This document shows positions 1 through 64,000 of a DNA stretch of 64,000 bases, piece by piece. The stretch covers positions 4,415 through 68,414 of the forward strand of contig NZ_JANNOD010000043.1 in assembly GCF_031398885.1 (NCBI RefSeq), written 5' to 3'. The notes beneath the pieces were generated by a model. That model was not told where the DNA came from. It ran no database searches and saw only the letters and a list, made by a program, of their open reading frames with translations. Origin of the DNA: Hymenobacter sp. (GTDB taxonomy: Bacteria; Bacteroidota; Bacteroidia; Cytophagales; Hymenobacteraceae). The first letter of the stretch is position 1. Every line of letters begins with the position of its first letter. The position numbers were made by a program, and so were the translations under genes.

Positions 1-1034
1 TGGCACACTAGGGCCCGGACCAGCGCGTCGTTCTCGCCCACCCCGGCGGTGAAAACGATGGCGTCGAGCCCGTTGAGCACCGCTGCGTAGGCCCCGATGT
101 ACTTGCGGATGCGGTAGGCGTACACGTGGTAGGCCAGCTCGGCGGCGGCATCCCCGGCGGCCAGGGCCTGCCCAATGTCGCGCATGTCGCTGAAGCCGGT
201 AAGGCCCCGCATGCCGCTTTCCTGGTTCAGCAGGGCGCCCACCTGCGCCGCCGAGTAGCCCAGCTCACTCTGGAGGTAAAGCACCACGGCGGGGTCGAGG
301 TCGCCGGAGCGAGTGCCCATCACCAGGCCCGCCAACGGGCTGAAGCCCATGCTGGTGTCGAGGCACCGGCCGGCGCGGACGGCGGCCATGCTGCAGCCGT
401 TGCCCAGGTGGATGGTGATGAGCCGGACGGCCGGGTTGCCCAGCCACGCCGCGGCCTGCGCGGCCACGTACTGGTGGCTGGTGCCGTGAAACCCGTACAC
501 GCGCAAGCGGTGCTCGGCGTAGAGGCGCGCGGGCAGGGCATAGCGGAAGGCGTGCTCGGGAATGGTCTGGTGGAAGGCCGTGTCGAACACCGCCACCTGC
601 CGGGCCCGGGGAAACAGGCGCTCGGCCACCTCAATGCCCAGGAGGTTGGCGGGATTGTGCAGCGGGGCCAGGGCAAACAGCGCGCGGATGGCGGCCTTCA
701 CCGGGGCATCGACGAGCGTGGTGGCGGCAAACGTTTCGCCGCCGTGCACCACGCGGTGGCCCACCACGTCAATGTCGGCGGGGTCGCGGATGACGCCGCC
801 CGGCTGCTCGGTCAGCAAACGAAGCACTTCGCCAAGGGCGGCCTCGTGGTCGAGAAAAGTGGCCGTGCGCCGTACGACCCTCTCCTGCCCATCAACCAAG
901 GTTTTGTGGGTAACAACGGCATTATCCAGACCGATGCGCTCCACCAAACCGCTGCACACCGGCTGCTCGGCCGGCCAGCGGAACAGTTGGTATTTGAGGG
1001 AGCTACTGCCGGAGTTGACGACGAAGATGTTCAT
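1..1034 (-). CDS. ackA: Acetate kinase (partial, runs off left edge)
   Basis: Manual translation from ATG at 1034 gives MNIFVVNSGSSSLKYQLF; later HRVVHGGE, LAPLHNPA, VFDTAFH, YGFHGTSH and HLGNGCS motifs; downstream of pta. Confidence 0.95.
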   Translation of the reverse strand, partial: MNIFVVNSGSSSLKYQLFRWPAEQPVCSGLVERIGLDNAVVTHKTLVDGQERVVRRTATFLDHEAALGEVLRLLTEQPGGVIRDPADIDVVGHRVVHGGETFAATTLVDAPVKAAIRALFALAPLHNPANLLGIEVAERLFPRARQVAVFDTAFHQTIPEHAFRYALPARLYAEHRLRVYGFHGTSHQYVAAQAAAWLGNPAVRLITIHLGNGCSMAAVRAGRCLDTSMGFSPLAGLVMGTRSGDLDPAVVLYLQSELGYSAAQVGALLNQESGMRGLTGFSDMRDIGQALAAGDAAAELAYHVYAYRIRKYIGAYAAVLNGLDAIVFTAGVGENDALVRALVC

Positions 1035-1099
1035 GCGGCAGGGTAAGTTTTCATAATCCAGAATCGAATGCGTTGAGGCGGCGGGCTCGTTTAGGCTCC

Positions 1100-1240
1100 G
1101 CTCACCCACGAAGTGAGGACCGAGCGACGTGGAGACGCGTATTCGCGTCTGGTAGTCCGCGCCGTTCGCGCCGCCATCGTTCGACGGCAAGACGCGAGTA
1201 CGCGTCTCCACATCGCTCGGTCTTCGCTCCGTGGGTGAGC
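1100..1240. repeat. Long inverted repeat, GTGG/GTAG-type REP doublet with extended arms
   Basis: 51-nt arms 1100-1150 and 1190-1240 match at 46/51; each contains the hairpin GTGGAGACGCGTA(T/C)TCGCGTCT. Confidence 0.85.
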
Positions 1241-1280
1241 ATCCTGCCCGGCTGCACCCACGCTGCAAACCAACTACCGC

Positions 1281-3374
1281 CTATCCCTGCTGGCTTTGGA
1301 TGGCGGTAATCATCACCGTGTTGAACACGTCGTCCACGGTGCAGCCGCGGCTGAGGTCGTTCACGGGCTTGTTGAGCCCTTGCAGCACCGGGCCAATGGC
1401 CAGGGCCCCGGTTTCGCGCTGCACGGCCTTGTAGGTGTTGTTGCCGGTGTTCAGGTCCGGGAAGATGAGCACGCTGGCCTGGCCGGCCACTTCCGAGTCG
1501 GGCAGCTTCCGGCGGCCCACCAGCGGGTCCACGGCCGCGTCGTACTGAATGGGGCCCTCCACTTTCAGGTCGGGGCGCTGCTGCCGCACCAGCTCGGTGG
1601 CCCGGCGCACCTTCTCCACGTCGGCCCCCGCGCCGGAGGTGCCCGAGGAGTACGAGAGCATGGCCACGCGCGGCTCGATGCCAAAGGCCCGGCTGCTCTC
1701 AGCCGAGGAAATGGCGATTTCGGCCAACTGCTCGGCCGTGGGGTTGGGGTTCACGGCGCAGTCGCCGAACACGGCCACGCGGTCGGGCAGGCACATGAAA
1801 AACACCGACGACACCACCGACACGCCCGGCTTGGTTTTGATGAACTGCAGCGCCGGCCGGATGGTGTGCTGCGTGGTGTGCACCGCCCCCGACACCATGC
1901 CGTCGGCGTGGCCCTTGTGCACCATCATCGTGCCGAAGTAGGAGCCGTCGCGCAGCAGGTCGCGGGCCATGTCGGGGTTCACGCCCTTGTCCTTGCGCAG
2001 CGCGTAAAACGTCTCCACGTAGTCGGCGTAATGCTCCGACGCCACCGGGTCGACGATGCGCAGGTGGCCGGCGGGCAGGCGCAGGCCCAGCCGCTTGGCC
2101 GAGGCCGCCACCTCGGCGGGGTCGCCGAGAATGGTGAGGTCCACCACGTCCTGGTGGAGCAGCTGCGCGGCGGCGCGCAGGATGCGGTCGTCGTTGCCTT
2201 CGGGCAGCACGATGTGGCGCCGCGCGCGCTTGGCCCACTGCAATAGCCGGTACTGGAACATGTGCGGCGTGAGGCCGGCGGCCTGGAAGCTGACGAGCTT
2301 TTCTTCCAGGGCCCGCACGTCCACGTGCCGCTCGAAGGTGGCGAGGGCCAGCTGAATTTTCTTGGGGTTGTCGGGCGTGAGGCGCGACTGGATGGCCCCC
2401 ACGCGGGTGGCGGTTTCGAAGGTGCCCGCGGGCACGGCCAGGATGGGCACCTCGTTGGGCAGGCCTTCGAGCAGGCGCACGATGGGCGCATCGGGCTCGG
2501 AGCCGGCCGTGAGCACGATGCCCGCCACCCGCGGGTAGCTGGCCGACAGGTTGGCCTGCAAGGCGCACACGATGATGTCGCCCCGGTCGCCGGGCGTCAC
2601 AATCAGCACATTGTCTTTGAGGTGATTCAGAAACTGGGGCACCTGCATGGCCCCAATGATGTAGTTGTCGACCTGCCCGCCCAGGCCCGCTTCGCCGAAC
2701 AAGAGCTTGCCACCCAGCCCGGCCTGAATCTCGCGCATGGTGGGATGCAGCAGGTTGGGGTCGTCGGGCACCACGGCCAGCAGCACGGCCGGCGGCAACT
2801 GGCTGCGCAGCAGGGCCCGCACGTCCTCGGCCTGAGCGGGCGCCACGCGGTTGGCCACGGCCAGCAGCACCGGCACCTCGCGGGCCTCGAAGGTGCGCAG
2901 CAGCGTGAGCACCGAGCTCACCACCTGGGCCGTGCTCTTGCCCGCGCCCGACACCACCAGCACCACCGGCACGCCCAGGTTCTTGGCAATCGAGACGTTG
3001 GCGTCGAACTCAATGGCCGTGCCCGGTCCCAGAAAGTCGCTACCTTCCACCACCGTGAAGTCGTAGTTGTCCTCCCAGTGCTTAAACTTGCGAATCACCG
3101 CGTCAATCAGCTCGCCCTGGGCGTCGGCTTCGAGCAGCCGCAGCGCCTCGGGGCGGGTGTAGGCGTAGGTTTCGGCGTAGGGCAGCGGCAGCCGGAAGTA
3201 GCTCGTCACGGCCTCGATGTGCGGGTCGGGCCCCTGGGCGGGGTCGTAGTCGATGATGGGCTTGAAGTAGCCCACCCGGCGGGCCTGGCCCAGCAGCATA
3301 TTTACCAGGCCCAGCGCAACCAGGGACTTGCCGCTGCTGGGCTCGGCGGCGGCAATGAAAACGGCTTTCGTCAT
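1281..3374 (-). CDS. pta: Phosphate acetyltransferase (long form, AAA_26/DRTGG + PTA_PTB)
   Basis: 697 aa; TPGDRGD, IVLPEGNDDRIL, GPIQYDAAVD, FPDLNTGNNTYKAVQR and PVNDLSRG motifs. Confidence 0.97.
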   Translation of the reverse strand: MTKAVFIAAAEPSSGKSLVALGLVNMLLGQARRVGYFKPIIDYDPAQGPDPHIEAVTSYFRLPLPYAETYAYTRPEALRLLEADAQGELIDAVIRKFKHWEDNYDFTVVEGSDFLGPGTAIEFDANVSIAKNLGVPVVLVVSGAGKSTAQVVSSVLTLLRTFEAREVPVLLAVANRVAPAQAEDVRALLRSQLPPAVLLAVVPDDPNLLHPTMREIQAGLGGKLLFGEAGLGGQVDNYIIGAMQVPQFLNHLKDNVLIVTPGDRGDIIVCALQANLSASYPRVAGIVLTAGSEPDAPIVRLLEGLPNEVPILAVPAGTFETATRVGAIQSRLTPDNPKKIQLALATFERHVDVRALEEKLVSFQAAGLTPHMFQYRLLQWAKRARRHIVLPEGNDDRILRAAAQLLHQDVVDLTILGDPAEVAASAKRLGLRLPAGHLRIVDPVASEHYADYVETFYALRKDKGVNPDMARDLLRDGSYFGTMMVHKGHADGMVSGAVHTTQHTIRPALQFIKTKPGVSVVSSVFFMCLPDRVAVFGDCAVNPNPTAEQLAEIAISSAESSRAFGIEPRVAMLSYSSGTSGAGADVEKVRRATELVRQQRPDLKVEGPIQYDAAVDPLVGRRKLPDSEVAGQASVLIFPDLNTGNNTYKAVQRETGALAIGPVLQGLNKPVNDLSRGCTVDDVFNTVMITAIQSQQG

Positions 3375-3465
3375 GCGGTGGGTAACGTAGCGGCCGGGCC
3401 TGGCGTTGGCCGGCTCGGGGCAGTCAATCAGCTTCTCTACCTTTACCTGCTCTACTGTACTTCAT

Positions 3466-4920
3466 ATGACCTCCTACGACTTAACGGAGATACTGCGCAA
3501 GCTTCTGGATATGCCCGCTGAATCGGAATTGGTAGAGTTTAAGGAAGCGAATGACGGTTTCGATTCGGATAAGCTGGGCAAGTACTTCAGTGCCCTAAGC
3601 AACGAGGCTAATTTGAAAGGTGCAGAAGAAGCTTGGCTGGTATTTGGTGTCAATAACGCGCGGGAAGTGATTGGAACTGCATTTCGCTCGGGCTCCACCA
3701 AGTTGCAAAGCCTTACTAAAGAAATTGCCGACCACTGCAACAATCGTCTTACCTTCCGAGGTATTCATGAAGTAACACACAAAGGCAAGCGGGTAATCCT
3801 ATTTGAAATTCCACCCGCTGCAGTCGGCCATCCTACCGCTTGGAAAGGTCATCACTACGGACGAGACGGAGAAAGCTTGGGTCCACTAAACACCGACGAG
3901 CGCCATCGTATTGAGGGCCGGTTTCAATCTCAAATTAATTTTGAACGCGGCATCGCGTACGAAAACGCCAGCATTTCGCACATTTTAGAACTGCTTGACT
4001 GTAATAAGTATCTTACCCTTTTCAATTATCCAGCGCCTGCGGATGCCCAGGAAGTCGTCATGCGGCTGGTAAAAGATAAGGCAGTGGTTCGCGCGAATGG
4101 CGGCTTACACATCACCAATTTAGGTGCTATTCTATTTGCCAAAGACTTGCGGCAATTCAGGCACTTGGAATACAAGGGAATTCGTATCATTTTGTATGAG
4201 GGCACGGGCCGTACAGGTGGCAAGCGCGAACAAACGGGACAGAAAGGGTACGCTGTCGGTTTTCAAGGAGCCCTCGATTGGTTGAACGACCGTCTTCCCA
4301 GCAACGAAGAAATCAAAAGCGTACGTCGCGAAGTCGTACCCATGTATCCCACCAGAGCAGTTCGCGAGTTGGTCGCAAATGCCCTGATTCACCAAGACTT
4401 CTCCATTACCGGCTCGACCCTGATGATTGAGGTATTTGATAATAGAATTGAAATAACCAACCCTGGCACTCCACTGATTAACGTATTGGAATTTCTGAAT
4501 CACATACCCGTTAGCCGCAACGAGGCAATAGCTGCTACAATGCACCTGTTCGATTTTTGCGAACGGCGCGGCAGCGGCATTGACCGCACTGTGGAGGAAT
4601 GCGAAAAACATCACCTACCCGCTCCCAACTTTATTCGCGGCGACAATTATACGCAAGCCATTTTGTACGCACCCCGGCCGCTACGCGAGATGGACCGCCG
4701 CGATAAAATCCGAGCCTGTTACCAGCACGCTTGCCTGAAATACGCTAATGGTCAGCAAATGACCAACCAATCGTTTCGGGAGCGAATGGGCATTGCCGAG
4801 AAAAACTATTCCATCGCATCCCGAATTATCGCAGATGCTTTAGAAGAAGGCTTGATAAAGCCTCACGACCCGGAGAATAAATCTAAGAAGCATGCTAAGT
4901 ACATCCCCATTTTTGGGTAG
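3466..4920 (+). CDS. AlbA_2 (Schlafen-like) domain + HATPase_c_4 + C-terminal HTH protein
   Basis: N-terminal ESELVEFKEA...YFSALSN; central RELVANALIHQDF...EITNPG...ERRGSGI; C-terminal MTNQSFRERMGI; AT-richer than flanks; ATG 3466 preferred over the ORF-track start. Confidence 0.8.
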   Translation: MTSYDLTEILRKLLDMPAESELVEFKEANDGFDSDKLGKYFSALSNEANLKGAEEAWLVFGVNNAREVIGTAFRSGSTKLQSLTKEIADHCNNRLTFRGIHEVTHKGKRVILFEIPPAAVGHPTAWKGHHYGRDGESLGPLNTDERHRIEGRFQSQINFERGIAYENASISHILELLDCNKYLTLFNYPAPADAQEVVMRLVKDKAVVRANGGLHITNLGAILFAKDLRQFRHLEYKGIRIILYEGTGRTGGKREQTGQKGYAVGFQGALDWLNDRLPSNEEIKSVRREVVPMYPTRAVRELVANALIHQDFSITGSTLMIEVFDNRIEITNPGTPLINVLEFLNHIPVSRNEAIAATMHLFDFCERRGSGIDRTVEECEKHHLPAPNFIRGDNYTQAILYAPRPLREMDRRDKIRACYQHACLKYANGQQMTNQSFRERMGIAEKNYSIASRIIADALEEGLIKPHDPENKSKKHAKYIPIFG

Positions 4921-4926
4921 TTCCTG

Positions 4927-5011
4927 TGTGACGGTTATGTGATTTGCATCAGTAAAAACTTTGCTCATCTTACTGCGGAGGCCGTTTTTTTATGTGATGG
5001 CTATGTGATTT
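4927..5011. promoter_or_regulatory. Pair of 19-nt direct repeats TGTGAyGGyTATGTGATTT (candidate operator)
   Basis: Copies at 4927-4945 and 4993-5011, 17/19 identical, each with two TGTGA 11 nt apart. Confidence 0.4.
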
Positions 5012-5024
5012 CAGTCCTTTAAAC

Positions 5025-6923
5025 GTGCCAGCAAATTCTCCCCTGCCCTACCTCGTGTTCGACTTCGACTCCACCTTCACCCAGGTCGAAGGGCTGGATG
5101 AGCTGGCCGACATCGCCCTGCAAGGCCACCCCGACCAGGCCGCCGTGGTGGCCCAAATCCGGGCCCTCACCGACCGGGGCATGGCCGGCGAAATCGGCTT
5201 GCAGGAGTCGCTGAGCAAGCGGCTGGCGCTGCTGGGGGCCCACCGCAAGCACCTGCCGCCGCTGGTGGCCCGCCTGCAAACCAAGGTGAGCGAGAGCATC
5301 CGGCGCAACGGCGACTTCTTCCGGCGCTTTGCCGACCGGATTTACGTGGTGAGCAGCGGCTTTCGGGAGTTCATCGAGCCGGTGGTGGCCGAGTTCGGCA
5401 TCGCGCCCGGGCACGTGCTGGCCAACACGTTCACGTTCGACGCGGCCGGCCACATCACCGGTTGCGACCCCCACAACGTGCTGAGCCGCGACGGCGGCAA
5501 AATCCGCCAGCTCGTGCTGCTCGATTTGGACGGGCCCGTGTACGTGCTCGGCGACGGCATTACCGACTACCAGATTCGCGAAGCCGGGCTGGCCCACCGC
5601 TTCTACGCCTACACCGAAAACGTGGCCCGCCCCACCGTGGTGGCCCGCGCCGACGAAGTGCTGCCGACCTTCGACGAGTTTTTGTACCAACTAAAACTTC
5701 CCATGACTCTCTCGTACCCCAAAAACCGCATCAAGGTGCTGCTGCTCGAAAATCCCGACGCCCGCGCCGCCGAGCTGTTCGCCCAGGAAGGCTACCAGGT
5801 GGAGGAAGTGCGCGGCGGCCTCGACGAGGACGAGCTGATTGCGCGCATCGAGGGCGTGAGCATCCTCGGCGTTCGGAGCAAGACGCAGGTGACGGCGCGG
5901 GTGCTGGAAGCCGCCAACCGGCTCATCGGCATCGGGGCCTTCTGCATCGGCACCAACCAGATTGACCTGCCGGCCGCCATGGCCAAGGGCGTGGCCGTGT
6001 TCAACGCGCCCTTCAGCAACACCCGCTCGGTGGTGGAGCTGGCCCTGGGCGAAATCATCGTGCTGGCCCGCCGCATCCCCGTCAAAAACCCCAAGATGCA
6101 CGCCGGCGAGTGGGACAAGTCGGCCAGCGGCTCGTTCGAGATTCGGGGCAAAACGTTGGGCATCGTGGGCTACGGCAACATCGGCTCGCAGCTCTCGGTG
6201 GTGGCCGAGGCCGTGGGCATGAAGGTGGTGTACTTCGACGTGGCCGAAAAGCTGCAGCTCGGCAACGCCGTGAAGTGCCGCACGCTGGCCGAATTGCTGG
6301 CCCAGGCCGACGTGGTGACGCTGCACATCGACGGCCGACCCGAGAACCAGGACTTCTTCGGGGCCGAGGAATTTGCCCTCATGAAGCCCGGCGCGCTGTT
6401 CCTCAACAACGCCCGCGGCCACGTGGTGGACGTGCCCGCCCTGGCCGCCGCCCTGCGCAGCGGCCACCTCGGCGGCGCGGCCGTCGACGTGTTCCCGCAC
6501 GAGCCCAAAACCAACCACGAGGGCTTCGAGAACGAGCTGCGCGGCCTGCCCAACGTGCTGCTCACGCCCCACATCGGGGGCAGCACGGCCGAGGCCCAGC
6601 GCAACATCGCCGAGTTCGTGCCCGAGCGCCTGATGCAGTACATCAACACGGGCAATACCCAGCAGTCGGTCAATTTCCCCAACATCCAGCTGCCGGTGCA
6701 GCAGGCCCACCGCCTCATCCACGTGCACGCCAACGTGCCCGGCGTGCTGGCCGACATCAACAACGTGCTGGCCGCCCACCGCGTCAACATCCTGGGCCAG
6801 TACCTGAAAACCAACGAGCTCATCGGCTACGTCATCACCGACGTCAACCAGGAATACGACCAGGACGTGATTCAGGCCCTGCGCGAGGTGGCGCACACCA
6901 TCAAGTTCCGGGTGCTGTATTAA
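5025..6923 (+). CDS. serA: HAD phosphoserine-phosphatase-like domain fused to D-3-phosphoglycerate dehydrogenase with C-terminal ACT domain
   Basis: DFDST and GDGITD HAD motifs in first ~220 aa; then GVRSKT, FCIGTNQID, GIVGYGNIG, LTPHIGGST, HANVPGVL. Confidence 0.92.
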   Translation: MPANSPLPYLVFDFDSTFTQVEGLDELADIALQGHPDQAAVVAQIRALTDRGMAGEIGLQESLSKRLALLGAHRKHLPPLVARLQTKVSESIRRNGDFFRRFADRIYVVSSGFREFIEPVVAEFGIAPGHVLANTFTFDAAGHITGCDPHNVLSRDGGKIRQLVLLDLDGPVYVLGDGITDYQIREAGLAHRFYAYTENVARPTVVARADEVLPTFDEFLYQLKLPMTLSYPKNRIKVLLLENPDARAAELFAQEGYQVEEVRGGLDEDELIARIEGVSILGVRSKTQVTARVLEAANRLIGIGAFCIGTNQIDLPAAMAKGVAVFNAPFSNTRSVVELALGEIIVLARRIPVKNPKMHAGEWDKSASGSFEIRGKTLGIVGYGNIGSQLSVVAEAVGMKVVYFDVAEKLQLGNAVKCRTLAELLAQADVVTLHIDGRPENQDFFGAEEFALMKPGALFLNNARGHVVDVPALAAALRSGHLGGAAVDVFPHEPKTNHEGFENELRGLPNVLLTPHIGGSTAEAQRNIAEFVPERLMQYINTGNTQQSVNFPNIQLPVQQAHRLIHVHANVPGVLADINNVLAAHRVNILGQYLKTNELIGYVITDVNQEYDQDVIQALREVAHTIKFRVLY

Positions 6924-6934
6924 ACGGCTGTCGC

Positions 6935-7237
6935 ATGATACCCCGCATCCTAGTCGTGTTCTTGCACAGAATTACCCGGAGCGGCTACACCTGGGCGTTA
7001 CTGGCCGGAGGCTTTTTCATCGGTTGCGGCCGGCTGATGGAACATAACGGCGTCCAAGAATTTAGCTACGCCGACAAGTATGGCAAAGCGCAAGGTGGCT
7101 CACCCGAATTATTGTATTTCTTGGGCGGCAGCATTCTGGCGGTAACATTGTTGCGCGCCCTTCTCTTTCGAATGGATGAGCTAAAGACCGAACGGGCCAA
7201 AGCTGGGGCCAAAGACACGCTGCTTCCCGACGATTAA
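6935..7237 (+). CDS. Small hypothetical membrane protein (two predicted TM segments)
   Basis: ATG 6935 in frame with the ORF ending 7237; hydrophobic stretches YTWALLAGGFFIGC and LLYFLGGSILAVTLLRALLF. Confidence 0.55.
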   Translation: MIPRILVVFLHRITRSGYTWALLAGGFFIGCGRLMEHNGVQEFSYADKYGKAQGGSPELLYFLGGSILAVTLLRALLFRMDELKTERAKAGAKDTLLPDD

Positions 7238-7335
7238 TGAGTCGCTTGCTTCCTGCTTGTCGACAGTTCCTCACATTTGAATCTTACCGTAACCGTCGCT
7301 ACCCACCAACCGCGCAGCCGCCCACCACGGCGTAC

Positions 7336-7554
7336 TCAACGCCCTCGGCGTGGAATAGGCGCAGCAGATTTAAGTACTTGTCCTCCATCGGTAGTTAGCG
7401 GCGGGTTGGCGGGGTTGGCTGCGTAGATGGCCTGGGCCTGTTGGTTGAGGCGCACGGCCAGGGCCAGCCGCTCGTACGGGGTCAGGCCCCAGTAGTAGCG
7501 GCGCTGCTGTTCGTCGATGGCAGCTTTGTCGCGGGATTTAAAGACGGGGCGCAT
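7336..7554 (-). CDS. Small hypothetical protein (antitoxin-like, MRPVFK...YWGLTPYERLALA)
   Basis: Compact ORF; W-x-x-T-P-x-E-R-L motif recalls small proteins often found beside nucleotidyltransferase genes. Confidence 0.5.
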   Translation of the reverse strand: MRPVFKSRDKAAIDEQQRRYYWGLTPYERLALAVRLNQQAQAIYAANPANPPLTTDGGQVLKSAAPIPRRGR

Positions 7555-7580
7555 GGCGCAAGTTATGCAGCTACCCTTGC

Positions 7581-7633
7581 TCACAGTTGTTCGCGCACCT
7601 GGCGCCGCTCCACTTCATTGCGCACGGCATGGG
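7581..7633 (-). pseudogene. Degenerate copy of the dacB 3' end
   Basis: Encodes VRNEVER-RQVREQL*, versus the true dacB end MRNEVERVLRQVRARL* (8365-8419). Confidence 0.65.
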
Positions 7634-7681
7634 GCCGGACTCATTGCGTAACTTGCTTTCCGTAGCCAAACCCCAGTTGTC

Positions 7682-7939
7682 ATGTCCCAGCTCACCATCA
7701 ACCTCGACGATAACCTGCTGGTGGCCGCGCAAGCTTACGCCCACCAAAAAGGCCAGGACCTGGACGCCCTCGTGGCCGACTTGCTGCAAACCGCCGTGCA
7801 AGCGGCTGCGTTTTCAACGCAACCCACGCGGCCGTTGTCGCCGCGCGTACAGCGCTTGTTTGGCTCCCTCAAAGTGTCCCCCGATTTTAACTACAAAGCC
7901 GAGTTGGGCAAGGCGCTGGATGAGCGTTTCGGGGTATGA
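7682..7939 (+). CDS. Putative antitoxin (DUF6364-like, ribbon-helix-helix type)
   Basis: MSQLTINLDDNLLVAAQAYA; 4-nt overlap with downstream PIN gene. Confidence 0.75.
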   Translation: MSQLTINLDDNLLVAAQAYAHQKGQDLDALVADLLQTAVQAAAFSTQPTRPLSPRVQRLFGSLKVSPDFNYKAELGKALDERFGV

Positions 7940-8352
7940 AGCGCTTTCTTCTCGATACCAATGTCGTGTTGGATTTCCTAATCCGGCGCGAGCCGTTTGC
8001 GGCCGTGGCGGCCGACTTATTTCAACTGGCAGAAGAAGGTCGCGTGAAATTGCATGTCAGCAGCCTGTCGTTCAGCCACGTGTTTTATCTGTTGCGCAAA
8101 TCGGTCGGTACCACCACCACCCGCAGCCTGTTAGTTGACCTCTCGGAAGTTGTCGCCGTGGCCCTAGTTGATTCCCGTATGGTGAACGACGCGCTGCGGT
8201 CGTCCTTTCCCGACTTTGAAGACGCTGTTCAGTACTTCGCGGCGGCCGACATTCCCGACCTGGCCGCCATTGTCACCCGCGACCCCAAAGGCTTCGCAGC
8301 CGGTCAGCTACCGGTGCTATCTCCGGCCGAGGCCTTGCGGCTGATTAGCTAA
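7936..8352 (+). CDS. PIN-domain toxin (VapC-like)
   Basis: FLLDTNVVLDFL, DFEDAVQ and IVTRDPKGF PIN motifs. Confidence 0.88.
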   Translation: MKRFLLDTNVVLDFLIRREPFAAVAADLFQLAEEGRVKLHVSSLSFSHVFYLLRKSVGTTTTRSLLVDLSEVVAVALVDSRMVNDALRSSFPDFEDAVQYFAAADIPDLAAIVTRDPKGFAAGQLPVLSPAEALRLIS

Positions 8353-8364
8353 CCCCCGCTCCCC

Positions 8365-9828
8365 TCACAGCCGCGCGCGCACCTGGCGCAGCACCCGCTC
8401 CACCTCGTTGCGCATGGGGTAGCTGTCCACCACGTGGTTGTTGTTGAAAAAGCTGAAGGCCACCAGCCGGCCGCTTTTGGTGCGTAGGTAGCCGCACACG
8501 TTGAGGTTGTTGCTGAGCGTGCCGGTTTTGCCCCACACCCAGGGGCCGGCCGCGTCGTGGTAGCGCTTGCGCAGGGTGCCTTGATGGCCGCCGGCGGCCA
8601 GCAGGCTGAGCAGGCGCGGCTCAGGCACTTCCCGGTGCAGCTTGAGCAGCAAGGCGGTGAGCGTGCGCGGGGTGATGAGGTTGAGACGCGAGAGCCCCGA
8701 GCCGTCGACCCACACCACCGGGTCGGGCAGGCCGGTGAGGAACTGCTGGCGGACGTAGCGGATAACGCGGCCGGTGCTGAGCGAGTCGCGGTAGCCCACG
8801 CGCGTGGAGCACATGAGCAGCAACTGCTCGGCCAAGAAATTGTCGCTCACGCGCAGCATCCGGCGGTAGAGCGAGTCCACGCGCAGGCCGTGTAGCGTGC
8901 GGATGGAGTCCAGCCCCGGCCGCGGGCGCCACACGGCCCCGGCCATGGCCCGGCGCAGGGTGTCGCCCAGCAGCCGCAGCAACAGCCCGCGGCTGGTGAT
9001 GAAGGGCGTTTCATCAACCCATTTTTTGTTGGCGCGCAGCACGTGGAAGCGGTTGGCCAGCGGGTCGCGCAGCACGTGGGTGTCCTTGTCGAGGCCGGGC
9101 GTGAGCAGGTCGGGCGTGGCCGGGCTCACCAGCGGCGCGAAGTGGCGGGGCAGCACCCGCACTTTGGGCAGCGGCGGCACCGCCGGGTGCACGGCAGCGG
9201 CCCCGCCGGCGCGGGGCCGGGCCGGCGGCACGGGCGCCGCGGCATAGAAGCGCACGGTGTGCCCGTAAATTGGAAACGCGCCCCGCTCGGGCTGAAAGTA
9301 GTAGCCGTAGTCGTCCCAGGTCCAGCTCGGGCCGAAAGGTGTGACGCACTTGATGGCGCAGTAGGCCAGCTTTTTTTCGGGCCGGGTGGCCAGAAACGCG
9401 TAGGCCCGGCGGCTGGGCACGTCGCCGTGCAGCAGGGTGGGGTCGCCGGTGCCCTGGAAAAACAGCGTGTCGCCGCGGCTGAAGTAGCGCAGGCTGGGCA
9501 GCGAATCGCCGAGCAGGTGCAGGCCGGCGTAGAGGCTGAACAGCTTCATGGTGCTGGCCGGGGTGAAGTACTTGGCGTCCTGGTAGCCGAACAAATCTTC
9601 GCCAGTGGCGGCGTCGGCCAGGCTCAGCCCCACCTGGTGCTGGCGCAGAATGGCCGAGCCGTTGAGCAGGGAGTCAAGCCAGGGCAGCGACCGGGCCGTT
9701 GGCGGGGCCGGCGGGGCGACGGGCGGTTTGTCCGGGACTTGGGCACAGGCCCGGAGTTGGGCGGCACCCAGGGTGAGCGACAACAGGTAGCAGAGGGAAC
9801 GTAGCAGCACGGGACGCAACTTTGGCAA
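8365..9828 (-). CDS. dacB: D-alanyl-D-alanine carboxypeptidase/endopeptidase (PBP4, peptidase S13)
   Basis: PASTMKL (SxxK), VSDNFLAE (SxN), DGSGLSR and GKTGTL (KTG) motifs. Confidence 0.92.
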   Translation of the reverse strand: MPKLRPVLLRSLCYLLSLTLGAAQLRACAQVPDKPPVAPPAPPTARSLPWLDSLLNGSAILRQHQVGLSLADAATGEDLFGYQDAKYFTPASTMKLFSLYAGLHLLGDSLPSLRYFSRGDTLFFQGTGDPTLLHGDVPSRRAYAFLATRPEKKLAYCAIKCVTPFGPSWTWDDYGYYFQPERGAFPIYGHTVRFYAAAPVPPARPRAGGAAAVHPAVPPLPKVRVLPRHFAPLVSPATPDLLTPGLDKDTHVLRDPLANRFHVLRANKKWVDETPFITSRGLLLRLLGDTLRRAMAGAVWRPRPGLDSIRTLHGLRVDSLYRRMLRVSDNFLAEQLLLMCSTRVGYRDSLSTGRVIRYVRQQFLTGLPDPVVWVDGSGLSRLNLITPRTLTALLLKLHREVPEPRLLSLLAAGGHQGTLRKRYHDAAGPWVWGKTGTLSNNLNVCGYLRTKSGRLVAFSFFNNNHVVDSYPMRNEVERVLRQVRARL

Positions 9829-9885
9829 CGTGGGGGGCCGACGTACTCGCGGCCCAACAAAGCTAATTGGCGGGCCGGCCTTTAA

Positions 9886-11553
<1,668 letters not shown>

Positions 11554-11556
11554 GAC

Positions 11557-11669
11557 GCTGCGCTTAATGAGGAATGAAGAATGAAGAATGAGGAATTATG
11601 GCCGTTGGGTCTGAAACTTCTCATTCCTCATTCCTCATTCTTCATTCCTCATTCTTCATTAAGCGCAGC
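11557..11669. repeat. Palindromic heptamer-array element (AATGA[G/A]G)n ... (C[C/T]TCATT)n
   Basis: Arms begin GCTGCGCTT-AATGAGG-AATGAAG... and end ...CTTCATT-AAGCGCAGC, around a ~20-nt spacer. Confidence 0.9.
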
Positions 11670-11710
11670 GTACCTCCCGTACCTTTGGGTATTCGCAACC
11701 TCATTTTGTA

Positions 11711-13504
11711 ATGGATAAAAATTCAGCAACCGGCCTATTTCTGATTTCGGCCTTGCTCCTCGTGTACCTGTTCTTCTTCAGCCCGAAGAAGCCGGAGGAA
11801 AAGGCCGCTGGCAAAACGCCCGCCGCCACCACGGCCGCCCCCGCCCCGGCCGCGACACCTGCCGCCGTGCCCACCCTGGCGCCCGAAGCGGCCCTTGACA
11901 CCACGGCCGGCGTGGCCAAGGACGTGACCGTGGCCAACGCCAACCTCAACATTACCTTCTCGACCCGCGGCGGCCGCGTCACGGCCGTGCGCCTGCTCAA
12001 GTACCAGACGTTTTTTGGCAAGCCGCTCGATTTGTTCGACGCCAAGAGCGCGCGCATGGACACCCGCTTCCGCACCCTGGACGGCAAAACGGTGAAATTC
12101 TCGGACTTGGTGTTCCAGTCGGTGGCCGTGCAGGGCGCGGGCGGCGCGTCGGTCGTCACCTTCACGGCGCCGGTGGCCGGCGGCAGCATCGTGCAGACCT
12201 ACACGCTGCCCGCCAACAGCTACGAGCTGGCCTACACCCTGCGCCTGAACGGCCTGGAGCGCGCCGTGGCCCAGGAGCCGCTCACCTTCACCTTCGTGGA
12301 CCGCGTGCGGCAGACTGAGCAGGACCTGCAGCAAAACCGCAACCACACCACCATCAACCACTACCTGGCCGCCGGCGACCAGGGCTCGCTGGCCGAAGCC
12401 AGCGAGAACCCCGAGGAGTACAAGGCCACCGGCCCGGTGAAGTGGGCGGCCCACAAGCACGACTTCTTCGTGGCCGGCCTCATTGCCGACCAGCAGCCCT
12501 TCGCTGGTGGTGCCTTCAACTCCAACGTGAACCTGGCCGACTCGTCGACCATCAAAACGCTGAGCACCACGCTTACCTTGCCGGTGAACGAGGTGACGCA
12601 GGGCCGCGGGCAGTACCGCTTCTTCTTCGGCCCGAACTCGTTCAACTTGCTGAAAAACGTGGCGCCGGAATTCGACCGCAACGTGTACCTGGGCTGGGGC
12701 CTGTTCCGGTGGGTGAACCGCTTCGTAGTGCTGCCCGTGTTTCACTTCCTGGAGCAGTACATCGGCTCCTACGGCCTCATCATTGCCCTGCTGGTGCTCC
12801 TGATTAAGCTCGTGACCTGGCCGCTGACCTACAAAACCTATGAGGGCCAGGCCCGCATGAAGGTGCTGAAGCCGGAAATTGACGAGCTGAAGGAAAAGTA
12901 CGGCGACGACGCCACCAAGGTGCAGCAGGAGACCATGAAGCTCTACCAGACCTTCGGCGTTTCGCCCTTGGGCGGCTGCGTGCCCACGCTGCTCACGCTG
13001 CCCATCCTGTTCGCCATGTTCCAGTTTTTCCCCAACGCCATCGAGCTGCGGCAGCAGAGCTTTTTGTGGGCCAAAGACCTGAGCAGCTACGACGTGTTTG
13101 CCCGGCTGCCCATCTACGTGAAGTGGTACGGCGACCACATCAGCATGTTCACGCTACTGATGACGGCCTCCACCCTGCTCATGACCTGGCAGAGCAACCA
13201 GACCAACACGGCCATGCAGGGCCCGATGAAGACCTACAGCTACCTGATGCCCATCATCTTCCTGTTCGTGCTGAACAGCTTCGCCGCGGGCCTTACCTGG
13301 TACTACTTCGTGTCGAACGTCATCACGTTCGCCCAGCAGGCCGTTACCAAAGCCTTCGTCGACGACACCAAAATCCGGGCCCAGCTCGACGCCAACAAAA
13401 TCAAGAACAAGGACAAGAAGCCCGGCGGCATCCAGGGCCGCATCGCCGAAGCCATGAAAGCCGCGCAGGAGCGCGAGGCGCAGGCCAAGAAAAAGCAGTC
13501 GTAG
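11711..13504 (+). CDS. yidC: Membrane protein insertase YidC
   Basis: N-terminal TM, periplasmic domain, YGLIIALLVLLIKLVTWPL, GCVPTLLTLPILFAMF, WAKDLSSYD. Confidence 0.96.
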   Translation: MDKNSATGLFLISALLLVYLFFFSPKKPEEKAAGKTPAATTAAPAPAATPAAVPTLAPEAALDTTAGVAKDVTVANANLNITFSTRGGRVTAVRLLKYQTFFGKPLDLFDAKSARMDTRFRTLDGKTVKFSDLVFQSVAVQGAGGASVVTFTAPVAGGSIVQTYTLPANSYELAYTLRLNGLERAVAQEPLTFTFVDRVRQTEQDLQQNRNHTTINHYLAAGDQGSLAEASENPEEYKATGPVKWAAHKHDFFVAGLIADQQPFAGGAFNSNVNLADSSTIKTLSTTLTLPVNEVTQGRGQYRFFFGPNSFNLLKNVAPEFDRNVYLGWGLFRWVNRFVVLPVFHFLEQYIGSYGLIIALLVLLIKLVTWPLTYKTYEGQARMKVLKPEIDELKEKYGDDATKVQQETMKLYQTFGVSPLGGCVPTLLTLPILFAMFQFFPNAIELRQQSFLWAKDLSSYDVFARLPIYVKWYGDHISMFTLLMTASTLLMTWQSNQTNTAMQGPMKTYSYLMPIIFLFVLNSFAAGLTWYYFVSNVITFAQQAVTKAFVDDTKIRAQLDANKIKNKDKKPGGIQGRIAEAMKAAQEREAQAKKKQS

Positions 13505-13514
13505 ATGACCAACA

Positions 13515-13576
13515 GAACGCCGGGCTCAGCTCGCCCGCTTCGGCAAGCGGACGCTGGCTGAGCCCGGCGTTTCTTT
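13515..13576 (+). terminator. Long hairpin / intrinsic terminator after yidC
   Basis: AGAACGCCGGGCTCAGC...GCTGAGCCCGGCGTTTCTTT. Confidence 0.7.
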
Positions 13577-13692
13577 AAGACCGCGCCCCATCCGACAGAA
13601 TGAGAACCCCAGGCACGGTTTTCGTTTTGTCGGTTTTTCGTTAGCCAATTTTGGTCCTCTTGTTTTCAACGCCTTTGCTTAACGCTTTTGCC

Positions 13693-14214
13693 ATGCGCCA
13701 CCTCGCATTCCTCCTGCTTCTGGTTTCGTGCGCGTTTGCACTGCCGGCCTGCGCCCAGAAAGCCACTGCCCAAAAAACCAGTAGAGCCAGCAAGAGAGAG
13801 GCCGCGGCCCGGGCCGCGAAAGCGAAGAACGACCCCGGCCCCGTGCTCACGTTCGAGCGCACGCCCTGCTTCGGTTTTTGCCCGGCATACACCATGCAGG
13901 TGTTTGCCGACGGGCGCGTGGCCTACGAAGGGCGCCGGGCCGTGCCCCTGATGGGCCAGAAAGAATTCAGGCTGCCCGCCGGCACCGTGGCCGACATGCT
14001 GCGCACGGCCAAAGAAGCGCATTTCGAACAGTTCCAGGACCGGTATTCGCGCAATACCTCCGACTTGCCCAGCACCGTGGTGGCCGTGCGCCAGCCCGAC
14101 GGCCAGCTCAAAACCGTGACCGTGGAAGAAGGCGCGCCCGAAAACGTGCAGATGCTGCTGAACTACCTCGGCAATCAGTTCGACGCCCTGGCCGAGCTGA
14201 AAGCCGACAGATAG
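13693..14214 (+). CDS. Secreted protein, DUF6438-like
   Basis: Signal peptide; LTFERTPCFGFCPAYTMQVFADGRVAY motif. Confidence 0.7.
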   Translation: MRHLAFLLLLVSCAFALPACAQKATAQKTSRASKREAAARAAKAKNDPGPVLTFERTPCFGFCPAYTMQVFADGRVAYEGRRAVPLMGQKEFRLPAGTVADMLRTAKEAHFEQFQDRYSRNTSDLPSTVVAVRQPDGQLKTVTVEEGAPENVQMLLNYLGNQFDALAELKADR

Positions 14215-14259
14215 GCGCCTAAACTGCCGTTACCGAAACGGCTTAGCTGCTTAGCTGCT

Positions 14260-14416
14260 TAGAGCCTATCCGAAAAATAAATTGAACGTCATGCTGAGCT
14301 TGCCGAAGCATCTCGCCCGCTTCGCTGGACGGTTTTGGCGAAGCGAGCGAGATGCTTCGGCTGCGCTCAGCATGACGGGCTTTCAGCAGCAAAAATATTT
14401 TTCGGACGGGCCCTTA
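14260..14416. mobile_element. MITE-like composite: outer TIR (CCTATCCGAAAAATA) enclosing a CGTC-type REP doublet (14288-14376)
   Basis: Outer ends AGAGCCTATCCGAAAAATA / TATTTTTCGGACGGGCCCTTA; second copy at 20440-20598. Confidence 0.65.
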
Positions 14417-14440
14417 ATATGCTTGGCCCAGTGTACCCGA

Positions 14441-16135
14441 CTAGTCCTTCCGCACCCGCTCCAGCAGCAGCTGGTTCATGGGGTTGGGCGCCAGGCCCCG
14501 CACGTTGTTCTGGGTGAGGCGCACCACTTCGTCGTAATACAGGCTGATAACGGGGCTTTCGGCCACCACTATCCGGTCCATGGCTTGGTAGAGCGCCGTG
14601 CGGCGGGTCACGTCCAGGGTACGGCGGGCTTCGTCGTAGAGCCGGTCGTAGGCCGCGCTTTTAAAATGGGTTTTGTCGGGGCCGGCGGGGCTGAAGTTGG
14701 GGCTGTAGAACAGGGCCAGGTAGTTTTCGGCGTCGGGGTAGTCGCCCAGCCAGCTTTTGGCGAAGAAGGCCACCCGGCCGTTGTCGACCAAATCCTGCTG
14801 GGCGGCGCTCTGGTTGATGTCAATCTGGACCTGCACGCCCACATCGGCCCACTGCTTCTGCAGGTACTCACCGATTTCCTTGCGTTCCAGCACCGTGCTC
14901 AGGCGCAGGCGCAGCGGCCGCGGGGGCCCGTAGCCGGCGGCGCGCAGCAGCTGCCGGGCCCGCTGCGGCTGGTAAGTGTAGCCGGGCACCTCCTTCTCGG
15001 AGAACGAGGGCAGGGCCGTGGGCACGAAGCCCGACGTGCCCGCGTGGCCCACCCGGTTGAGGAGGTAGGTGAGCATTTCGGGCTTGTTCAGGGCGTAGTT
15101 CAGCGCCTGGCGCACCCGTCGGTCCCGTAGCGCCCGGCCCTGCACCGCCTGCTCGCCGCTCAGGTTGGCCGAATCGAGCTGAAAGCCCAGGTACTCCGTG
15201 TTCAAATACGGCACCTTTTCCACCCGAAACTTGCCCTTGAAATCTTCCCGAATGGTACCGTCCGGGTGCATAATCAAGTCGCGTGAGCCGGCCCGAATGC
15301 CCGACAGGAAATCCAGCTTACCCTGCTGAAAGGTCAGAAACTCGGTTTTGCGGTCGGCCAAAAAGCTCACGGCCACGGCGTCGAGGTAGGGCAGCGGCCG
15401 GCCCTGCCGGTCGCGCCGCCAGTAGGTGGGGTTGCGCGCGAATAGCAGCACGTTGCCCTCGTCCCAGCGCTTGAACCGAAACGGCCCCGTGCCCACCGGG
15501 TGCTCCCGGAAGTCCTTGCCGTAGCGCGTCACGGCCTCGCGCGGCACCACATAGGCGTAGTGCATGGTGAGAATGCCCAGAAACGGAATGAACGGCTCCT
15601 TGAGGTGCACGCGCAGCGTGGAGTCATTTGCCGCCACAAAAGCCGTGTCGCTGGGGCTGCCGTCGGCCTTTTCCAGCACCTTGCCCCGAAAAATCCAGCC
15701 GCCCGAGCTGGCCGTGGCCGCGTCCAGAATCCGTCGAAAAGAATACACGAAGTCGGCGGCCGTCACCACGCGGCCTTTGCCGCCGGGAAAAACCTCGCTG
15801 TCGTGAAACCGCACGCCTGGCCGCAGCACGAAAGTGTAAAGCCGCCCGTCGGGCGACACCGTGAACCGCCGGGCCAGCGCCGGGGCCGGCAGCAGGGTCG
15901 AATCCAGCTCCAGCAGGCCGTTGAAGAGCTGCTCGTCGGCCCAACGGTTGGCCTGGTTGCGGGCAAAGGCGGGGTCGAGTGAAGTAAGGGCTTCGGGCTG
16001 GTTGTAGCGGAACACCCGGCGCTCGTCGGCGGGCCGCCGGGCCGCGTCGCGGCAGCTGGCCAGCGCCAATAGCACCGCCCCGAATCCAAACGCTTTAGCC
16101 AAAAAGCCAGCCCAACGAGCCAAAAAAGGGGGCAT
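14441..16135 (-). CDS. ABC transporter substrate-binding lipoprotein (family 5, peptide/nickel-type)
   Basis: Lipobox LASC; SLDPA, LFNGLL, PVGTGPF, RVRQALNYA, WLGDYPD motifs. Confidence 0.9.
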   Translation of the reverse strand: MPPFLARWAGFLAKAFGFGAVLLALASCRDAARRPADERRVFRYNQPEALTSLDPAFARNQANRWADEQLFNGLLELDSTLLPAPALARRFTVSPDGRLYTFVLRPGVRFHDSEVFPGGKGRVVTAADFVYSFRRILDAATASSGGWIFRGKVLEKADGSPSDTAFVAANDSTLRVHLKEPFIPFLGILTMHYAYVVPREAVTRYGKDFREHPVGTGPFRFKRWDEGNVLLFARNPTYWRRDRQGRPLPYLDAVAVSFLADRKTEFLTFQQGKLDFLSGIRAGSRDLIMHPDGTIREDFKGKFRVEKVPYLNTEYLGFQLDSANLSGEQAVQGRALRDRRVRQALNYALNKPEMLTYLLNRVGHAGTSGFVPTALPSFSEKEVPGYTYQPQRARQLLRAAGYGPPRPLRLRLSTVLERKEIGEYLQKQWADVGVQVQIDINQSAAQQDLVDNGRVAFFAKSWLGDYPDAENYLALFYSPNFSPAGPDKTHFKSAAYDRLYDEARRTLDVTRRTALYQAMDRIVVAESPVISLYYDEVVRLTQNNVRGLAPNPMNQLLLERVRKD

Positions 16136-16179
16136 GCGAACAGGGAAAGAATGTATCTTTGTGCAATGCTACGGCAAAA

Positions 16180-16303
16180 GTTATTAGTTCTTGGTTGTCA
16201 GTTATTCGTTGTCGGTTGTTAGTCGAAAGGTCCGGGAAAGGCCACTAACTGACGCTGAAGCACTGAGCCGCTGACAACTGACAACGAACAACTGACAACG
16301 ACA
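16180..16303. repeat. Palindromic heptamer-array element (GTTGTCA)n ... (TGACAAC)n upstream of parA
   Basis: Left GTTGTCAGTTATTCGTTGTCGGTTGTTAG, right CTGACAACTGACAACGAACAACTGACAAC. Confidence 0.85.
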
Positions 16304-16310
16304 AAGACCC

Positions 16311-17120
16311 ATGGGAAAAATCATCGCGGTAGCCAACCAAAAAGGCGGGGTGGGCAAAACCACCACCTCCATCAACCTCGCGGCGTCCCTAGCCGCCCTG
16401 GACTACCGGACCCTGCTCGTCGACGCCGACCCCCAGGCCAACGCCACCTCCGGCGTGGGCTACGACCCCAAGGACATCCAGAACAGCATCTACGAGTGCA
16501 TGGTGGACGGCATCAACGCCCAGGACATCATCCTGCCCACCAACATCCTGCCCCACCTCGACCTCATGCCCTCCCACATCGACTTGGTGGGCGCCGAAGT
16601 GGAGATGATAAACCTACCCAACCGCGAAGAGAAGATGAAGGAGGCCCTGCGCCCCCTCGCCGAGCAGTACGACTTCATCATCATCGACTGCTCGCCCTCG
16701 CTGGGCCTCATTACGGTCAACGCCCTCACGGCCGCGCACTCGGTCATCATCCCGGTGCAGTGCGAGTACTTCGCCCTCGAAGGCCTGGGCAAGCTGCTGA
16801 ACACCATCAAAATCATCCAGAGCCGCCTCAACACCGAGCTGGAAATTGAAGGCATCCTGCTCACGATGTACGACGTGCGCCTGCGCCTGAGCAACCAGGT
16901 GGTGGAGGAAGTGCGCATGCACTTCCAGCAGCTGGCCTTCGACACCATCATCCCGCGCAACGTGAAGCTGAGCGAGTCGCCCAGCTTCGGCATCCCCGTC
17001 ATCCTGCACGACGCCGAGAGCAAAGGCTCCATCAGCTACCTCAACCTGGCCCGCGAAATCGTGGAAAAGAACAGCGTGGAAGCCCGCCCCGAGGAAACGG
17101 CCGAGGACGAGCGGATTTAG
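16311..17120 (+). CDS. parA: Chromosome partitioning ATPase ParA/Soj
   Basis: NQKGGVGKTTT deviant Walker A, DADPQANAT, IIIDCSPSLG, IPRNVKLSESPS. Confidence 0.96.
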   Translation: MGKIIAVANQKGGVGKTTTSINLAASLAALDYRTLLVDADPQANATSGVGYDPKDIQNSIYECMVDGINAQDIILPTNILPHLDLMPSHIDLVGAEVEMINLPNREEKMKEALRPLAEQYDFIIIDCSPSLGLITVNALTAAHSVIIPVQCEYFALEGLGKLLNTIKIIQSRLNTELEIEGILLTMYDVRLRLSNQVVEEVRMHFQQLAFDTIIPRNVKLSESPSFGIPVILHDAESKGSISYLNLAREIVEKNSVEARPEETAEDERI

Positions 17121-17147
17121 GCTTTTGACTTTATTACGGTTCAGGTT

Positions 17148-17411
17148 ATGATTAACCAGCATACCGACCCCGCTGCCTGGGCGCTTCTCATGTATGAGTT
17201 GGAAGATGCTGAAGACGGGCTTAAAAGTCTATTCAAGGATATTGCCGAAGACCCTGAATTTGGCGAAGTAGAATTCAGAATACACATGGCCCACATCTAT
17301 GTTCATCTAAACCGTGCTTGGAATTCGCGCAACGCAACAGCAGAGCAACAGAGTGATGATGTGTTATGGAAAAAATGGGGCCGGTTTCCAGTTGACATCG
17401 AACCTTTATAA
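17148..17411 (+). CDS. Hypothetical acidic helical protein
   Basis: 87-aa ORF with ATG, AT-richer, between parA and DUF433 gene. Confidence 0.6.
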   Translation: MINQHTDPAAWALLMYELEDAEDGLKSLFKDIAEDPEFGEVEFRIHMAHIYVHLNRAWNSRNATAEQQSDDVLWKKWGRFPVDIEPL

Positions 17412-17423
17412 AAGTATTGTGGG

Positions 17424-17636
17424 ATGTACACCTTTGCTAACCATCCATTAATCGGTGTTGACCCCGAAATACGTTTTGGCCGGGCGTGCATTATTGGTAC
17501 CCGCATCAGTGTGGATGACGTGCTGGGCTGGCTGGGCAATGGCATGAGCAATGCTGACATCGTCAAAGATTTTCCAGAATTGAGCGAAGAGTTGATTAGG
17601 GCCTGCTTGCACTACGCGGCCAATACGAGAGCTTGA
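17424..17636 (+). CDS. DUF433-domain protein (antitoxin-like)
   Basis: IGVDPEIRFGRACIIGTRISVDDVL...DFPELSEELIRACLHYA, typical of DUF433. Confidence 0.88.
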   Translation: MYTFANHPLIGVDPEIRFGRACIIGTRISVDDVLGWLGNGMSNADIVKDFPELSEELIRACLHYAANTRA

Positions 17637-17746
17637 TTCCAAGCCAAGCCACTCGCCCCAAACTTCCCGGCTTGCCCTTCGCCCAACAATCCGTAAATTT
17701 GGAGTCCCGTATGCGCCGACCTTTCGGCCAACCGGACCTTGCCGAG

Positions 17747-18727
17747 ATGACCCCAGAGAAGAACGACGAGAAAAACACGCTGCCCACCCCGTCCCAACTC
17801 GTGCCCAAGCGCAAGATTGGCGGCCTGGGCCGGGGCCTGAACGCCCTGATTGAGGGTAGCTACGAGAAAAAAGGCGACCGCCAGGGCGACCGGCTCGTGT
17901 CGCACCCCGTCAACTCGGTGGGCTTTATCTCCGTCGAGCACATCGAGGCCAACCCCTACCAGCCCCGCACCCACTTCGACCAGCAAGCCCTGCAGGAGCT
18001 GGCCGAGAGCATCAAAATCCAGGGCATCATCCAGCCCGTGACCCTGCGCCAGCTCGGCACCAACTCCTACCAGCTCATCGCCGGCGAGCGCCGCCTGCAA
18101 GCTTCCCGGTTGGCCGGCCTGGAGACGATTCCGGCCTACATCCGCAAGGCCGACGACCAGCAGATGCTGGAAATGGCCCTGATTGAGAACATCCAGCGCG
18201 AAAACCTCAACGCCATCGAAATTGCCCTCAGCTACCAGCGCCTGCTGAGCGAGTGCAACCTGCGCCAGGAAGAGCTGGGCGACCGGGTGGGCAAAAACCG
18301 CTCGACCGTCACCAACTACCTGCGCCTGCTCAAGCTGCCGCCCGACGTGCAGATTGGCCTGCGCGACGCCGAAATCAGCATGGGCCACGCCCGCGCCCTC
18401 ATCGGGCTCGACGACGCCAAGGCGCAAGTGGACCTGTTCCGCAAGATTGTGGCCGAGGAATTGTCCGTGCGCCGGGTGGAAGAATTGGTACGCGGCGGCT
18501 TTGGCCGGGCAGCGGCGCCCGCCAGCAACGGCGCCGCAACCAGCGGCCCGGCCGCACCACCCGCCGTGCCCGCCGCCGAGCTGCGCCGCACCGAGCGCCA
18601 CCTCGCCGACCGGTTCGGCTCGCGCGTGCAGGTGCGACCCGGCCCCAAGGGCAGCGGCGAAATCAAGATTGCTTTCGATTCGGTGGAGGATATGCAGCGC
18701 ATTCTGCACATTCTGCAGCCGTCTTAG
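17747..18727 (+). CDS. parB: Chromosome partitioning protein ParB/Spo0J
   Basis: GLGRGLNAL, NPYQPRTHFD, LIAGERRLQA, LIENIQRENLNAIE, GKNRSTVTNYLRLL. Confidence 0.96.
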   Translation: MTPEKNDEKNTLPTPSQLVPKRKIGGLGRGLNALIEGSYEKKGDRQGDRLVSHPVNSVGFISVEHIEANPYQPRTHFDQQALQELAESIKIQGIIQPVTLRQLGTNSYQLIAGERRLQASRLAGLETIPAYIRKADDQQMLEMALIENIQRENLNAIEIALSYQRLLSECNLRQEELGDRVGKNRSTVTNYLRLLKLPPDVQIGLRDAEISMGHARALIGLDDAKAQVDLFRKIVAEELSVRRVEELVRGGFGRAAAPASNGAATSGPAAPPAVPAAELRRTERHLADRFGSRVQVRPGPKGSGEIKIAFDSVEDMQRILHILQPS

Positions 18728-18842
18728 CCCGTCCGCAAGTGGTGGGGTGGCCCGGCAGGAAGCGCGCTGAATGGCGCGAATTCAACGCTTCTTTCGGCAG
18801 CATCTACGCTAAACCACTGAAAATATCGTTGGCGGGTCAGCT

Positions 18843-19568
18843 ATGAAAAAAATACGTTTTCTCTTTGCCTCGTTGCTGGCGCTGACGAGCGTGCTGCTCA
18901 CCAGCCGCAGCCAGGCGCAGGTTTTTGACCCGACCGCTCCCCCCAACCCCGCCGTGGTGCTGTCCGATACGGCCGAAGCCCGGCAAGTGGTGGAGTCGCC
19001 CGAAGCCCGGCGCCGCAAGGCCGCCGCCGACTCGGCCAAGCGCACCGAGCGCATGTTCCGCGCTTTCGGCTACCAGGGCATTCGCCTCACGCGCCCGGGC
19101 AAGGCTGCCCTGCTGGCCGCCCTGCTGCCCGGCGCGGGCCAGATTTACAACCGGCGCTGGTGGAAGCTGCCGCTGGTGTACGGGTCGCTGGGCGGGGTGA
19201 TATATGGAGAAGTTTTCTATCAAAAAATCTATCGTGAGTTCGCCGATGCCTACAACCTTGTCCAGGCCGACCCTACCAAACTTCAAAATCCGATTTTTTT
19301 AGGGGAGAATGCAGCACAGGTCAGAAGTCTGAATGGTCTTAACAGTAACGTAATTCGTTTCCGTGGCTACCGCGACATTTTTTATCTCTACATCGGCCTC
19401 GCCTACGGCCTGCAAATCGTGGATGCGCTGGTCGACGCCCACCTCAAAGACTTCGACGTGAGCGACGACCTGAGCCTGCACTGGCACCCCACCATGCTGG
19501 CCGTACCCGGCCGGGCCCTGGCCGTGCCCACCGCCCCGGGCGTGCTGTTCGCGTTGCGGGTGAAATAA
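18843..19568 (+). CDS. DUF5683-family outer-membrane/secreted protein
   Basis: PGKAALLAALLPGAGQIYNRRWWKLPLVY and IVDALVDAHLKDFDVSDDLSL; position parB-X-dapB conserved in Bacteroidota. Confidence 0.8.
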   Translation: MKKIRFLFASLLALTSVLLTSRSQAQVFDPTAPPNPAVVLSDTAEARQVVESPEARRRKAAADSAKRTERMFRAFGYQGIRLTRPGKAALLAALLPGAGQIYNRRWWKLPLVYGSLGGVIYGEVFYQKIYREFADAYNLVQADPTKLQNPIFLGENAAQVRSLNGLNSNVIRFRGYRDIFYLYIGLAYGLQIVDALVDAHLKDFDVSDDLSLHWHPTMLAVPGRALAVPTAPGVLFALRVK

Positions 19569-19648
19569 CAGTTGCTCGTTGCTGGTCGCTGGTTGTTGTT
19601 TAATGCAGAACCAAGTCGCTGGAAACGAGCCACTAGAAACAAGCCACC
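19569..19648. repeat. Degenerate palindromic heptamer array between DUF5683 gene and dapB
   Basis: GTTGCTC-GTTGCTG-GTCGCTG-GTTGTTG ... GAAACGA-GCCACTA-GAAACAA-GCCACC. Confidence 0.6.
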
Positions 19649-19655
19649 GGAAATC

Positions 19656-20375
19656 ATGAACATCCTCTTGATAGGCTACGGCAAAATGGGCCAGGCCATT
19701 GCCGCGCTGGCTACCAAGCGCGGCCACCAGATTACCGGCATCGTGGACCGCAACGCGGGCGCGCTGACCATCGCCGACTTCTCGCCCGCCACCGTGGACG
19801 TAGCCATCGAATTCACCCACCCCGATTCGGCGTTTGCCAACGTCACGGCCTGCCTGCGCCAGGGCCTGCCGGTGGTGTGCGGCTCCACGGGCTGGCTGCA
19901 CCACTTCGACGAGGCCCAGGCCCTGGCCCGGGAGCTGCGCGGCAGCTTGTTCTACGCATCCAACTACAGTGTGGGCGTGAACCTGTTCTTCCACTTCAAC
20001 GAGTACCTGGCCGCCAAAATGCACCAGTTTGGGGGCTACGACGTGGCGGTGCGCGAAATTCACCACCTCCAGAAAATCGACCAGCCCAGCGGCACGGCCC
20101 TCACCACGGCCGAGGCCATTATCCGCCACTTTCCCAGCAAAACCACCTGGCGCAACGCCCCCGCCGAAACCCCCGCCGAGCTGGCCGTGCTCAGCGAGCG
20201 CACCGGCGCCGTAGTGGGCACCCACGTCGTCACCTACTCGTCGGCCGTCGACACCCTGGAGTTGAAGCACGAGGCCCACAGCCGCGAAGGCTTTGCCCTG
20301 GGCGCCCTGCTGGCGGCCGAATGGCTGCCCGGCCGGCCGGGCGTGTTCGGAATGAAAGAGCTGCTGGATTTGTAA
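19656..20375 (+). CDS. dapB: 4-hydroxy-tetrahydrodipicolinate reductase
   Basis: MNILLIGYGKMG, VVCGSTGW, SNYSVGVN, EIHHLQKIDQPSGTA, FALGALLAAEW. Confidence 0.95.
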   Translation: MNILLIGYGKMGQAIAALATKRGHQITGIVDRNAGALTIADFSPATVDVAIEFTHPDSAFANVTACLRQGLPVVCGSTGWLHHFDEAQALARELRGSLFYASNYSVGVNLFFHFNEYLAAKMHQFGGYDVAVREIHHLQKIDQPSGTALTTAEAIIRHFPSKTTWRNAPAETPAELAVLSERTGAVVGTHVVTYSSAVDTLELKHEAHSREGFALGALLAAEWLPGRPGVFGMKELLDL

Positions 20376-20439
20376 ACGCTCCAGCGGTTCGGGCGGCGGC
20401 GGGCCCGCCGGTGTGCTGCTGCGTTTCTTTGCCTGATTT

Positions 20440-20598
20440 TAAGAACCTATCCGAAAAATACTTCAGCTGTGCAGACGCCCGTCATGCTGAGCTTGCCGAA
20501 GCATCTCGCCCGCTTCATATGAGCCATTCAACAGAGCGGTAGAGATGCTTCGACTGCGCTCAGCATGACGTTCAATTTATTTTTCGGATAGGTCCTAA
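20440..20598. mobile_element. Second copy of MITE-like composite (inner CGTC-type REP doublet 20481-20569)
   Basis: TAAGAACCTATCCGAAAAATA ... TATTTTTCGGATAGGTCCTAA. Confidence 0.65.
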
Positions 20599-20610
20599 GT
20601 TATCGTTCCG

Positions 20611-20676
20611 TGGTTGTCAGTGGTTGAAGTTTATTTAAATAGCTGACTGGTAACTGACAATCAGCAACTGACAACT
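20611..20676. repeat. GTTGTCA/TGACAAC heptamer palindrome upstream of lepB
   Basis: TGGTTGTCAGTGGTTG ... AACTGACAATCAGCAACTGACAACT. Confidence 0.7.
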
Positions 20677-20725
20677 CGTTTACTTTTGCCTGATTTTAAT
20701 TGCCAAGCCCCCGCTGGTCTTCCCC

Positions 20726-21874
20726 ATGCCTTTGTTCAAAACCGACCGCACCGCCGCCGCCAAAGCGCCCAAGTCCAAGTCCCGCGAGTGGGCCGACTCG
20801 CTGATTTTTGCCGTCGTCGCGGCCACGCTCATCCGCTGGGCCACGTTCGAGGCCTACACCATTCCCTCGCCCAGCATGGAAAATTCCCTGCTGGTGGGCG
20901 ACTACCTGTTCGTGAGCAAGCTGCACTACGGCCCCATCACGCCCCAGACGCCGCTGCAGGTGCCCCTCACCCACCAAACCGTGTGGGGCACGGGCCTCCA
21001 GAGCTACTCCGAGCTGCTCCAGCTACCCACCTACCGGCTGCCGGGCTTCTCCGAAATCAAGCGCAACGACGTGGTGGTCTTCCACGTGCCCCACGAAACC
21101 CAGTACCCCGCCGACCTGCGCACCAACTACATCAAGCGCTGCGTGGCCGTGGCCGGCGACACCCTCGAAATCAAAGACGGCCAGGTCTACCTCAACGGCC
21201 GGCCCGGCGTGACGCCCCCCGGCCTCCAAACCACTTACTTCATGCAGGTCGACAGCCCCAACGACGAGGTGCTGGCCGCCCTGCGCGCCCAGGGCGTGGT
21301 GGAATACGGCGCGCCCGACGGCGCCCCCCAGGTCCGCCCTGACGCCAACGGCAAGTTTGGCTACGAAATCAGCTGCACCAAAGCCGCGGCCGACTACTTC
21401 CGCCGGCAGCCCTACGTGCGGAGCCTGACCGTGACCGAGCCCCCGGTGCGGCTTTTTCCCGACGCCGCCGACTTCACCAACTCCGGTGCCAGCAGCGCCA
21501 CCCCGCGCAACTGGTCGCTGGACAGCTACGGCCCGCTGCCCATTCCCAAAAAAGGCCAGACCATTGCCCTCTCCCCCGCCAACGCCGCCATCTACTTCAA
21601 AATCGTGGCCCGCTACGAGCACAACGAGGGCGTGACCTGGAAGGAAGGCATGATATACCAGAACGGCAAAATGCTCACTAGCTACACCATCAAGCAGAAT
21701 TACTACATGATGATGGGCGACAACCGCCACAACTCCGAAGACTCGCGCTTCTGGGGCTTCGTGCCCGAAGACCACGTCGTGGGCAAGGCCGTGCTCATCT
21801 GGCTCTCCATCGACCCCAACGCCGACTTCTGGCACAGAATCCGGTGGAGTCGCCTGTTCGACATCATCCACTAA
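20726..21874 (+). CDS. lepB: Signal peptidase I
   Basis: IPSPSMENSLLVGDYLFVSK (catalytic Ser), YIKRCVA (catalytic Lys), GDNRHNSEDSRFWG. Confidence 0.96.
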   Translation: MPLFKTDRTAAAKAPKSKSREWADSLIFAVVAATLIRWATFEAYTIPSPSMENSLLVGDYLFVSKLHYGPITPQTPLQVPLTHQTVWGTGLQSYSELLQLPTYRLPGFSEIKRNDVVVFHVPHETQYPADLRTNYIKRCVAVAGDTLEIKDGQVYLNGRPGVTPPGLQTTYFMQVDSPNDEVLAALRAQGVVEYGAPDGAPQVRPDANGKFGYEISCTKAAADYFRRQPYVRSLTVTEPPVRLFPDAADFTNSGASSATPRNWSLDSYGPLPIPKKGQTIALSPANAAIYFKIVARYEHNEGVTWKEGMIYQNGKMLTSYTIKQNYYMMMGDNRHNSEDSRFWGFVPEDHVVGKAVLIWLSIDPNADFWHRIRWSRLFDIIH

Positions 21875-21914
21875 GCAGTCGTGCTCAAGTGAGCACAGTC
21901 AAATAATACAGCAC

Positions 21915-22002
21915 GTCATTCCGAGCCTGCCGAGGAATCTCGCCCGGTTTATCCGCGCCGCCTAACAGCGCGAGCGAGATTCCTCGGCAGGCTTAGAATA
22001 AC
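21915..22002. repeat. CGTC-type REP doublet
   Basis: GTCATTCCGAGCCTGCCGAGGAATCTCGC / GCGAGATTCCTCGGCAGGCTTAGAATAAC. Confidence 0.8.
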
Positions 22003-22066
22003 GTGCTGCTTGATTCGTTCTACATTGTGCGCGAACTTATTCAACCGCAACCGCTCCAATCCAACG

Positions 22067-22339
22067 CAAAACACCCTTCGTCACCCCCAAAACACTCTTT
22101 GCGTAACGCAAAACACCATTCGACACTGCCACAACGTCATTTACGCCTTCCTAAACGGCATTGCGACTAGACAAAACGTCATTTCGCATTCTCAAAACGG
22201 CATTGGGCATAGACAAAACGTCATTTCGGGCTCGCAAAACACCCTTCGTCACCCGCAAAACACCCCTTGACCGTCACCAAACACCATTGGCCTGTTCCAA
22301 AACACCCTTCGTCCTTCTCAAACACCCCTTGGCATCATC
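22067..22339. repeat. Tandem array of 13 x 21-nt units with conserved 12-nt head and variable 9-nt tail
   Basis: Head CAAAAC(ACC/GTC/GGC)(A/C)TT recurs every 21 nt from 22067 to 22319. Confidence 0.92.
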
Positions 22340-22345
22340 CATTCT

Positions 22346-23008
22346 TTACCACTCCACGGGCTCCAGCCCCTTGCTCGCCAGCCAAGCGTTGGCTTTGCTG
22401 AAGGGCTTGCTGCCGAAGAACCCCTTGTCGGCCGCGAACGGGGAAGGGTGCACCGACTTCAAAACCAAGTGCTTCTGCTCGTCGATTAGTTCTGATTTCT
22501 TGCCGGCGTAGGCACCCCAGAGGATGAACACGACGTGCTCCTCGCCTTCCGACACCTTGCGAATCACGGCGTCGGTGAATTCTTCCCAGCCTTTTTTCTG
22601 GTGCGAGGCGGGCTCGCTGGCGCGCACCGTGAGGGTGGCGTTCAGGAGCAGCACGCCCTGCCGGGCCCAGCGGTCGAGGTTGCCGTTGGCGGCGGGCGCC
22701 GTGCCGGGAATATCGTCCTGCAACTCCTTGAAAATATTGCGGAGCGACGGCGGAGCGGCTTGTCCTTCCTGCACCGAAAACGACAGCCCGTGCGCCTGAT
22801 TGCGCCCGTGGTAAGGGTCCTGACCCAGAATCACGACCTTGACTTGGCCAAACGGCGTGGCCTCGAACGCGCGAAAAATGTGGGCGCCGGCCGGGTACAC
22901 GGTGGCCGTGGCGTACTCGCCCTTCACGAAGGCGATAAGTCGCTGAAAATAGGGCTTTTCGAATTCGTCGGCCAACACGGGCCGCCAGCTCTCGGCTATC
23001 TTTACCAT
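22346..23008 (-). CDS. ung: Uracil-DNA glycosylase (family 1)
   Basis: VVILGQDPYHG, AHGLSFSV, PPSLRNIFKEL, HPSPF motifs. Confidence 0.97.
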   Translation of the reverse strand: MVKIAESWRPVLADEFEKPYFQRLIAFVKGEYATATVYPAGAHIFRAFEATPFGQVKVVILGQDPYHGRNQAHGLSFSVQEGQAAPPSLRNIFKELQDDIPGTAPAANGNLDRWARQGVLLLNATLTVRASEPASHQKKGWEEFTDAVIRKVSEGEEHVVFILWGAYAGKKSELIDEQKHLVLKSVHPSPFAADKGFFGSKPFSKANAWLASKGLEPVEW

Positions 23009-23124
23009 TGCGGTTTTTGAGAAAAAATAAACGAACTTCGTCGGCGTTCAATGCCCGATTTCGCGTAAAACCAATTTTGGCGGGCCGCTGTTACGCCCGC
23101 AGCTACTTCTTAGCTCCGCCGCCC

Positions 23125-23511
23125 ATGCCCACCACCACTACGCAAGGCGTCACCGTTTCGGTTACGACCAACTACTTGCCCGATTACTCCAGCCCCGGCC
23201 AGGAGCATTTCGTGTTCGCCTACAAAATTGACATTCGCAACAACAGCGAATTCACGGTGAAGCTGCTGCGCCGCCACTGGCACATCCACGACGCCAACGG
23301 CGTGGTGCGCGAGGTGGAGGGTGAAGGCGTGGTGGGCCGCCAGCCCGTGCTGGAGCCCGGCGAGGCGCACCAGTACGTGAGCGGCTGCAACCTCAAGTCG
23401 GGCGTGGGCAAGATGCGCGGCACCTACCTCATGGAGCGCTTAGCCAACGGCCAGGAATTCACGGTCGACATCCCCGAGTTTACCCTCATGGTGCCCTATC
23501 GGCTGAACTAG
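23125..23511 (+). CDS. apaG: ApaG protein
   Basis: FVFAYKIDIRN, RRHWHI, VEGEGVVGRQP, GKMRGTY. Confidence 0.93.
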   Translation: MPTTTTQGVTVSVTTNYLPDYSSPGQEHFVFAYKIDIRNNSEFTVKLLRRHWHIHDANGVVREVEGEGVVGRQPVLEPGEAHQYVSGCNLKSGVGKMRGTYLMERLANGQEFTVDIPEFTLMVPYRLN

Positions 23512-23516
23512 GGCCT

Positions 23517-23617
23517 CTTGGTTGCTTGTTGTCAGTTGCTTGTTGTCAGTTGTTAGTTTGTAGCGCAGTTGTCGGTCTGCCCAGTTTCTGACAACCGACA
23601 ACTAGCAACTGACAACT
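23517..23617. repeat. GTTGTCA/TGACAAC heptamer palindrome between apaG and methyltransferase gene
   Basis: GTTGCTTGTTGTCAGTTGCTTGTTGTCAGTTGTTAG ... CTGACAACCGACAACTAGCAACTGACAACT. Confidence 0.88.
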
Positions 23618-23619
23618 CC

Positions 23620-24399
23620 TTGTTTCAACTCCTCGCGTACTTCCGCTTCTGGCTCCGTTCGGGCAATGCCCACGGGCTGCATTCGCCGTTCGTGTTCGGC
23701 CTCTACACGGCCGTCGTTCGGCACACCGGCACTTTCGGGGCGTATGCGGGCATTGAGGCGCGGCGGCGGGAACTGCTCGCCAGTCCAGCCAGCGTAAGCG
23801 TTACCGATTTTGGGGCGGGCTCCCGCACCGGCGCGGGCCAGCAGCGCCGCGTGGCCGACATTGCCCGCACCGCCGCCAAGCCGCCGCGCCTCGCACAACT
23901 GCTGTTTAGACTGGTCAACTACTGCCGGCCGGCCACTATTCTGGAGCTGGGCACCTCGCTGGGCCTCACCACCGCCTACCTGGCCGCCGCCGACTCGCGC
24001 CACCGCGTCCTCACTTTCGAAGGTTGCCCCAACGTGGCCGCGTTGGCCCGCGAAACCTTCGCCGCGCTGCACCTGAGCAATATTGCCGTCGTGGAGGGCA
24101 ACATCGACCACACCCTGGCCCCGGCCCTGGCGGCCCTGGCCGCGCCCCTGGACTTCGCTTTTTTCGACGGCAACCACCGCTACGAGCCGACGCTGCGCTA
24201 CTTTGAGCTGTGCCTGGCGCACCGCACCGACGACTCCGTGTTCGTATTCGACGACATCCACTGGTCGGCCGACATGGAGCGGGCCTGGGAAGTCATCAAG
24301 GCCCACCCCGACGTGCGGCTGACGGTGGACCTGTTCCACATTGGGCTGGTGTTCTTCCGAAAGAATCAGCCCAAGCAGCATTTCTGGCTGCGGATATGA
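23620..24399 (+). CDS. Class I SAM-dependent methyltransferase
   Basis: HGLHSPFVF, ILELGTSLG, FFDGNHRYE, VFDDIHWS; TTG start inferred. Confidence 0.85.
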   Translation: MFQLLAYFRFWLRSGNAHGLHSPFVFGLYTAVVRHTGTFGAYAGIEARRRELLASPASVSVTDFGAGSRTGAGQQRRVADIARTAAKPPRLAQLLFRLVNYCRPATILELGTSLGLTTAYLAAADSRHRVLTFEGCPNVAALARETFAALHLSNIAVVEGNIDHTLAPALAALAAPLDFAFFDGNHRYEPTLRYFELCLAHRTDDSVFVFDDIHWSADMERAWEVIKAHPDVRLTVDLFHIGLVFFRKNQPKQHFWLRI

Positions 24400-24411
24400 C
24401 CCGCAGCAAAC

Positions 24412-24939
24412 CTACAGGTTGGCAATTGCCTCCCTGACCAATCCTTCCCGTTCGGGCTGCTCCGCGCCCCGCATGGCCAAAATAAATTCGGCAAACCGCA
24501 TAGTGTCGATGCTGACCAGGCCTAACGAAATGTTCAACTCCTGAAAACCAAACTCTTTGTTTAAGCTGGCTACTCCCTGCCTGAACTTGTTTTTCTTGCG
24601 GGAAGGCTCAAATGCTTCGTCCACCACCAAGCAGATGAATTTTTGCCGGTTCACCGCAATCAAGTAAACGTCCTGGATGATTTCCCAGTTGATGAATTCG
24701 TGGTGCGTGGTGCGGTCGAATACGCCGAATTCGTTCACGATTATCTGCGGCCGGCGGTCGAGCAGTTGGTAGAGTCCAAAGAGGAACCCGAGGCCGAAAA
24801 AGCCGATACTCAGCCAGGCTATCCCTTGCGGGGCGTCCGGGCGGCCCAGCATAAAATACCCCAGGCCGACGAATACTGAGCACAGCAGCACCATCCTGAG
24901 CACTTTTCCGCGCGACCGGTACAGGCGAACTTCAGTCAT
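24412..24939 (-). CDS. STM3941-family-like membrane protein
   Basis: Two N-terminal TM segments followed by PH-like RPQIIVNEFGVFD region; AT-richer. Confidence 0.6.
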   Translation of the reverse strand: MTEVRLYRSRGKVLRMVLLCSVFVGLGYFMLGRPDAPQGIAWLSIGFFGLGFLFGLYQLLDRRPQIIVNEFGVFDRTTHHEFINWEIIQDVYLIAVNRQKFICLVVDEAFEPSRKKNKFRQGVASLNKEFGFQELNISLGLVSIDTMRFAEFILAMRGAEQPEREGLVREAIANL

Positions 24940-24972
24940 CGTTGCGGTGCTTGCGCTCAACTCGAAACGGAT

Positions 24973-25833
24973 TTACGCCTCTAGCCCTTGCGGGTCGATG
25001 CCGCCGGTCGGCCGGATGGCGTCCCGCACCCGCGTCAGCTTCCCCAGCAGCGCTTCGAGTTGGTCGAGCGGCAGCATGTTGGCGCCGTCGGACAGGGCGG
25101 TGGCGGGCGTGGGGTGGGTTTCGATGAACAGGCCGTCGGCGCCCACGGCAATGGCGGCTTTGGCAATGGTTTCGATGAGGGCGGGCTGGCCGCCGGTGAC
25201 GCCGCTGGCCTGGTTGGGCTGCTGCAGGGAGTGGGTCACGTCCATCACCACGGGCACGCCGAAGCGGCGCATGGCGGGCAGGTTGCGGAAGTCCACCACC
25301 AGCTCGGAATAGCCGAAGGAGTTGCCGCGCTCGGTAAGAATGACGTGCTCGTTACCCGACTGGTGCACCTTGTCCACGGCAAATTGCATGGCCTCGCCGC
25401 TCAGAAACTGGCCTTTTTTAATGTTCACCACCTTGCCGGTCTGCGCCGCGGCGATGAGCAAGTCCGTCTGGCGGCACAGGAAGGCCGGGATTTGCAGCAC
25501 GTCGACGAACTCAGCCGCCAGCGCGGCTTCGCTCGATTCGTGGATGTCGGTGACGGTAGGCACGCCAATTTCTCGCCCAACCTTTTGCAGGATGCGCAGC
25601 GCCGTTTCGTCGCCAATGCCGGTGAAGGAGTCCAGCCGCGAGCGGTTAGCCTTGCGGTAGGAGCCCTTGAAAATAAACGGAATCTGCAGCTTGTCGGTGA
25701 TGTGCTTGATGCGCTCGGCAATGCGCAGGGCCATGTCTTCGCCCTCAATGACGCAGGGGCCGGCCATGAGGAAAAACTGGCCGGAGTTGGTGTGCCGGAA
25801 ATGCGGCAGGGTGTTGGCGAGGGCGGTGAGCAT
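24973..25833 (-). CDS. kdsA: 3-deoxy-8-phosphooctulonate synthase
   Basis: AGPCVIE, FKGSYRKANRS, LQIPAFLCRQT, KKGQF, ERGNSFGY, DVTHSLQ. Confidence 0.97.
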   Translation of the reverse strand: MLTALANTLPHFRHTNSGQFFLMAGPCVIEGEDMALRIAERIKHITDKLQIPFIFKGSYRKANRSRLDSFTGIGDETALRILQKVGREIGVPTVTDIHESSEAALAAEFVDVLQIPAFLCRQTDLLIAAAQTGKVVNIKKGQFLSGEAMQFAVDKVHQSGNEHVILTERGNSFGYSELVVDFRNLPAMRRFGVPVVMDVTHSLQQPNQASGVTGGQPALIETIAKAAIAVGADGLFIETHPTPATALSDGANMLPLDQLEALLGKLTRVRDAIRPTGGIDPQGLEA

Positions 25834-25908
25834 GGCGCGGCGTGACCCCAAGCGGGTGCTTGGGGAGTGGAAAATTCAAGGGAATTCGCACGAAGCCGGA
25901 GCCTGATG

Positions 25909-26517
25909 CTATTTTTTCTTCAAGCAGATAAATAACTCCCGGCCCTGCCGGGGCTGGAGCGAATTGGCGGCGGTTTCGAAATGCCTGAAATCAAAATACG
26001 GCGCGAAATAGCTCCGGTATTCTTCCTTGGAGCCCCCGAACGGCGGCTCTTGGGCCGGCCCGAAATCAGTATCGAACAGCAGCCCCATCAGCGTGCCCCC
26101 GGGCCGCAGCAGGGCCGCGCACTGCCGGGCGTAGGCTGGGCGCAGCGCGGGGTTCAGCGCGCAGAAAAACGTTTGCTCCACAATTAAGTCGTACGGCTCC
26201 ACGTTGGGCAGGGCAAAGAAATCAGCCAATAACAGGTGCTCGGCCGGGAAATCGGGCACGCGGGCCGCCAGTGCTTGCAGCGGCTCCGGGGCAAGGTCGG
26301 CCACGAACACCTGCCCAAAACCCAGCCGGTGCAAGTGCTCCGCCTCGTAGGCGCGGCCGGCGCCGGGAACGAGGATGCGCGGCTGCCCGGCCACGGCCAG
26401 CTGGTCGAAATAAGCGCGCAGCGGCGGGGTCACGGCGTGGGCGTCCCAGCCGTCGCGCCCGGCCGCGTAACGGCCTTGCCAATAGGCGGAATCGAAGGCG
26501 GGTAGAACCGTTTGCAT
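25909..26517 (-). CDS. Thiopurine S-methyltransferase-family SAM methyltransferase
   Basis: YWQGRY...GWD, ILVPGAGRAYE, EQTFFCAL, PPFGG. Confidence 0.85.
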   Translation of the reverse strand: MQTVLPAFDSAYWQGRYAAGRDGWDAHAVTPPLRAYFDQLAVAGQPRILVPGAGRAYEAEHLHRLGFGQVFVADLAPEPLQALAARVPDFPAEHLLLADFFALPNVEPYDLIVEQTFFCALNPALRPAYARQCAALLRPGGTLMGLLFDTDFGPAQEPPFGGSKEEYRSYFAPYFDFRHFETAANSLQPRQGRELFICLKKK

Positions 26518-26642
26518 TCCGTGAAAGTATAGGGGAAACTTGCCAGGGCCCGGAAGTCCCCTATTTTTACGCCCAAAGGTACGCGCCGCCTTGCGGCAAA
26601 CACCTCGAATTTTTCACCCTTCCCTCGCTTAACCACTCCCGT

Positions 26643-27593
26643 ATGGACCCCAACGAAACCCCCGAACCCCGCTCCAACAACAGCCGTGTCCTGCTTTGGG
26701 TAGCCCTCGTGGCTGTACTGCTCGGCATCAACGGCGTTCTGTTTTACCTCAACCAGCAGAAAGGCGACAAGAACGAGGAGCTGACCACGGAGGTGCGCGC
26801 CAAGGACAGCAAGCTGCAAGAACAAATCAAGCAGTACGAAGCCCTGAAGGGCGATTTTGAGCGGCAAAGCCAGGAGCTGCAAGCGCTGGGCCTGAGCAAC
26901 GACTCGCTCGAAGCCAAGATTGCCGGCGTCAACGCCGACCTGCTGCGGCTGCGCTCCTTCAAGGCCGGCAGCTTTTCCATTGCCCAGCAGAAACTGTTCA
27001 AGCAGCGCGCCCAAAACCTGGAGAGCCAGCTGCGGAAAAAGGACGACGACATTGCCCAGCTCAAGAAGGACAACGAAACCCTTTACACCGAAACCACTAC
27101 GCTAAAAGAGCGGCAAAACCAACTGAGCGACACCATCAGCACCATCGCGCGCACCAACCAGGAGCTGACGGATAAAGTCGGCGTCGCGTCGCGCCTGCAG
27201 TCCGAGAACATCAAAGTGGCCATCATCACCTCCAAAAATAAGGAGAAGGACGACGACCAGGACGAGTTCAAGGCCAAGCGCGTGGAAAAGGTGAAAGTGA
27301 CCTGCAACCTGGCCCGCAACGACGTGTCGCCGAAAGAAACCAAAGCTATTTACCTGCGCATTCTGGAGCCCGACGGCGCCGCCCTCTACAACCTGAGCAC
27401 CGGCGGCGGCACCTTCACCGTGGAAGGCCAGGAGGCCTTTTATACCCAGAAGCAGGACGTGGTGTACGACAACAGCAAGCAAAAGCTGGAGTTCGTGTAC
27501 GCCAAAGGGGCCGAATATAAAAAGGGCCAGCACACGGTGGAGCTGTACGAAAGCGGCCAACTGATGGGCAAAGCCAAGTTTACGCTGAAGTAG
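26643..27593 (+). CDS. Single-pass membrane protein with long coiled coil and C-terminal beta domain
   Basis: TM LLWVALVAVLLGINGVLFYL; heptad-rich K/E/Q segment; beta-rich C-terminus; host-like codon usage. Confidence 0.75.
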   Translation: MDPNETPEPRSNNSRVLLWVALVAVLLGINGVLFYLNQQKGDKNEELTTEVRAKDSKLQEQIKQYEALKGDFERQSQELQALGLSNDSLEAKIAGVNADLLRLRSFKAGSFSIAQQKLFKQRAQNLESQLRKKDDDIAQLKKDNETLYTETTTLKERQNQLSDTISTIARTNQELTDKVGVASRLQSENIKVAIITSKNKEKDDDQDEFKAKRVEKVKVTCNLARNDVSPKETKAIYLRILEPDGAALYNLSTGGGTFTVEGQEAFYTQKQDVVYDNSKQKLEFVYAKGAEYKKGQHTVELYESGQLMGKAKFTLK

Positions 27594-27601
27594 TCTGAAC
27601 T

Positions 27602-27637
27602 GCGGATTCATCAGATTCAGCGAATTGGTCGGATTCT
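27602..27637. repeat. Four degenerate tandem nonamers
   Basis: GCGGATTCA-TCAGATTCA-GCGAATTGG-TCGGATTCT. Confidence 0.45.
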
Positions 27638-27682
27638 GTCGACGGCATAATTTCCGTTAACACCGACAGATTACCAACATGC

Positions 27683-27711
27683 AAAAAGGCCACTCGATGA
27701 GTGGCCTTTTT
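27683..27711. terminator. Bidirectional intrinsic terminator
   Basis: AAAAAGGCCACTC-GAT-GAGTGGCCTTTTT between convergent genes. Confidence 0.85.
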
Positions 27712-27761
27712 CGTGGTAGGCGCGGTACCGAGTCCTACGCGAGCCGGCCGCATTTCCACGC

Positions 27762-29492
27762 CTACTCTACCGCCAGGCGCCGGGCCGGGCCGGCGCCGCG
27801 CAGCAGGTAGAGGCCGGCGGGCAGCCCGCCCAGGTCCAGGACCGTTTCGGGTCCGGCCGGGGCAGGGTAGCGGCGCACGGCCCGGCCCAGCGCATCGGTG
27901 AGGGTGAGCGGGGCGCCGGGCGTGCCGGTGGGCAGGCGCAGGGTGGCCGTGTGGCGGGCGGGGTTAGGAAACAGGGCCGCCGGCTCGCGGGGCCCAGCGG
28001 TGGCGGTGGCCGTCAGGGTGGGGTCGGTGAGGGAGGCGAGGAAGCCGAGAATAGTATTGGTGTTCGGGTTGGAGATGGTGGTGGCGCCGAAGCTGGCGGT
28101 GGGGCTGTTAAAATATCCTGCCACGTACACATTGCTGCCGCTCAAAGCCAGCGCGAAGGCATATTCGTTGCCCGCCCCGCCGCCCCGCTGCGCCCAGGCA
28201 AAGCTGCCCGTGGGGCCCGCGTCGGCAAGCTTGGCCACGTACGCGTCGGCAGAGCCACCGGCAGTGTTCGCATTGGCCAGGGTAGTGGCGCCAAAGGCTG
28301 CTGTAGAGCTGATAAAAGCCCCCGATACATACACGCTCGTCCCGTTCACAGCCAAGGCATCGGCGCGGTCGTTGCCCGTGCCGCCGGCCCGCTGGGCCCA
28401 CACGAAACTACTAGTGCTGCCCGCGTCGGCAAGCTTGGCCACGTACGCGTCGGCAGAGTTACCGGTAGTGTTCGCATTAACCAGGGTAGTGGTACCAAAG
28501 CCCGCCGTGAGCCCGCCAAAATACCCCGCCACGTACACGTTATTGCCGCTCACGGCCAGCGCGTTGGCTTGATCGTCACCGATGCTGCCGGCCCGTTGCG
28601 CCCACACGAAACTACTAGTGCTGCCCGCGTCGGTTAGCTTGGCCACGTACGCGTCGTTTATCCCGGTGTTGGTCAGGTTCGTACTGCCAAAGCCCACCGA
28701 GGAGCTGCGAAATTCTCCGGCCATGTACACGCTCGCACCGTTCACGGCCAGCGCGTCGGCGCTGTCGTTGTCTTGGCCGCCGGCCCGCTGCGCCCAGGCA
28801 AAGCTGCCCGTGGGGCCCGCGTCCGTGAGCTTGGCCACGTACGCGTCGGAAGTGAATGCAGCGGTTCTCACATTAATCAGAATGGTGGCGCCAAAGCTGG
28901 CTGTGAAGCTGCGAAATTCCCCGGCCACGTACACGCTCGTTCCTCTCACAGCCAGGGCGGTGGCGAGGTCGTTATCCAGGCCGCCGGCCCGTTGCGCCCA
29001 GGTAAAGCTGCTAGTGCTGCCCGCGTCGGTGAGCTTGGCCACGAACACATCGGCAGAGCCCGCATTGGCCAGGGTGGTGGCTCCGAAGCTGGCCGTAGGG
29101 CTGCGAAATTCCCCGGCCAAGTACACACTCGTCCCGTTCACGGCCAGCGCGTTGGCTTGGTCGTCGCTGCTGCCACCGGCCCGCCGCGCCCACACAAATT
29201 GATTACTGACGGGGCTAAACTTAGCCACGAACACATCATCGCCCCCGACACTGGTGAGCGTAGTGCCGCCCAGCACCACGCTGTTCGCGAAGTACCCCGC
29301 CAAGTACACGTTGCCCGCCGCATCGACAGCCGTAGCCCTCACATAAGAAAAATTTCCCGTTACAGCCGCTGTGGCCGCCGCTACCACGCGGGCCGATTGC
29401 CAAGCCGGGGCTTGGGCGGCGGTCGGGGAAGCCAGGGCGAAGAACAGGCCGGCCAGCAGGCCCGCCATGCGCAGGGAGAAGACGTGCTTCAT
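27762..29492 (-). CDS. T9SS type A cargo: predicted seven-bladed beta-propeller repeat protein
   Basis: Signal peptide; seven VY[LVM][AS]G.F blades with D[AV][YF]VAKL...WAQRAGG repeats; C-terminal ALFPNPAR...GLYLLR CTD. Confidence 0.88.
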   Translation of the reverse strand: MKHVFSLRMAGLLAGLFFALASPTAAQAPAWQSARVVAAATAAVTGNFSYVRATAVDAAGNVYLAGYFANSVVLGGTTLTSVGGDDVFVAKFSPVSNQFVWARRAGGSSDDQANALAVNGTSVYLAGEFRSPTASFGATTLANAGSADVFVAKLTDAGSTSSFTWAQRAGGLDNDLATALAVRGTSVYVAGEFRSFTASFGATILINVRTAAFTSDAYVAKLTDAGPTGSFAWAQRAGGQDNDSADALAVNGASVYMAGEFRSSSVGFGSTNLTNTGINDAYVAKLTDAGSTSSFVWAQRAGSIGDDQANALAVSGNNVYVAGYFGGLTAGFGTTTLVNANTTGNSADAYVAKLADAGSTSSFVWAQRAGGTGNDRADALAVNGTSVYVSGAFISSTAAFGATTLANANTAGGSADAYVAKLADAGPTGSFAWAQRGGGAGNEYAFALALSGSNVYVAGYFNSPTASFGATTISNPNTNTILGFLASLTDPTLTATATAGPREPAALFPNPARHTATLRLPTGTPGAPLTLTDALGRAVRRYPAPAGPETVLDLGGLPAGLYLLRGAGPARRLAVE

Positions 29493-29598
29493 ACAAAGAG
29501 GGAATGGAAGTTAGACCGGCGCCGGACATCGGCCCAACCAAAGATAAGCGCGGGCTGCCGCAGCCGGTCACTCCGCCCCCTCCCCACTGAGAAGAGGG

Positions 29599-32235
29599 CT
29601 AGGGGGCCGCGGTCGCCGCCTCGAACTCGTCCAACCGCTTCAGCGTCCGAGCAATGTCTTCCGTGAGCAGCACCACTACTGCCCCTTCGGGCGCCGTTTT
29701 CAGCACGTGTTCCACGGCGTCCATCTCCCCCTCGATGTAGATAACGGGCAGGTCGGGCTTGTCGAGGCGCAGGCCGCGCTCCATGATTTCGCGCAGGAAC
29801 TCGGCCGACTTGCCGCGCAGGTCGTCGTTCTGGCGCAGCACCACTTCGTCGAAGATGCGGCCGGCGATGCGGGCAAAGGCCAGCGTGTCCTCGTCGCGCC
29901 GGTCGCCGAGGCCCGACACCACCCCGATTTTGCGGGTGGCCGGCGTGGCGTCCATGAACTCGGCGAATTTGGCGATGCCCGCCGTGTTGTGGGCGTAGTC
30001 CACGATGACCTCGAATTGGGGAAACTTGTAGGAGTTCATCCGGCCCGGCGTCTTGGAAGCCGACGGCACGAAGGTGCGGAAGGCGGTTTTGATGTCGTCC
30101 TTGTCGAAGCCAGCCAGGAACCCGGCCAGGGCCGCCGCCAGGCTGTTTTCGATGTTGAAGCCCGCCCGGCCGCCGAAGGTGACCGGAAACTCGGCCGCCC
30201 GGTCGATGCGCAGCTTGTAGCTGTTGCGGTAAATCGTGACGTAGCCTTCCTCGTACACCGCGGCCACGCCGCCGGCCTCCACGTGCTCCAGGATGTGCGG
30301 GTTGTGCTCGTTCATGCTGAAAAGGCCCACCCGGCAGTCCACGGTGCGGGCCATGGCGTACACCAGGTCGTCGTCGGCGTTGAGCACGGCCCAGCCGTTT
30401 TTGCGCACCGTGCGGGGCAGCACGCCCTTCACGGCGGCCATCTCCTCCACGGTGTAGATGTCGCGCAGGCCCAGGTGGTCAGCGGCCACGTTGGTCACCA
30501 CCGCAATGTCGCAGGTGTGGAAGCCCAGGCCCGAGCGCAGCATGCCGCCGCGGGCCGTTTCAAGCACGGCGTAGTCGATGGTGGGGTCGCGCAGCACAAA
30601 CTCGGCGCTGACGCCCCCGGTGCAGTCGCCCTGCTGCAACTGCACGCCCTGGATGTAGATGCCGTCGGTGGTGGTGAAGCCCACTTTGTAGCCCTTGCTG
30701 GCCACGAGATGGGCAATGAGCCGGGTAGTGGTGGTTTTGCCGTTGGTGCCCGTCACGGCGATGATGGGCACGCGGGCCGTACTGCCGGGCGGGAAGAGCA
30801 TGTCCACGACCGGGGCGGCCACGTTGCGCGGCAGGCCCTCGGTGGGCGCGATGTGCATGCGGAAGCCCGGCGCGGCGTTCACCTCAATCACGGCGCCGCG
30901 GCTTTCGTTGAGCGGCACGGCAATATCGGTGGCCATCAGGTCGATGCCGCAGATGTCGAGGCCCACGATGCCGGCCACCCGCTCGGCCAGCAGCACGTTG
31001 TAGGGGTGCATCTGGTCGGTCACGTCGGTGGCCGTGCCGCCGGTGCTGATGTTGGCCGTGCTCTTCAGGTAGAGGACTTCGTCGGCGGGCAGCACCGACT
31101 TCAGGGTTAGCTTCCGGCTCTTCAGGATGTCGAGCGTGTGCTTGTCGGCCTTGATGCTGGTGAGCACCTTTTCGTGGCCGATGCCGCGGCGGGGGTCCTC
31201 GTTGACTTTAGCAATCAACTGCTGGATGCTGCTTTTGCCGTCGCCCTTCACCGCCGCCGGGGTGCGCTTGGCCGCGGCAATGAGCTTGCCGTTCACCACC
31301 AGCAGCCGGAAATCGAAGCCTTCGATGAACTGCTCCACAATCACGGCCCGTGAATACGCCTGCGCCGCCACCAGGCCGGCGGCGGCGCCTTTCCAGTTCA
31401 TGATGCGGATGGTGGCGCCCTTGCCGTGGTTGCCGTCGAGCGGCTTGGTCACGATGGGAAAGCCCAGCTCGTCGATGGCCTCGCGCAGGCCGGCCTCGGA
31501 GTACACGGTGGTGCCGCGCGGCACGGGCACGCCCGCGTCGTGGAGCATGGCCTTGGTGCGGTTCTTGTTGCCGGCCACTTCCACGCCCGCGTGCGAGGTC
31601 AGGCTGGTGGTGGTGGCCCAGATGCGGCGCTGGTTCACGCCGTAGCCCAGCTGAATAATCGACGTGTTTTTGAGCTGGATGTAGGGAATGTTGCGCGAGG
31701 CGGCCTCGGCCACGATGCTGTAGGTGCTCGGCCCAAAAAACTCGTCTTCCCGGATTTCGTGCAGCTCGGTGATGACGGGCTTCAGGTCCACTTTCTCCTT
31801 TTTACACAGGGCTTCCACCACGTCCACGGCGGCCGCAGCGGCGCGGCGGCCGGCACGCTCCTCCTGGTAGGCAAACACCACGTACTCCACGCCGTCTTCC
31901 CGCGCCGGGTAGCTCCTGCCCCAGAACACGGGCATGGCGGCCTGCCGCTGCAGCTCCAGCGCCACGTGCTGAATGACGTGGCCCAGCGGCTCGCCGTCGT
32001 TGAGCTGCTCCAGGCCCAGGGGCGGGTGCTTGGCCGCCTGCTTGCCGCTTACGCCGCCCGGTTGCACCTGCCCAATGTTGGGAAACAGCTTCATCAGCCG
32101 CCCGGCGAAGCCCGGGATGGTATTTGACCACCGGCCGGCAAACTCCTGCAAGTCAACTTTGGCCACGATGAGCTTGTGGTGTTTGACCGACCAGTAGCTC
32201 GGCCCGCGCATGGTGCGGAGGTCAACAATTTTCAT
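29599..32235 (-). CDS. cphA: Cyanophycin synthetase (CphA1 architecture, variant N-domain)
   Basis: MKIVDLRTMRGPSYWS; ATP-grasp KPLDGNHGKG and EVNAAPGFRMH; Mur-like TGTNGKTTTTRL, ETARGG, DYAHN, GDRRD. Confidence 0.93.
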   Translation of the reverse strand: MKIVDLRTMRGPSYWSVKHHKLIVAKVDLQEFAGRWSNTIPGFAGRLMKLFPNIGQVQPGGVSGKQAAKHPPLGLEQLNDGEPLGHVIQHVALELQRQAAMPVFWGRSYPAREDGVEYVVFAYQEERAGRRAAAAAVDVVEALCKKEKVDLKPVITELHEIREDEFFGPSTYSIVAEAASRNIPYIQLKNTSIIQLGYGVNQRRIWATTTSLTSHAGVEVAGNKNRTKAMLHDAGVPVPRGTTVYSEAGLREAIDELGFPIVTKPLDGNHGKGATIRIMNWKGAAAGLVAAQAYSRAVIVEQFIEGFDFRLLVVNGKLIAAAKRTPAAVKGDGKSSIQQLIAKVNEDPRRGIGHEKVLTSIKADKHTLDILKSRKLTLKSVLPADEVLYLKSTANISTGGTATDVTDQMHPYNVLLAERVAGIVGLDICGIDLMATDIAVPLNESRGAVIEVNAAPGFRMHIAPTEGLPRNVAAPVVDMLFPPGSTARVPIIAVTGTNGKTTTTRLIAHLVASKGYKVGFTTTDGIYIQGVQLQQGDCTGGVSAEFVLRDPTIDYAVLETARGGMLRSGLGFHTCDIAVVTNVAADHLGLRDIYTVEEMAAVKGVLPRTVRKNGWAVLNADDDLVYAMARTVDCRVGLFSMNEHNPHILEHVEAGGVAAVYEEGYVTIYRNSYKLRIDRAAEFPVTFGGRAGFNIENSLAAALAGFLAGFDKDDIKTAFRTFVPSASKTPGRMNSYKFPQFEVIVDYAHNTAGIAKFAEFMDATPATRKIGVVSGLGDRRDEDTLAFARIAGRIFDEVVLRQNDDLRGKSAEFLREIMERGLRLDKPDLPVIYIEGEMDAVEHVLKTAPEGAVVVLLTEDIARTLKRLDEFEAATAAP

Positions 32236-32351
32236 AAACGAACGGAAGGGGAAAAGAAACAGCAACGGCCGCTGGTACGGCCCACCGCCCAGCTTGGCCA
32301 CGAAATGTAGGCACAATGTGGCCCAAAACCCGCAGTTACCCGCGCGGACCC

Positions 32352-32390
32352 AAAAAAAGCCCCGCCGGCCAAATGGCGAGCGGGGCTTCC
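32352..32390 (-). terminator. Hairpin/terminator downstream of tRNA-Cys
   Basis: AAAAAAAGCCCCGC...GCGGGGCTT. Confidence 0.6.
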
Positions 32391-32404
32391 TGGTTGGTAA
32401 TCAG

Positions 32405-32475
32405 AGGTGACGGGCGGATTCGAACCGCCGTAGGAGGTTTTGCAGACCTCTACCTAGCCACTCGGTCACGTCACC
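32405..32475 (-). tRNA. tRNA-Cys (GCA)
   Basis: Reverse complement GGTGACG...GAGTGG...GGTCTGCAAAACC...GGTTCGAATCC...CGTCACC-T; anticodon GCA, U73 discriminator, CCA not encoded; -7 promoter at 32497-32504. Confidence 0.96.
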
Positions 32476-32581
32476 AGTAGTGGGCTTTTGGGAGCGCAAA
32501 GGTACGCAGCCCAACCGGGGCAGGCAAGGTGGGCCGCCATTAAAAGTTTACGGCACTGCACCCTGCCCCTTTTCCGCCCCC

Positions 32582-33265
32582 CTACCCCACTTGCCGCGCG
32601 GCTTCGATGAGGAAGCCCGCCACGGCGGTCGGCTGCGAGAAAATGGGCAGGTGGCCAGATGCCACGGAGCGCGTGGTGGCCCCAATCTGTTGGGCCATAG
32701 CCCGCTGCAGGTCCGGGTGCAGGGTCCGGTCATTTTCGGTAACGAGGTACCAGCTGGGCTTGGTCTGCCAGGCCGCGGCCCCCACTGGTTCGCCCTGCGA
32801 AGCCGCGGCCAGCGGGTGCTGGGTCGCAAACAGCAGCCGGCGCTCGGCTTCGACCACGTCGGGGCCCAAATCCTCGTCCAGCCCCTGGCGGGTGATGCGC
32901 ACGAAACCCGCCGCGTCGGCGGTGAAGTGCCGCCCGCCGGCCGCCGCGGGCCCCCGCGCCGAAACATCAACCAAGGACTCCCCCGGGCTGGGCGCGAACG
33001 CGCACACATAGGCCAATCCGGCTACAGCGGGGTGCGTGCCCGCCTCGGTAATGACCACGCCGCCCCACGAGTGGCCTACCAGTAGCGCAGGGCCGTCTTG
33101 CAGCGCCAGCGCGCGGGTGGCGGCGGCCACGTCGTCGGCCAGGCCCGTCAGCGGGTTTTGCACGGCCGTTACCTCCAGGCCCTGGGCTTCCAGCAGCGGA
33201 ATGACCTTGGCCCAGCTGGAGCCGTCGACCAGCCCGCCGTGGACGAGTACAATGTTCTTGACCAT
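32582..33265 (-). CDS. Alpha/beta hydrolase
   Basis: VLVHGG, GHSWGG nucleophile elbow, DRTL, SGHLP. Confidence 0.9.
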   Translation of the reverse strand: MVKNIVLVHGGLVDGSSWAKVIPLLEAQGLEVTAVQNPLTGLADDVAAATRALALQDGPALLVGHSWGGVVITEAGTHPAVAGLAYVCAFAPSPGESLVDVSARGPAAAGGRHFTADAAGFVRITRQGLDEDLGPDVVEAERRLLFATQHPLAAASQGEPVGAAAWQTKPSWYLVTENDRTLHPDLQRAMAQQIGATTRSVASGHLPIFSQPTAVAGFLIEAARQVG

Positions 33266-33288
33266 CTTATCGAGAGCGTTTGCGGGGG

Positions 33289-33783
33289 TTAGTTCGCGGC
33301 TTTGTCGGCCAGATTGGCCAGTGCCTTGTCGATGGCCGCGGCCACCGCACTCAACTCGGGCTTGTTGTACTGGGCCATCACCGGGCCAATTTGGTCGTAG
33401 GTGACCTGCGTGGTGCCCTCACTGTCTTCGTACACGTAAATCTTGGTGGGCAGGTACAAGCCCACTTCGGGCCCACCCGCTTCGAGCAGCTTCTTGGCAG
33501 TGAGGGGATTGCCAATCACGAACAGCACGGCCTTCATGCCGAGGGGTACCCGCGACATCACCTTGCCCCAGTTGAGCAGGGCCACGTTGATGAAGTTGCT
33601 GCGGCCCGCCAGAAATTCCATTTCCTGCGTAAACTCCGCAAAATCCTTGCTCGCGCTGAGCCTGTCGCCCAGCACGTCGGCGCTGGCCCGGCCCATCTCG
33701 GCCTGAATGTCCTTGATGGCCTGCGTGAAGGGTTTGGTCGACGAGATGACGACGTGGGTGTTGGTGAATTCCGTATTGGGCAT
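33289..33783 (-). CDS. DUF302-domain protein
   Basis: IGNPLTAKKLL...VGLYLPTKIYVYED, typical of DUF302. Confidence 0.8.
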   Translation of the reverse strand: MPNTEFTNTHVVISSTKPFTQAIKDIQAEMGRASADVLGDRLSASKDFAEFTQEMEFLAGRSNFINVALLNWGKVMSRVPLGMKAVLFVIGNPLTAKKLLEAGGPEVGLYLPTKIYVYEDSEGTTQVTYDQIGPVMAQYNKPELSAVAAAIDKALANLADKAAN

Positions 33784-33971
33784 GGTCAAAAAAGGGGGCG
33801 GATGGAAGTTATGTGCAAAGCTTGATGCCTTGAAAATAGCAGCGCGGCGGCGCAAAAAAGGGTTGGTACTTTTCCGGCTGAGCGCAGCAACCCGCCACCC
33901 ACCGTTATTACCGACCCATGCCTTACCGTTCCGACCTAAACTCGGCGAACCAGACCAAAGTTTAGGCGCAC

Positions 33972-34004
33972 AAAAAAACCCCGACGCACGCGCCGGGGCT
34001 TCTT
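33972..34004 (-). terminator. Intrinsic terminator after rpsA
   Basis: AAAAAAACCCCG...CGGGGCTTCTT. Confidence 0.7.
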
Positions 34005-34022
34005 CTCAAACCAAGCTAAGCG

Positions 34023-36305
34023 TTAGGCTTTGGCTTCGTCGTCCTTCTTCTGGTCGGCGGCATCGTCGTCGCCGGCAATCAGGTCCTTGGCTTTGTCAAC
34101 CACGTCACTAACTGCTTCCGAAGCCTTGGTGAAAGCTTCCGAGTGAGTCACGGCGTCCACGGCATCGGTTGCGGCGTGCTTCACCTTGTCGAAGGTTTCG
34201 TTGTTCGAAACGGCTTCGGCAGCATCGGCAGCCACTTCCTTCACCTTGTCGAAGGCCGCGGTTGCGGCACCAGCGATGCCGGCGAGCAGGCCAGCTTCAG
34301 CGGCGGGGGCTTCCTCAGCAGCGGGAGCATCGGCTTTGGCGGCCTTGGCCTTGGGGGCCTTGACCGCGGGGGCTTCGACGGCCGGAGCTTCGGCGGCAAC
34401 TTCCGCAGCGGGGGCTTCGGTAACGGGCGCATCAGCGGCGGGTGCGTCGGCGGGCTTGGGGGCCGCGGCTTTCAGCTTCTGCTCGCCGGCCTTGCGCTCG
34501 TTGCCCATCATCTGGTCGCGCAGGGCGCTCAGGGCGTCGAGGTCGCCCAGGGTCGATTTCTCGTCTGTTGGCTTCTTCAGGTCGCTCATCTTGCCTTCGC
34601 CCTGGGGCTCACCGCCCTTGGCGTTGGTCTTCTTCTTGAACTTCGAGTTGCGGTTGTCGTCCTCGGCCGCGGCTTCTTTGTTGAAGATGGCCGTATGCGA
34701 GAGCACAATGCGGCGGTCGTCCTTCGAGAATTCCGTGACGCGGAAGTCCAGCGCCTCGCCGTTCTCGGCGCTGCTGCCGTCCTCTTTCACCAACGACTTG
34801 GGATAGGCGAAGCCCTCGATGCCGTACGGCAATTCGAGCACCGCGCCCCGCTCCGACTTCTCGGTGATGGTGGCCCGGTGCACCGAGCCGGGGGTGAACA
34901 CCGACTGGAACGTATCCCAGGGGTTTTCTTCCAACTGCTTGTGACCCAGGGCCAGGCGCCGGGCGCCGAGGTCCAGCTCCAACACCACCACGTCGAGGCG
35001 GTCGCCCACCTTCACCATTTCCGAAGGGTGCTTGATTTTCTTGGTCCACGACAGGTCCGACACGTGCACGAGGCCGTCCACGCCTTCTTCCAGCTCTACG
35101 AACAGGCCGAAGTTGGTCAGGTTGCGCACTAGGCCGTTGTGCTTGGAGCCCACGGCGTACTTGCCGCCGAAGTCGCCACGGGTCCACGGGTCTTCGCTGA
35201 GCTGCTTGATGCCGAGGCTCATCTTGCGGTCTTCGCGGTCGAGCGTCAGAATCTGCGCTTCCACCGTGTCGCCCTGCTTGATGAAGTCCTGCGGGTTGCG
35301 CAGGTGCTGGCTCCAGCTCATTTCCGACACGTGGATGAGGCCTTCCACACCGGGCACCACTTCCATGAAGGCGCCGTAGTCGGCCACGTTCACGATGCGG
35401 CCCGATACTTTCGAGCCCGGCTGCAGGTCGGCCGGCAGCGAATCCCACGGGTGGGGCGTCAGCTGCTTCAGGCCGAGGCTGATGCGCTTCTTGGCTTCGT
35501 CGAAGTCCAGCACCACGATGTTCAGCTTCTGGTCCAGGGTCAGCACTTCGCTCGGGTGAGCGATGCGGCCCCACGAGATGTCCGTGATGTGCAGCAGACC
35601 GTCAACCCCACCGAGGTCGATGAACACGCCGAAATTGGTCATGTTCTTGATGTTGCCTTCCAGAATCTGGCCTTTCTCCAGGTTGTTCAGGATGGCCTCG
35701 CGCTGCTTCTCGAGGTCTTTCTCGATAAGTACTTTGTGCGAAACCACCACGTTGTCGAACGCGGAGTTGATTTTCACCACCTTCACTTCCATGCGACGGC
35801 CGACGTAAATATCGAAGTCGCGGATGGGCTTCACGTCGATTTGTGAGCCGGGCAGGAAGGCTTCCACGCCGTCAAGCTCCATGATGAGGCCGCCTTTGGT
35901 GCGACGCTTCACCACGCCTTCGAGGATGGTGTCCAGCTCCAAGGCATCGTAAATGGCCTTCCAGGCCTGCTTGATTTTGGCTTTCTTGCGGCTCAGGATG
36001 AGCTGGCCGTTGGCGTCTTCCTGGTCTTCGATGAAGACCTCCACCTCGTCGCCGATTTTCAGGTCGGGCAGGTCGCGGAATTCGGTAATCGACACCAGAC
36101 CATCGGATTTAAAACCGATGTTCAGAATCACATCGCGGTCGGTGATGCCCACCACGGTGCCCTTCACTACTTCTTCTTCCTGGACGGTCGTGAGCGTGTC
36201 GCCGTACATCTGCTCCATCTCGGCGCGCTGGTCAGCCGAGTAGTTTCCACCGAAACCAGTGGCTCCGACATTATCCCAGTCGAAATCGTCAATCAATTCT
36301 GCCAT
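34023..36305 (-). CDS. rpsA: 30S ribosomal protein S1 with a long C-terminal extension (760 aa)
   Basis: Six S1 repeats (FLPGSQID, GLLHITDISW, GLIHVSEMSW, GLVHVSDLSW), KSTLGDLDAL motif, then a 160-aa Ala/Glu/Lys tail. Confidence 0.97.
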   Translation of the reverse strand: MAELIDDFDWDNVGATGFGGNYSADQRAEMEQMYGDTLTTVQEEEVVKGTVVGITDRDVILNIGFKSDGLVSITEFRDLPDLKIGDEVEVFIEDQEDANGQLILSRKKAKIKQAWKAIYDALELDTILEGVVKRRTKGGLIMELDGVEAFLPGSQIDVKPIRDFDIYVGRRMEVKVVKINSAFDNVVVSHKVLIEKDLEKQREAILNNLEKGQILEGNIKNMTNFGVFIDLGGVDGLLHITDISWGRIAHPSEVLTLDQKLNIVVLDFDEAKKRISLGLKQLTPHPWDSLPADLQPGSKVSGRIVNVADYGAFMEVVPGVEGLIHVSEMSWSQHLRNPQDFIKQGDTVEAQILTLDREDRKMSLGIKQLSEDPWTRGDFGGKYAVGSKHNGLVRNLTNFGLFVELEEGVDGLVHVSDLSWTKKIKHPSEMVKVGDRLDVVVLELDLGARRLALGHKQLEENPWDTFQSVFTPGSVHRATITEKSERGAVLELPYGIEGFAYPKSLVKEDGSSAENGEALDFRVTEFSKDDRRIVLSHTAIFNKEAAAEDDNRNSKFKKKTNAKGGEPQGEGKMSDLKKPTDEKSTLGDLDALSALRDQMMGNERKAGEQKLKAAAPKPADAPAADAPVTEAPAAEVAAEAPAVEAPAVKAPKAKAAKADAPAAEEAPAAEAGLLAGIAGAATAAFDKVKEVAADAAEAVSNNETFDKVKHAATDAVDAVTHSEAFTKASEAVSDVVDKAKDLIAGDDDAADQKKDDEAKA

Positions 36306-36822
36306 AAAACAGCGGTTGGGCACCTCTTGGATAAACGTAACGGCCGATGCCCGGGCCCCTACGCGGTTCTGGTTGAACACCTTGCCGTTAGTTGGCAAGG
36401 CCCGCCACCCTGGCGGGGGCGCAAAGGTACGGGATTTGAAACAGGTTAGCTAATTTCGTTTGCCGTTTTGTACTGTGAATAATCGTCTAGTCAATGAGAG
36501 CTTTTCTTTTGCTTTCGCTATTTCTAAGCGGTTGTACCATTCTGGCTACCAAGTCAAAATTCGCTGGTAAGCCCTCTGTCGCTCCTGGCACTTTAGTAGC
36601 GCTAACTACTACTAGAGTTTCCGTGCCAACAGGCCGTGGTATAGAGCACGACACGCTTTTCGCTGCTGACAGCTTATTCGCTAAAAAGTTGACTGTTCAA
36701 CTTGCCGCTGCTACCGGATGGCGAGTCATTTATGTAGGCGAAGCAAGAAATTTCAAAAAGCTTTACCCTACTTCAGAAACATTTAATCTTGCTAGGTTGT
36801 ACGGACAATTAGTTTTGCGTTC

Positions 36823-37197
36823 GTGAAGGAATTAGACGAAATCAGTGACCGCACGTGGGCGTTGTTGGCCCCGCACCTAGCGGGCAAAGCTGGAGACGTG
36901 GGCCGCACGGCCGGCGACAACCGCCTGTTTTTGAACGCCGTGCTCTGGATTGCCCGCCACGGGGCCGCGTGGCGGGCGCTGCCGGCCCGCTTCGGCAAGG
37001 CCGACACGCAGCGCAAGCGCTGCCGGCGCTGTGCGCAAACGGGCGTGTGGAAACGGCTGTTTGAGGCCGTGCAGGAGCCGGATTTGGACTGGGTCATGCT
37101 CGACTCGACCGTCGTGCGGGCCCACGCGCAGGCGGCGGGCAGCCGAAAAAAAGCCGCGTCGGCGACGAGGCCCTCGGCCGCAGCCGCGGCGGGTTGA
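36823..37197 (+). CDS. IS5-family transposase OrfA
   Basis: DNRLFLNAVLWIARHGAAWRALPARFG, MLDSTVVRAH; A7 run near 37146 puts OrfB in the -1 frame. Confidence 0.85.
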   Translation: MKELDEISDRTWALLAPHLAGKAGDVGRTAGDNRLFLNAVLWIARHGAAWRALPARFGKADTQRKRCRRCAQTGVWKRLFEAVQEPDLDWVMLDSTVVRAHAQAAGSRKKAASATRPSAAAAAG

Positions 37198-37583
37198 CGA
37201 CCAAGGTGCACGCCCTGGTCGATGCGTTGGGCAATCCGCTGCGCCTGGTGCTCGGCCCGGGCCAGCAAGCGGATTGCCGCCGGGCCGCCGAGTTGCTGGC
37301 CGGGGCCCGGGGGACCGGCAACGTACTGGCGGACAAAGCCTACGACGCCGACAGCATCGTGGCCCTGGTCGAAGAACTCGGCGCGGCGGCGGTCATTCCC
37401 AGCAAGAAAAACCGCCTCGTCCACCGCGTGATTGACCGCAACCTGTACCGCGACCGCAACAAAGTGGAGCGCTTTTTCAGCCGACTCAAGCAATTTCGCC
37501 GCCTGGCCACGCGCTACGACAAGACGGCCAGCAGCTTTTTGGGCATGCTCCATTTCGTTTCCGCTTTACTTTGGTTGCGTTAA
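37194..37583 (+). CDS. IS5-family transposase OrfB (DDE domain)
   Basis: GRSRGGLTTKVH, LADKAYD, YRDRNKVERFFSRLKQFRRLATRYDK. Confidence 0.9.
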   Translation: MTTKVHALVDALGNPLRLVLGPGQQADCRRAAELLAGARGTGNVLADKAYDADSIVALVEELGAAAVIPSKKNRLVHRVIDRNLYRDRNKVERFFSRLKQFRRLATRYDKTASSFLGMLHFVSALLWLR

Positions 37584-37960
37584 TTGTCCGTACAACCTAG
37601 TCCTCAGTATCAATTATTTGTTCATGCCCAATTGGATGCTGTGCAATACGGCATCCAGGAAGGAGAGCGCCATTATGAGGTCTGGACAAAGATGTGTGTG
37701 TGGAAATTTCCTGAGAATAAATGGCTCGGCGAAAGCCGTTTTAATACATTAATGGGCAAACCTTACAACTATCATCCCACCATTGAAGAGGCCGTCGGCT
37801 ACAGCGTAGTTGGGTTGTTGCTACCTTGAAAAAAAGCAGTTCATCGATAGATGGAAGTTGCTGACACTTTTACGGATTCCGCCGCCGACACCACGTATAC
37901 CTGTAAGAGTCGGGCGTAGATGTACACACAAAGTAGTTACTTTGTACGTACATTTATGTT

Positions 37961-38221
37961 ATGCACACCCGCCTTATTCGCATAGGAAACTCCCAGGGAA
38001 TCGTTTTGCCCAAGAAGCTTTTGCAACAATACCGCCTCAACGGCGAAGTGGAGTTGCACCCCACGCCCGAGGGCTTGCTCATTAAGCCAATAGCTAGCCT
38101 CGCCCGGCAGGGTTGGGATGCCCAGATGCAAACCGCTCTGGCGGCTGGGCAAGCGCCGGAGGGCGAGCTGCTGGAAGGATTTTCGGACGCGGCCTTTGAG
38201 GAAACGGAGTGGCAGTGGTAG
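37961..38221 (+). CDS. AbrB/MazE-family antitoxin
   Basis: LIRIGNSQGIVLPK motif; overlaps toxin start. Confidence 0.88.
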   Translation: MHTRLIRIGNSQGIVLPKKLLQQYRLNGEVELHPTPEGLLIKPIASLARQGWDAQMQTALAAGQAPEGELLEGFSDAAFEETEWQW

Positions 38222-38544
38222 CCACACCCCAGCGTTTCGAAGTGTGGCTGGTGAATCTGGACCCGACCCAAGGCAGCGAAATTAATAAGACGCGGCCGTG
38301 CGTGGTTATTTCGCCCGATGAGTTGAACCGGTATCTGCGCACGGTCACGGTGGCAGCGCTGACGGGCACGGCGCGCAGCTACCCGTCACGAGTAGATTGC
38401 CAGTTCCAGGGCAAGGTCGGGCAGGTGGCGCTGGACCACATTCGGTCGGTTGATAAGTCGCGGCTGGTGCGCAGACTGGGGGTGCTTTCGGCGGCGACTG
38501 CCCAGGAAGTATGTGCCCGTCTCCTCGAGCTGTTTCAGTACTGA
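38209..38544 (+). CDS. PemK/MazF-family toxin
   Basis: VWLVNLDPTQGSEINKTRPCVVISPDELN, DHIRSVDKSRL. Confidence 0.92.
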   Translation: MAVVATPQRFEVWLVNLDPTQGSEINKTRPCVVISPDELNRYLRTVTVAALTGTARSYPSRVDCQFQGKVGQVALDHIRSVDKSRLVRRLGVLSAATAQEVCARLLELFQY

Positions 38545-38661
38545 TTGTCGCAACCTACTCGCTTATTATCGCAAACCGCAATCTTAACAGTACGAGGCGC
38601 AACCTAGCCCAGTGTCATGCAGTAAAGTGGGAGGTCAATTCACCAATAACTTCTCTTTCGC

Positions 38662-39498
38662 ATGGCTTACATCAAAGCAGGCAACGACACCGCCGGCAAT
38701 CCGGTCAACATTTTCTACGAGGACTGGGGGCAGGGCAACCCGGTGGTGCTCATCCACGGCTGGCCGCTGGACCACACCATGTGGGAGCACCAGGCCATTG
38801 GGTTGGCCAAGGGCGGCTTGCGCGTTATCGCCTACGACCGGCGCGGTTTCGGCCGCTCCTCGCGGCCCTGGACGGGCTACGATTACGACACCTTTGCGGC
38901 GGACCTCAACGCGCTGCTCGAAGAGCTGGACCTGAACAACGTGACGCTGGCGGGCTTCTCGATGGGCGGCGGCGAAATAGCCCGCTACCTGGGCACTTAC
39001 GGCGACGCCCGCATTGCCCGCGTGGCCTTCGTCAGCGCCGTGCCGCCGTTCCTGCTCCAGACGGACAGCAACCCCAACGGCGTGCCCCAGTCGGTGTTCG
39101 ACGGCATGCAGGAAGGCATCATAAAAGACCGGTTCGACTTTTTGCAGGGTTTCTCGAAAAGCTTCTACGGCGTGGGCATGATTAGCCACCCCGTGAGCCA
39201 GGGCGTGCTGGATTGGACGTTTACCGTGGCCGGCCTGGCGGCGCCCAACGCCACCCGCGACTGCGTGACGGCGTTCAGCGCCACCGATTTCCGGGCCGAC
39301 CTGCAGGGCGTGAAGGTGCCGACGCTGGTCATTCACGGCGACAAGGACGCTACGGTGCCGTTCGAGGTCAGCGGCGAACTAACGGCGAAAATGATACCGC
39401 ACGCCGAATTGAAGGTATACAAGGGCGCACCCCACGGCTTGTTCTTCACCGACAAAGACCAACTGACGGCGGACTTGCTGGCGTTTGCCGGCCGATAA
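38662..39498 (+). CDS. Alpha/beta hydrolase (non-heme haloperoxidase/arylesterase-like)
   Basis: LIHGWPL, YDRRGFGRSS, GFSMGGGE, IHGDKDATVP, GAPHGL. Confidence 0.9.
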   Translation: MAYIKAGNDTAGNPVNIFYEDWGQGNPVVLIHGWPLDHTMWEHQAIGLAKGGLRVIAYDRRGFGRSSRPWTGYDYDTFAADLNALLEELDLNNVTLAGFSMGGGEIARYLGTYGDARIARVAFVSAVPPFLLQTDSNPNGVPQSVFDGMQEGIIKDRFDFLQGFSKSFYGVGMISHPVSQGVLDWTFTVAGLAAPNATRDCVTAFSATDFRADLQGVKVPTLVIHGDKDATVPFEVSGELTAKMIPHAELKVYKGAPHGLFFTDKDQLTADLLAFAGR

Positions 39499-39569
39499 TA
39501 TATGGTACGGTGGGACCGTCATGCTTGGATAAGCTCGGCAAGACGGTCCAACCATCGCGTAAATGCAAC

Positions 39570-39602
39570 AAAAAGCCCCGACGCAACTGCGCCGGGGCTT
39601 TT
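39570..39602. terminator. Bidirectional intrinsic terminator
   Basis: AAAAAGCCCCG...CGGGGCTTTT between convergent genes. Confidence 0.75.
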
Positions 39603-39621
39603 CGGTTGGGGGGGCAGCTCG

Positions 39622-40689
39622 TTATGCGGCGCGGCCCATCTGGCGCAGGAAGCCCACGTGCGAGGCAATGGCCGAGCGGGTGCGGGCGTAGTTGTTGTAT
39701 TTCACGTCGAACTCGTCGCAGACCTGCTGCACAATCTTGCTGATGGCGGGGTAGTGCACGTGCGAAATCTTGGGGAACAGGTGATGCTCAATCTGGAAGT
39801 TGAGGCCGCCCACAAGCCAGCTCACCACTTTGTTGTCAGTGGCAAAGTTGGCGGTGGTGCGCACCTGGTGGATGGCCCACTCGTCTTCGAGCTTGCCGGT
39901 GGTGGCGTGGGGCACGGGGAACGCGGCGTCTTCCACGGTGTGAGCAAGCTGGAACACCATGCTCAGCACCAAGCCGGCCACGGCCGTGCTCAACATGAAG
40001 CCGGCGAACCAGGGCAGGAGGCCGACCATGTAGATGGGCAGCGCCACGTAGAGGGCCAGATTCAGCACTTTAAACGCCCAGAAGCTCACGTGCTCGCCCA
40101 CGTTCATGGGCTTGAGGTCGATGGCCCCGATTTGGCGGGTGAAGTACTTCTGGTAGTCCATGGCAAAAATCCAGGACGTGTAGAGCATGCAGTAGAGCAT
40201 CCAGAAGTAGAAGTGCTGATAGCGGTGCAGCGGGTGCTTGGGCTGGTCGGGCGTCATGCGCATCCAGGGCTGGATGTTGATGTCGTCGTCGTGGCCTTCG
40301 ATGTTGGTATAGGTGTGGTGGATGAGGTTGTGCTTGGAGTTCCACATGTAGGGGCTGCCGCCGAGCACGCCCAGGGTGTAAGCGGCCATCCGGTTCACCC
40401 AGGAAAACTGCGAGAAGCTACCGTGGGCGCCGTCGTGCATCACGTTGAAGCCAATGGCGGCAATGGTGCAGCCCAACAAAGCACACTCCAACAAAGCCCA
40501 ACCCGTGGCCGGCGTGAAAAACACCAAATGCACGTACAGGGCCGCCATGATGCTCACCAGTAACACGGCCTTGAACAAGAGGCTGAAGTTGCCGGTCATC
40601 GGCTGGCCCGATTCCTCAAAATACTGATTGATGCGGGTTTTGAGCTCGGTGTGAAACGAGCGGGTAGCGGCAAACTTGGGTAAGGCCAT
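39622..40689 (-). CDS. Acyl-CoA / fatty acid desaturase
   Basis: His boxes HDGAHG, HNLIHHTYTN, QIEHHLFP. Confidence 0.92.
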   Translation of the reverse strand: MALPKFAATRSFHTELKTRINQYFEESGQPMTGNFSLLFKAVLLVSIMAALYVHLVFFTPATGWALLECALLGCTIAAIGFNVMHDGAHGSFSQFSWVNRMAAYTLGVLGGSPYMWNSKHNLIHHTYTNIEGHDDDINIQPWMRMTPDQPKHPLHRYQHFYFWMLYCMLYTSWIFAMDYQKYFTRQIGAIDLKPMNVGEHVSFWAFKVLNLALYVALPIYMVGLLPWFAGFMLSTAVAGLVLSMVFQLAHTVEDAAFPVPHATTGKLEDEWAIHQVRTTANFATDNKVVSWLVGGLNFQIEHHLFPKISHVHYPAISKIVQQVCDEFDVKYNNYARTRSAIASHVGFLRQMGRAA

Positions 40690-40747
40690 GGGCGGGTTTT
40701 GAAGGGGAGCGACAAAGGTACCCTGCTCCAACGCCTTAGTCCCCCAC

Positions 40748-41242
40748 TTAGTTTAGATACGCGTGCCAGTTCTGGTCGATGGTGCCCGCCGAAAGCTTGA
40801 GAAACCCGGCCAGCGTGGGCTTTTTGGGCTGCTGTCGGATGGTGAGGCCGGCCTCGTTGGGGGTGTGGTGGCCCTTGGCGTGGTTGCAGCGGGCGCAGGC
40901 CGTGAGCAGGTTGGTCCAGCTCGACTCGCCGCCGCGGGAGCGGGGCACCACGTGGTCCAGCGTCAGGTTTTTAGTCGAGCCGCAGTACTGGCACTCAAAA
41001 TGGTCGCGCTTGAAGATGTTGTGGCGGCTGAGGGCAATACCTTTATAGGGCACGCGCACGTAGCGTTGCAAGCGGATGATGCTGGGCTTGGGGTAGGCGT
41101 GCGAGACGGTGCGCAGCGTGCCGTGCTCCGACTTGGCCACCATTTCCGCTTTGTCGAGGAACAGAAGCACAAATGCTTTTTGCACACTGCACAGGGTGAT
41201 GGCGGTATAGTCGCCATTCAGCACTAATACTTTTTGGTCCAT
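40748..41242 (-). CDS. HNH endonuclease (McrA-like)
   Basis: RDHFECQYCG...TLDHVVPRSRGG...NLLTACARCNHAKG. Confidence 0.9.
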   Translation of the reverse strand: MDQKVLVLNGDYTAITLCSVQKAFVLLFLDKAEMVAKSEHGTLRTVSHAYPKPSIIRLQRYVRVPYKGIALSRHNIFKRDHFECQYCGSTKNLTLDHVVPRSRGGESSWTNLLTACARCNHAKGHHTPNEAGLTIRQQPKKPTLAGFLKLSAGTIDQNWHAYLN

Positions 41243-41347
41243 ACACGATGGGGGGGCTCGGATAACCCGCCGAAAGCTAGCGGTTTCCCGCCGCATAAAC
41301 AAGCCCTGGGGGGTTAAGTTCAGTAGCTAGCGGTCGATAAACAGCAC

Positions 41348-41441
41348 GTCATGTCGAGCGCAGCCGAGACATCTCGCCCGCGTCGTTCCACTTTTTTGAT
41401 TACTTGCCCAAGCGAGATGTCTCGGCTGCGCTCGACATCAC
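41348..41441. repeat. CGTC-type REP doublet
   Basis: GTCATGTCGAGCGCAGCCGAGACATCTCGC / GCGAGATGTCTCGGCTGCGCTCGACATCAC. Confidence 0.85.
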
Positions 41442-41467
41442 GGCTTGGTATCCGCCAGATGTCTTCC

Positions 41468-42259
41468 CTATTCCGGCAGCAGGCGCTTGAGCAAGCGCAG
41501 CTTGTGGGAGTAACGCTGCCGGTCGCGGTTGAAGATGCCGTTGTGGTCGAGCGGGTCGAGACGCACTTCGCCGTGGGCGTGCAGGATTTGGCCTTCGTCC
41601 AGCACCATGCCCACGTGCACGATGCGGCCCTCGGCGTTGTCGAAAAAGGCAAGGTCGCCGGGCCGGGCCTGGGCCACGAAATGCACGGGGCGGCCGTGGT
41701 CAATCTGCTGGCGGGCATCCCGCGGGAGCTGAATGCCCACCAGGCCGTAAAGCTGCTGGGCCAGGCCGGAACAATCGAGGCCGAAGACACTTTTGCCGCC
41801 CCACACGTAGGGCGCTTTCAGGTACATGAGAGCCGTTTTGCGCAGCAGGGCGGCCTGGCGGGCGGCGTCGGGCGCGGCGGCGGGGTTGGTGGCCGCGCCG
41901 TTGAAGAAGTAGCTGCGCTCGCCCACGCGCACGTTCATGCCGTCGAAAAACGGCAGGCGGCAGCCCAGGGTGAGCGGGATTTTGGTGGTCGCGTCGCTCA
42001 CGGCCTGCACCACGTCGAGGGCGCGGGGGTGGTCCTGGGCGCACCACTCGGCGTAGTAGCCGGCCGAAACCGGCGTATGCTGCTTAAAATCGACCCAGCC
42101 CACGTAGCCGTCAGCGGCGAGCTGCACCTGCAGCCAATGGTCTTGCGTGAGCAAAATCTGGTAGCACTCGCCGAAGAGCAGTTGGGTAACCAGCTCGGCC
42201 CGGTCGTTGGGCTCGGCGCGGACGGGGACGGCGCTCAGCGCGCAGATGCCGGGATTCAA
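41468..42259 (-). CDS. SH3 + NlpC/P60 (C40) cell-wall peptidase
   Basis: ELVTQLLFGE, APYVWGGKSVFGLDCSG, LPRDARQQ, HVGMV, ILHAHG; start codon uncertain. Confidence 0.88.
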   Translation of the reverse strand: MNPGICALSAVPVRAEPNDRAELVTQLLFGECYQILLTQDHWLQVQLAADGYVGWVDFKQHTPVSAGYYAEWCAQDHPRALDVVQAVSDATTKIPLTLGCRLPFFDGMNVRVGERSYFFNGAATNPAAAPDAARQAALLRKTALMYLKAPYVWGGKSVFGLDCSGLAQQLYGLVGIQLPRDARQQIDHGRPVHFVAQARPGDLAFFDNAEGRIVHVGMVLDEGQILHAHGEVRLDPLDHNGIFNRDRQRYSHKLRLLKRLLPE

Positions 42260-42308
42260 ATTGATGTGCTGATTAGGTGATGTGCTGGGGCAAAGAACGG
42301 CGCCGCCT

Positions 42309-42499
42309 GTCATTGCGAGCGCAGCGCGGCAATCCTTCTTTGCTTAGCCATTTTCCCTTTAAGACGTGATAAACCCTTTATCTGGCAACCCCTTCTAATT
42401 TTTAAAACAAGCGCTGAGACTGCGTAGGGTCATGGCTCGTCACATTATCAGGATTGTCACCTTTATAAGGAAGGATTGCCGCGCTGCGCTCGCAATGAC
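42309..42499. repeat. CGTC-type REP doublet with long AT-rich spacer
   Basis: GTCATTGCGAGCGCAGCGCGGCAATCCTTC / GAAGGATTGCCGCGCTGCGCTCGCAATGAC (perfect 30-nt IR). Confidence 0.85.
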
Positions 42500-42506
42500 A
42501 AGCGGG

Positions 42507-42965
42507 CTACATTCTTTCCATGTCGCGCTTCTGGGCTTTTTCTTTGAGGTCGTTGCGCTTGTCGTAGAGCTTTTTGCCCTGAGCGAGGGCAATTTCGATT
42601 TTGGCGAAGCCGCGGTCGGTCACGAACAGGCGCAGGGGGATGATGGTGAGGCCCTGGTCGACGCTTTTGCCGGCCAGCTGCTTGAGCTCGCGCTTGTTGA
42701 GCAGGAGCTTGCGCTCGCGCATGGCGTCGTGATTGTTGTAAGTGCCCAGCGAGTAGGGCGCGATGCGGATGGAGTGAATCCAGAGGCTGCCGTCGGTGTG
42801 GAACAGGCAGTAGCCGTCGGTCAGGTTCACGTTGCCTTCGCGCACGCTTTTGATTTCGGTGCCTTGCAGCATCACGCCCGCGTCGTACTTGGCCAGGAAG
42901 CTGTATTCGTGGCTGGCGCGGCGGTTCTTGATGTTGATGATGGCGGGTTTATCGTCTTTGGCCAT
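42507..42965 (-). CDS. smpB: SsrA-binding protein
   Basis: KNRRASHEY, AGVMLQGTEIKSVR, RERKLLLNKRE, GKKLYDKR. Confidence 0.97.
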   Translation of the reverse strand: MAKDDKPAIINIKNRRASHEYSFLAKYDAGVMLQGTEIKSVREGNVNLTDGYCLFHTDGSLWIHSIRIAPYSLGTYNNHDAMRERKLLLNKRELKQLAGKSVDQGLTIIPLRLFVTDRGFAKIEIALAQGKKLYDKRNDLKEKAQKRDMERM

Positions 42966-42992
42966 GCTTACATAGTTGTCAGTTGCTCGTTG

Positions 42993-43448
42993 TCAGTTGT
43001 CGGCCAGGCCAAGGAAGTGGTACGGACCAGAAGGTGCGGGGGCCGCGGCTTGCAGGGCGGCGAAATGGGCCGCCCGGCGGGCGCGGGCCCCGATGTGCTG
43101 CCCCGTGGTGCCGGTAGCCACGAGACGCGGCCCCACGCGGGCTTCTACGGCGCAGCACAAATTTGCGCCGTGGAGGGCGTCAAAGGTAACCGTCACCACT
43201 ACGGTTTCGCTGGCAAAAGCGGGCGCGTGGTGCCAGATGAACAGCTCGGTGCCGACGCCTACCCCGTCGGCTCCTTTCATCTCGGGCACAAATAGACGGG
43301 CGGCCCACTCCATCTCGCAACCCAGGGCAAAGGTGCTGAGGACTTTATGCACCGGGCCACCGGCGGCGGGGCTGAAGTCGGCCCGGTCGGCGGGGCCGAC
43401 CATGTAGCAGGGGATTGTGACAGCGCCGGGGCGAAAGAGGTTGGCCAT
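42993..43448 (-). CDS. Hotdog-fold thioesterase (FlK-like)
   Basis: VLSTFALGCEMEWAA, GVGTELFIWHHAP, VATGTTGQ. Confidence 0.75.
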   Translation of the reverse strand: MANLFRPGAVTIPCYMVGPADRADFSPAAGGPVHKVLSTFALGCEMEWAARLFVPEMKGADGVGVGTELFIWHHAPAFASETVVVTVTFDALHGANLCCAVEARVGPRLVATGTTGQHIGARARRAAHFAALQAAAPAPSGPYHFLGLADN

Positions 43449-43538
43449 GAGCAGTGAACAAAGTGGGCTCCAAGCCGCCCCGGGCCCTACCTTGGACGCA
43501 GCAGACCGCTGGGTTAGGGGTGTGCCCGTACTATTCGG

Positions 43539-44624
43539 ATGGAGCCGTCATTTGTTTTTTCCAATCAGCCGGCCTGGCGCTGGTGGCGGCACGGCGCGCT
43601 GCTGGCCGCGCTGTTCGTGTATTTTTTCGTCACCCTGGTCACGTTCGGCCGCGGCCCGGGGGCCCGGGTGAGCGACTACGACTATGTCCGGCTGGGTTTG
43701 CTCGACGCCGCCGGGCGCACGTTGCTAACCGTCCTGTTGCTGTATCCGCTGCTGTATTACTACCTGCCGCGGCTGTTTCGGGGCGGGCCCACGCTGGTGC
43801 TGGCGGGCGCGGTGGCGGCCACGGGCCTGGCCGGCTACGGGCTGACCCGGTACGTGATTTACCCGTTCCAGGCCCTGATTGGTTACGACGCCGCGCCGCC
43901 CACGCTGGCCTTTGGGAGCATCCACGCCTTGTCGCGCATCAGCTTTGCCGTGGTGCTGGGCCTGGTGGTGAAGCTGAGCAAGAGTTGGTTTCTGACCCAG
44001 GCCGCGCGGCAGCAGGCCGAGCAGACCCGGACGGCGGCCGAGCTGCAGGTGCTCAAGGCCCAGCTGCAGCCCCATTTTCTGTTCAACACCCTCAACAACC
44101 TCTACGCCGAAACGCTGGGCAAAGCCGACGCTGCCGCGGAGATGATACTAAAGCTGAGCGACGTGCTGGGCTACGTGCTCTACGAAAGCCACCGGCCCCG
44201 GGTGCCCCTGGCGGCCGAAATCCGGCTGCTGAAAAACTACCTGGCGCTGGAGCGCCTGCGCTACGGCGACCGGCTCGACCTGACGTTTGCCGTGCGCGGG
44301 GCCATCAACGGCCAGCAGGTACCGCCCTTGCTGCTGCTGCCGCTGGTCGAAAACGCCTTTAAGCACGGCGCCAGCGAGGCGCTGGAAGCACGCACCTGGC
44401 TCCGCATCGACGTGGACGTAAGTTCCGACTGCCTGCGCCTGGCCGTGCGCAACCCCTGCCCGCCGCCGGGCACGCCCACCCGCCCAAGCACCGCGGCGGC
44501 CGGCGGCCTGGGCCTGCGCAACCTCCGGCAGCAACTGGCGTTGCTCTACGGCCCGGCCGCCGACCTCGCTGCGCAACGGGGCCCCGACGACGTATTCACC
44601 GCTGATTTACGCATTCCGCTATGA
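43539..44624 (+). CDS. LytS/YehU-type sensor histidine kinase
   Basis: Four TM segments; ELQVLKAQLQPHFLFNTLNNLY, PLVENAFKHG, GGLGLRN. Confidence 0.92.
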   Translation: MEPSFVFSNQPAWRWWRHGALLAALFVYFFVTLVTFGRGPGARVSDYDYVRLGLLDAAGRTLLTVLLLYPLLYYYLPRLFRGGPTLVLAGAVAATGLAGYGLTRYVIYPFQALIGYDAAPPTLAFGSIHALSRISFAVVLGLVVKLSKSWFLTQAARQQAEQTRTAAELQVLKAQLQPHFLFNTLNNLYAETLGKADAAAEMILKLSDVLGYVLYESHRPRVPLAAEIRLLKNYLALERLRYGDRLDLTFAVRGAINGQQVPPLLLLPLVENAFKHGASEALEARTWLRIDVDVSSDCLRLAVRNPCPPPGTPTRPSTAAAGGLGLRNLRQQLALLYGPAADLAAQRGPDDVFTADLRIPL

Positions 44625-45364
44625 CGACTGCTGCCCTGCCCGCCGCGACGGCCCCCGCGTTGCGCTGCCTGGTCGTGGACGACGAACCGCTGGCCATCCG
44701 CGTGCTCGAACGGTTTATTGCCGCCGCGCCCGGCCTGGAACTGGCGGCCACGGCCCGCCACGCTATCGAAGCTTTTGAGCTGTTGCACCGGCAGAAAATC
44801 GACGTGCTGTTTCTCGACATCAACCTGCCCCGGCTCTCGGGGCTGGACTTTGTGAAGGCCTTGAAAAACCCGCCGTCGGTCATCTTCACCACTGCCCACC
44901 GCGAATTTGCCGCCGACGGCTTCGAACTAGACGCCGTGGATTACCTCGTCAAGCCGATTGCATTCGAGCGGTTTGCGCGGGCTGTCGCCAAGCTGCCGCG
45001 GCCCGCCCCGCCCGCCCCGGCACCCGAGCCGGCCCCGGCTACGCACCTGTTCGTCCACCTCGGCCGCCAGCTGGTGAAGGTGCCCCTCGACGAGCTGCTT
45101 TACGCCGAGAGCCGCAAAGACTACGTCCGGCTCGTGACCCGGGCGCGCAGTCTATTAGTCAAGCAAGGCCTCGGAGCCCTGGCCGAGCAGCTGCTGCCGA
45201 ACCGCTTCTGCCGCATCCACCGCTCGTTTTTGGTGAACCTGGCGCACGTTGAGGCCCACGGCCGCACGGCCGTCACGGTGGGCGGAACCCGGCTGCCGCT
45301 CGGCCGGCTCTACCGCGCCGCGGCCCTGCGGCAACTGGCGGTGGCCTGCGCCCCTACAGCTTAA
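44621..45364 (+). CDS. LytTR-family response regulator
   Basis: LVVDDEP, LFLDINLP, IFTTAH, DYLVKP, FCRIHRSFLVN. Confidence 0.93.
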   Translation: MTTAALPAATAPALRCLVVDDEPLAIRVLERFIAAAPGLELAATARHAIEAFELLHRQKIDVLFLDINLPRLSGLDFVKALKNPPSVIFTTAHREFAADGFELDAVDYLVKPIAFERFARAVAKLPRPAPPAPAPEPAPATHLFVHLGRQLVKVPLDELLYAESRKDYVRLVTRARSLLVKQGLGALAEQLLPNRFCRIHRSFLVNLAHVEAHGRTAVTVGGTRLPLGRLYRAAALRQLAVACAPTA

Positions 45365-46277
45365 CTTTCAACTGGTTCAGCGGGATGGAATAAATGTCTT
45401 CGCGCACAAGCTGACCGTCTTTGCGGATGTTGCGGGCAAAGTACAGCGTCTGGGTGCGTTGGTCGACAAAGGGGCAGAACTCCCCGTCCGGCGTGTTCAC
45501 CTCCGGCCCCAGATTGACGGGCTCCGACCACTGGTCGCCGGGCCGGCGGCGGCTCAGGTACAGGTCCACGTCGCCGAAGCCGCCGGGCCGGTCGGCGAAG
45601 AACAGCAGGTACGACTCGTCGGGAGCGACGTAGGGATTGGAGTCCGACTCGGCGGTGTTGATGGGCGGCCCGAGGTTGACCGGCGCCTCGTAGGCCCCCT
45701 GACTGAGGCGGGCCCGGTACACGTCGATTTTGCCGGCGCCGCCGGGCCGGTCGGAGGCAAAGTACAGGTTGCCGTTGGTGGCCTGGGTGGCGTAGAAGTC
45801 GGAAGCGGGCGAATTCACGCCCGCACCGCCCAGCGGGTAAGACCGGCCGGCCACCGCGCCGCGCGGGTCCAGGTCCACGGCCCACACGTTGAAGTCGGTG
45901 CGAGTGCTGTCGCCGGGGTGGTGCGTCGAGTTGAAAATGAGCCGTCGGCCGTCGGCCGTCGCGAAGGGGTCGATGTTGCGCACACGGGCGGGAAGGCCCA
46001 GCGGCACGGGCGTGGGCAGCTGCCAGCGCCCGCCCCGGCGGGTCGATTCGAGCAGCACAAGGGTGTCGCGCTTGGGCGTGGCCCGCACGAAGTAGGCGTG
46101 CTGCCCGTTGGGCGCGAGCGTAAAGCCAAAATTTTGGCCGCGCGAAATCACGCCGGGCTCGAATACCGTGGCCTGGGCATACGCCAGCGGGGCGGCCAGC
46201 ACCAGAAAGACGGTTGAGCCCAGGGCCCGATTACGTGCGGGGGAAGCGCCGGGAGCAAAGCTAAGGTTGTGGGTCAT
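45354..46277 (-). CDS. Secreted PD40/TolB-like beta-propeller protein
   Basis: Repeats LYFASDRPGG..D.Y, NLGP.INT...D..P. Confidence 0.85.
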   Translation of the reverse strand: MTHNLSFAPGASPARNRALGSTVFLVLAAPLAYAQATVFEPGVISRGQNFGFTLAPNGQHAYFVRATPKRDTLVLLESTRRGGRWQLPTPVPLGLPARVRNIDPFATADGRRLIFNSTHHPGDSTRTDFNVWAVDLDPRGAVAGRSYPLGGAGVNSPASDFYATQATNGNLYFASDRPGGAGKIDVYRARLSQGAYEAPVNLGPPINTAESDSNPYVAPDESYLLFFADRPGGFGDVDLYLSRRRPGDQWSEPVNLGPEVNTPDGEFCPFVDQRTQTLYFARNIRKDGQLVREDIYSIPLNQLKVKL

Positions 46278-46460
46278 GGGTTCGTTGCGTATTGAGAAAC
46301 GCAAAGAGAATCCCAACCATTAGCGACGGCGGGCAAATGACCCCGCAAGTGCGTTTTGAGTCGGCAGACAACCGAACCGGCCTCAAATTCCCGCCGCAGC
46401 GGCCCGAAACGGCCGTTCGTCGCCCGCAACCGGTTGTTGGTTGCGGCGGCAGCTCCTGCC

Positions 46461-47474
46461 CTACGTCAGCTTCAGGCGCGGGTCGGGGCTGGTGAGCTGG
46501 GTGGCGAAGTCGCCGGCTTCGTACTGGAAATGCGCGGTCATGGCCACCATGGCGGCGTTGTCGGTGCAAAAGGCGAAGTCCGGGATGAACACCTGCCAGC
46601 CCTGGGCCCCGGCTTCGGCTTCGAGGGCGGCGCGCAGGCCGGAGTTGGCGGCCACGCCGCCGGCCAGGGCCACTTGGGTGAGGCCGGTGTCGGCGGCGGC
46701 GCGGCGAAGCTGGCGCAACAGCGTGGCCACGATGGTGTGCTGGATGCTGGCGCAGAGGTCGGCCAGGTTCTCGGCCACAAAATCGGGGCGGGCGGCGGTT
46801 TCTTTTTTCAGAAAGTAGAGCACCGCCGTTTTCAGGCCGCTGAAGGAGAAGTCGTAGCCCGGCATGGCGCCCACCGGGAAAACGAAGCGCAGCGGGTTGC
46901 CCGCCCGGGCCAGCCGGTCGAGGTGCGGGCCGCCGGGGTACGGCAGGTCGAGCAGCTTGGCGGTTTTATCAAAAGCCTCGCCGGCGGCGTCGTCGATGGT
47001 CTGGCCCATTACCTCCATGGCCATGGCCGACTTCACCACCACCAACTGGGTGTGGCCGCCGCTCACGGTGAGGCAGAGAAACGGAAACGCGGGCTTGGGG
47101 TCGCGCAGGAAATGGGCCAGGACGTGGGCGCGCATGTGGTTGACGGCCAGCAGCGGCTTCCCCAAAGCCAGGGCCAGGGTTTTGGCAAACATGCCGCCCA
47201 CTAGCAAGGAGCCCAGCAAGCCCGGCCCTTGGGTCACGGCCACCGCGTCGAGGTCGGCTTTGGTGAGGCCAGCTTCTTTGAGCGCCGCCGTGACGACGGG
47301 CAACAGGTGCTGCTGGTGGGCGCGCGAAGCCAGCTCGGGCACCACGCCGCCGTACTGCTCGTGTACTTTTTGGGTGGCCACCACGTTGCTCAGCAACTGG
47401 CCGCCGGCCAGCACGGCCGCGCCGGTGTCGTCGCACGAAGATTCAATGGCAAGGATGATGGGGTGGGCGGGCAT
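46461..47474 (-). CDS. tsaD: tRNA N6-adenosine threonylcarbamoyltransferase
   Basis: LAIESSCDDT, GGVVPELASRAH, NHMRAH, VSGGHT, DDAAGEAFDK, TDNAAM. Confidence 0.97.
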   Translation of the reverse strand: MPAHPIILAIESSCDDTGAAVLAGGQLLSNVVATQKVHEQYGGVVPELASRAHQQHLLPVVTAALKEAGLTKADLDAVAVTQGPGLLGSLLVGGMFAKTLALALGKPLLAVNHMRAHVLAHFLRDPKPAFPFLCLTVSGGHTQLVVVKSAMAMEVMGQTIDDAAGEAFDKTAKLLDLPYPGGPHLDRLARAGNPLRFVFPVGAMPGYDFSFSGLKTAVLYFLKKETAARPDFVAENLADLCASIQHTIVATLLRQLRRAAADTGLTQVALAGGVAANSGLRAALEAEAGAQGWQVFIPDFAFCTDNAAMVAMTAHFQYEAGDFATQLTSPDPRLKLT

Positions 47475-47828
47475 GGGCGGACAATGGTTAGGCGGGGCGC
47501 TCCGGCCGCGGTGCCGGGCACGTGCGGCCCGGCCGAGCCGCTTAAACCCGCTGCGTTACCAAGCCTCAAAGGTAGTGGCGCGAGCCGGGGCGCCGGCCAC
47601 GGAAACGCGGCGAGCCGGGCGGCTGGGCCAGTGCCGGGGGTCGAAACACCCCCGGGAACTGGCCGGCTGCCCCGCCGGGCCAGGGCATAAAGGAGTTGAA
47701 CCCCCGCTTACCCGTGGCCGTTCCCTTGGCTTGATGCTTGGCTACGCCGACCTGCGGTTGCCGGTAACGGCTAAAAAACCGCAACTTTGCGGATTCACCC
47801 GCGTTTCCTGCTCACATCTCCTGCTCTG

Positions 47829-50800
47829 GTGCGTCGTTTTTTCTCCATTGTGCTGAAAGTGCTGCTGGGCCTCGGGCTGCTGGCGGTGCTGGCCGTGGTG
47901 GCGGCGCTGGTGGCCCTGCGGGTGCCGAGCGTGCAGACCCGGCTGGCCCACAGGGCGGCCGACGTGCTCACGGAAAAGCTGGGCCAGCGGGTCATCATCG
48001 GGCGGGTAGACGTGCGGCCCTTCACGCGGGTGCTGCTGGATGGGGTGCGGGTGCTGGACCGGCGCGGCGGCGAGCTGCTGAGCATCGGGCGGGCCGACGC
48101 CAACATTGCCCTGTTCTCGGTGTTTGACCCGCGGCACCTGCACATCAGCACGCTTACGCTCAATGAGCCGCGGTTTGCGCTGAAGAACCTGCCGGGCCAG
48201 CCCGACTCCACCACCTTCAGCCAGCTGACGGCGGCGGTGCGGCGGCTGCTGGGGCCGTCCACCGACACGACTAAAAAGGCGCCGTTCGATTTTCAGATTG
48301 CGGCCGTGGCCCTGCGCAACGGCCACTTCGCCATCGAGAAAGCCGACGAGCCGCGCGACAAAAACTACGGCAAGAGCGTCGACTACGACCACCTGCGGGT
48401 GGACAGCATCTACGCCGACATCTCGCGGGTGCGGCTGGGCGACACCCTGGGCCTGCGCATCAGCCAGCTGCACGCCGTGGAGACGCCCTCGGGCACGCAG
48501 CTGCGCGAAATCTCGGCCGACATGCGCTACCGCGCCGGGCATTTCTGGGAATTCCGGGACCTGAGCCTGCGCGTGGGCCGCAGTCAGATTAAGAATTATT
48601 TGCGGTTTGAATTCCGGGAGTTTGGCAACTTTTCGGACTACAACGACTCGGTGCGGACCATCGCCCGGCTGCGCGGCGCGCGGGTGTACACCGACGACAT
48701 CGCCAAGTTTGCCCCCGACCTGGCCACGCTGCACGAGTCGGTCACCCTGTCCGGCGACGCTTCGGGCTACGTGCGCGACTTCAAAGTGAACAACCTGGAC
48801 GTGCGCTACGGACGGGGCACGCACATCGTGGCCAAGCGCGCCCACGCGGACAACCTGCCCAACTTTCGCGAGGCGTTTGTCGACCTGCGTTTGCTGCCCT
48901 CGGTGGTGCTCACCAGCGACTTGAAAAAGTGGCTGCCGGCCTCGGCCAACAAACTGGTGCAGCGCCTGGGCCGCGTGCAGCTGCAGGGCCAGGTGCTAGG
49001 TTTCTACAACGACTTCGTGGCCAACGCCTCGTTCGACACCGCCCTGGGCTTCGTGGCCACCGACGTGAACCTCAAGACCAAAACCGACCTGACGCACGCG
49101 GTGTACGCGGGCACCGTGCGCAGCAATGCCTTCCAGGTGGGCCGGTTCATTGGGGACGAGTCGGTGGTTCGGGACGTGACCCTGAACGGGCGCGTGGCCG
49201 GGGTGGGCTTCGAGCCGCGGCTGGCGCAGGGCCGGGCCACCATCGCGGTGCCCGCCATCTGGCTGCGGGGCCACCGCTACCGCAACATCGGGTTCGACGG
49301 CGACTTCCGGCCCCAGCACTTCAACGGCCACCTGAGCGTGAACGACCCCGCCGTGCGCCTCGTGGCCGACGGCCGCGTCGACCTGGAGCGCCAGCACGAA
49401 AACATCGACGTGAAGACGACCGTTGCCCACGCCGACCTGCGCGCCCTGGGCCTCACCCAGCAGCCGCTGACCGTGGCCACCACGGCCGTCCTCAAGTTCA
49501 AGGGCGTGCAGCTCGACTCGCTCATCGGCTACGCCCGCCTGCGCCGGTCGCGCTTCACGCTGGCCGGCCGCCAGCTGCGCCTCGACACCCTGGACGCGAC
49601 GAGCACCCGCAACAGCCGCAACGAGCGGCGCGTGACCGTGCGCTCGGAAGCCGTGGACGCCCGCCTGGCCGGCACCTTCAACACCTCCGACGTGGTGCGC
49701 GACGTGCAGACGCTGCTCACCGAGTACCGGCTCAACTTCGAGAGCAACGCCACGGCCACCGCCAACTACTACCGCCAGAAGCGCCAGCGGGCCCTGCCGG
49801 TGTACCAGGTAGACTTGGTGCTGAATTTGAAAAAGCCCAACCCGGTGCTGGCCTTGTTCGTGCCCGAGCTGCAAGTGGCCAACGGCAGCCGCATCGACGG
49901 CTCGTTCCGCAACGGTGAAACCTCGATTTTGCAGCTCGGCGGCCACCTCGACAGCCTGCGCTACGGCCCCGTGCAGACGATAAACAACGACTTCGACTTC
50001 CTGACCTCGAAGCTGCCCTACAAGCCCGAGGTGCTGGCCCAGGCCAGCATCACGAGCGAGCGGCAGGTGCTGCCCGGGCTGGGGCGCACCGAAAAGTTTT
50101 TCGTGGAAGGCGTGTGGGACAACCAGCGCATCAACTTCTCCACGGCCCTGGCCCAGACGGGCACTACCAACAAGGCCACCATCAACGGCTCGCTGGGGTT
50201 CCTGCCGCGGGCGGTGGAGGTGGTGTTTCGCCAGTCGGGCCTGCACCTGCTGGACAAAGACTGGACGATTGCGGCCGACAACGCGGTGCGCATTTCCGAC
50301 TACGGCCGCGAGTTCGACATTCAGAACCTGACCTTTAGCAACGGCGTGCAGTTTGTGGGGGCGCAGGGCTTCATCTCCGCCGATGCCAGCAAGCCGCCGC
50401 TGCAGCTCCAGGTGAAAGATTTCGAGCTGGGCACCCTCAACAGCCTGACCGGGCAGCAGTTGGGCGGCCGCGTGAACGCGCAGGGCACCGTGAGCGGCGT
50501 GTACGGCCCGCTCACCATCGAGAGCACCCTGGGCGTGGATTCGCTGAGCTACGACGGCACGCTGATTGGGCAGGTGGCCGGGCAAGGCAACTGGGACAAC
50601 GCCGCCGGCAAGCTGCGCGTGAACCTCGACGTGGCCCGCGCCGGGCAGTCGGTGCTCACGGTGCTGGGCGACCTGGCGCCGAAGGACGCCACCAACCAGT
50701 TCAACCTGACGGGCACGCTCAACGACGCGCCCATTGTGCTGGCCCAGCCGTTTCTGGGCTCGTTGTTCAAGAACCTGGGCGGCACCGGCCGGGGCGAGCT

Positions 50801-52445
50801 GCGGCTCACGGGCCTGTTCGGGGCGCCCAACCTGCTGGGGCACGTGGACGTGCGCAACGGCCGCCTCACCTTCGGCTACCTGGGCACGACCTACACGTTT
50901 TCGGACCGCATCAGCTTCACCAACCGCTCCATTGAGTTCCGCAACATCCGCCTGCGCGACGCGCTGGGCAACACCGGCACCGTGGACGGCATCGTGCGCC
51001 ACCGCGGCTTCAAGGACATGAGCCTGGACATTGCGGCCAGCTTCCGCAAGATGCAGGTGCTCAGCACCACGCGCCGCGACAACGACCTGTACTTCGGCAC
51101 GGCCTACGCCACAGGCACGGCCCGCGTGACGGGGCCCACCGACGACCTGAACATTACGGTGCGGGCCAGCAGCGAGGCGGGCACCCGCGTGTCGCTGCCG
51201 CTCGACAACGCCGCCAAGGCCCAGAAAGCGGGCTACATCAAATTCGTTAACAACAACCCGGTGGGCGACACGGTCATCGTCAAAAAAGCCGTGGCGGTTA
51301 CGGACAAGGTGGACTTGTCGGGCCTCACGCTCAACATGAACCTGACCATCACGCCGGAGGCCTACCTGGAAATCCTGCTCGACGAAAGCACCGGCGACGT
51401 CATTCGCGGCTCGGCGGCCGGGCAGCTGCGCATGGCCATCGACACGCGGGGCGAGTTCAACATGTACGGCCAGGTGGAAATCGTGCGCGGCGCCTACAAT
51501 TTCACCCTGCAAGGGTTAGTAAACAAGGAGTTTGTGGTGCGGCCGGGCGGCCTCATTTCCTGGAACGGCGACCCGCTGGCCGGCGAAATGAACGTGACGG
51601 CGACGTACACCCAGCGCACCTCGCTGGCGCCCGTGCTCCCCGGGGACCGAAGCGCCGCCTCCGTAGTGCCCGTCACGGCCGTGATGACGCTGACCGGGCC
51701 GTTGCTGCTGCCGGCCATCCGGCTGGGGCTGGAGTTCAACGACGCGCCGGGCGCGCTGCAGGGCCTGCTGGCGGGCTTCACGACCTCGCTGCGCAACGAC
51801 GAGCAAGAGCTGAACCGGCAGGTGTTCAGCCTGCTGGTGTTCAAGCAGCTCTCGCCGCTGGGCTCCTTTGGCAACACCATTTCCCTGCGCGGCCAGGACA
51901 ACACCGTGCAGAACAGCCTGGGCCAGATTTTGAGCACCCAGCTAGGTTTGCTCACCTCGCAAATCGACCAGAACCTGGAAATTGACTTCAACATCAACGG
52001 CCTCAGCGCCGAGCAGCTGCAGGCCCTGCAGGTGCGCCTGAGCTACTCGCTGCTCAACGGCCGCCTGCGCGTGACCCGCGAGGGGGGCTTCACCAGCAAC
52101 GCCAACCTCATCAACGGCACCACCCCGGGCGCGGGCAATACCAACGGCTCCGGCACGGGCAACACCGCCGGCCAGGCTTCGCTGCTGGGCGACCTGAGCT
52201 TGGAGTACTACCTGCGGCCCGACGGTAAGTTCCGCGCCAAACTGCGTTACGAAACCACGCCGCGCGACCTGGAAACCGTGAACCAGCCCCGCGCCGGCCT
52301 CTCGCTGCTGCACACCGAGCAATTCAACACGTTCGGGGAGCTGTTCCGCCGCAAGAACCCCAAGAAGAAGGAGCGCAACACCCAAAAAGCCCGCGACACC
52401 AAGGAAGTGCTGAACGTGGACGAGGACCCGCGGACTAATCTGTAG
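47829..52445 (+). CDS. tamB: Translocation/assembly module TamB (AsmA-like)
   Basis: ~1540 aa, N-terminal TM, beta-taco repeats, C-terminal G.I.W.GDP and ELNRQVFSLL; GTG start inferred. Confidence 0.85.
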   Translation: MRRFFSIVLKVLLGLGLLAVLAVVAALVALRVPSVQTRLAHRAADVLTEKLGQRVIIGRVDVRPFTRVLLDGVRVLDRRGGELLSIGRADANIALFSVFDPRHLHISTLTLNEPRFALKNLPGQPDSTTFSQLTAAVRRLLGPSTDTTKKAPFDFQIAAVALRNGHFAIEKADEPRDKNYGKSVDYDHLRVDSIYADISRVRLGDTLGLRISQLHAVETPSGTQLREISADMRYRAGHFWEFRDLSLRVGRSQIKNYLRFEFREFGNFSDYNDSVRTIARLRGARVYTDDIAKFAPDLATLHESVTLSGDASGYVRDFKVNNLDVRYGRGTHIVAKRAHADNLPNFREAFVDLRLLPSVVLTSDLKKWLPASANKLVQRLGRVQLQGQVLGFYNDFVANASFDTALGFVATDVNLKTKTDLTHAVYAGTVRSNAFQVGRFIGDESVVRDVTLNGRVAGVGFEPRLAQGRATIAVPAIWLRGHRYRNIGFDGDFRPQHFNGHLSVNDPAVRLVADGRVDLERQHENIDVKTTVAHADLRALGLTQQPLTVATTAVLKFKGVQLDSLIGYARLRRSRFTLAGRQLRLDTLDATSTRNSRNERRVTVRSEAVDARLAGTFNTSDVVRDVQTLLTEYRLNFESNATATANYYRQKRQRALPVYQVDLVLNLKKPNPVLALFVPELQVANGSRIDGSFRNGETSILQLGGHLDSLRYGPVQTINNDFDFLTSKLPYKPEVLAQASITSERQVLPGLGRTEKFFVEGVWDNQRINFSTALAQTGTTNKATINGSLGFLPRAVEVVFRQSGLHLLDKDWTIAADNAVRISDYGREFDIQNLTFSNGVQFVGAQGFISADASKPPLQLQVKDFELGTLNSLTGQQLGGRVNAQGTVSGVYGPLTIESTLGVDSLSYDGTLIGQVAGQGNWDNAAGKLRVNLDVARAGQSVLTVLGDLAPKDATNQFNLTGTLNDAPIVLAQPFLGSLFKNLGGTGRGELRLTGLFGAPNLLGHVDVRNGRLTFGYLGTTYTFSDRISFTNRSIEFRNIRLRDALGNTGTVDGIVRHRGFKDMSLDIAASFRKMQVLSTTRRDNDLYFGTAYATGTARVTGPTDDLNITVRASSEAGTRVSLPLDNAAKAQKAGYIKFVNNNPVGDTVIVKKAVAVTDKVDLSGLTLNMNLTITPEAYLEILLDESTGDVIRGSAAGQLRMAIDTRGEFNMYGQVEIVRGAYNFTLQGLVNKEFVVRPGGLISWNGDPLAGEMNVTATYTQRTSLAPVLPGDRSAASVVPVTAVMTLTGPLLLPAIRLGLEFNDAPGALQGLLAGFTTSLRNDEQELNRQVFSLLVFKQLSPLGSFGNTISLRGQDNTVQNSLGQILSTQLGLLTSQIDQNLEIDFNINGLSAEQLQALQVRLSYSLLNGRLRVTREGGFTSNANLINGTTPGAGNTNGSGTGNTAGQASLLGDLSLEYYLRPDGKFRAKLRYETTPRDLETVNQPRAGLSLLHTEQFNTFGELFRRKNPKKKERNTQKARDTKEVLNVDEDPRTNL

Positions 52446-52500
52446 AGTTTTTGGGTGAGGAGGTGAGGGAACAGTGAGGTTGTTTAGCAACCCAAAATAC

Positions 52501-52603
52501 TTGTCATCCTGAGCCTGCGAAGGACCTTCTCACGCCCACGCCGACTGAATTCAGGGCAAACGAAGCAGGCCTGAGAAGGTCCTTCGCAGGCTCAGGATGA
52601 CAA
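52501..52603. repeat. CGTC-type REP doublet
   Basis: TTGTCATCCTGAGCCTGCGAAGGACCTTCTCA / TGAGAAGGTCCTTCGCAGGCTCAGGATGACAA (perfect IR). Confidence 0.85.
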
Positions 52604-52783
52604 TCGACAAAAAATCAAATCATTAGAATTATTACAACAGAAAGGCTTTGGTAGTACGGTCCTGTCCATCTGGCGTCCGCGCAGCCGAAGCATGATAATC
52701 TTAACTGCTACGCCCGCGCTCCAATACCCCACTACCGCGCCGCCTCCTTCGCCTCCCCACCAAAAAAACTACCTTTGCGGAAT

Positions 52784-53674
52784 ATGGCCCTCACTCCCAC
52801 CCGCAAGAAAAAGCTTGGCTCCTACCCCACTCTGCTCGTGGTGTTCAGCATCACGCTGGCCTTGGTGGTGATTGGCTTGTTTGGGCTGCTGCTGCTGCAC
52901 GCCCAGAAGCTGAGCGAGGTGGTGCGCGAAAACCTGGAGGTGCAGGTCTACCTCGACCGCGACCTGCCCGAAACCGAGCTGCTGCGCCTGCAGCAGGACC
53001 TGGGCCAGCAGCCCGGCGTGGCCGAGCGGGCCGGCAAGCCCCAAATCCGCTTCGTGAGCAAGGAAGAGGGCGCCCGCCAGCTCCTGCAAAGCACCGGCGA
53101 GGACTTCCGCCAGTTCCTGGGCGACAACCCGCTGCGCGACGCCTACGTGCTCAAAATCAAGCCCGGCTACACCGACACCCTGCACCTGCGCCAGCTGGAG
53201 CGCGGCCTGGCCGCCCAGCGCGGCGTGTTCGAGGTGCAGTACCCGCAGAGCCTGTTCAGCAGCATCAACGAAAACCTGACCCGGGTGAGCCTCGTGCTGC
53301 TGGGCTTCGCGGCGGTGCTGGTGCTGGTGGTGGTCATCCTGATTAACAATACGATTAAGCTGGCGCTGTTTTCGCAACGCTTTCTTATCCGCTCCATGCA
53401 ACTGGTGGGCGCCACACGGCTCTTTATCCAGCAGCCGTTTTTGCGACGGGCCACCTGGCAAGGGCTCACCAGCGGCGTGCTGGCAGCCCTGCTGCTGGTG
53501 GCGCTGCTGCAATACGCCTACCTGGAAGTGGAGCCGCTGCGCCTGCTGCGCGACGACCTACGGCTGGGCCTGCTGCTGCTGGCCGTGGTGGGCCTGGGCG
53601 TGGTCATCGGCTTCTTCAGCTCGGCCCGCGCCGTGCACAAGTACCTGAAAATGTCGCTCGACGAACTGTATTAA
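52784..53674 (+). CDS. ftsX: Cell division permease FtsX
   Basis: Four-TM pattern, FLGDNPLRDA, LINNTIKLALFSQRFLIRSMQLVGAT. Confidence 0.93.
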   Translation: MALTPTRKKKLGSYPTLLVVFSITLALVVIGLFGLLLLHAQKLSEVVRENLEVQVYLDRDLPETELLRLQQDLGQQPGVAERAGKPQIRFVSKEEGARQLLQSTGEDFRQFLGDNPLRDAYVLKIKPGYTDTLHLRQLERGLAAQRGVFEVQYPQSLFSSINENLTRVSLVLLGFAAVLVLVVVILINNTIKLALFSQRFLIRSMQLVGATRLFIQQPFLRRATWQGLTSGVLAALLLVALLQYAYLEVEPLRLLRDDLRLGLLLLAVVGLGVVIGFFSSARAVHKYLKMSLDELY

Positions 53675-53776
53675 TTTAGTTGTCAGTTATTGGTTGTCAG
53701 TTGTCAGGCCACTGAACTTGACTTTTCGCCAAAAACCGACACCTAACAACTGACAACTAAAAACTGACAACTAAAC
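53675..53776. repeat. GTTGTCA/TGACAAC heptamer palindrome
   Basis: TTTAGTTGTCAGTTATTGGTTGTCAGTTGTCAG ... CTAACAACTGACAACTAAAAACTGACAACTAAA. Confidence 0.88.
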
Positions 53777-53779
53777 CCT

Positions 53780-54085
53780 ATGCAACCTGCTCCCCGTTTT
53801 GCCTTCGGGCCCCGCAATTACCGCCTCATGTGGCTCGGCCTGGGCCTGCTCGCGGCCGGCTTCATCACCATGATGTTCGGCGACAAGGAAAATTACGGCG
53901 AGGATTTCGTGGGCATCACGCTCGGCCCGCTGCTGCTGCTGGCCGGCTTTGGGGTGGAGTTTGCCGCCATTCTGGTGCGCGACCAAACCCTGGTGGCGAC
54001 CACCGACGCCCCGGTAGCCACCCCGGCCACCGCCGCTGCCCCGGCCGCCGCCCCAGTGGCCGCGCCCGCCTACAAGCGCCTGTAA
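53780..54085 (+). CDS. DUF3098-family membrane protein
   Basis: FAFGPRNYRLMWLGL...ITLGPLLLLAGF; conserved ftsX-X-uppP position. Confidence 0.8.
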   Translation: MQPAPRFAFGPRNYRLMWLGLGLLAAGFITMMFGDKENYGEDFVGITLGPLLLLAGFGVEFAAILVRDQTLVATTDAPVATPATAAAPAAAPVAAPAYKRL

Positions 54086-54160
54086 ATTAGTGATGATTGA
54101 TTAGTGGTAAGTGATTAATCTCCAACACTCATCACTCATCACTAACCCCTAATCACTAAA
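54086..54160. repeat. AGTGAT(T/G)-type heptamer palindrome
   Basis: ATTAGTGATGATTGATTAGTGGTAAGTGATT ... CACTCATCACTCATCACTAACCCCTAATCACTAA. Confidence 0.8.
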
Positions 54161-54161
54161 A

Positions 54162-54992
54162 ATGACTTACTGGCACGCGCTGCTCCTGGCCATCGTGGAG
54201 GGCCTCACCGAGTTCTTGCCCGTGTCCAGCACCGGGCACATGATTATTGCCTCGGCGCTGCTGGGCATCCCGGCCACGCCGTTCACCAAGCTGTACCTGG
54301 TGGTCATTCAGCTGGGGGCCATCCTGTCGGTGCTGGTGGTGTACTGGAAGCGGTTTTTTCAGAGTCTGGACTTCTATTTGAAGCTGCTGGTGGCGTTTCT
54401 GCCGGTGGTGGTGGTGGGGCTGCTGCTGAAGAAATACATCGACGCACTGCTCGAATCGGTGCCCGTGGTGGCGTTCATGCTGCTGTTTGGCGGGGTGGTG
54501 TTGCTGTTCATTGACCGCTGGTTTCCGCAGCAGGACGCCAACGCAGGCGGGCGCCCGGTCACGAACCCAGGCTGGCGGCAGGCGTTCACCATCGGCGTGT
54601 TTCAGTGCCTGGCCGTGGTGCCCGGTGTGAGCCGTTCGGCGGCTACCATCATCGGCGGCCTCACCCAGAAGCTCACCCGCCAGGCCGCGGCCGAGTTTGC
54701 CTTTTTCCTAGCCATGCCCACCATGGCGGCGGCGGCGGCCAAGGACCTCTACGACTACTATAAAGACGCCCACGCCCAGGGCCTGCGCCTGGCCGACTTG
54801 TTCACGGCCGAGCAGGTGAAGCTGCTGGCGCTGGGCAACGTGGCGGCGTTTGTGGTGGCGCTGCTGGCCATTCGGGTGTTCGTGGGCTTCGTAACGAAAT
54901 ACGGCTTCCGGGCCTTCGGCATCTACCGTATCATCGCGGGCGGCCTGCTGCTGCTGATGCTAGGGCTGAGCATTCCGCTGAAAATGGTATGA
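54162..54992 (+). CDS. uppP: Undecaprenyl-diphosphatase
   Basis: [42 protein letters not shown]. Confidence 0.96.
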
Positions 54993-55144
54993 CGCTGCGC
55001 TTGTGCTGCGCTTAATGAAGAATGAGGAATGAAGAATGAAGAGTTGACTGCCCCGAACGAAGAATTGGAGGGGAAAAACGAGACAATGGCGGAGGGCAAT
55101 GCTGCCGCGCAAAATTCCTCATTCCTCAATCTTCATTCTTCATT
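54992..55144. repeat. AATGA[G/A]G heptamer palindrome overlapping the truB 5' end
   Basis: GACGCTGCGCTT-GT-GCTGCGCTT-AATGAAG-AATGAGG-AATGAAG-AATGAAG ... TTCCTCATTCCTCAATCTTCATTCTTCATT. Confidence 0.88.
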
Positions 55145-55970
55145 TACAGCCCCTGAAGGGGTCGTTCTGCTGCTCGACAAGCCCCTGACGTGGACTTCGT
55201 TCGACGTGGTGCGCAAGGTGAAGAATGCGCTGCGCATCAAGAAAGTCGGCCACGCCGGCACGCTCGACCCGCTGGCCACTGGCCTGCTCATCCTCTGCAC
55301 GGGCCGCAAAACCAAGGAAATTGACCTGATTCAGGCCCAGGAAAAAGAGTACACCGGCACCTTCCGCCTGGGCGAAACCACCCCCAGCTTCGACCTGGAA
55401 ACCGCCGTGGACCTCGTGCGCCCCTACGCCCACCTCACCGCCGAGCAGATTGCGGCGGCCACGCGGCCCTTCATCGGCACCATTCAGCAAACGCCCCCGC
55501 TGTTTTCGGCCGTTAAAATCGACGGCCAGCGCGCCTACGAGCTAGCCCGCAACGGCCAGCAAGCCGAAATCAAAGCCAAGACGGTGGAAATAAAAACCTT
55601 CGAGCTCACGCGCATCGCGCTGCCCGAAATTGATTTTCGGGTGGTGTGCTCCAAGGGCACCTACATCCGCAGCCTGGCCCGCGACCTGGGCCAGGCCCTG
55701 GGCTGCGGCGCCCACCTCACGCGCCTGGTGCGCACGCGCATCGGCGAGTTTCGGGTGGAGGACGCCTATTCGCTGGACGCCATCGAGGCCCTGCGCCAGC
55801 CCCGGCCCGCCGGCGACCCCCGGCCTGCCCGCCCCGCACGGCCGCGCACGGCCCCCAACCGCGCTGGCTTGCAGTACTTTGCCGCCCTGCAAGCCGATGC
55901 CCTGGCTGCTCAGGAGCACGCAGCCGCGGACGCGCCCGACCCAAAACCCGCGCCGCCGACCGGCAGTTAG
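55029..55970 (+). CDS. truB: tRNA pseudouridine(55) synthase
   Basis: LLDKPLTWTSFDVV, VGHAGTLDPLATG, PPLFSAVK, CSKGTYIRSLA; start is 55029 or 55086. Confidence 0.95.
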   Translation: MKNEELTAPNEELEGKNETMAEGNAAAQNSSFLNLHSSFTAPEGVVLLLDKPLTWTSFDVVRKVKNALRIKKVGHAGTLDPLATGLLILCTGRKTKEIDLIQAQEKEYTGTFRLGETTPSFDLETAVDLVRPYAHLTAEQIAAATRPFIGTIQQTPPLFSAVKIDGQRAYELARNGQQAEIKAKTVEIKTFELTRIALPEIDFRVVCSKGTYIRSLARDLGQALGCGAHLTRLVRTRIGEFRVEDAYSLDAIEALRQPRPAGDPRPARPARPRTAPNRAGLQYFAALQADALAAQEHAAADAPDPKPAPPTGS

Positions 55971-56036
55971 GAAAGCCCGTCTGCTCTTCATAGGCTAGAA
56001 AACCACAGACAGGTTTTTGCAACGGTTTTCAAATTC

Positions 56037-56155
56037 GTGCACGCGGTTCACCTCGTCCCCGACCCCTCTCCCGTGGACAGGGAGGCCAACCATAGGTCGG
56101 TAGCGGCCCCCCTCTCCGCGGGAGAGGGGCTGGGGGTGCGGTGAACCGCGTGCAC
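56037..56155. repeat. CCCCTCTCC...GGAGAGGGG-type REP element with 16-nt perfect outer IR
   Basis: GTGCACGCGGTTCACC / GGTGAACCGCGTGCAC enclosing CCCCTCTCC hairpins. Confidence 0.8.
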
Positions 56156-56268
56156 AAACCTAAGCCCCGCTTTAAGCCGCCCGGCACTGCTCCGCTGCCG
56201 GGTGCCGGGGCAGCCGCCATTACCTTCGCGGCGTTTCGCCAATTCCTCATTCGCTTCCCCGGCGCCCC

Positions 56269-57216
56269 ATGCACGTCATCCGCGACCCCGCCGAGTTTCC
56301 CCGTTTGCCGAATGCCGTCGTCACCAGCGGCACCTTCGACGGCGTGCACGTGGGGCACCAGCGCATCCTGGGCCGGCTGCGCGAGGTGGCGCGGGCCCAT
56401 GGGGCGCCGGCGGTGGTCATCACCTACTGGCCGCACCCGCGGCTGGTGCTGGGCCCGCCGCCCGCCCACCCCGAGCGGCTGGAGCTGGAGCTGCTCAACA
56501 CGCTGGCGGAGCGCATCGACAAGCTAGCCGGTTTTGGGGTGGACTACCTGCTCATCGTGCCCTTCACCCGGAAATTTGCGCAGTGGACTTCGGAGGAGTA
56601 CATTCAGAAGCTGCTGCTGGGCACGGTGGGCGCCAAGCAATTGGTCATTGGCTACGACCACCGCTTCGGCAAAAACCGCGAAGGCGGCTTCGACTACCTG
56701 CGCCAGCACGCCGACCGCTACGGACTGACGGTGGAAGAAATTCCGCGCGAGGACGTGGACGCCGTGGGCGTGAGCAGCACGCGCATTCGCCACGCCCTGC
56801 GCCAGGGCGACATCGCCACCGCCAACCGCTACCTCGGCTACCCCTACCCGCTCACCGGCCGGGTGGTGCACGGCCAAAAGCTGGGCCGCACCATTGGCTA
56901 CCCCACGGCCAACCTCGCCCCTACCGAGCCGCTGAAGCTGGTGCCGGCCCGCGGCATCTACGCGGTGTGGGCCACCACGGCGGCCGGCACCCGGCACCCG
57001 GGCATGCTCAGCATCGGCGTGCGGCCCACCGTGGGGGCCGATTTGGTGCAAACCATCGAGGTGAATTTACTGGATTTCAGCGGCGACTTATACGACAAGG
57101 AACTGACCCTGGAGTTTGTGGCCTGGCTGCGGGCCGAAGAAAAATACGACGGGCTGGGCGCGTTAAAGGCCCAACTGGCGTTGGATGCGCAGCATACGCG
57201 GGCGGCCCTGGCATAA
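56269..57216 (+). CDS. ribF: Bifunctional riboflavin kinase / FAD synthetase
   Basis: GTFDGVHVGHQ, IGYDHRFG, VSSTRIR, GRTIGYPTAN, EVNLLDFSGDLY. Confidence 0.96.
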   Translation: MHVIRDPAEFPRLPNAVVTSGTFDGVHVGHQRILGRLREVARAHGAPAVVITYWPHPRLVLGPPPAHPERLELELLNTLAERIDKLAGFGVDYLLIVPFTRKFAQWTSEEYIQKLLLGTVGAKQLVIGYDHRFGKNREGGFDYLRQHADRYGLTVEEIPREDVDAVGVSSTRIRHALRQGDIATANRYLGYPYPLTGRVVHGQKLGRTIGYPTANLAPTEPLKLVPARGIYAVWATTAAGTRHPGMLSIGVRPTVGADLVQTIEVNLLDFSGDLYDKELTLEFVAWLRAEEKYDGLGALKAQLALDAQHTRAALA

Positions 57217-57256
57217 GCCACTTCCGGCTCATTGCCTGTAATATTATTTATTATTT

Positions 57257-58594
57257 ATGAGATACTTACAACGTTTATTAGGTTCGCACACCACTCGTCA
57301 GGCACCCCTCTCTTTGGGAGAGGGGCCGGGGGTGAGGTTTTTCGGCTGCGCCGCGTGCACGAACCGAAGAATCGCGTTAAAATTATTCCTTCTGGCCAGC
57401 TGCTGGCTGGGGGCCTCCGGCGCGGCGCGGGCCCAGGGCAAGCTCAGCGGCGTGGTGCAGGACTCGGTGACGCACGAGCCGCTGGCCTTCGCCAGCGTGT
57501 TCCTGGCCAACACCACGCTGGGCGTTACCACCACCGAGCAGGGCACGTTTGAATTCCCCAAAGTGCCGGCGGGCACCTACGACGTGGTGGGCTCCTACGT
57601 GGGCTACCGCCTGGGCAAGCAGTCCGTCGCCGTGGGTCCGGCCACCAAGCCGGTGACGCTGCTGCTGGCCCCCACGGGCAACCAGCTGGGCGAGGTGGTG
57701 GTGAAGCCGGCCCCCAACAAGCCGGAAGAGTACCAAAAATTCGCCGAGCTGTTTCTGGGCGGCACCACGTTTTCGGAGCAGTGCCGCATCAGCAACCCCG
57801 ACCAGGTGCTGGTGCTCTACGACGACTCGACCAAGGAGCTGACGGCCCGCGCCCGGCAGTTTGCGCAAATCGACAACGACGCCCTAGGCTACCGCCTCAA
57901 GTACTACGGGCTGGAGTTCAGCTACAACACTGAGGACCAGACCATTTCCTACTACGGAGAGCCGGTGTTCGAGGAAATGACCCCGCGCGACGAGGAGCAG
58001 CGGCGGCAGTGGGCCGCCAACCGGGCCACGGCGTACACGGGCTCGCTCATGCACTTTTTGCGCAGCGTGCACGCCAACCGCCTGCAGGCCGAGGGCTTCC
58101 TGACCCAGCAAATGCGCGTGGTGCCCAACCCCCACTTCGCGCGGGTTCAGCGCCGGGCCACCGGCGCGTTCACGAGGACCGAGCGGGACTCGCTGGCCCA
58201 GTGGGACCGCGCGGCGCCGGTCTTCGCCCGGCTCTACCCGGCCGCCCTGCCCATCGACAGCCTGCGCCGGGTGTCGGCCGACGGGCAGCACACCTACCTG
58301 CGCTTCACGGGCGAGCTGCAGGTGGCCCACTTCGGCGAGGCGCCCGACCCGCGCTACCGCCGGCCGATGTCCCCGCTGGGCCCGGCGCGCCCGCCCTACC
58401 CCGCCCAGCGGCAGGTGTCGCGGCTGCGGCTGCAAGAGGGCGAGGCCGAGGCCGAGATTCAGGCCAATGGGGCCCCGCTCAACCCGCTCGAAATCCTCGC
58501 CGGCGAGTATTGGGGCTTTGAGCGAATCGGCGATTTTATGCCTTTTGATTACGTCCTGCCCGCCGCTTCCACTCCTACCCCCGCCAACCCATGA
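57257..58594 (+). CDS. Carboxypeptidase-regulatory-like (CarbopepD_reg_2) domain protein
   Basis: [20 protein letters not shown]...[12 protein letters not shown]...LGEVVV; start uncertain. Confidence 0.8.
57281..57365. repeat. Second CCCCTCTC/GAGAGGGG-type REP element
   Basis: GGTTCGCAC...CACCCCTCTCTTTGGGAGAGGGGCCGGGGGTGAGG...GCGTGCACGAACC, similar to 56037-56155. Confidence 0.7.
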
Positions 58595-59292
58595 TTGACA
58601 AAACCGTTCCGAATGCCGAGGCCGCCCTGCAGGGCCTGGCCGACGGCATGACCCTGATGCTCGGCGGCTTCGGCCTCTGCGGCATCCCCGAAAACTCCAT
58701 TCAGGAAATCCTGCGCCGCGGCGTGACGCACCTCACCTGCATTAGCAACAACGCGGGCGTGGACGACTTTGGCATCGGCCGGCTGCTGCAAACCAAGCAG
58801 GTGCGCAAGATGATTTCGAGCTACGTGGGCGAGAACGCCGAGTTTGAGCGCCAGCTGCTGAGCGGCGAGTTGGAAGTGGAATTGATTCCGCAGGGCACCC
58901 TGGCCGAGCGGTGCCGGGCCGGCGGGGCGGGCATTCCGGCCTTCTACACGCCGGCCGGCTACGGCACCGAAGTGGGCGAGGGCAAGGAAAGCCGCGAATT
59001 CCACGGCAAGATGTACCTGCTCGAAACCGGCCTCACCGCCGACTTCGCCTTCGTGAAAGCCTGGCGCGGCGACACCGCCGGCAACCTGGTGTACAAGGGC
59101 ACGGCCCGCAACTTCAACCCGATGATGGCCACGGCCGGCAAAATCACCGTGGCCGAAGTGGAGGAGCTGGTGCCCGCCGGCGCGCTTGACCCCAACCAGA
59201 TTCACACGCCCGGCATCTTCGTCCAGCGCATCTACCAGGGCGCGCACTACGAGAAGCGCATCGAGCAGCGCACGGTGCGGGCCGCTTCATAG
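58591..59292 (+). CDS. scoA: 3-oxoacid CoA-transferase subunit A
   Basis: [40 protein letters not shown]. Confidence 0.92.
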
Positions 59293-59314
59293 TGCAACCA
59301 TCCTGACTGGAGCT

Positions 59315-59695
59315 ATGCGAGTTGCACTGCGTATCCGCCTGATGCTGGCGCTACTGGTGTTGCTGCTGGCGCTGCTGCCGGTAGCTTTCGGGGTGTATAT
59401 CAACGAAACCGGCCCGGCGCCAACCACCGCCCGGCTGGCTGGCCGCTGCTCACGCTACTGCGAGGCGTACGGCTGCCCGCACGCCACGCCGGCCAACAGT
59501 CCGGCTTATTTTCGGCTGCGGCCGCTGTTTGTGGCCACCATCAAAGGCCTGATGGGTGGCGGCCGGGCGTGGTATGCGGCCGTCAACATTGCTTTTTACC
59601 TTGTGTTGATTCCGCTCTTGCTGCTGGGCCTCACCTATGGGGCACTGCGCAACGCGGTGCTGATTCGGCAACTTAAAGCGCTGCGCCGTGAATAG
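59315..59695 (+). CDS. Hypothetical membrane protein with CxxxCxxxxCPH motif
   Basis: Two TM segments flanking CSRYCEAYGCPH; overlaps next ORF. Confidence 0.6.
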   Translation: MRVALRIRLMLALLVLLLALLPVAFGVYINETGPAPTTARLAGRCSRYCEAYGCPHATPANSPAYFRLRPLFVATIKGLMGGGRAWYAAVNIAFYLVLIPLLLLGLTYGALRNAVLIRQLKALRRE

Positions 59696-59933
59696 TTTGC
59701 TGACGTGGGGCGCCCGTTTCATTCGTTTTGCGTTTTGGTACTGCACCGATTTCATGGTGAATCTGGCCAACCGCGTGCACACTTCCTACAACGAAGCCAA
59801 TACCTGGGTACTATTGCTGCTGATTCCCGGGCTGCTGGTGCTGCTGGTTGGCGTGCGCATCGTGCAGTGGTTTCAGCTGCGCCGCCTCATGGCTGGCCGC
59901 CGTGCGCCTCTTTCCATCTCCAAACCTTCATAG
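59688..59933 (+). CDS. Small hypothetical membrane protein
   Basis: 81 aa; FWYCTDFMVNLAN...SYNEANTW followed by a TM segment. Confidence 0.6.
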   Translation: MNSLLTWGARFIRFAFWYCTDFMVNLANRVHTSYNEANTWVLLLLIPGLLVLLVGVRIVQWFQLRRLMAGRRAPLSISKPS

Positions 59934-59952
59934 CTAACCAGCATCCTATTCC

Positions 59953-60141
59953 ATGACCTTACGCAAAAACTCCCTCGCGCTGCTCCTGTTGCTGAGCGGC
60001 TACGGCGCTGGGGCCCAGGTGACGGCACCCGCCCGCAAGGCATCTACCCAGAAATACCCCAACACCACCGGCGGCGACCTGGCCAGCAAATTCAAAACCG
60101 CTGTTTACCAGACGTTCTGGTCGGCTGAAGCAGTCAAATAG
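59953..60141 (+). CDS. Short signal-peptide-bearing ORF, possible truncated remnant
   Basis: MTLRKNSLALLLLLSGYGAGAQ; stop lies 4 nt before a REP. Confidence 0.4.
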   Translation: MTLRKNSLALLLLLSGYGAGAQVTAPARKASTQKYPNTTGGDLASKFKTAVYQTFWSAEAVK

Positions 60142-60144
60142 CCC

Positions 60145-60237
60145 GTCGTGCCGAGCGCAGCCGAAGCATCTCGCGTGTGATGGTGACTCAATCGTTCGAT
60201 AGTGCGAGCGAGGTGCCTCGGCTGCGCTCGGCATGAC
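60145..60237. repeat. CGTC-type REP doublet
   Basis: GTCGTGCCGAGCGCAGCCGAAGCATCTCGC / GCGAGGTGCCTCGGCTGCGCTCGGCATGAC. Confidence 0.82.
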
Positions 60238-60242
60238 GTTCC

Positions 60243-60294
60243 TTTTGCTCATTGTTAATTGCTCATTGTTAATTGTTAATTGCTCATTGTTAAT
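60243..60294. repeat. Tandem heptamer array (TTGCTCA/TTGTTAA)n upstream of scoB
   Basis: TTGCTCA-TTGTTAA-TTGCTCA-TTGTTAA-TTGTTAA-TTGCTCA-TTGTTAA. Confidence 0.85.
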
Positions 60295-60304
60295 CGAATA
60301 ACCC

Positions 60305-60961
60305 ATGCTCGACAAACACGGCATCGCCCGGCGCATCGCCCAGGAAGTGAAAGACGGCTCCTACGTCAACCTCGGCATCGGGATTCCCACGCTGGTGGCC
60401 AACTACATTCCAGCCGGCATCAATGTGGAGCTGCAATCCGAAAACGGGCTGCTCGGCATGGGCCCCTTCCCCACCGAGGACCAGGTGGACCCCGACCTCA
60501 TCAACGCCGGCAAGCAGACCGTGACCACCCTGCCCGGCTCCAGCCTCTTCAGCTCCGCCGACTCGTTTGCCATGATACGCGGCGAGCACGTGGACCTGAC
60601 CATTCTCGGGGCCATGGAAGTTTCGGAGCGCGGCGACATCGCCAACTGGAAAATCCCTGGTAAGATGGTGAAGGGCATGGGTGGCGCCATGGATTTGGTG
60701 GCTTCCGCCAAGAACATCATCGTGGCCATGCAGCACGTGGCCAAGGACGGCTCCAGCAAGCTGCTGGCCGACTGCACGCTGCCCATCACGGGCCTGCGCT
60801 GCGTGAAGAAAATCGTGACCGAGCTGGCCGTGTTCGACGTGACGCCCGACGGCTTCGTGCTGCGCGAGCGGGCGCCCGGCGTGAGCGTGGCGCAAATCGT
60901 GGCCGCCACGGCGGGCCGGCTGGTAGTGCCGGCGGGCGAAGTGCCGGAGATGACGGTTTAA
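60305..60961 (+). CDS. scoB: 3-oxoacid CoA-transferase subunit B
   Basis: [21 protein letters not shown] (catalytic Glu), [17 protein letters not shown]. Confidence 0.93.
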
Positions 60962-61018
60962 GGTTCGGTGCCAGCGGTTACGGTGCGTACCTTCGTTTTG
61001 CTTCAACGTCATGATTTT

Positions 61019-62179
61019 ATGCGCCATATAGTTACCCTCTTCCTGCTGGCCGCCGCGCCCGCGCTGGCCCAAACCACCTCGCCGGTCATCGACCGGACGG
61101 ACATGCCAACAGTCACGACCGCGGCGCCCGTCGACTCGCTGCGCCTGAGCGTGGCCAGCCCGGTGCTGCCGGCCAGCGCCCCGCCCCTGACCCAGCGCGG
61201 CGCCAACCAAACCTGGAACTACGCCGGCCTGCTGCCCCTGACCCAGCGCGTGGAGCGCTACGTGAGCGTGGCCGCGGCCGGGGGCACCTACCAATTCACC
61301 TTCGGCACCCTGGGCAACGCCGCCAACCGCGCCACCGTGGCCGCGTCCCAGACGCTGCCGGTGCCGCCCGGGGTCACCGTTCCCTTTTCCGACCCCTACC
61401 AGTTTTTCGGCGTGTCAGCGGCCGCCGCGGCCGCGCAGGACTTTCGCTCGGTGGGCTACGGCGCCAGCCTGACGGGATTCCCGGTGCCCATTCCCGTCAC
61501 CTACGCCAGCGCGGCCGAGCAGGACGTCATTTACCGCTTTCCGCTCGGCTTCGCCAGCCCCGCCGATTCCAGCGACTCGTTCTTCGCCATCAGCGCGCCG
61601 GGCGTCGGCTACCTCAGCCAGCGGCGCCGCCGCGTGAACCAGCCCGATGCCTGGGGCACGCTCACCACGCCTTTCGGCACGTTCCAGGCGGTGCGGCTCG
61701 TGGCCAAGCTCACCGACCACGACAGCGTGGCGTTTGGGGCCGCGCCCGGCCAGGGCCTTGATTTGCCGGTGCGCCGCGAGTACAAATGGCTCGCCAAAGG
61801 CCAGCACGTGCCGCTGCTCACCATCACCACCACCGTGCTGGCCGGCCAGGAAACCGTGACCGGCGTGGAGTACCGCGACAGCTACCGCCGCATCGTGCGC
61901 CTGGCCACCCGCGACGCGGCCACCGATGCCGCGCTGGCAGCCTTCCCCAACCCTTCGGCCGTGGGCAGCCCCTTGTTGTTGAGCGTGCCGGCCGGAAGCG
62001 GCCCGCTCACGGTGTCGGCCACCGATTTGGTGGGGCGGCAGCTGTTTCGGCGGGCGTTTGGCCACCACTCGGGCACGCTGAGCGTGGGCGCCGAAGCCTT
62101 TGGCGCCTTCCGCGGCGTGGCCCTGCTGACCGTGACCACGAGCCGGGGCACGGCCACGCGGCGGGTGGTGCGGGAGTAA
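61019..62179 (+). CDS. T9SS type A cargo protein of unknown function
   Basis: Signal peptide; beta-rich body (GANQTWNY, DAWGTLTTPFGTF); CTD AFPNPS...DLVGRQL...G...TRRVVRE. Confidence 0.82.
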   Translation: MRHIVTLFLLAAAPALAQTTSPVIDRTDMPTVTTAAPVDSLRLSVASPVLPASAPPLTQRGANQTWNYAGLLPLTQRVERYVSVAAAGGTYQFTFGTLGNAANRATVAASQTLPVPPGVTVPFSDPYQFFGVSAAAAAAQDFRSVGYGASLTGFPVPIPVTYASAAEQDVIYRFPLGFASPADSSDSFFAISAPGVGYLSQRRRRVNQPDAWGTLTTPFGTFQAVRLVAKLTDHDSVAFGAAPGQGLDLPVRREYKWLAKGQHVPLLTITTTVLAGQETVTGVEYRDSYRRIVRLATRDAATDAALAAFPNPSAVGSPLLLSVPAGSGPLTVSATDLVGRQLFRRAFGHHSGTLSVGAEAFGAFRGVALLTVTTSRGTATRRVVRE

Positions 62180-62222
62180 TTTCGAATAATTCCGCACCGT
62201 TCTGGCCGGTTCTTCGTTTGAC

Positions 62223-62256
62223 TACCCGTTGGCGACCTGTGCCAACGGGTATTTTT
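62223..62256 (+). terminator. Intrinsic terminator
   Basis: TACCCGTTGGC-GACCTGT-GCCAACGGGTA-TTTTT. Confidence 0.7.
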
Positions 62257-62336
62257 ACGGGTAATTTTGACGGGCCGCCCCGACGCGCGGGCCCTCGTTC
62301 AGCACCCATTTCCACCGCCGCATCTTTTCCAATTAT

Positions 62337-64000
62337 ATGGCCACTCCTTCCAACGGCAAGTCCACTGCCGCTTCTTCTTCCAACGGCAAAGCTGCTCCCG
62401 GCGGCGCGCACGCCAAAAAAGTGGGCAAGCCCGGCTCCGCCCTGGTCGCTTCGCCCGCCGAGCGCCTGACGCCCACCGCCGTGCCGGCCCACAAGCTGGT
62501 GCTGCGCACGCTGCGCCGCTCCGACTTCAAGACCATCAAGGACATCATGGACCAAGTGTACTCCAACATGGAGGGCGCCTGGTCGGCCGACGAGTTCAGC
62601 GCCCTGCTGCGCAAGTTCCCGGAGGGCCAGATTGGCATCGAGGACAACGGCCGGCTGGTGGCCGCCGCCCTGGCCATCATCGTGGACTACGCCAAGTACG
62701 GCGACAAGCACACCTACGCCAAAATCACGGGCAACGGCAAGTTCGACACCCACGACGCCGACGGCGACACGCTCTACGGCGTCGACGTGTTCGTGGACCC
62801 GGAGTACCGCAGCCTGCGCCTGGGCCGCCGCCTCTACGACGCCCGCAAGGAGCTGTGCGAAAACCTGAACCTGCGCGCCATGGTGGCCGGCGGCCGCATC
62901 CCCGGCTACGCCTCCTACGCCGACGAGATGACCCCGGCCAAGTACGTGGAGATGGTGCGCAACAAGGAGCTGGTCGACCCCATCCTGACCTTCCAGCTCT
63001 CGAACGAGTTTTACGTCCGCAAAATCATCCGCGGCTACCTGCCCTACGACTCCGAGAGCAAGGCCTACGCCACGCTGCTGGAGTGGATTAACGTGTACTA
63101 CGAGGAGGAAGAAAAGCTCATCGGCAACCAGAAGTCCAACGTGCGCATCGGCATTGTGCAGTGGCAGATGCGCGCCACCCGCAGCCTGGAGGACTTGTTG
63201 CAGCAGATTGAGTTTTTCGTGGACACGGTGAGCGGCTATAAGGCCGACTGCGTGATGTTCCCGGAGTTTTTCAACGCCCCGCTCATGGCCCTGACCAACG
63301 AGGACTCGCCGGCCGTGGCCATCCGGGCGATGGCGGCGTTTTCGGAGCCCATCAAGGCCAAGATGATGGAGCTGGCCGTGAGCTACAACATCAACATCGT
63401 GGCCGGCTCGATGCCGGTGTACGAGGAGGGCAAGCTGTTCAACGTGGCCTACCTCTGCCGGCGCGACGGCACCGTGGACGAGCAGTACAAGCTGCACGTG
63501 ACGCCCGACGAGGCCAGCTACTGGGGCATGCGCGGCGGCGACAAGCTGGTGTGCTTCGACACGGACTTCGGCAAAATCGGCATCCTGGTGTGCTACGACG
63601 TGGAATTCCCGGAGCTCTCGCGCATGCTCAGCGACGAGGGCATGAAAATACTGTTCGTGCCCTTCTGGACCGACACCAAGAACTCCTACCAGCGGGTGCG
63701 CATCTGCGCCCAGGCCCGGGCCATCGAGAACGAGTGCTACGTGGCCATCACCGGCTCGGTGGGCAACCTGCCCCGCGTCGAGAACATGGACATCCAGTAC
63801 TCCCAGAGCGCGGTGTTCAGCCCCTCCGACTTCGCCTTCCCGCACGACGCCATCGTGGCCGAAGCCACCCCGAACACCGAGATGACCCTGATTGCCGACC
63901 TCGACCTGAACCTGCTCAAGGACCTCAACACCAGCGGCGCCGTGCGCAACCTGCGCGACCGCCGCAAGGACCTGTACTCGGTGAGCTGGGTGATGAAAAA
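62337..64000 (+). CDS. GNAT acetyltransferase fused to carbon-nitrogen hydrolase (partial, runs off right edge)
   Basis: Manual translation (absent from ORF track): LYGVDVFVDPEYRSLRLGRRLY (GNAT), then MFPEFF, QYKLHVTP, LVCYDVEFPE (Glu-Lys-Cys triad). Confidence 0.9.
   Translation, partial: MATPSNGKSTAASSSNGKAAPGGAHAKKVGKPGSALVASPAERLTPTAVPAHKLVLRTLRRSDFKTIKDIMDQVYSNMEGAWSADEFSALLRKFPEGQIGIEDNGRLVAAALAIIVDYAKYGDKHTYAKITGNGKFDTHDADGDTLYGVDVFVDPEYRSLRLGRRLYDARKELCENLNLRAMVAGGRIPGYASYADEMTPAKYVEMVRNKELVDPILTFQLSNEFYVRKIIRGYLPYDSESKAYATLLEWINVYYEEEEKLIGNQKSNVRIGIVQWQMRATRSLEDLLQQIEFFVDTVSGYKADCVMFPEFFNAPLMALTNEDSPAVAIRAMAAFSEPIKAKMMELAVSYNINIVAGSMPVYEEGKLFNVAYLCRRDGTVDEQYKLHVTPDEASYWGMRGGDKLVCFDTDFGKIGILVCYDVEFPELSRMLSDEGMKILFVPFWTDTKNSYQRVRICAQARAIENECYVAITGSVGNLPRVENMDIQYSQSAVFSPSDFAFPHDAIVAEATPNTEMTLIADLDLNLLKDLNTSGAVRNLRDRRKDLYSVSWVMK

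Follow-up and report, generated by a model that had tools for sequence, protein, structure and literature searches.

BOX elements of pneumococci, with their repeated boxB, and MIRU elements of mycobacteria are made of units of 45–100 nt that are alike over their whole length and form hairpins in RNA or DNA; we know of no enzyme that mobilizes repeats of this type. The iterons and centromere-like arrays of plasmids and phages are direct repeats of ∼17–22 bp with a conserved core and a variable spacer, often on curved DNA. In CRISPR arrays, identical direct repeats of ∼23–50 nt alternate with unique spacers of similar size, and nearby there are cas genes or a promoter-bearing leader. Response regulators of the LytTR type are the one family known to us with binding sites of the geometry discussed below. 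Sites for such regulators (AgrA, ComE, YpdB) are direct repeats of 9–11 nt with spacers of 11–13 nt and a period of ∼21 bp (PMC4847170). TIGR arrays combine two alternating repeats of 8–12 nt with spacers of 9 nt, usually in 5–15 units, and each repeat starts with a box D (UG/CG) and ends with a box C (CCA/CGA/CUA/CAA) (PMC12045711).

The array described here, found in a 64-kb stretch of Hymenobacter DNA (the window, to which all positions refer), is proposed to be a form of intergenic modular repeat.

Architecture of the array

As read from the window sequence, positions 22067–22339 hold 13 units of 21 nt in register, each with a conserved head of 12 nt followed by a tail of 9 nt that is close to random. 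Self-identity at lags of 21, 42, and 63 nt reaches 0.59, 0.64, and 0.53 (about 0.2–0.3 elsewhere), and TRF calls periods of 21 and 42 in the array. The mean pairwise identity between units is 0.77 over the head (positions 1–12) and 0.32 over the tail (positions 13–21), for a random expectation of 0.28. Head positions 1, 4, and 12 are invariant across units. The unit motif can be written CAAAAC-NN-C-A/C-TT, with a weaker Y-G-N-C extension and then some 5–9 free bases; C1, C6, C9, T11, and T12 are conserved beyond the A-tract. The units repeat directly and have no internal symmetry; a search for inverted repeats within the array gave none. The contrast between head and tail, together with the fixed length of 21 nt, fits a constraint that acts on motif and phase and leaves the spacer free.

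With at most one mismatch, CAAAACNNCNTT has 12 in-phase matches inside the array and 18 further matches in the 64 kb, on both strands, one of them exact; the total of 30 was reached in none of 100 shuffles. The head motif is not enriched in the rest of the 64-kb window, and thus no regulon is visible. On the + strand, the composition of the array is A 30%, C 36%, G 13%, and T 21%. An independent Logan contig carries an identical array and a related strain (L247, see below) carries the array too, so that an assembly artefact is excluded.

The units fall into groups. Units 1–3 (22067–22129, + strand; CAAAACACCCTT, CAAAACACTCTT, CAAAACACCATT) have ACC-type heads. Units 4–8 (22130–22234, + strand) have alternating GTC and GGC heads and form a 42-nt super-repeat (units 4–5, 6–7, and 8), for which TRF gives 2.3–2.6 copies with 80–87% matches. 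Units 9–13 (22235–22339, + strand) have ACC-type heads with compensated 1-nt shifts. The third head type thus lies outside units 4–8, and the alternation of two types covers 5 of the 13 units. At a higher order, the 63-nt block of units 1–3 recurs as units 9–11 with 77% identity, and units 1–3 resemble both units 9–11 and units 12–13; units 5 and 7, both with the GGC head (E-type), have tails identical at 6 of 9 positions.

The initial annotation had described 13 units of 21 nt with a conserved head, the head subtypes with their alternation in units 4–8, and a match of 20/21 between units 1 and 9 with the first 16 nt common to unit 12. Period, motif count, and head and tail identities bear out the first of these claims, and the listing of the units the others, unit 9 being a near copy of unit 1. 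Its statement that there is no drift in length stands in that each unit measures 21 nt, but the heads of units 10, 11, and 13 contain compensated 1-nt indels. The tails, on the other hand, are not mostly unique as it had proposed: there are about five unit types, related by duplication.

Just before the array, and in register with it, is a degenerate unit 0 or leader (22046–22066, + strand; CGCAACCGCTCCAATCCAACG). Its 16-mer CCGCAACCGCTCCAAT agrees at 14 of 16 positions with CCGCAATCGCTCCACT, at the start of a homologous array in a Hymenobacter MAG (L084, see below). Unit 0 may be absent from the sister-strain contig, where 21890 joins 22061.

Genomic context and coding potential

The array lies between two convergent genes. 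Upstream is lepB (20726–21874, + strand), for signal peptidase I (Peptidase_S26), which shares its strand with the CAAAAC motif. On the other side, the stop codon of ung (22346–23008, − strand), for uracil-DNA glycosylase, abuts the array, 6 nt from its end. A REP-like inverted repeat (21902–22015), with 45-nt arms that are 84% complementary, is an element separate from the array and lies 50 nt upstream of it; the same REP family is present at five other places in the window. These coordinates agree with the placement first given, between convergent lepB and ung and after a REP. Since the contig of the sister strain skips 21890–22061, the REP is a later insertion.

The neighbors are DUF5683, dapB, lepB, ung, apaG, and a methyltransferase, and relatives without the array have the same set in unchanged order. 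No gene for a binder or for replication was found near the array. Pfam scans of 50 window ORFs gave no transposase or RAYT-like gene, no Cas domains, and no Nop-domain or other candidate effector (the last also sought beside L084, with the same outcome); the window does encode a LytTR two-component pair. An origin or terminus of replication was considered and rejected, as the GC skew does not switch at the array. A ParB centromere was likewise rejected: parAB lies 3.3 kb off, the array is missing from relatives in which the gene order is the same, and a parS-like site is absent.

The period of 21 nt equals seven codons, and ORF 22010–22270 reads on the + strand as QNxI heptads, which could suggest a heptad-repeat mini-gene, intact or decaying. 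As noted at the outset, this ORF ends at a stop in unit 10 and the minus strand also has stops, both of which frame translation confirms. There are in fact stops in all six frames and the array runs on past them, so that, as had been argued, coding alone is insufficient. The start of the ORF falls in the segment missing from the sister strain, and the homologous L084 array is stopped in every frame. A word-indexed protein search with the + frame ORF gave nothing at E ≤ 1, and an exhaustive HMMER search (phmmer) recovered only generic low-complexity QNxI repeats of unrelated proteins. The array does not code for protein. The decaying coiled-coil gene of the initial annotation is rejected on the six-frame stops and the protein searches without real relatives, and we give a mini-gene of either kind practically no credit.

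Sister strain and other Hymenobacter

In the sister strain L247, with an ung product 97% identical in amino acids, the array is kept unit for unit. The two arrays differ at 18 positions over 207 nt, and two units, replaced wholesale, account for 14 of these; the ung–apaG spacer shows 16 differences over 116 nt. Outside the two units, 4 of 165 positions differ (2.4%) versus 26 of 172 four-fold sites (15%; Fisher p = 3e-5), a comparison that concerns one strain pair with two units excluded after the data had been seen (p = 0.055 with all units). On this comparison, the array looks constrained by selection. A variant with nine units, suggested at first by a joint that goes back 185 + 4 nt, is not claimed, because the alignment is more simply explained by a divergent unit 2 placed against the head of unit 11.

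The lepB–ung spacer of seven related Hymenobacter contains a bidirectional terminator or another hairpin, and the array is absent. The MAG L084 contains a homologous array of ∼12 units between convergent glycosyltransferase genes, with the same orientation rule; a stop codon lies ∼10 nt from its end. The best pair of units between L084 and the window agrees at 17 of 21 positions, and the first unit is common to both. The tails of the two arrays share positional preferences, with a mean identity of 3.01 versus 2.40 ± 0.14 when permuted. Judged from the genomes compared, the array is lineage-specific.

Genome and metagenome pattern scans returned at least 120 rows each. The matches listed include many two-unit pairs, due to chance or operator-like, and unrelated near-perfect arrays (as in Nostoc); those from other phyla occur in mixed genomic contexts. 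The cross-phylum set is not claimed as one family, since 9 of the 12 head positions were fixed by the search pattern. The search of related genomes proposed in the initial annotation was fruitful for the arrays, found in at least two Hymenobacter species (one in this 64 kb, one each in L247 and L084), but not for neighbors, with no recurrent flanking or co-occurring gene at 11 array loci among the matches listed. In viral contigs, there are 26 pattern loci versus 30 for the reversed control, without excess, and viruses as the home of the array were rejected on that ground. A blastn search of the array against 72,556 PLSDB plasmids gave no match, and nothing relevant was found in the literature on 21-bp repeats in Hymenobacter or Bacteroidetes or on curvature at convergent genes. 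Two Bacteroidales MAGs contain a dispersed element of 4 × 21 nt in all kinds of spacers, and Hymenobacter spacers are rich in other, unusual tandem-heptamer hairpins.

Unit 8 and the REP head are alike at 15 of 19 positions, the L084 units contain CATTCCGCAG, near the CATTCCGAG of the REP, and a further array (L148) ends in a REP with a left arm that is also the last unit of the array. REPs are near 2 of 19 arrays (the window and 18 loci, among the matches listed). An origin of the arrays from REPs was therefore set aside: it fits the window and L148, and the 17 other arrays among the matches listed have no REP nearby.

These observations bear on a rival reading, in which the array is a minisatellite, selfish or neutral. 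Slippage or unequal exchange would have multiplied a short stretch, perhaps the 5′ edge of a REP, into a tandem array, which would persist since insertions in convergent spacers do little harm; conservation of the head would serve its own spread or conversion and not the host. The narrow lineage with different loci in different species, the 42- and 63-nt higher-order blocks (typical of minisatellite growth), and the clustered whole-unit replacements between strains are all consistent with it, as are the resemblances to REPs just described, the abundance of other tandem-repeat hairpins in Hymenobacter spacers, and the dispersed element of the Bacteroidales MAGs. Gene conversion, however, homogenizes whole units and not heads alone, and here the tails are at random-level identity with the heads at 0.77. 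Besides, outside two units the strains differ far less than at neutral sites, the 21-nt phase is kept by compensated indels, no transposase or RAYT-like gene occurs among the 50 window ORFs scanned, and REPs accompany so few of the arrays listed. We hold a minisatellite without a host role to be rather unlikely, though it deserves serious attention.

RNA and transcription termination

No Bacteroidetes-type promoter (TAnnTTTG) occurs in 21875–22345, and Rfam gives no match on 20000–24000 (E-value mode) or on four array loci (gathering mode). The fold z-score of the + strand RNA is −0.2 (no structure) and that of the − strand −2.6; the latter has two weak terminator-like hairpins, no more than shuffles give.

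The window array is C-rich, G-poor, unstructured, and downstream of a gene, all of which are rut-type features, expected over some 80 nt or more. It could be a termination module, in which the read-through RNA of lepB, with these properties over 270 nt, would load Rho and ung transcripts would be slowed or ended by the opposite, G/U-rich strand, which has GUUUUG at 21-nt intervals, the array having taken over the role of an ancestral bidirectional intrinsic terminator. The + strand composition (C 36%, G 13%) agrees with such a role, and the 100-nt segment with the largest excess of C over G in the 64 kb (C 44, G 9, + strand) falls inside the array, within the stretch of units 9–13. So do the two fold z-scores, the canonical bidirectional terminator in the spacer of the relatives with none in the window lineage, and the array as sole content of the convergent spacer in L084 and, it seems, in the sister strain. 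Among the matches listed, 7 of the 9 arrays that are not palindromic have the CAAAAC strand codirectional with the upstream gene, a bias that is not significant. Rho loading, however, needs a composition and no conserved, phased 12-mer; the hairpins of the − strand stay at the level of shuffles; and the L084 tails, with G 38% and C 29%, lack the excess of C over G, which therefore is not a family trait. We consider such a termination module unlikely.

A CA-rich 3′ UTR of lepB with 13 CAAAAC motifs might also sequester an RNA-binding protein, as CrcZ sequesters Hfq/Crc. The A-rich motif is repeated 13 times in unstructured + strand RNA, and the array is 3′ of a codirectional gene here and in L084. 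But the array has neither a promoter of its own nor an Rfam match, a strict 21-nt phase maintained through compensated indels is not needed for titration in RNA, and the conserved T11-T12 and C9 would be left unexplained. Such a role is very improbable.

Predicted curvature and the best explanation

Since 21 bp correspond to two helical turns, all 13 motifs, each with its A4 tract, are on one face of the helix; the period of two turns with phased A-tracts had been recognized in the initial annotation. In two wedge models, no other 273-bp segment of the 64 kb is as curved as the array, with 1275 window positions sampled. The predicted ratio of end-to-end distance to contour length is 0.41, whereas the window averages 0.94 and has its first percentile at 0.79. 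The array is also more curved than 98.7% of column-permuted arrays (permutation p = 0.013), and the second model, with an AA/TT-only wedge at 10.5 bp per turn, agrees. An A5N5 control gives 0.35, near the value for the array. The array is thus predicted to be strongly bent, which supports, computationally, the bent-DNA element proposed at the start. The likeness to kinetoplast-type phased A-tracts is in the A4 tracts at an exact multiple of the helical repeat and in a predicted curvature near that of A5N5; the array differs in having one A-tract per two turns and not one at each turn. Any tandem repeat of 21 bp gathers some curvature, so that the bending could be a by-product, and bending alone does not require the conserved C1, C6, C9, T11, and T12.

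The explanation that we favor, tentatively and at somewhat less than even chances, is a DNA-level modular repeat element: a phased and curved multi-site platform for a putative binding protein in the terminator zone. In its favor are the constraint on head and phase, the predicted curvature, the non-coding status, the conservation in L247, the homologous array of L084 at a second locus, the place in the spacer where relatives have a terminator or another hairpin, and the geometry of LytTR sites together with the LytTR pair of the window. The phased geometry would give a statically curved segment of ∼270 bp, on which a single kind of DNA-binding protein could sit in many adjacent copies. The element occupies the terminator zone of convergent genes, where relatives have a bidirectional intrinsic terminator. 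It would evolve by in-register duplication and whole-unit conversion, with selection keeping the head and the 21-bp phase. What we infer, beyond these observations, is binding by a protein and a possible gain for the host. Several points count against such a platform, among them the bending as a possible by-product and the narrow base of the strain comparison: no gene co-occurs at the 11 loci among the matches listed; 13 copies sit between gene ends, where sites for transcription factors do not normally lie; the head motif shows no enrichment in the rest of the window; and the curvature of the L084 array is weaker, with a ratio of 0.64 in the wedge model.

If the head is a protein recognition site, this is a chromosomal array of 13 phased sites, without a neighboring partner gene, in the usual place of a terminator. 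A binding-site array would offer a handle on the insulation of convergent genes in Bacteroidota and a bait for the binder; the terminators and nucleoid proteins of this phylum are, to our knowledge, poorly known. If the array is instead a selfish minisatellite, a terminator between essential genes can give way to short tandem elements without palindromes, which are kept all the same, and a repeat class is added to a genus rich in tandem-heptamer hairpins. Either way, there is a testable signature at the strain level, with heads and phase kept and whole units swapped. There is some small chance that Hymenobacter, and perhaps Bacteroidota more widely, have a class of cis-elements with 21-bp units and a (C/T)AAAAC-N3-(A/C/G)TT head, read by a dedicated putative factor. 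The array may then be a decoy titrating a regulator (of the LytTR type, or a new nucleoid protein), an insulator of convergent transcription, or an orphan short-guide array with a distant effector.

Comparison with known systems

The resemblance to TIGR arrays is in the sizes, with heads of 12 nt, tails of 9 nt, and a similar number of units; the alternation of two types is limited to units 4–8. An orphan repeat-spacer array for guide RNAs, TIGR-like or a mini-CRISPR, would have the heads as protein handles and the tails as guides, its transcript being cut into units for an effector encoded elsewhere. Besides the sizes, the alternating head types with their 42-nt period and the cassette-like differences between strains are in its favor. 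But the heads start with CA and end with TT on the + strand, and start with AA and end with TTG on the − strand, so that neither strand has box C or box D; alternation in just 5 of 13 units is another departure. The array has no adjacent Nop-domain Tas gene, no such gene or other candidate effector occurs in the 50 window ORFs scanned or next to L084, and relatives without the array keep an identical gene order. The spacer has no promoter, duplication links the tails that follow a given head type, and positional preferences are shared with the L084 tails. With respect to CRISPR, each unit has 12 conserved and 9 variable nt, the heads differ from each other, and there is no cas gene or TAnnTTTG promoter. 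A guide array is, in our opinion, extremely improbable, and the repeat-spacer noncoding RNA first suggested is not supported, there being no promoter, an unstructured + strand RNA, duplicated tails, and neither the cas genes of CRISPR nor the boxes and adjacent Tas gene of TIGR arrays.

REP and BIME elements are also intergenic and favor convergent spacers, and the heads of the units resemble the 5′ edge of the REP. REPs, however, are palindromic, whereas the units of the array are direct repeats without symmetry (with a fold z-score of −0.2 on the + strand), and the REP is absent from the sister strain that carries the array.

The anatomy is closer to that of binding-site arrays, to which the favored platform would belong. 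Like iterons, the array has phased direct repeats in the range of ∼17–22 bp on one face of the helix. It differs in having no specific rep or par gene adjacent, no AT-rich unwinding element, and no DnaA boxes, and in being chromosomal, between the ends of housekeeping genes and without a plasmid match. The iteron-like binding array of the initial annotation therefore holds for the anatomy (head, two-turn phase, and free spacer) and not for a binder or replication gene nearby. LytTR sites agree in repeat length and in the period of ∼21 bp, with 13 copies here and not 2, and LytTR regulators are encoded in the genome of the array. The YpdB motif GGCATTTCAT resembles the head GGCATT and GTCATTTCG, a likeness in sequence that serves as a lead only. 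Known LytTR sites are pairs upstream of promoters, unlike the array, which is between two gene 3′ ends without a promoter motif.

The first impression that no known class fits well stands, as Rfam, Pfam, plasmids, and the literature give no match, and the array belongs to no described family. In common with BOX and MIRU, it is non-coding and intergenic, with short tandem units variable in number, a content that varies between strains, and copies at several loci in related genomes; unlike them, it has units of 21 nt with only a 12-nt head conserved, no palindromes, and a strict phase of two helical turns.

Organization of the lepB–ung spacer

The window derives from Hymenobacter: the ung product shares 91% identity with its counterpart in Hymenobacter sp. 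BT664, and its close matches come exclusively from this genus. The genes occur in the order parA, parB, DUF5683, dapB, lepB, array, ung, apaG, methyltransferase, kdsA. The initial annotation had placed the array between convergent lepB and ung, directly after a REP, and the ORFs and an inverted-repeat search bear this out: lepB (20726–21874, + strand) and ung (22346–23008, − strand) converge on the array (22067–22339), and an inverted repeat of REP type, its arms 45 nt long, occupies 21902–22015 (five further family copies in the window). Pfam scans of 50 window ORFs gave no Cas, Nop/Tas, Rep, RAYT, or transposase domain.

The array consists of thirteen 21-nt units, all in register, each with a 12-nt head (positions 1–12) and a 9-nt tail (positions 13–21). 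Its self-identity is 0.59 at a lag of 21, 0.64 at 42, and 0.53 at 63 (0.2–0.3 at other lags), and TRF returns periods of 21 and 42. The head pattern CAAAACNNCNTT has 12 in-phase matches inside the array and a single exact match outside it (64 kb, both strands); the observed total of matches was never equalled by any shuffle. Mean pairwise identity between units is 0.77 in the head and 0.32 in the tail (random expectation 0.28), with G14 in 9 of the 13 units. These values confirm the periodic array with a conserved head that had been noted in the initial annotation. The absence of length drift, also claimed, holds for the units, each of 21 nt, but not within them: units 10, 11, and 13 carry 1-nt indels in the head, compensated inside the same unit. 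The 21-nt phase is maintained through compensated indels, rather than merely never disturbed. The tails, described as mostly unique, do not belong to independent units: units 1–3 form a 63-nt block that recurs at units 9–11 and partly at 12–13, and units 4–8 are 2.5 copies of a 42-nt block (a GTC head plus a GGC head). An independent Logan contig (L001) is identical to the array and related contigs are present in two soil metagenomes, which rules out an assembly artefact.

Other repeats occur around the array. The REP family, with arms GTCATNCYGAGC...GCATCTC, forms inverted pairs at 14288–14376, 20481–20569, 21902–22015, 42309–42499, 52503–52601, and 60145–60237; REPs of this family also account for two weak Rfam matches, below threshold, to RF02901 (AaHKsRNA41), one at 20441–20607 and one at 21914–22003. 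Long hairpins with tandem-heptamer arms (AATGAAG/CTCATTC, AGTTGTC/GACAACT, ATTAGTG/CACTAAT) occupy many intergenic spacers (11555–11670, 16170–16312, 20600–20690, 23512–23625, 42960–43010, 53670–53782, 54078–54165, 55005–55150, 60238–60300; also 3664–3766 of locus L006), with identical heptamer families at several loci. The lepB–ung spacer of Hymenobacter sp. DH14 is, over its entire length, a single such hairpin of 103 nt. By appearance, these hairpins are a dispersed class of repeats resembling terminators; the array unit length is itself a heptamer multiple (21 = 3 × 7). Chromosomal parA and parB lie at 16311–18727, 3.3 kb upstream of the array, and no canonical parS (TGTTNCACGTGAAACA, ≤3 mismatches) occurs beyond chance in the 64 kb. 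The ORF at 27762–29492 (576 aa, no Pfam match) has internal tandem repeats of ~200 and 396 nt (71%–80% matches, at 28165–29198) and is probably a repeat-domain surface protein.

Coding, promoter, and RNA signals

Stops are present in all six frames of the array. With the + frame ORF, a word-indexed protein search gave no match at E ≤ 1, and exhaustive phmmer against 1.84 billion representatives gave 17 weak matches, all of them generic QNxI low-complexity heptads in unrelated proteins. A gene is thus rejected, and with it the proposal of a decaying coiled-coil mini-gene.

The Bacteroidetes −7 motif TAnnTTTG is enriched twofold in the window (24 observed vs. 12.6 expected from shuffles), at sites (9893, 11680, 16154, 20681, and 20 others) that closely precede genes such as pyrG, yidC, parA, and lepB, and is useful for promoter calling in this genome. 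It is absent from 21875–22345, and a sigma-70 scan found nothing in the lepB–ung spacer. The RNA fold of the + strand is no better than shuffles (z = −0.2); that of the − strand reaches z = −2.6, mainly owing to G–U pairs of the G/U-rich repeat. Rfam has no match to the array. The array is neither a gene nor equipped with its own promoter, and the suggested repeat-spacer ncRNA finds no footing in promoter motif, + strand fold, or Rfam.

Orthologous spacers and a sister strain

In seven related Hymenobacter sources (ung 87%–91% identical), the lepB–ung spacer measures 47–219 nt and never contains the array. In most of the seven it contains a classic intrinsic terminator that serves both directions (A-run, GC hairpin, T-run), flanked in some by REP arms; one is a lone 103-nt tandem-heptamer hairpin. 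Because these spacers lack the array and mostly contain a terminator, the array has been acquired recently, in one lineage, where it takes the place of the terminator.

A soil-metagenome sister strain (L247; ung 97% identical in amino acids) has the same array with orthologous units. A joint from 21890 to 22061 suggests that this strain lacks the REP, which would then have been inserted later and separately. Between the two strains, ung differs at 20/110 four-fold sites and apaG at 6/62, the ung–apaG spacer at 16/116, and the array at 18/207. Fourteen of these 18 differences are concentrated in the unit 6 tail and over the whole of unit 9; in the window, unit 9 nearly duplicates unit 1. In this one strain pair, with those two units excluded post hoc, after the data had been seen, the rest of the array differs at 4/165 (2.4%), much lower than the neutral rate (Fisher p = 3e-5); with all differences included, p = 0.055. 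Divergence returns immediately in the last ung codons. We read this as constraint on the units with occasional whole-unit conversion. The main rival of the docking array proposed below would be a minisatellite, selfish or neutral, that may have been seeded from a REP edge; it accounts for the block structure and the patchy distribution, but leaves both the head-only conservation and the low divergence between strains unexplained, and we consider it rather unlikely.

Related arrays in other genomes

The genome scan took a single genome from each species, with a pair of heads at 21-nt spacing as query. Among the matches listed, another Hymenobacter MAG (L084) has ~12 like units (CAAAACGTCATTC, CAAAACAGCATTCGGCAGTGG, and 3′-terminal CAAAACCACCTTCGG) flanked by convergent glycosyltransferase genes. 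In both arrays, the CAAAAC strand is codirectional with the upstream gene, the units reach almost to the stop of the opposite-strand gene (~10 nt away in L084), and CCGCAAYCGCTCCA opens the array. The best unit pair is identical at 17/21 positions, and the tails have positional preferences in common (Y13, G14, C16), with a mean tail identity of 3.01 vs. 2.40 ± 0.14 permuted. By these resemblances, the two arrays are homologous, although they occupy unrelated loci and belong to two species, and the element is therefore a family, small so far.

Genome and metagenome scans gave, among the matches listed, 21-nt arrays with similar heads in other Bacteroidota (L148, L043, L112, L023), Verrucomicrobia (L027, L106), and Nostoc (near-perfect arrays). 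Their contexts are varied, and no neighbouring gene recurs among those examined. Because 9 of the 12 head positions were imposed by the scan pattern itself and the set comprises the matches listed, we do not claim a single family. Viral contigs showed no excess of the pattern, with 26 loci vs. 30 for the reversed control.

Several of these loci have features of their own. In L148 (Bacteroidota contig, 42% GC), a 14-unit array (TAAAACNGCATTGAT..., minus strand, 3615–4035) passes straight into a GTCATTGCGA-type REP at its end; the last unit is the left arm of the REP, which suggests that arrays of this sort can grow from a REP edge. Two Bacteroidales MAGs have a dispersed 84-nt element (4 × 21 nt) in convergent, divergent, and tandem spacers, each unit with a palindromic head yAAAACGSCGTTTyA and ~6 variable bases: at least 12 copies in MAG187 (L008, L016, L032, L073, L080, L090, L094, L095, L101, L108, L117, L126) and at least six in W3P37.035 (L014, L021, L034, L069, L110, L119). 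No Rfam family corresponds to it. Nostoc genomes have near-perfect arrays in common (CAAAACGACTTTGAAGTACCT; L009 3402–3779, L085 2441–2734, L072, L033, L070, and other loci), of up to at least 18 units, some at contig ends. A metagenome contig (L212) has 63 units of GAAAACACAATTTTAGCTGAA with stops in frame.

Predicted curvature and candidate function

Curvature was predicted with a dinucleotide wedge model, using parameters that we take to be those of the Bolshoy–Trifonov table. The end-to-end/contour ratio of the array is 0.41 (A5N5 control, 0.35), vs. a window mean of 0.94 and a first percentile of 0.79 (1,275 positions sampled). No mononucleotide shuffle comes near it. The motif itself contributes to the predicted curvature, beyond the period alone, because only 1.3% of column-permuted arrays are equally curved. 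In a cruder AA/TT-only model, the array is again at the extreme at 10.5 bp/turn; at 10.0 bp/turn this disappears, as expected. Both models thus favor, as a prediction, the intrinsically bent DNA considered in the initial annotation. The L148 array is the most curved stretch of its own locus by prediction, and that of L084 is less curved (predicted ratio 0.64).

The + strand of the array is C-rich (C 36%, G 13%), and no 100-nt segment in the 64 kb has a greater excess of C over G than one inside it; the L084 tails, by contrast, are G-rich. A Rho-loading or terminator role agrees with the position and with the + strand composition in the window, but it does not account for a conserved phased motif and does not fit the composition of L084; we regard it as improbable.

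Any explanation has to cover jointly the conserved head, free spacer, and kept phase; the low strain divergence with unit swapping; the homologues in convergent spacers of two species; and the lack of coding, promoter, or RNA-structure signal. As a candidate function we tentatively propose a phased, curved, multi-site protein-docking array in the terminator zone. What would matter, at the DNA level, is a recognition motif in phase, together with the bend that it produces. Such an element would directly explain all but the homologues at different convergent spacers, which would follow if it were mobile, or retained where harmless or useful.

Comparison with known systems

LytTR regulators are candidate binders by analogy: their sites are 9–11-nt direct repeats with 11–13-nt spacers, the sole family we can name with the geometry of the array. 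The LytTR regulator YpdB has the motif GGCATTTCAT (PMC4847170). The window itself encodes one LytTR pair, and the link may be taken as a lead. In unrelated contigs from metagenomes (L222, L225, L234/L238, L136, L213, L231), AAAAC[TG]ACATTT direct repeats occur in pairs with a spacing of exactly 21 nt, and these pairs resemble LytTR-type two-site operators.

A guide array of the TIGR kind deserves mention. TIGR arrays have 8–12-nt repeats, 9-nt spacers, and alternating repeats (PMC12045711); the head and tail sizes here agree with this, and two head types alternate in units 4–8. The defining features of TIGR arrays are lacking: the box C/D motifs are absent from the array, the 50 window ORFs include no Tas gene by Pfam, and the tails are related through duplication.

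The remark in the initial annotation that no feature class fits well stands, with no Rfam match and no described family. The array is a real, unusual, and apparently constrained non-coding element, and we class it, with its putative function, nearest to intergenic modular repeats or phased binding arrays.

Follow-up and report, generated by a model that had tools for sequence, protein, structure and literature searches.

A probably primer-dependent cyanophycin synthetase in Hymenobacter, with a primer-making site apparently lost in the ancestor of Hymenobacteraceae

The single cyanophycin synthetase (CphA1) encoded by a Hymenobacter genome is probably a working, primer-dependent enzyme that extends leftover cyanophycin, and the primer-generating site of its N domain is, to judge from its sequence, dead. 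In CphA1, this third site is a metallopeptidase-like endo-cyanophycinase with the motif Cx19HxxEH, which cuts the nascent polymer and thereby produces primers (PMC9262961). The gene is located in the window (the whole stretch of DNA that was analysed, 64,000 nucleotides long), together with an upstream transcription signal:

29599..32235, minus strand: cphA1 coding sequence, 878 amino acids plus stop, with the ATG at 32235 and a protein that begins MKIVDLRT (open reading frame and translation)
32352..32380, minus strand: terminator-like hairpin and T-run (stem 32380-32361, tail GCTTTTTTTG) that closes the upstream alpha/beta-hydrolase gene

The gene is predicted to encode a full-length CphA1. 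The protein scores 1094.1 bits with the CphA1 model TIGR02068 (cut-off 850) and 1046 bits with NF010623 (cut-off 877), and a phmmer search against the PDB matched its residues 1-865 end to end with the CphA1 of Synechocystis sp. UTEX2470 (SuCphA1). Met1 is favoured as the start by the alignment with SuCphA1 and its relatives, whereas the corresponding product of the source assembly (P0002, 870 aa) begins at Met9. The terminator-like hairpin after the upstream alpha/beta-hydrolase gene suggests that cphA is transcribed alone. According to Pfam profiles and the SuCphA1 alignment, the three-domain architecture of CphA1 is complete:

31726..32235, minus strand: N domain, residues 1-170, with a PF18921 match over residues 26-145 (E = 1.4e-26) and the Cyanophycin_syn fold retained
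30781..31725, minus strand: G domain (ATP-grasp), residues ~171-485, with a Pfam RimK/ATP-grasp match over 222-325 and His270 in KPLDGNHGKG (31417-31434)
29602..30780, minus strand: M domain (Mur-ligase-like), residues ~486-878, with Mur_ligase_M over 494-704 and Mur_ligase_C over 731-856
30730-30750, minus strand: P-loop GTNGKTT of the M domain, residues 496-502
within 30469-30486, minus strand: D586-H587 of the M domain, equivalent to Su D585-H586

The catalytic residues of the G and M domains and the ATP P-loop are intact, in agreement with an earlier note on this DNA, which had described the ATP-grasp and Mur-ligase motifs as such: H270 aligns with Su H267, the catalytic His of the G domain, and both D586-H587 and GTNGKTT (496-502) are present. 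An identity as CphA2, which has ~630-640 aa, lacks full M-domain function, and polymerises beta-Asp-Arg dipeptides, was ruled out by the length of 878 aa and the complete M domain. The chains 7TA5 (629 aa) and 8FXH (642 aa), which are probably CphA2 although their PDB molecule names are silent on the point, match only residues ~131-612, with 229-232 bits versus 880 bits for CphA1. Among the Hymenobacter homologues, column entropy is 0.74 in the N domain versus 0.37 in the G domain and 0.48 in the M domain.

The peculiarities of the N domain are concentrated in three elements:

31966..31980, minus strand: relict helix motif H86-V-I-Q89-H90 (canonical HxxEH), encoded by CAC GTC ATT CAG CAC (31980-31966)
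31981..32079, minus strand: remodelled loop, residues 53-85 (NIGQVQPGGVSGKQAAKHPPLGLEQLNDGEPLG), 7 residues longer and without Cys
31906..31923, minus strand: genus-specific, conserved strand W105-G-R-S-Y-P110 in place of the canonical polymer-contact strand G-F-G-R-T-R

In the phmmer alignment with the PDB sequences, H86, Q89, and H90 correspond to Su H79, E82, and H83; both His metal ligands (Su H79 and H83) are kept as H86 and H90. The Gln89 codon is CAG (31971-31969), and residues 1-143 contain no Cys upstream of the H86 motif, the earliest being C144, which bears out what the earlier note had reported for both positions. Its conclusion that the hydrolytic site of the N domain is naturally inactivated, with the Cys gone and Glu changed to Gln, is also upheld, because the alignment with the characterised SuCphA1 places the motif identically. 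The top PDB match (phmmer) is the engineered E82Q mutant 7TXV (880 bits), followed by 878.5 bits for the wild type, 7LG5. In SuCphA1, the E82Q exchange abolishes both primer-independent synthesis and cleavage, whereas C59A, H57A, R70A, and H79A lower the primer-independent activity (PMC9262961). An alignment artefact was ruled out, since neither phmmer against the PDB nor any of three MAFFT alignments supplies a Cys or a Glu. A sequencing error at the Gln codon was likewise ruled out, because 97 of the 118 Hymenobacter homologues carry Gln at the same position.

The change is not confined to Glu and Cys, as had been assumed earlier, but extends over much of the cleft. Loop 53-85 stands in place of the canonical pattern ..H57-x-C59-S-x-G..GGFF-x-R70-V..GT-x-x-G, with P-G-G opposite the Su H57-F-C59 stretch (phmmer). 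The residue aligned to Su C59 is Gly (phmmer) or Gln (MAFFT), Su H57 is opposite Pro or Val, and Su R70 is opposite Gln; although the placement of the loop shifts slightly among the MAFFT alignments, positions 57 and 59 are occupied by neither Cys nor His in any of them. Replacement extends to F67, G97, and Y110 of the SuCphA1 cleft, although H57, F67, R70, G97, and Y110 are all invariant in canonical enzymes. The cleft of the Hymenobacter lineage thus seems to have been rebuilt with a 7-residue insertion, and this broader remodelling implies that reversion of Gln to Glu together with restoration of the Cys probably would not revive activity.

Conservation within the genus, assessed with 118 Hymenobacter sequences, differs between the old and the new elements of the site. 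The former catalytic positions are retained in 76% (H86), 82% (Q89), and 96% (H90) of the sequences; H86 is replaced by Tyr, Ser, Leu, Phe, or Val in 24% and Q89 by Tyr, Leu, or Arg in 14%, so that both rank among the least conserved positions, and the rest of the helix is nearly invariant. In the loop, P72, L73, D80, G81, E82, P83, L84, and G85 are 97-100% conserved (E82, in Hymenobacter numbering, is invariant, and D80 reaches 97%), and H70 is conserved in 75% and replaced by Arg, Tyr, or Asn in 24%. R97 and the strand W105-P110 are 97-100% conserved across the genus, and E117 is conserved in 94%. The strong conservation of the rebuilt loop and strand suggests that the surface is selected for something and is not simply decaying.

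The same residues bear on two other interpretations of the N domain. With H86 and H90 kept and the conserved D80-G-E82 and the mostly conserved H70 nearby, the sequence would allow residual metal binding, and a weak hydrolase might be imagined in which H70, D80, or E82 serves as the third ligand and another group activates the water. The M16 inverzincins indeed have Glu as their third ligand (PMC9262961). Such an activity is nevertheless very improbable, because the general base is Gln, which is the change that inactivates SuCphA1 (PMC9262961), because the variation of H86, Q89, and H70 leaves no metal triad that is conserved in the genus, and because the substrate-binding R70 and Y110 are gone. 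Somewhat less improbable, but still unlikely, is that the cleft was rebuilt for a non-hydrolytic role, such as anchoring or a surface that binds primers or a partner, and that primers are provided in trans, possibly by expanded cyanophycinase paralogues. Besides the conservation of loop and strand, an insertion of 7-10 residues and the near-invariant PPL, DGEPLG, R97, WGKSYP, and E117 shared by Hymenobacter and its sister genus are consistent with such a role. The conservation of the surface may also reflect packing against the M domain, however, and the data point to no nameable new ligand or partner.

The cyanophycin-degrading genes are relevant to the provision of primers in trans. A genome search recovered no cyanophycinase on the contig of the window, which agrees with the earlier observation that none adjoins cphA, but found two cyanophycinases above the cut-off on other contigs (C81 and C96), one of them adjoined by a gene for an Asparaginase_2/IaaA-like peptidase. 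Both paralogues keep the Ser of GTSAGA, the His of DxHF, and the Glu motifs. Hymenobacteraceae have 2-6 cyanophycinase genes per genome, whereas 12 of 19 canonical Cytophagales genomes have one; cphB is unlinked from cphA in 10/10 Hymenobacter genomes, whereas the two genes adjoin in 9/18 canonical Cytophagales genomes. Although the intact motifs and the larger number of paralogues would suit a supply of primers by cyanophycinases, the link of motif loss with a higher number of paralogues comes from a single clade and represents one evolutionary event, and the known CphB enzymes act as exopeptidases that yield dipeptides, not primers (PMC9262961). If the cleft did take on such a role, the family, in which cyanophycin is a universal core trait, could have solved the primer problem in another way.

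The earlier note had also suggested that the gene is possibly a second paralogue that works with a canonical CphA, which would make it a specialised synthetase for elongating primers supplied by a canonical CphA1 from another locus. As far as the available assembly goes, this model is refuted, and it retains next to no probability. The other suggestions of the note, a longer polymer or the use of another primer, are speculative. The source genome, which is 99.97% complete, has only one match to TIGR02068 above the cut-off, and the search for a second cphA that the note had called for found none. PF18921 has one match in the entire genome, which is cphA itself, and no stand-alone N-domain protein that could act in trans, as in an experiment of Sharon et al. 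(2022), was found. All Hymenobacter genomes listed in a family-level scan possess a single cphA. The sole hint in favour of a paralogue is the presence of two cphA copies in one sister genus of Hymenobacter, but the Cys is missing in both, and neither copy is canonical.

The loss of the site is not a peculiarity of one gene, as the earlier note had implied, but a trait of all Hymenobacteraceae sampled. The Cys is missing in 38/38 CphA1 of the family (in a sample that leaves out genera g6 and g7), whereas H57-C59-R70-H79-E82-H83 is intact in 19/19 CphA1 from other Cytophagales; the seven nearest 50%-identity representatives on the tree also carry these residues. In a tree computed without the N-domain columns (a quick IQ-TREE search with SH-aLRT as the only support), Hymenobacteraceae form one clade (SH-aLRT 100) nested among the canonical Cytophagales CphA1, which are their nearest outgroups (~50% identity) and belong to the same gene lineage. 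The Cys changed once on this tree, the Glu at least five times, H79 at least seven times, and H83 at least three times; a single loss of the Cys apparently took place in the ancestor of Hymenobacteraceae, and the other catalytic positions seem to have drifted afterwards. The canonical Cytophagales enzymes match those of Hymenobacter in the conservation of the G and M domains, but the N site is intact in the former and lost in the latter. N-domain identity divided by G+M identity gives 1.05 among canonical enzymes but 0.74-0.88 in comparisons that involve Hymenobacteraceae.

Enzymes without the motif are already familiar from other bacteria. According to Sharon et al. (2022; PMC9262961), Cx19HxxEH is missing from about 17-20% of CphA1, a primer-dependent class for which the CphA1 of Tatumella morbirosei (TmCphA1) was the enzyme tested. 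In the present analysis, ~50/130 of the 50%-identity representatives with an N domain lacked the motif. The motif-less TmCphA1 is strictly primer-dependent in vitro (PMC9262961), and both TmCphA1 and the CphA1 of Acinetobacter baylyi (AbCphA1) give high cyanophycin yields in E. coli and are productive in vivo. Like these natural enzymes, Hymenobacter CphA1 has an incomplete Cx19HxxEH in an otherwise complete CphA1, which places it in the motif-less class, but its loss of the motif is independent of that in TmCphA1 and AbCphA1. None of the four motif residues is left in TmCphA1, but the Hymenobacter enzyme retains both His. The resemblance to SuCphA1 E82Q (7TXV) lies in the three-domain architecture, aligned over residues 1-865, and in H-x-x-Q-H at the matching place. 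By contrast, the engineered mutant keeps C59, H57, R70, F67, Y110, the normal loop length, and polymer binding in the cleft, while in Hymenobacter those cleft residues are gone, 7 residues are inserted, and the Gln is natural and ancient. The two more distant CphA1 structures in the PDB, 7LGN and 7LGM, align only from residue 75-84 onwards, with 617-621 bits versus 878-880 for SuCphA1. Literature searches turned up nothing on cyanophycin in Hymenobacteraceae, nor on how motif loss is distributed among taxa.

Primer dependence of Hymenobacter CphA1, the preferred reading, is argued by analogy with SuCphA1(E82Q) and TmCphA1. In vitro, the protein would be expected to behave like either of these two, requiring a (beta-Asp-Arg)n primer and then elongating it normally, with Asp added by the G domain and Arg by the M domain. 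In the cell, the enzyme may extend remnants of cyanophycin that an earlier cycle of degradation left behind, or small primers of another kind, and the polymer would be degraded by the unlinked cphB paralogues together with a beta-aspartyl peptidase of the IaaA type. The presence of cphA in 200/201 Hymenobacteraceae genomes indicates that the primer source, whatever its nature, clearly works well and that primer dependence may cost little physiologically.

With the motif-less, primer-dependent class already described and TmCphA1 and AbCphA1 among its members, the finding itself matters little. What is new is its evolutionary context, in which cphA persists as a near-universal, single-copy core gene in spite of the apparent loss of the primer site at the origin of the family. 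Hymenobacteraceae thereby suggest that, in nature, self-priming can be dispensed with for long periods. For biotechnological purposes, the Hymenobacter enzyme would need a primer or a swap of the N domain for a fast onset of synthesis. The family also offers a natural series for dissecting the site, from HxxEH without Cys through NxxEH or KxxQH to the rebuilt cleft; the enzymes of one genus (g4) have H57, a Ser at the Cys position, and HxxEH.

The CphA1 encoded in the window is full-length and probably lacks the means of making its own primers. Its gene and immediate surroundings comprise the following features:

29599–32235, minus strand: cphA1 ORF of 878 residues, with ATG at 32235 (MKIVDLRT...) and stop at 29599
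32380–32352, minus strand: terminator-like hairpin followed by a T-run, just upstream of cphA
27762–29492, minus strand: repeat protein of 576 amino acids, immediately downstream of cphA

The protein has the full N, ATP-grasp, and Mur-ligase architecture (Pfam), scores 1094 bits against the NCBIfam equivalog for cyanophycin synthetase (TIGR02068; cut-off 850), and aligns over residues 1–865 with the structurally characterised enzyme of Synechocystis sp. UTEX2470 (SuCphA1; phmmer against PDB). The earlier note had read the ATP-grasp and Mur-ligase motifs as intact, which agrees with the alignment on SuCphA1: Su H267 (G site) and Su D585/H586 (M site), the catalytic residues mutated in published work to inactivate these sites, correspond to H270 and D586-H587, and the P-loop GTNGKTT is unbroken. 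The 870-residue product in the protein collection of the assembly begins at Met9 (MRGPSYW), but when aligned with SuCphA1 and its relatives the protein more probably starts at the upstream ATG, 32235 (start region 32212–32235, minus strand). Y679 aligns with Su W672, the Trp whose mutation converts SuCphA1 tetramers to dimers, so the oligomeric state may differ. Given the hairpin and the neighbouring genes (for an alpha/beta hydrolase, a DUF302 protein, RpsA, and the T9SS-sorted repeat protein), cphA looks monocistronic and outside any cyanophycin cluster. The repeat protein, which has no confident family match, consists of repeats of about 45 residues (YVAKLTDAG...WAQRAGG...) with a weak T9SS type A sorting tail.

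Most CphA1 have an N domain that works as a cryptic metallopeptidase-like endo-cyanophycinase (Sharon et al. 2022, PMC9262961). In SuCphA1 the metal is bound by C59, H79, and H83, with E82 as general base; the E82Q mutant neither cleaves nor synthesises without primer, and H57A, C59A, R70A, and H79A lower this activity (PMC9262961). The window protein has H-V-I-Q-H at residues 86–90 (31980–31966; Gln codon CAG at 31971–31969), and its earliest Cys is residue 144, which bears out the Gln codon and the lack of an upstream Cys described in the earlier note. By phmmer, H86, Q89, and H90 pair with Su H79, E82, and H83, and Su H57-F58-C59 with Pro-Gly-Gly in a loop seven residues longer. The top PDB match is the engineered, inactive SuCphA1(E82Q) (7TXV), which slightly outscores the wild type because it has the Gln in common with the window protein. 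The damage is wider than the two changes noted originally. When 19 canonical CphA1 of Cytophagales, 20 further sequences of Hymenobacteraceae, and 118 Hymenobacter homologues were aligned on SuCphA1, H57, C59, F67, H79, E82, H83, E87, G97, T101, and Y110 were invariant in the canonical enzymes, and R70 was present in 18 of the 19. The window protein has Val/Pro, Gln/Gly (MAFFT and phmmer placements of the differing loop), Gly, His, Gln, His, Glu, Phe, Ser, and Glu at the invariant positions and Gln at R70, so that H79 alone remains of the five residues (H57, C59, R70, H79, and E82) at which mutation altered synthesis without primer. Su S603 and E607, which contact the polymer at the N site from the M domain, are Gly and Arg (phmmer).

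This loss extends beyond the window. The gene is present in 200 of 201 genomes of Hymenobacteraceae, in exactly one copy in each listed genome of Hymenobacter, but in only 19 of 113 genomes elsewhere in Cytophagales; it is thus a near-universal core gene of the family that is only patchily distributed among the other families. All 19 CphA1 from the remaining Cytophagales have an intact H-C-R-H-E-H site, whereas the Cys is absent from all 38 sequences of Hymenobacteraceae examined, drawn from six of the eight genera, and none of 120 Hymenobacter homologues combines Cys with Glu. Four genera have Ser or Ala in place of the Cys; Hymenobacter and one sister genus have a rebuilt loop. In a maximum-likelihood tree omitting the N-domain columns, CphA1 of the family form a single clade (SH-aLRT 100), which lies within the canonical enzymes of Cytophagales. 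The Cys was lost once on this tree, against at least five changes of the Glu, seven of the first His, and three of the second (motif states HxxEH, NxxEH, KxxQH, HxxQH, YxxQH, HxxYH, HxxLH, and HxxEQ), which is the pattern expected if early loss of the Cys ligand ended function and freed the other catalytic positions to vary. In this family the N domain diverges more quickly than the other domains (N to G+M identity ratio 0.74–0.88, versus 1.05 among canonical enzymes), and in Hymenobacter a helix that is otherwise nearly invariant has H86 (76%) and Q89 (82%) among its most variable positions; both results agree with relaxed constraint. The loss is a family trait and not a peculiarity of the window's gene.

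Among CphA1 made non-redundant at 70%, 83% carry the complete Cx19HxxEH motif, and the other 17–20% are regarded as primer-dependent (PMC9262961). TmCphA1 of Tatumella morbirosei, which lacks all four motif residues, is strictly primer-dependent (PMC9262961), whereas the window protein retains both His (H86, H90). According to a later preprint, TmCphA1 and AbCphA1 of Acinetobacter baylyi give the highest production in E. coli although they lack the site. The class proposed in the earlier note is thus already known, with characterised members; the window gene belongs to this minority by an independent, ancient, and family-wide loss. A literature search turned up no publication on Hymenobacter cyanophycin.

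The companion proposal, a second paralogue working with a canonical CphA, is refuted by the window's own genome. This assembly, which is 99.97% complete, contains one cphA and one Cyanophycin_syn N domain; it has no canonical synthetase as a partner and no separate N domain able to make primers in trans. The sister genus g3 usually has two cphA paralogues in separate clades (e.g., L010/L011, L012/L013, L014/L015), one with HxxQH or HxxEH and the other with KxxQH, but neither is a canonical primer-maker because both lack the Cys. The window's genome does encode two cyanophycinases, unlinked to cphA, on contigs C81 and C96. Both score above the TIGR02069 cut-off, carry the GTSAGA Ser, His, and Glu motifs, and have no obvious signal peptide. 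The genes on C81 likely form a cyanophycin-degradation cluster:

36–1364, plus strand: M1 aminopeptidase (leukotriene A4 hydrolase-like)
about 1500–2403, plus strand: cyanophycinase, located between the two peptidase genes, start codon uncertain, with no ATG past the end of the upstream gene
2542–3747, minus strand: Asparaginase_2/IaaA-type beta-aspartyl peptidase, convergent with the cyanophycinase

With cphA, two cyanophycinases, and an IaaA-type peptidase, the genome encodes every step from cyanophycin synthesis through depolymerisation to cleavage of the dipeptides.

The window CphA1 would lengthen existing (beta-Asp-Arg)n at its G and M sites like any CphA1 but would be unable to cut nascent chains into fresh primers, and should depend on added primer in vitro. 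The presumed in vivo primers of motif-less CphA1 are cyanophycin remnants or other small molecules (PMC9262961); here, granule remnants left by incomplete CphB digestion would presumably be extended, as that study proposes for the class.

The rebuilt region is not drifting freely. P72, L73, D80-G-E-P-L-G85, R97, W105-G-K-S-Y-P110, and E117 are 94–100% conserved within Hymenobacter, so this surface is under selection. A survey of 42 genomes (TIGR02069) found two to six cyanophycinase genes in each of 23 Hymenobacteraceae, against a single gene in 12 of the 19 Cytophagales whose CphA1 is canonical. Of the canonical genomes, 9 of 18 have cphB beside cphA, as do the family's genera g4 and g8, but this arrangement was seen in 0 of 10 Hymenobacter genomes. 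The conserved surface, the cyanophycinase numbers, and the unlinked cphB would all suit a change of primer supply; they come from one clade, effectively one evolutionary event, and we consider such a change improbable.

Motif loss is also seen elsewhere, taking many forms in about 50 of some 130 50%-identity representatives with an N domain. One of them, the unrelated CphA1 P0203 (H-G...HVMQH), has no Cys and Gln for Glu, so this pair of changes arose independently there.
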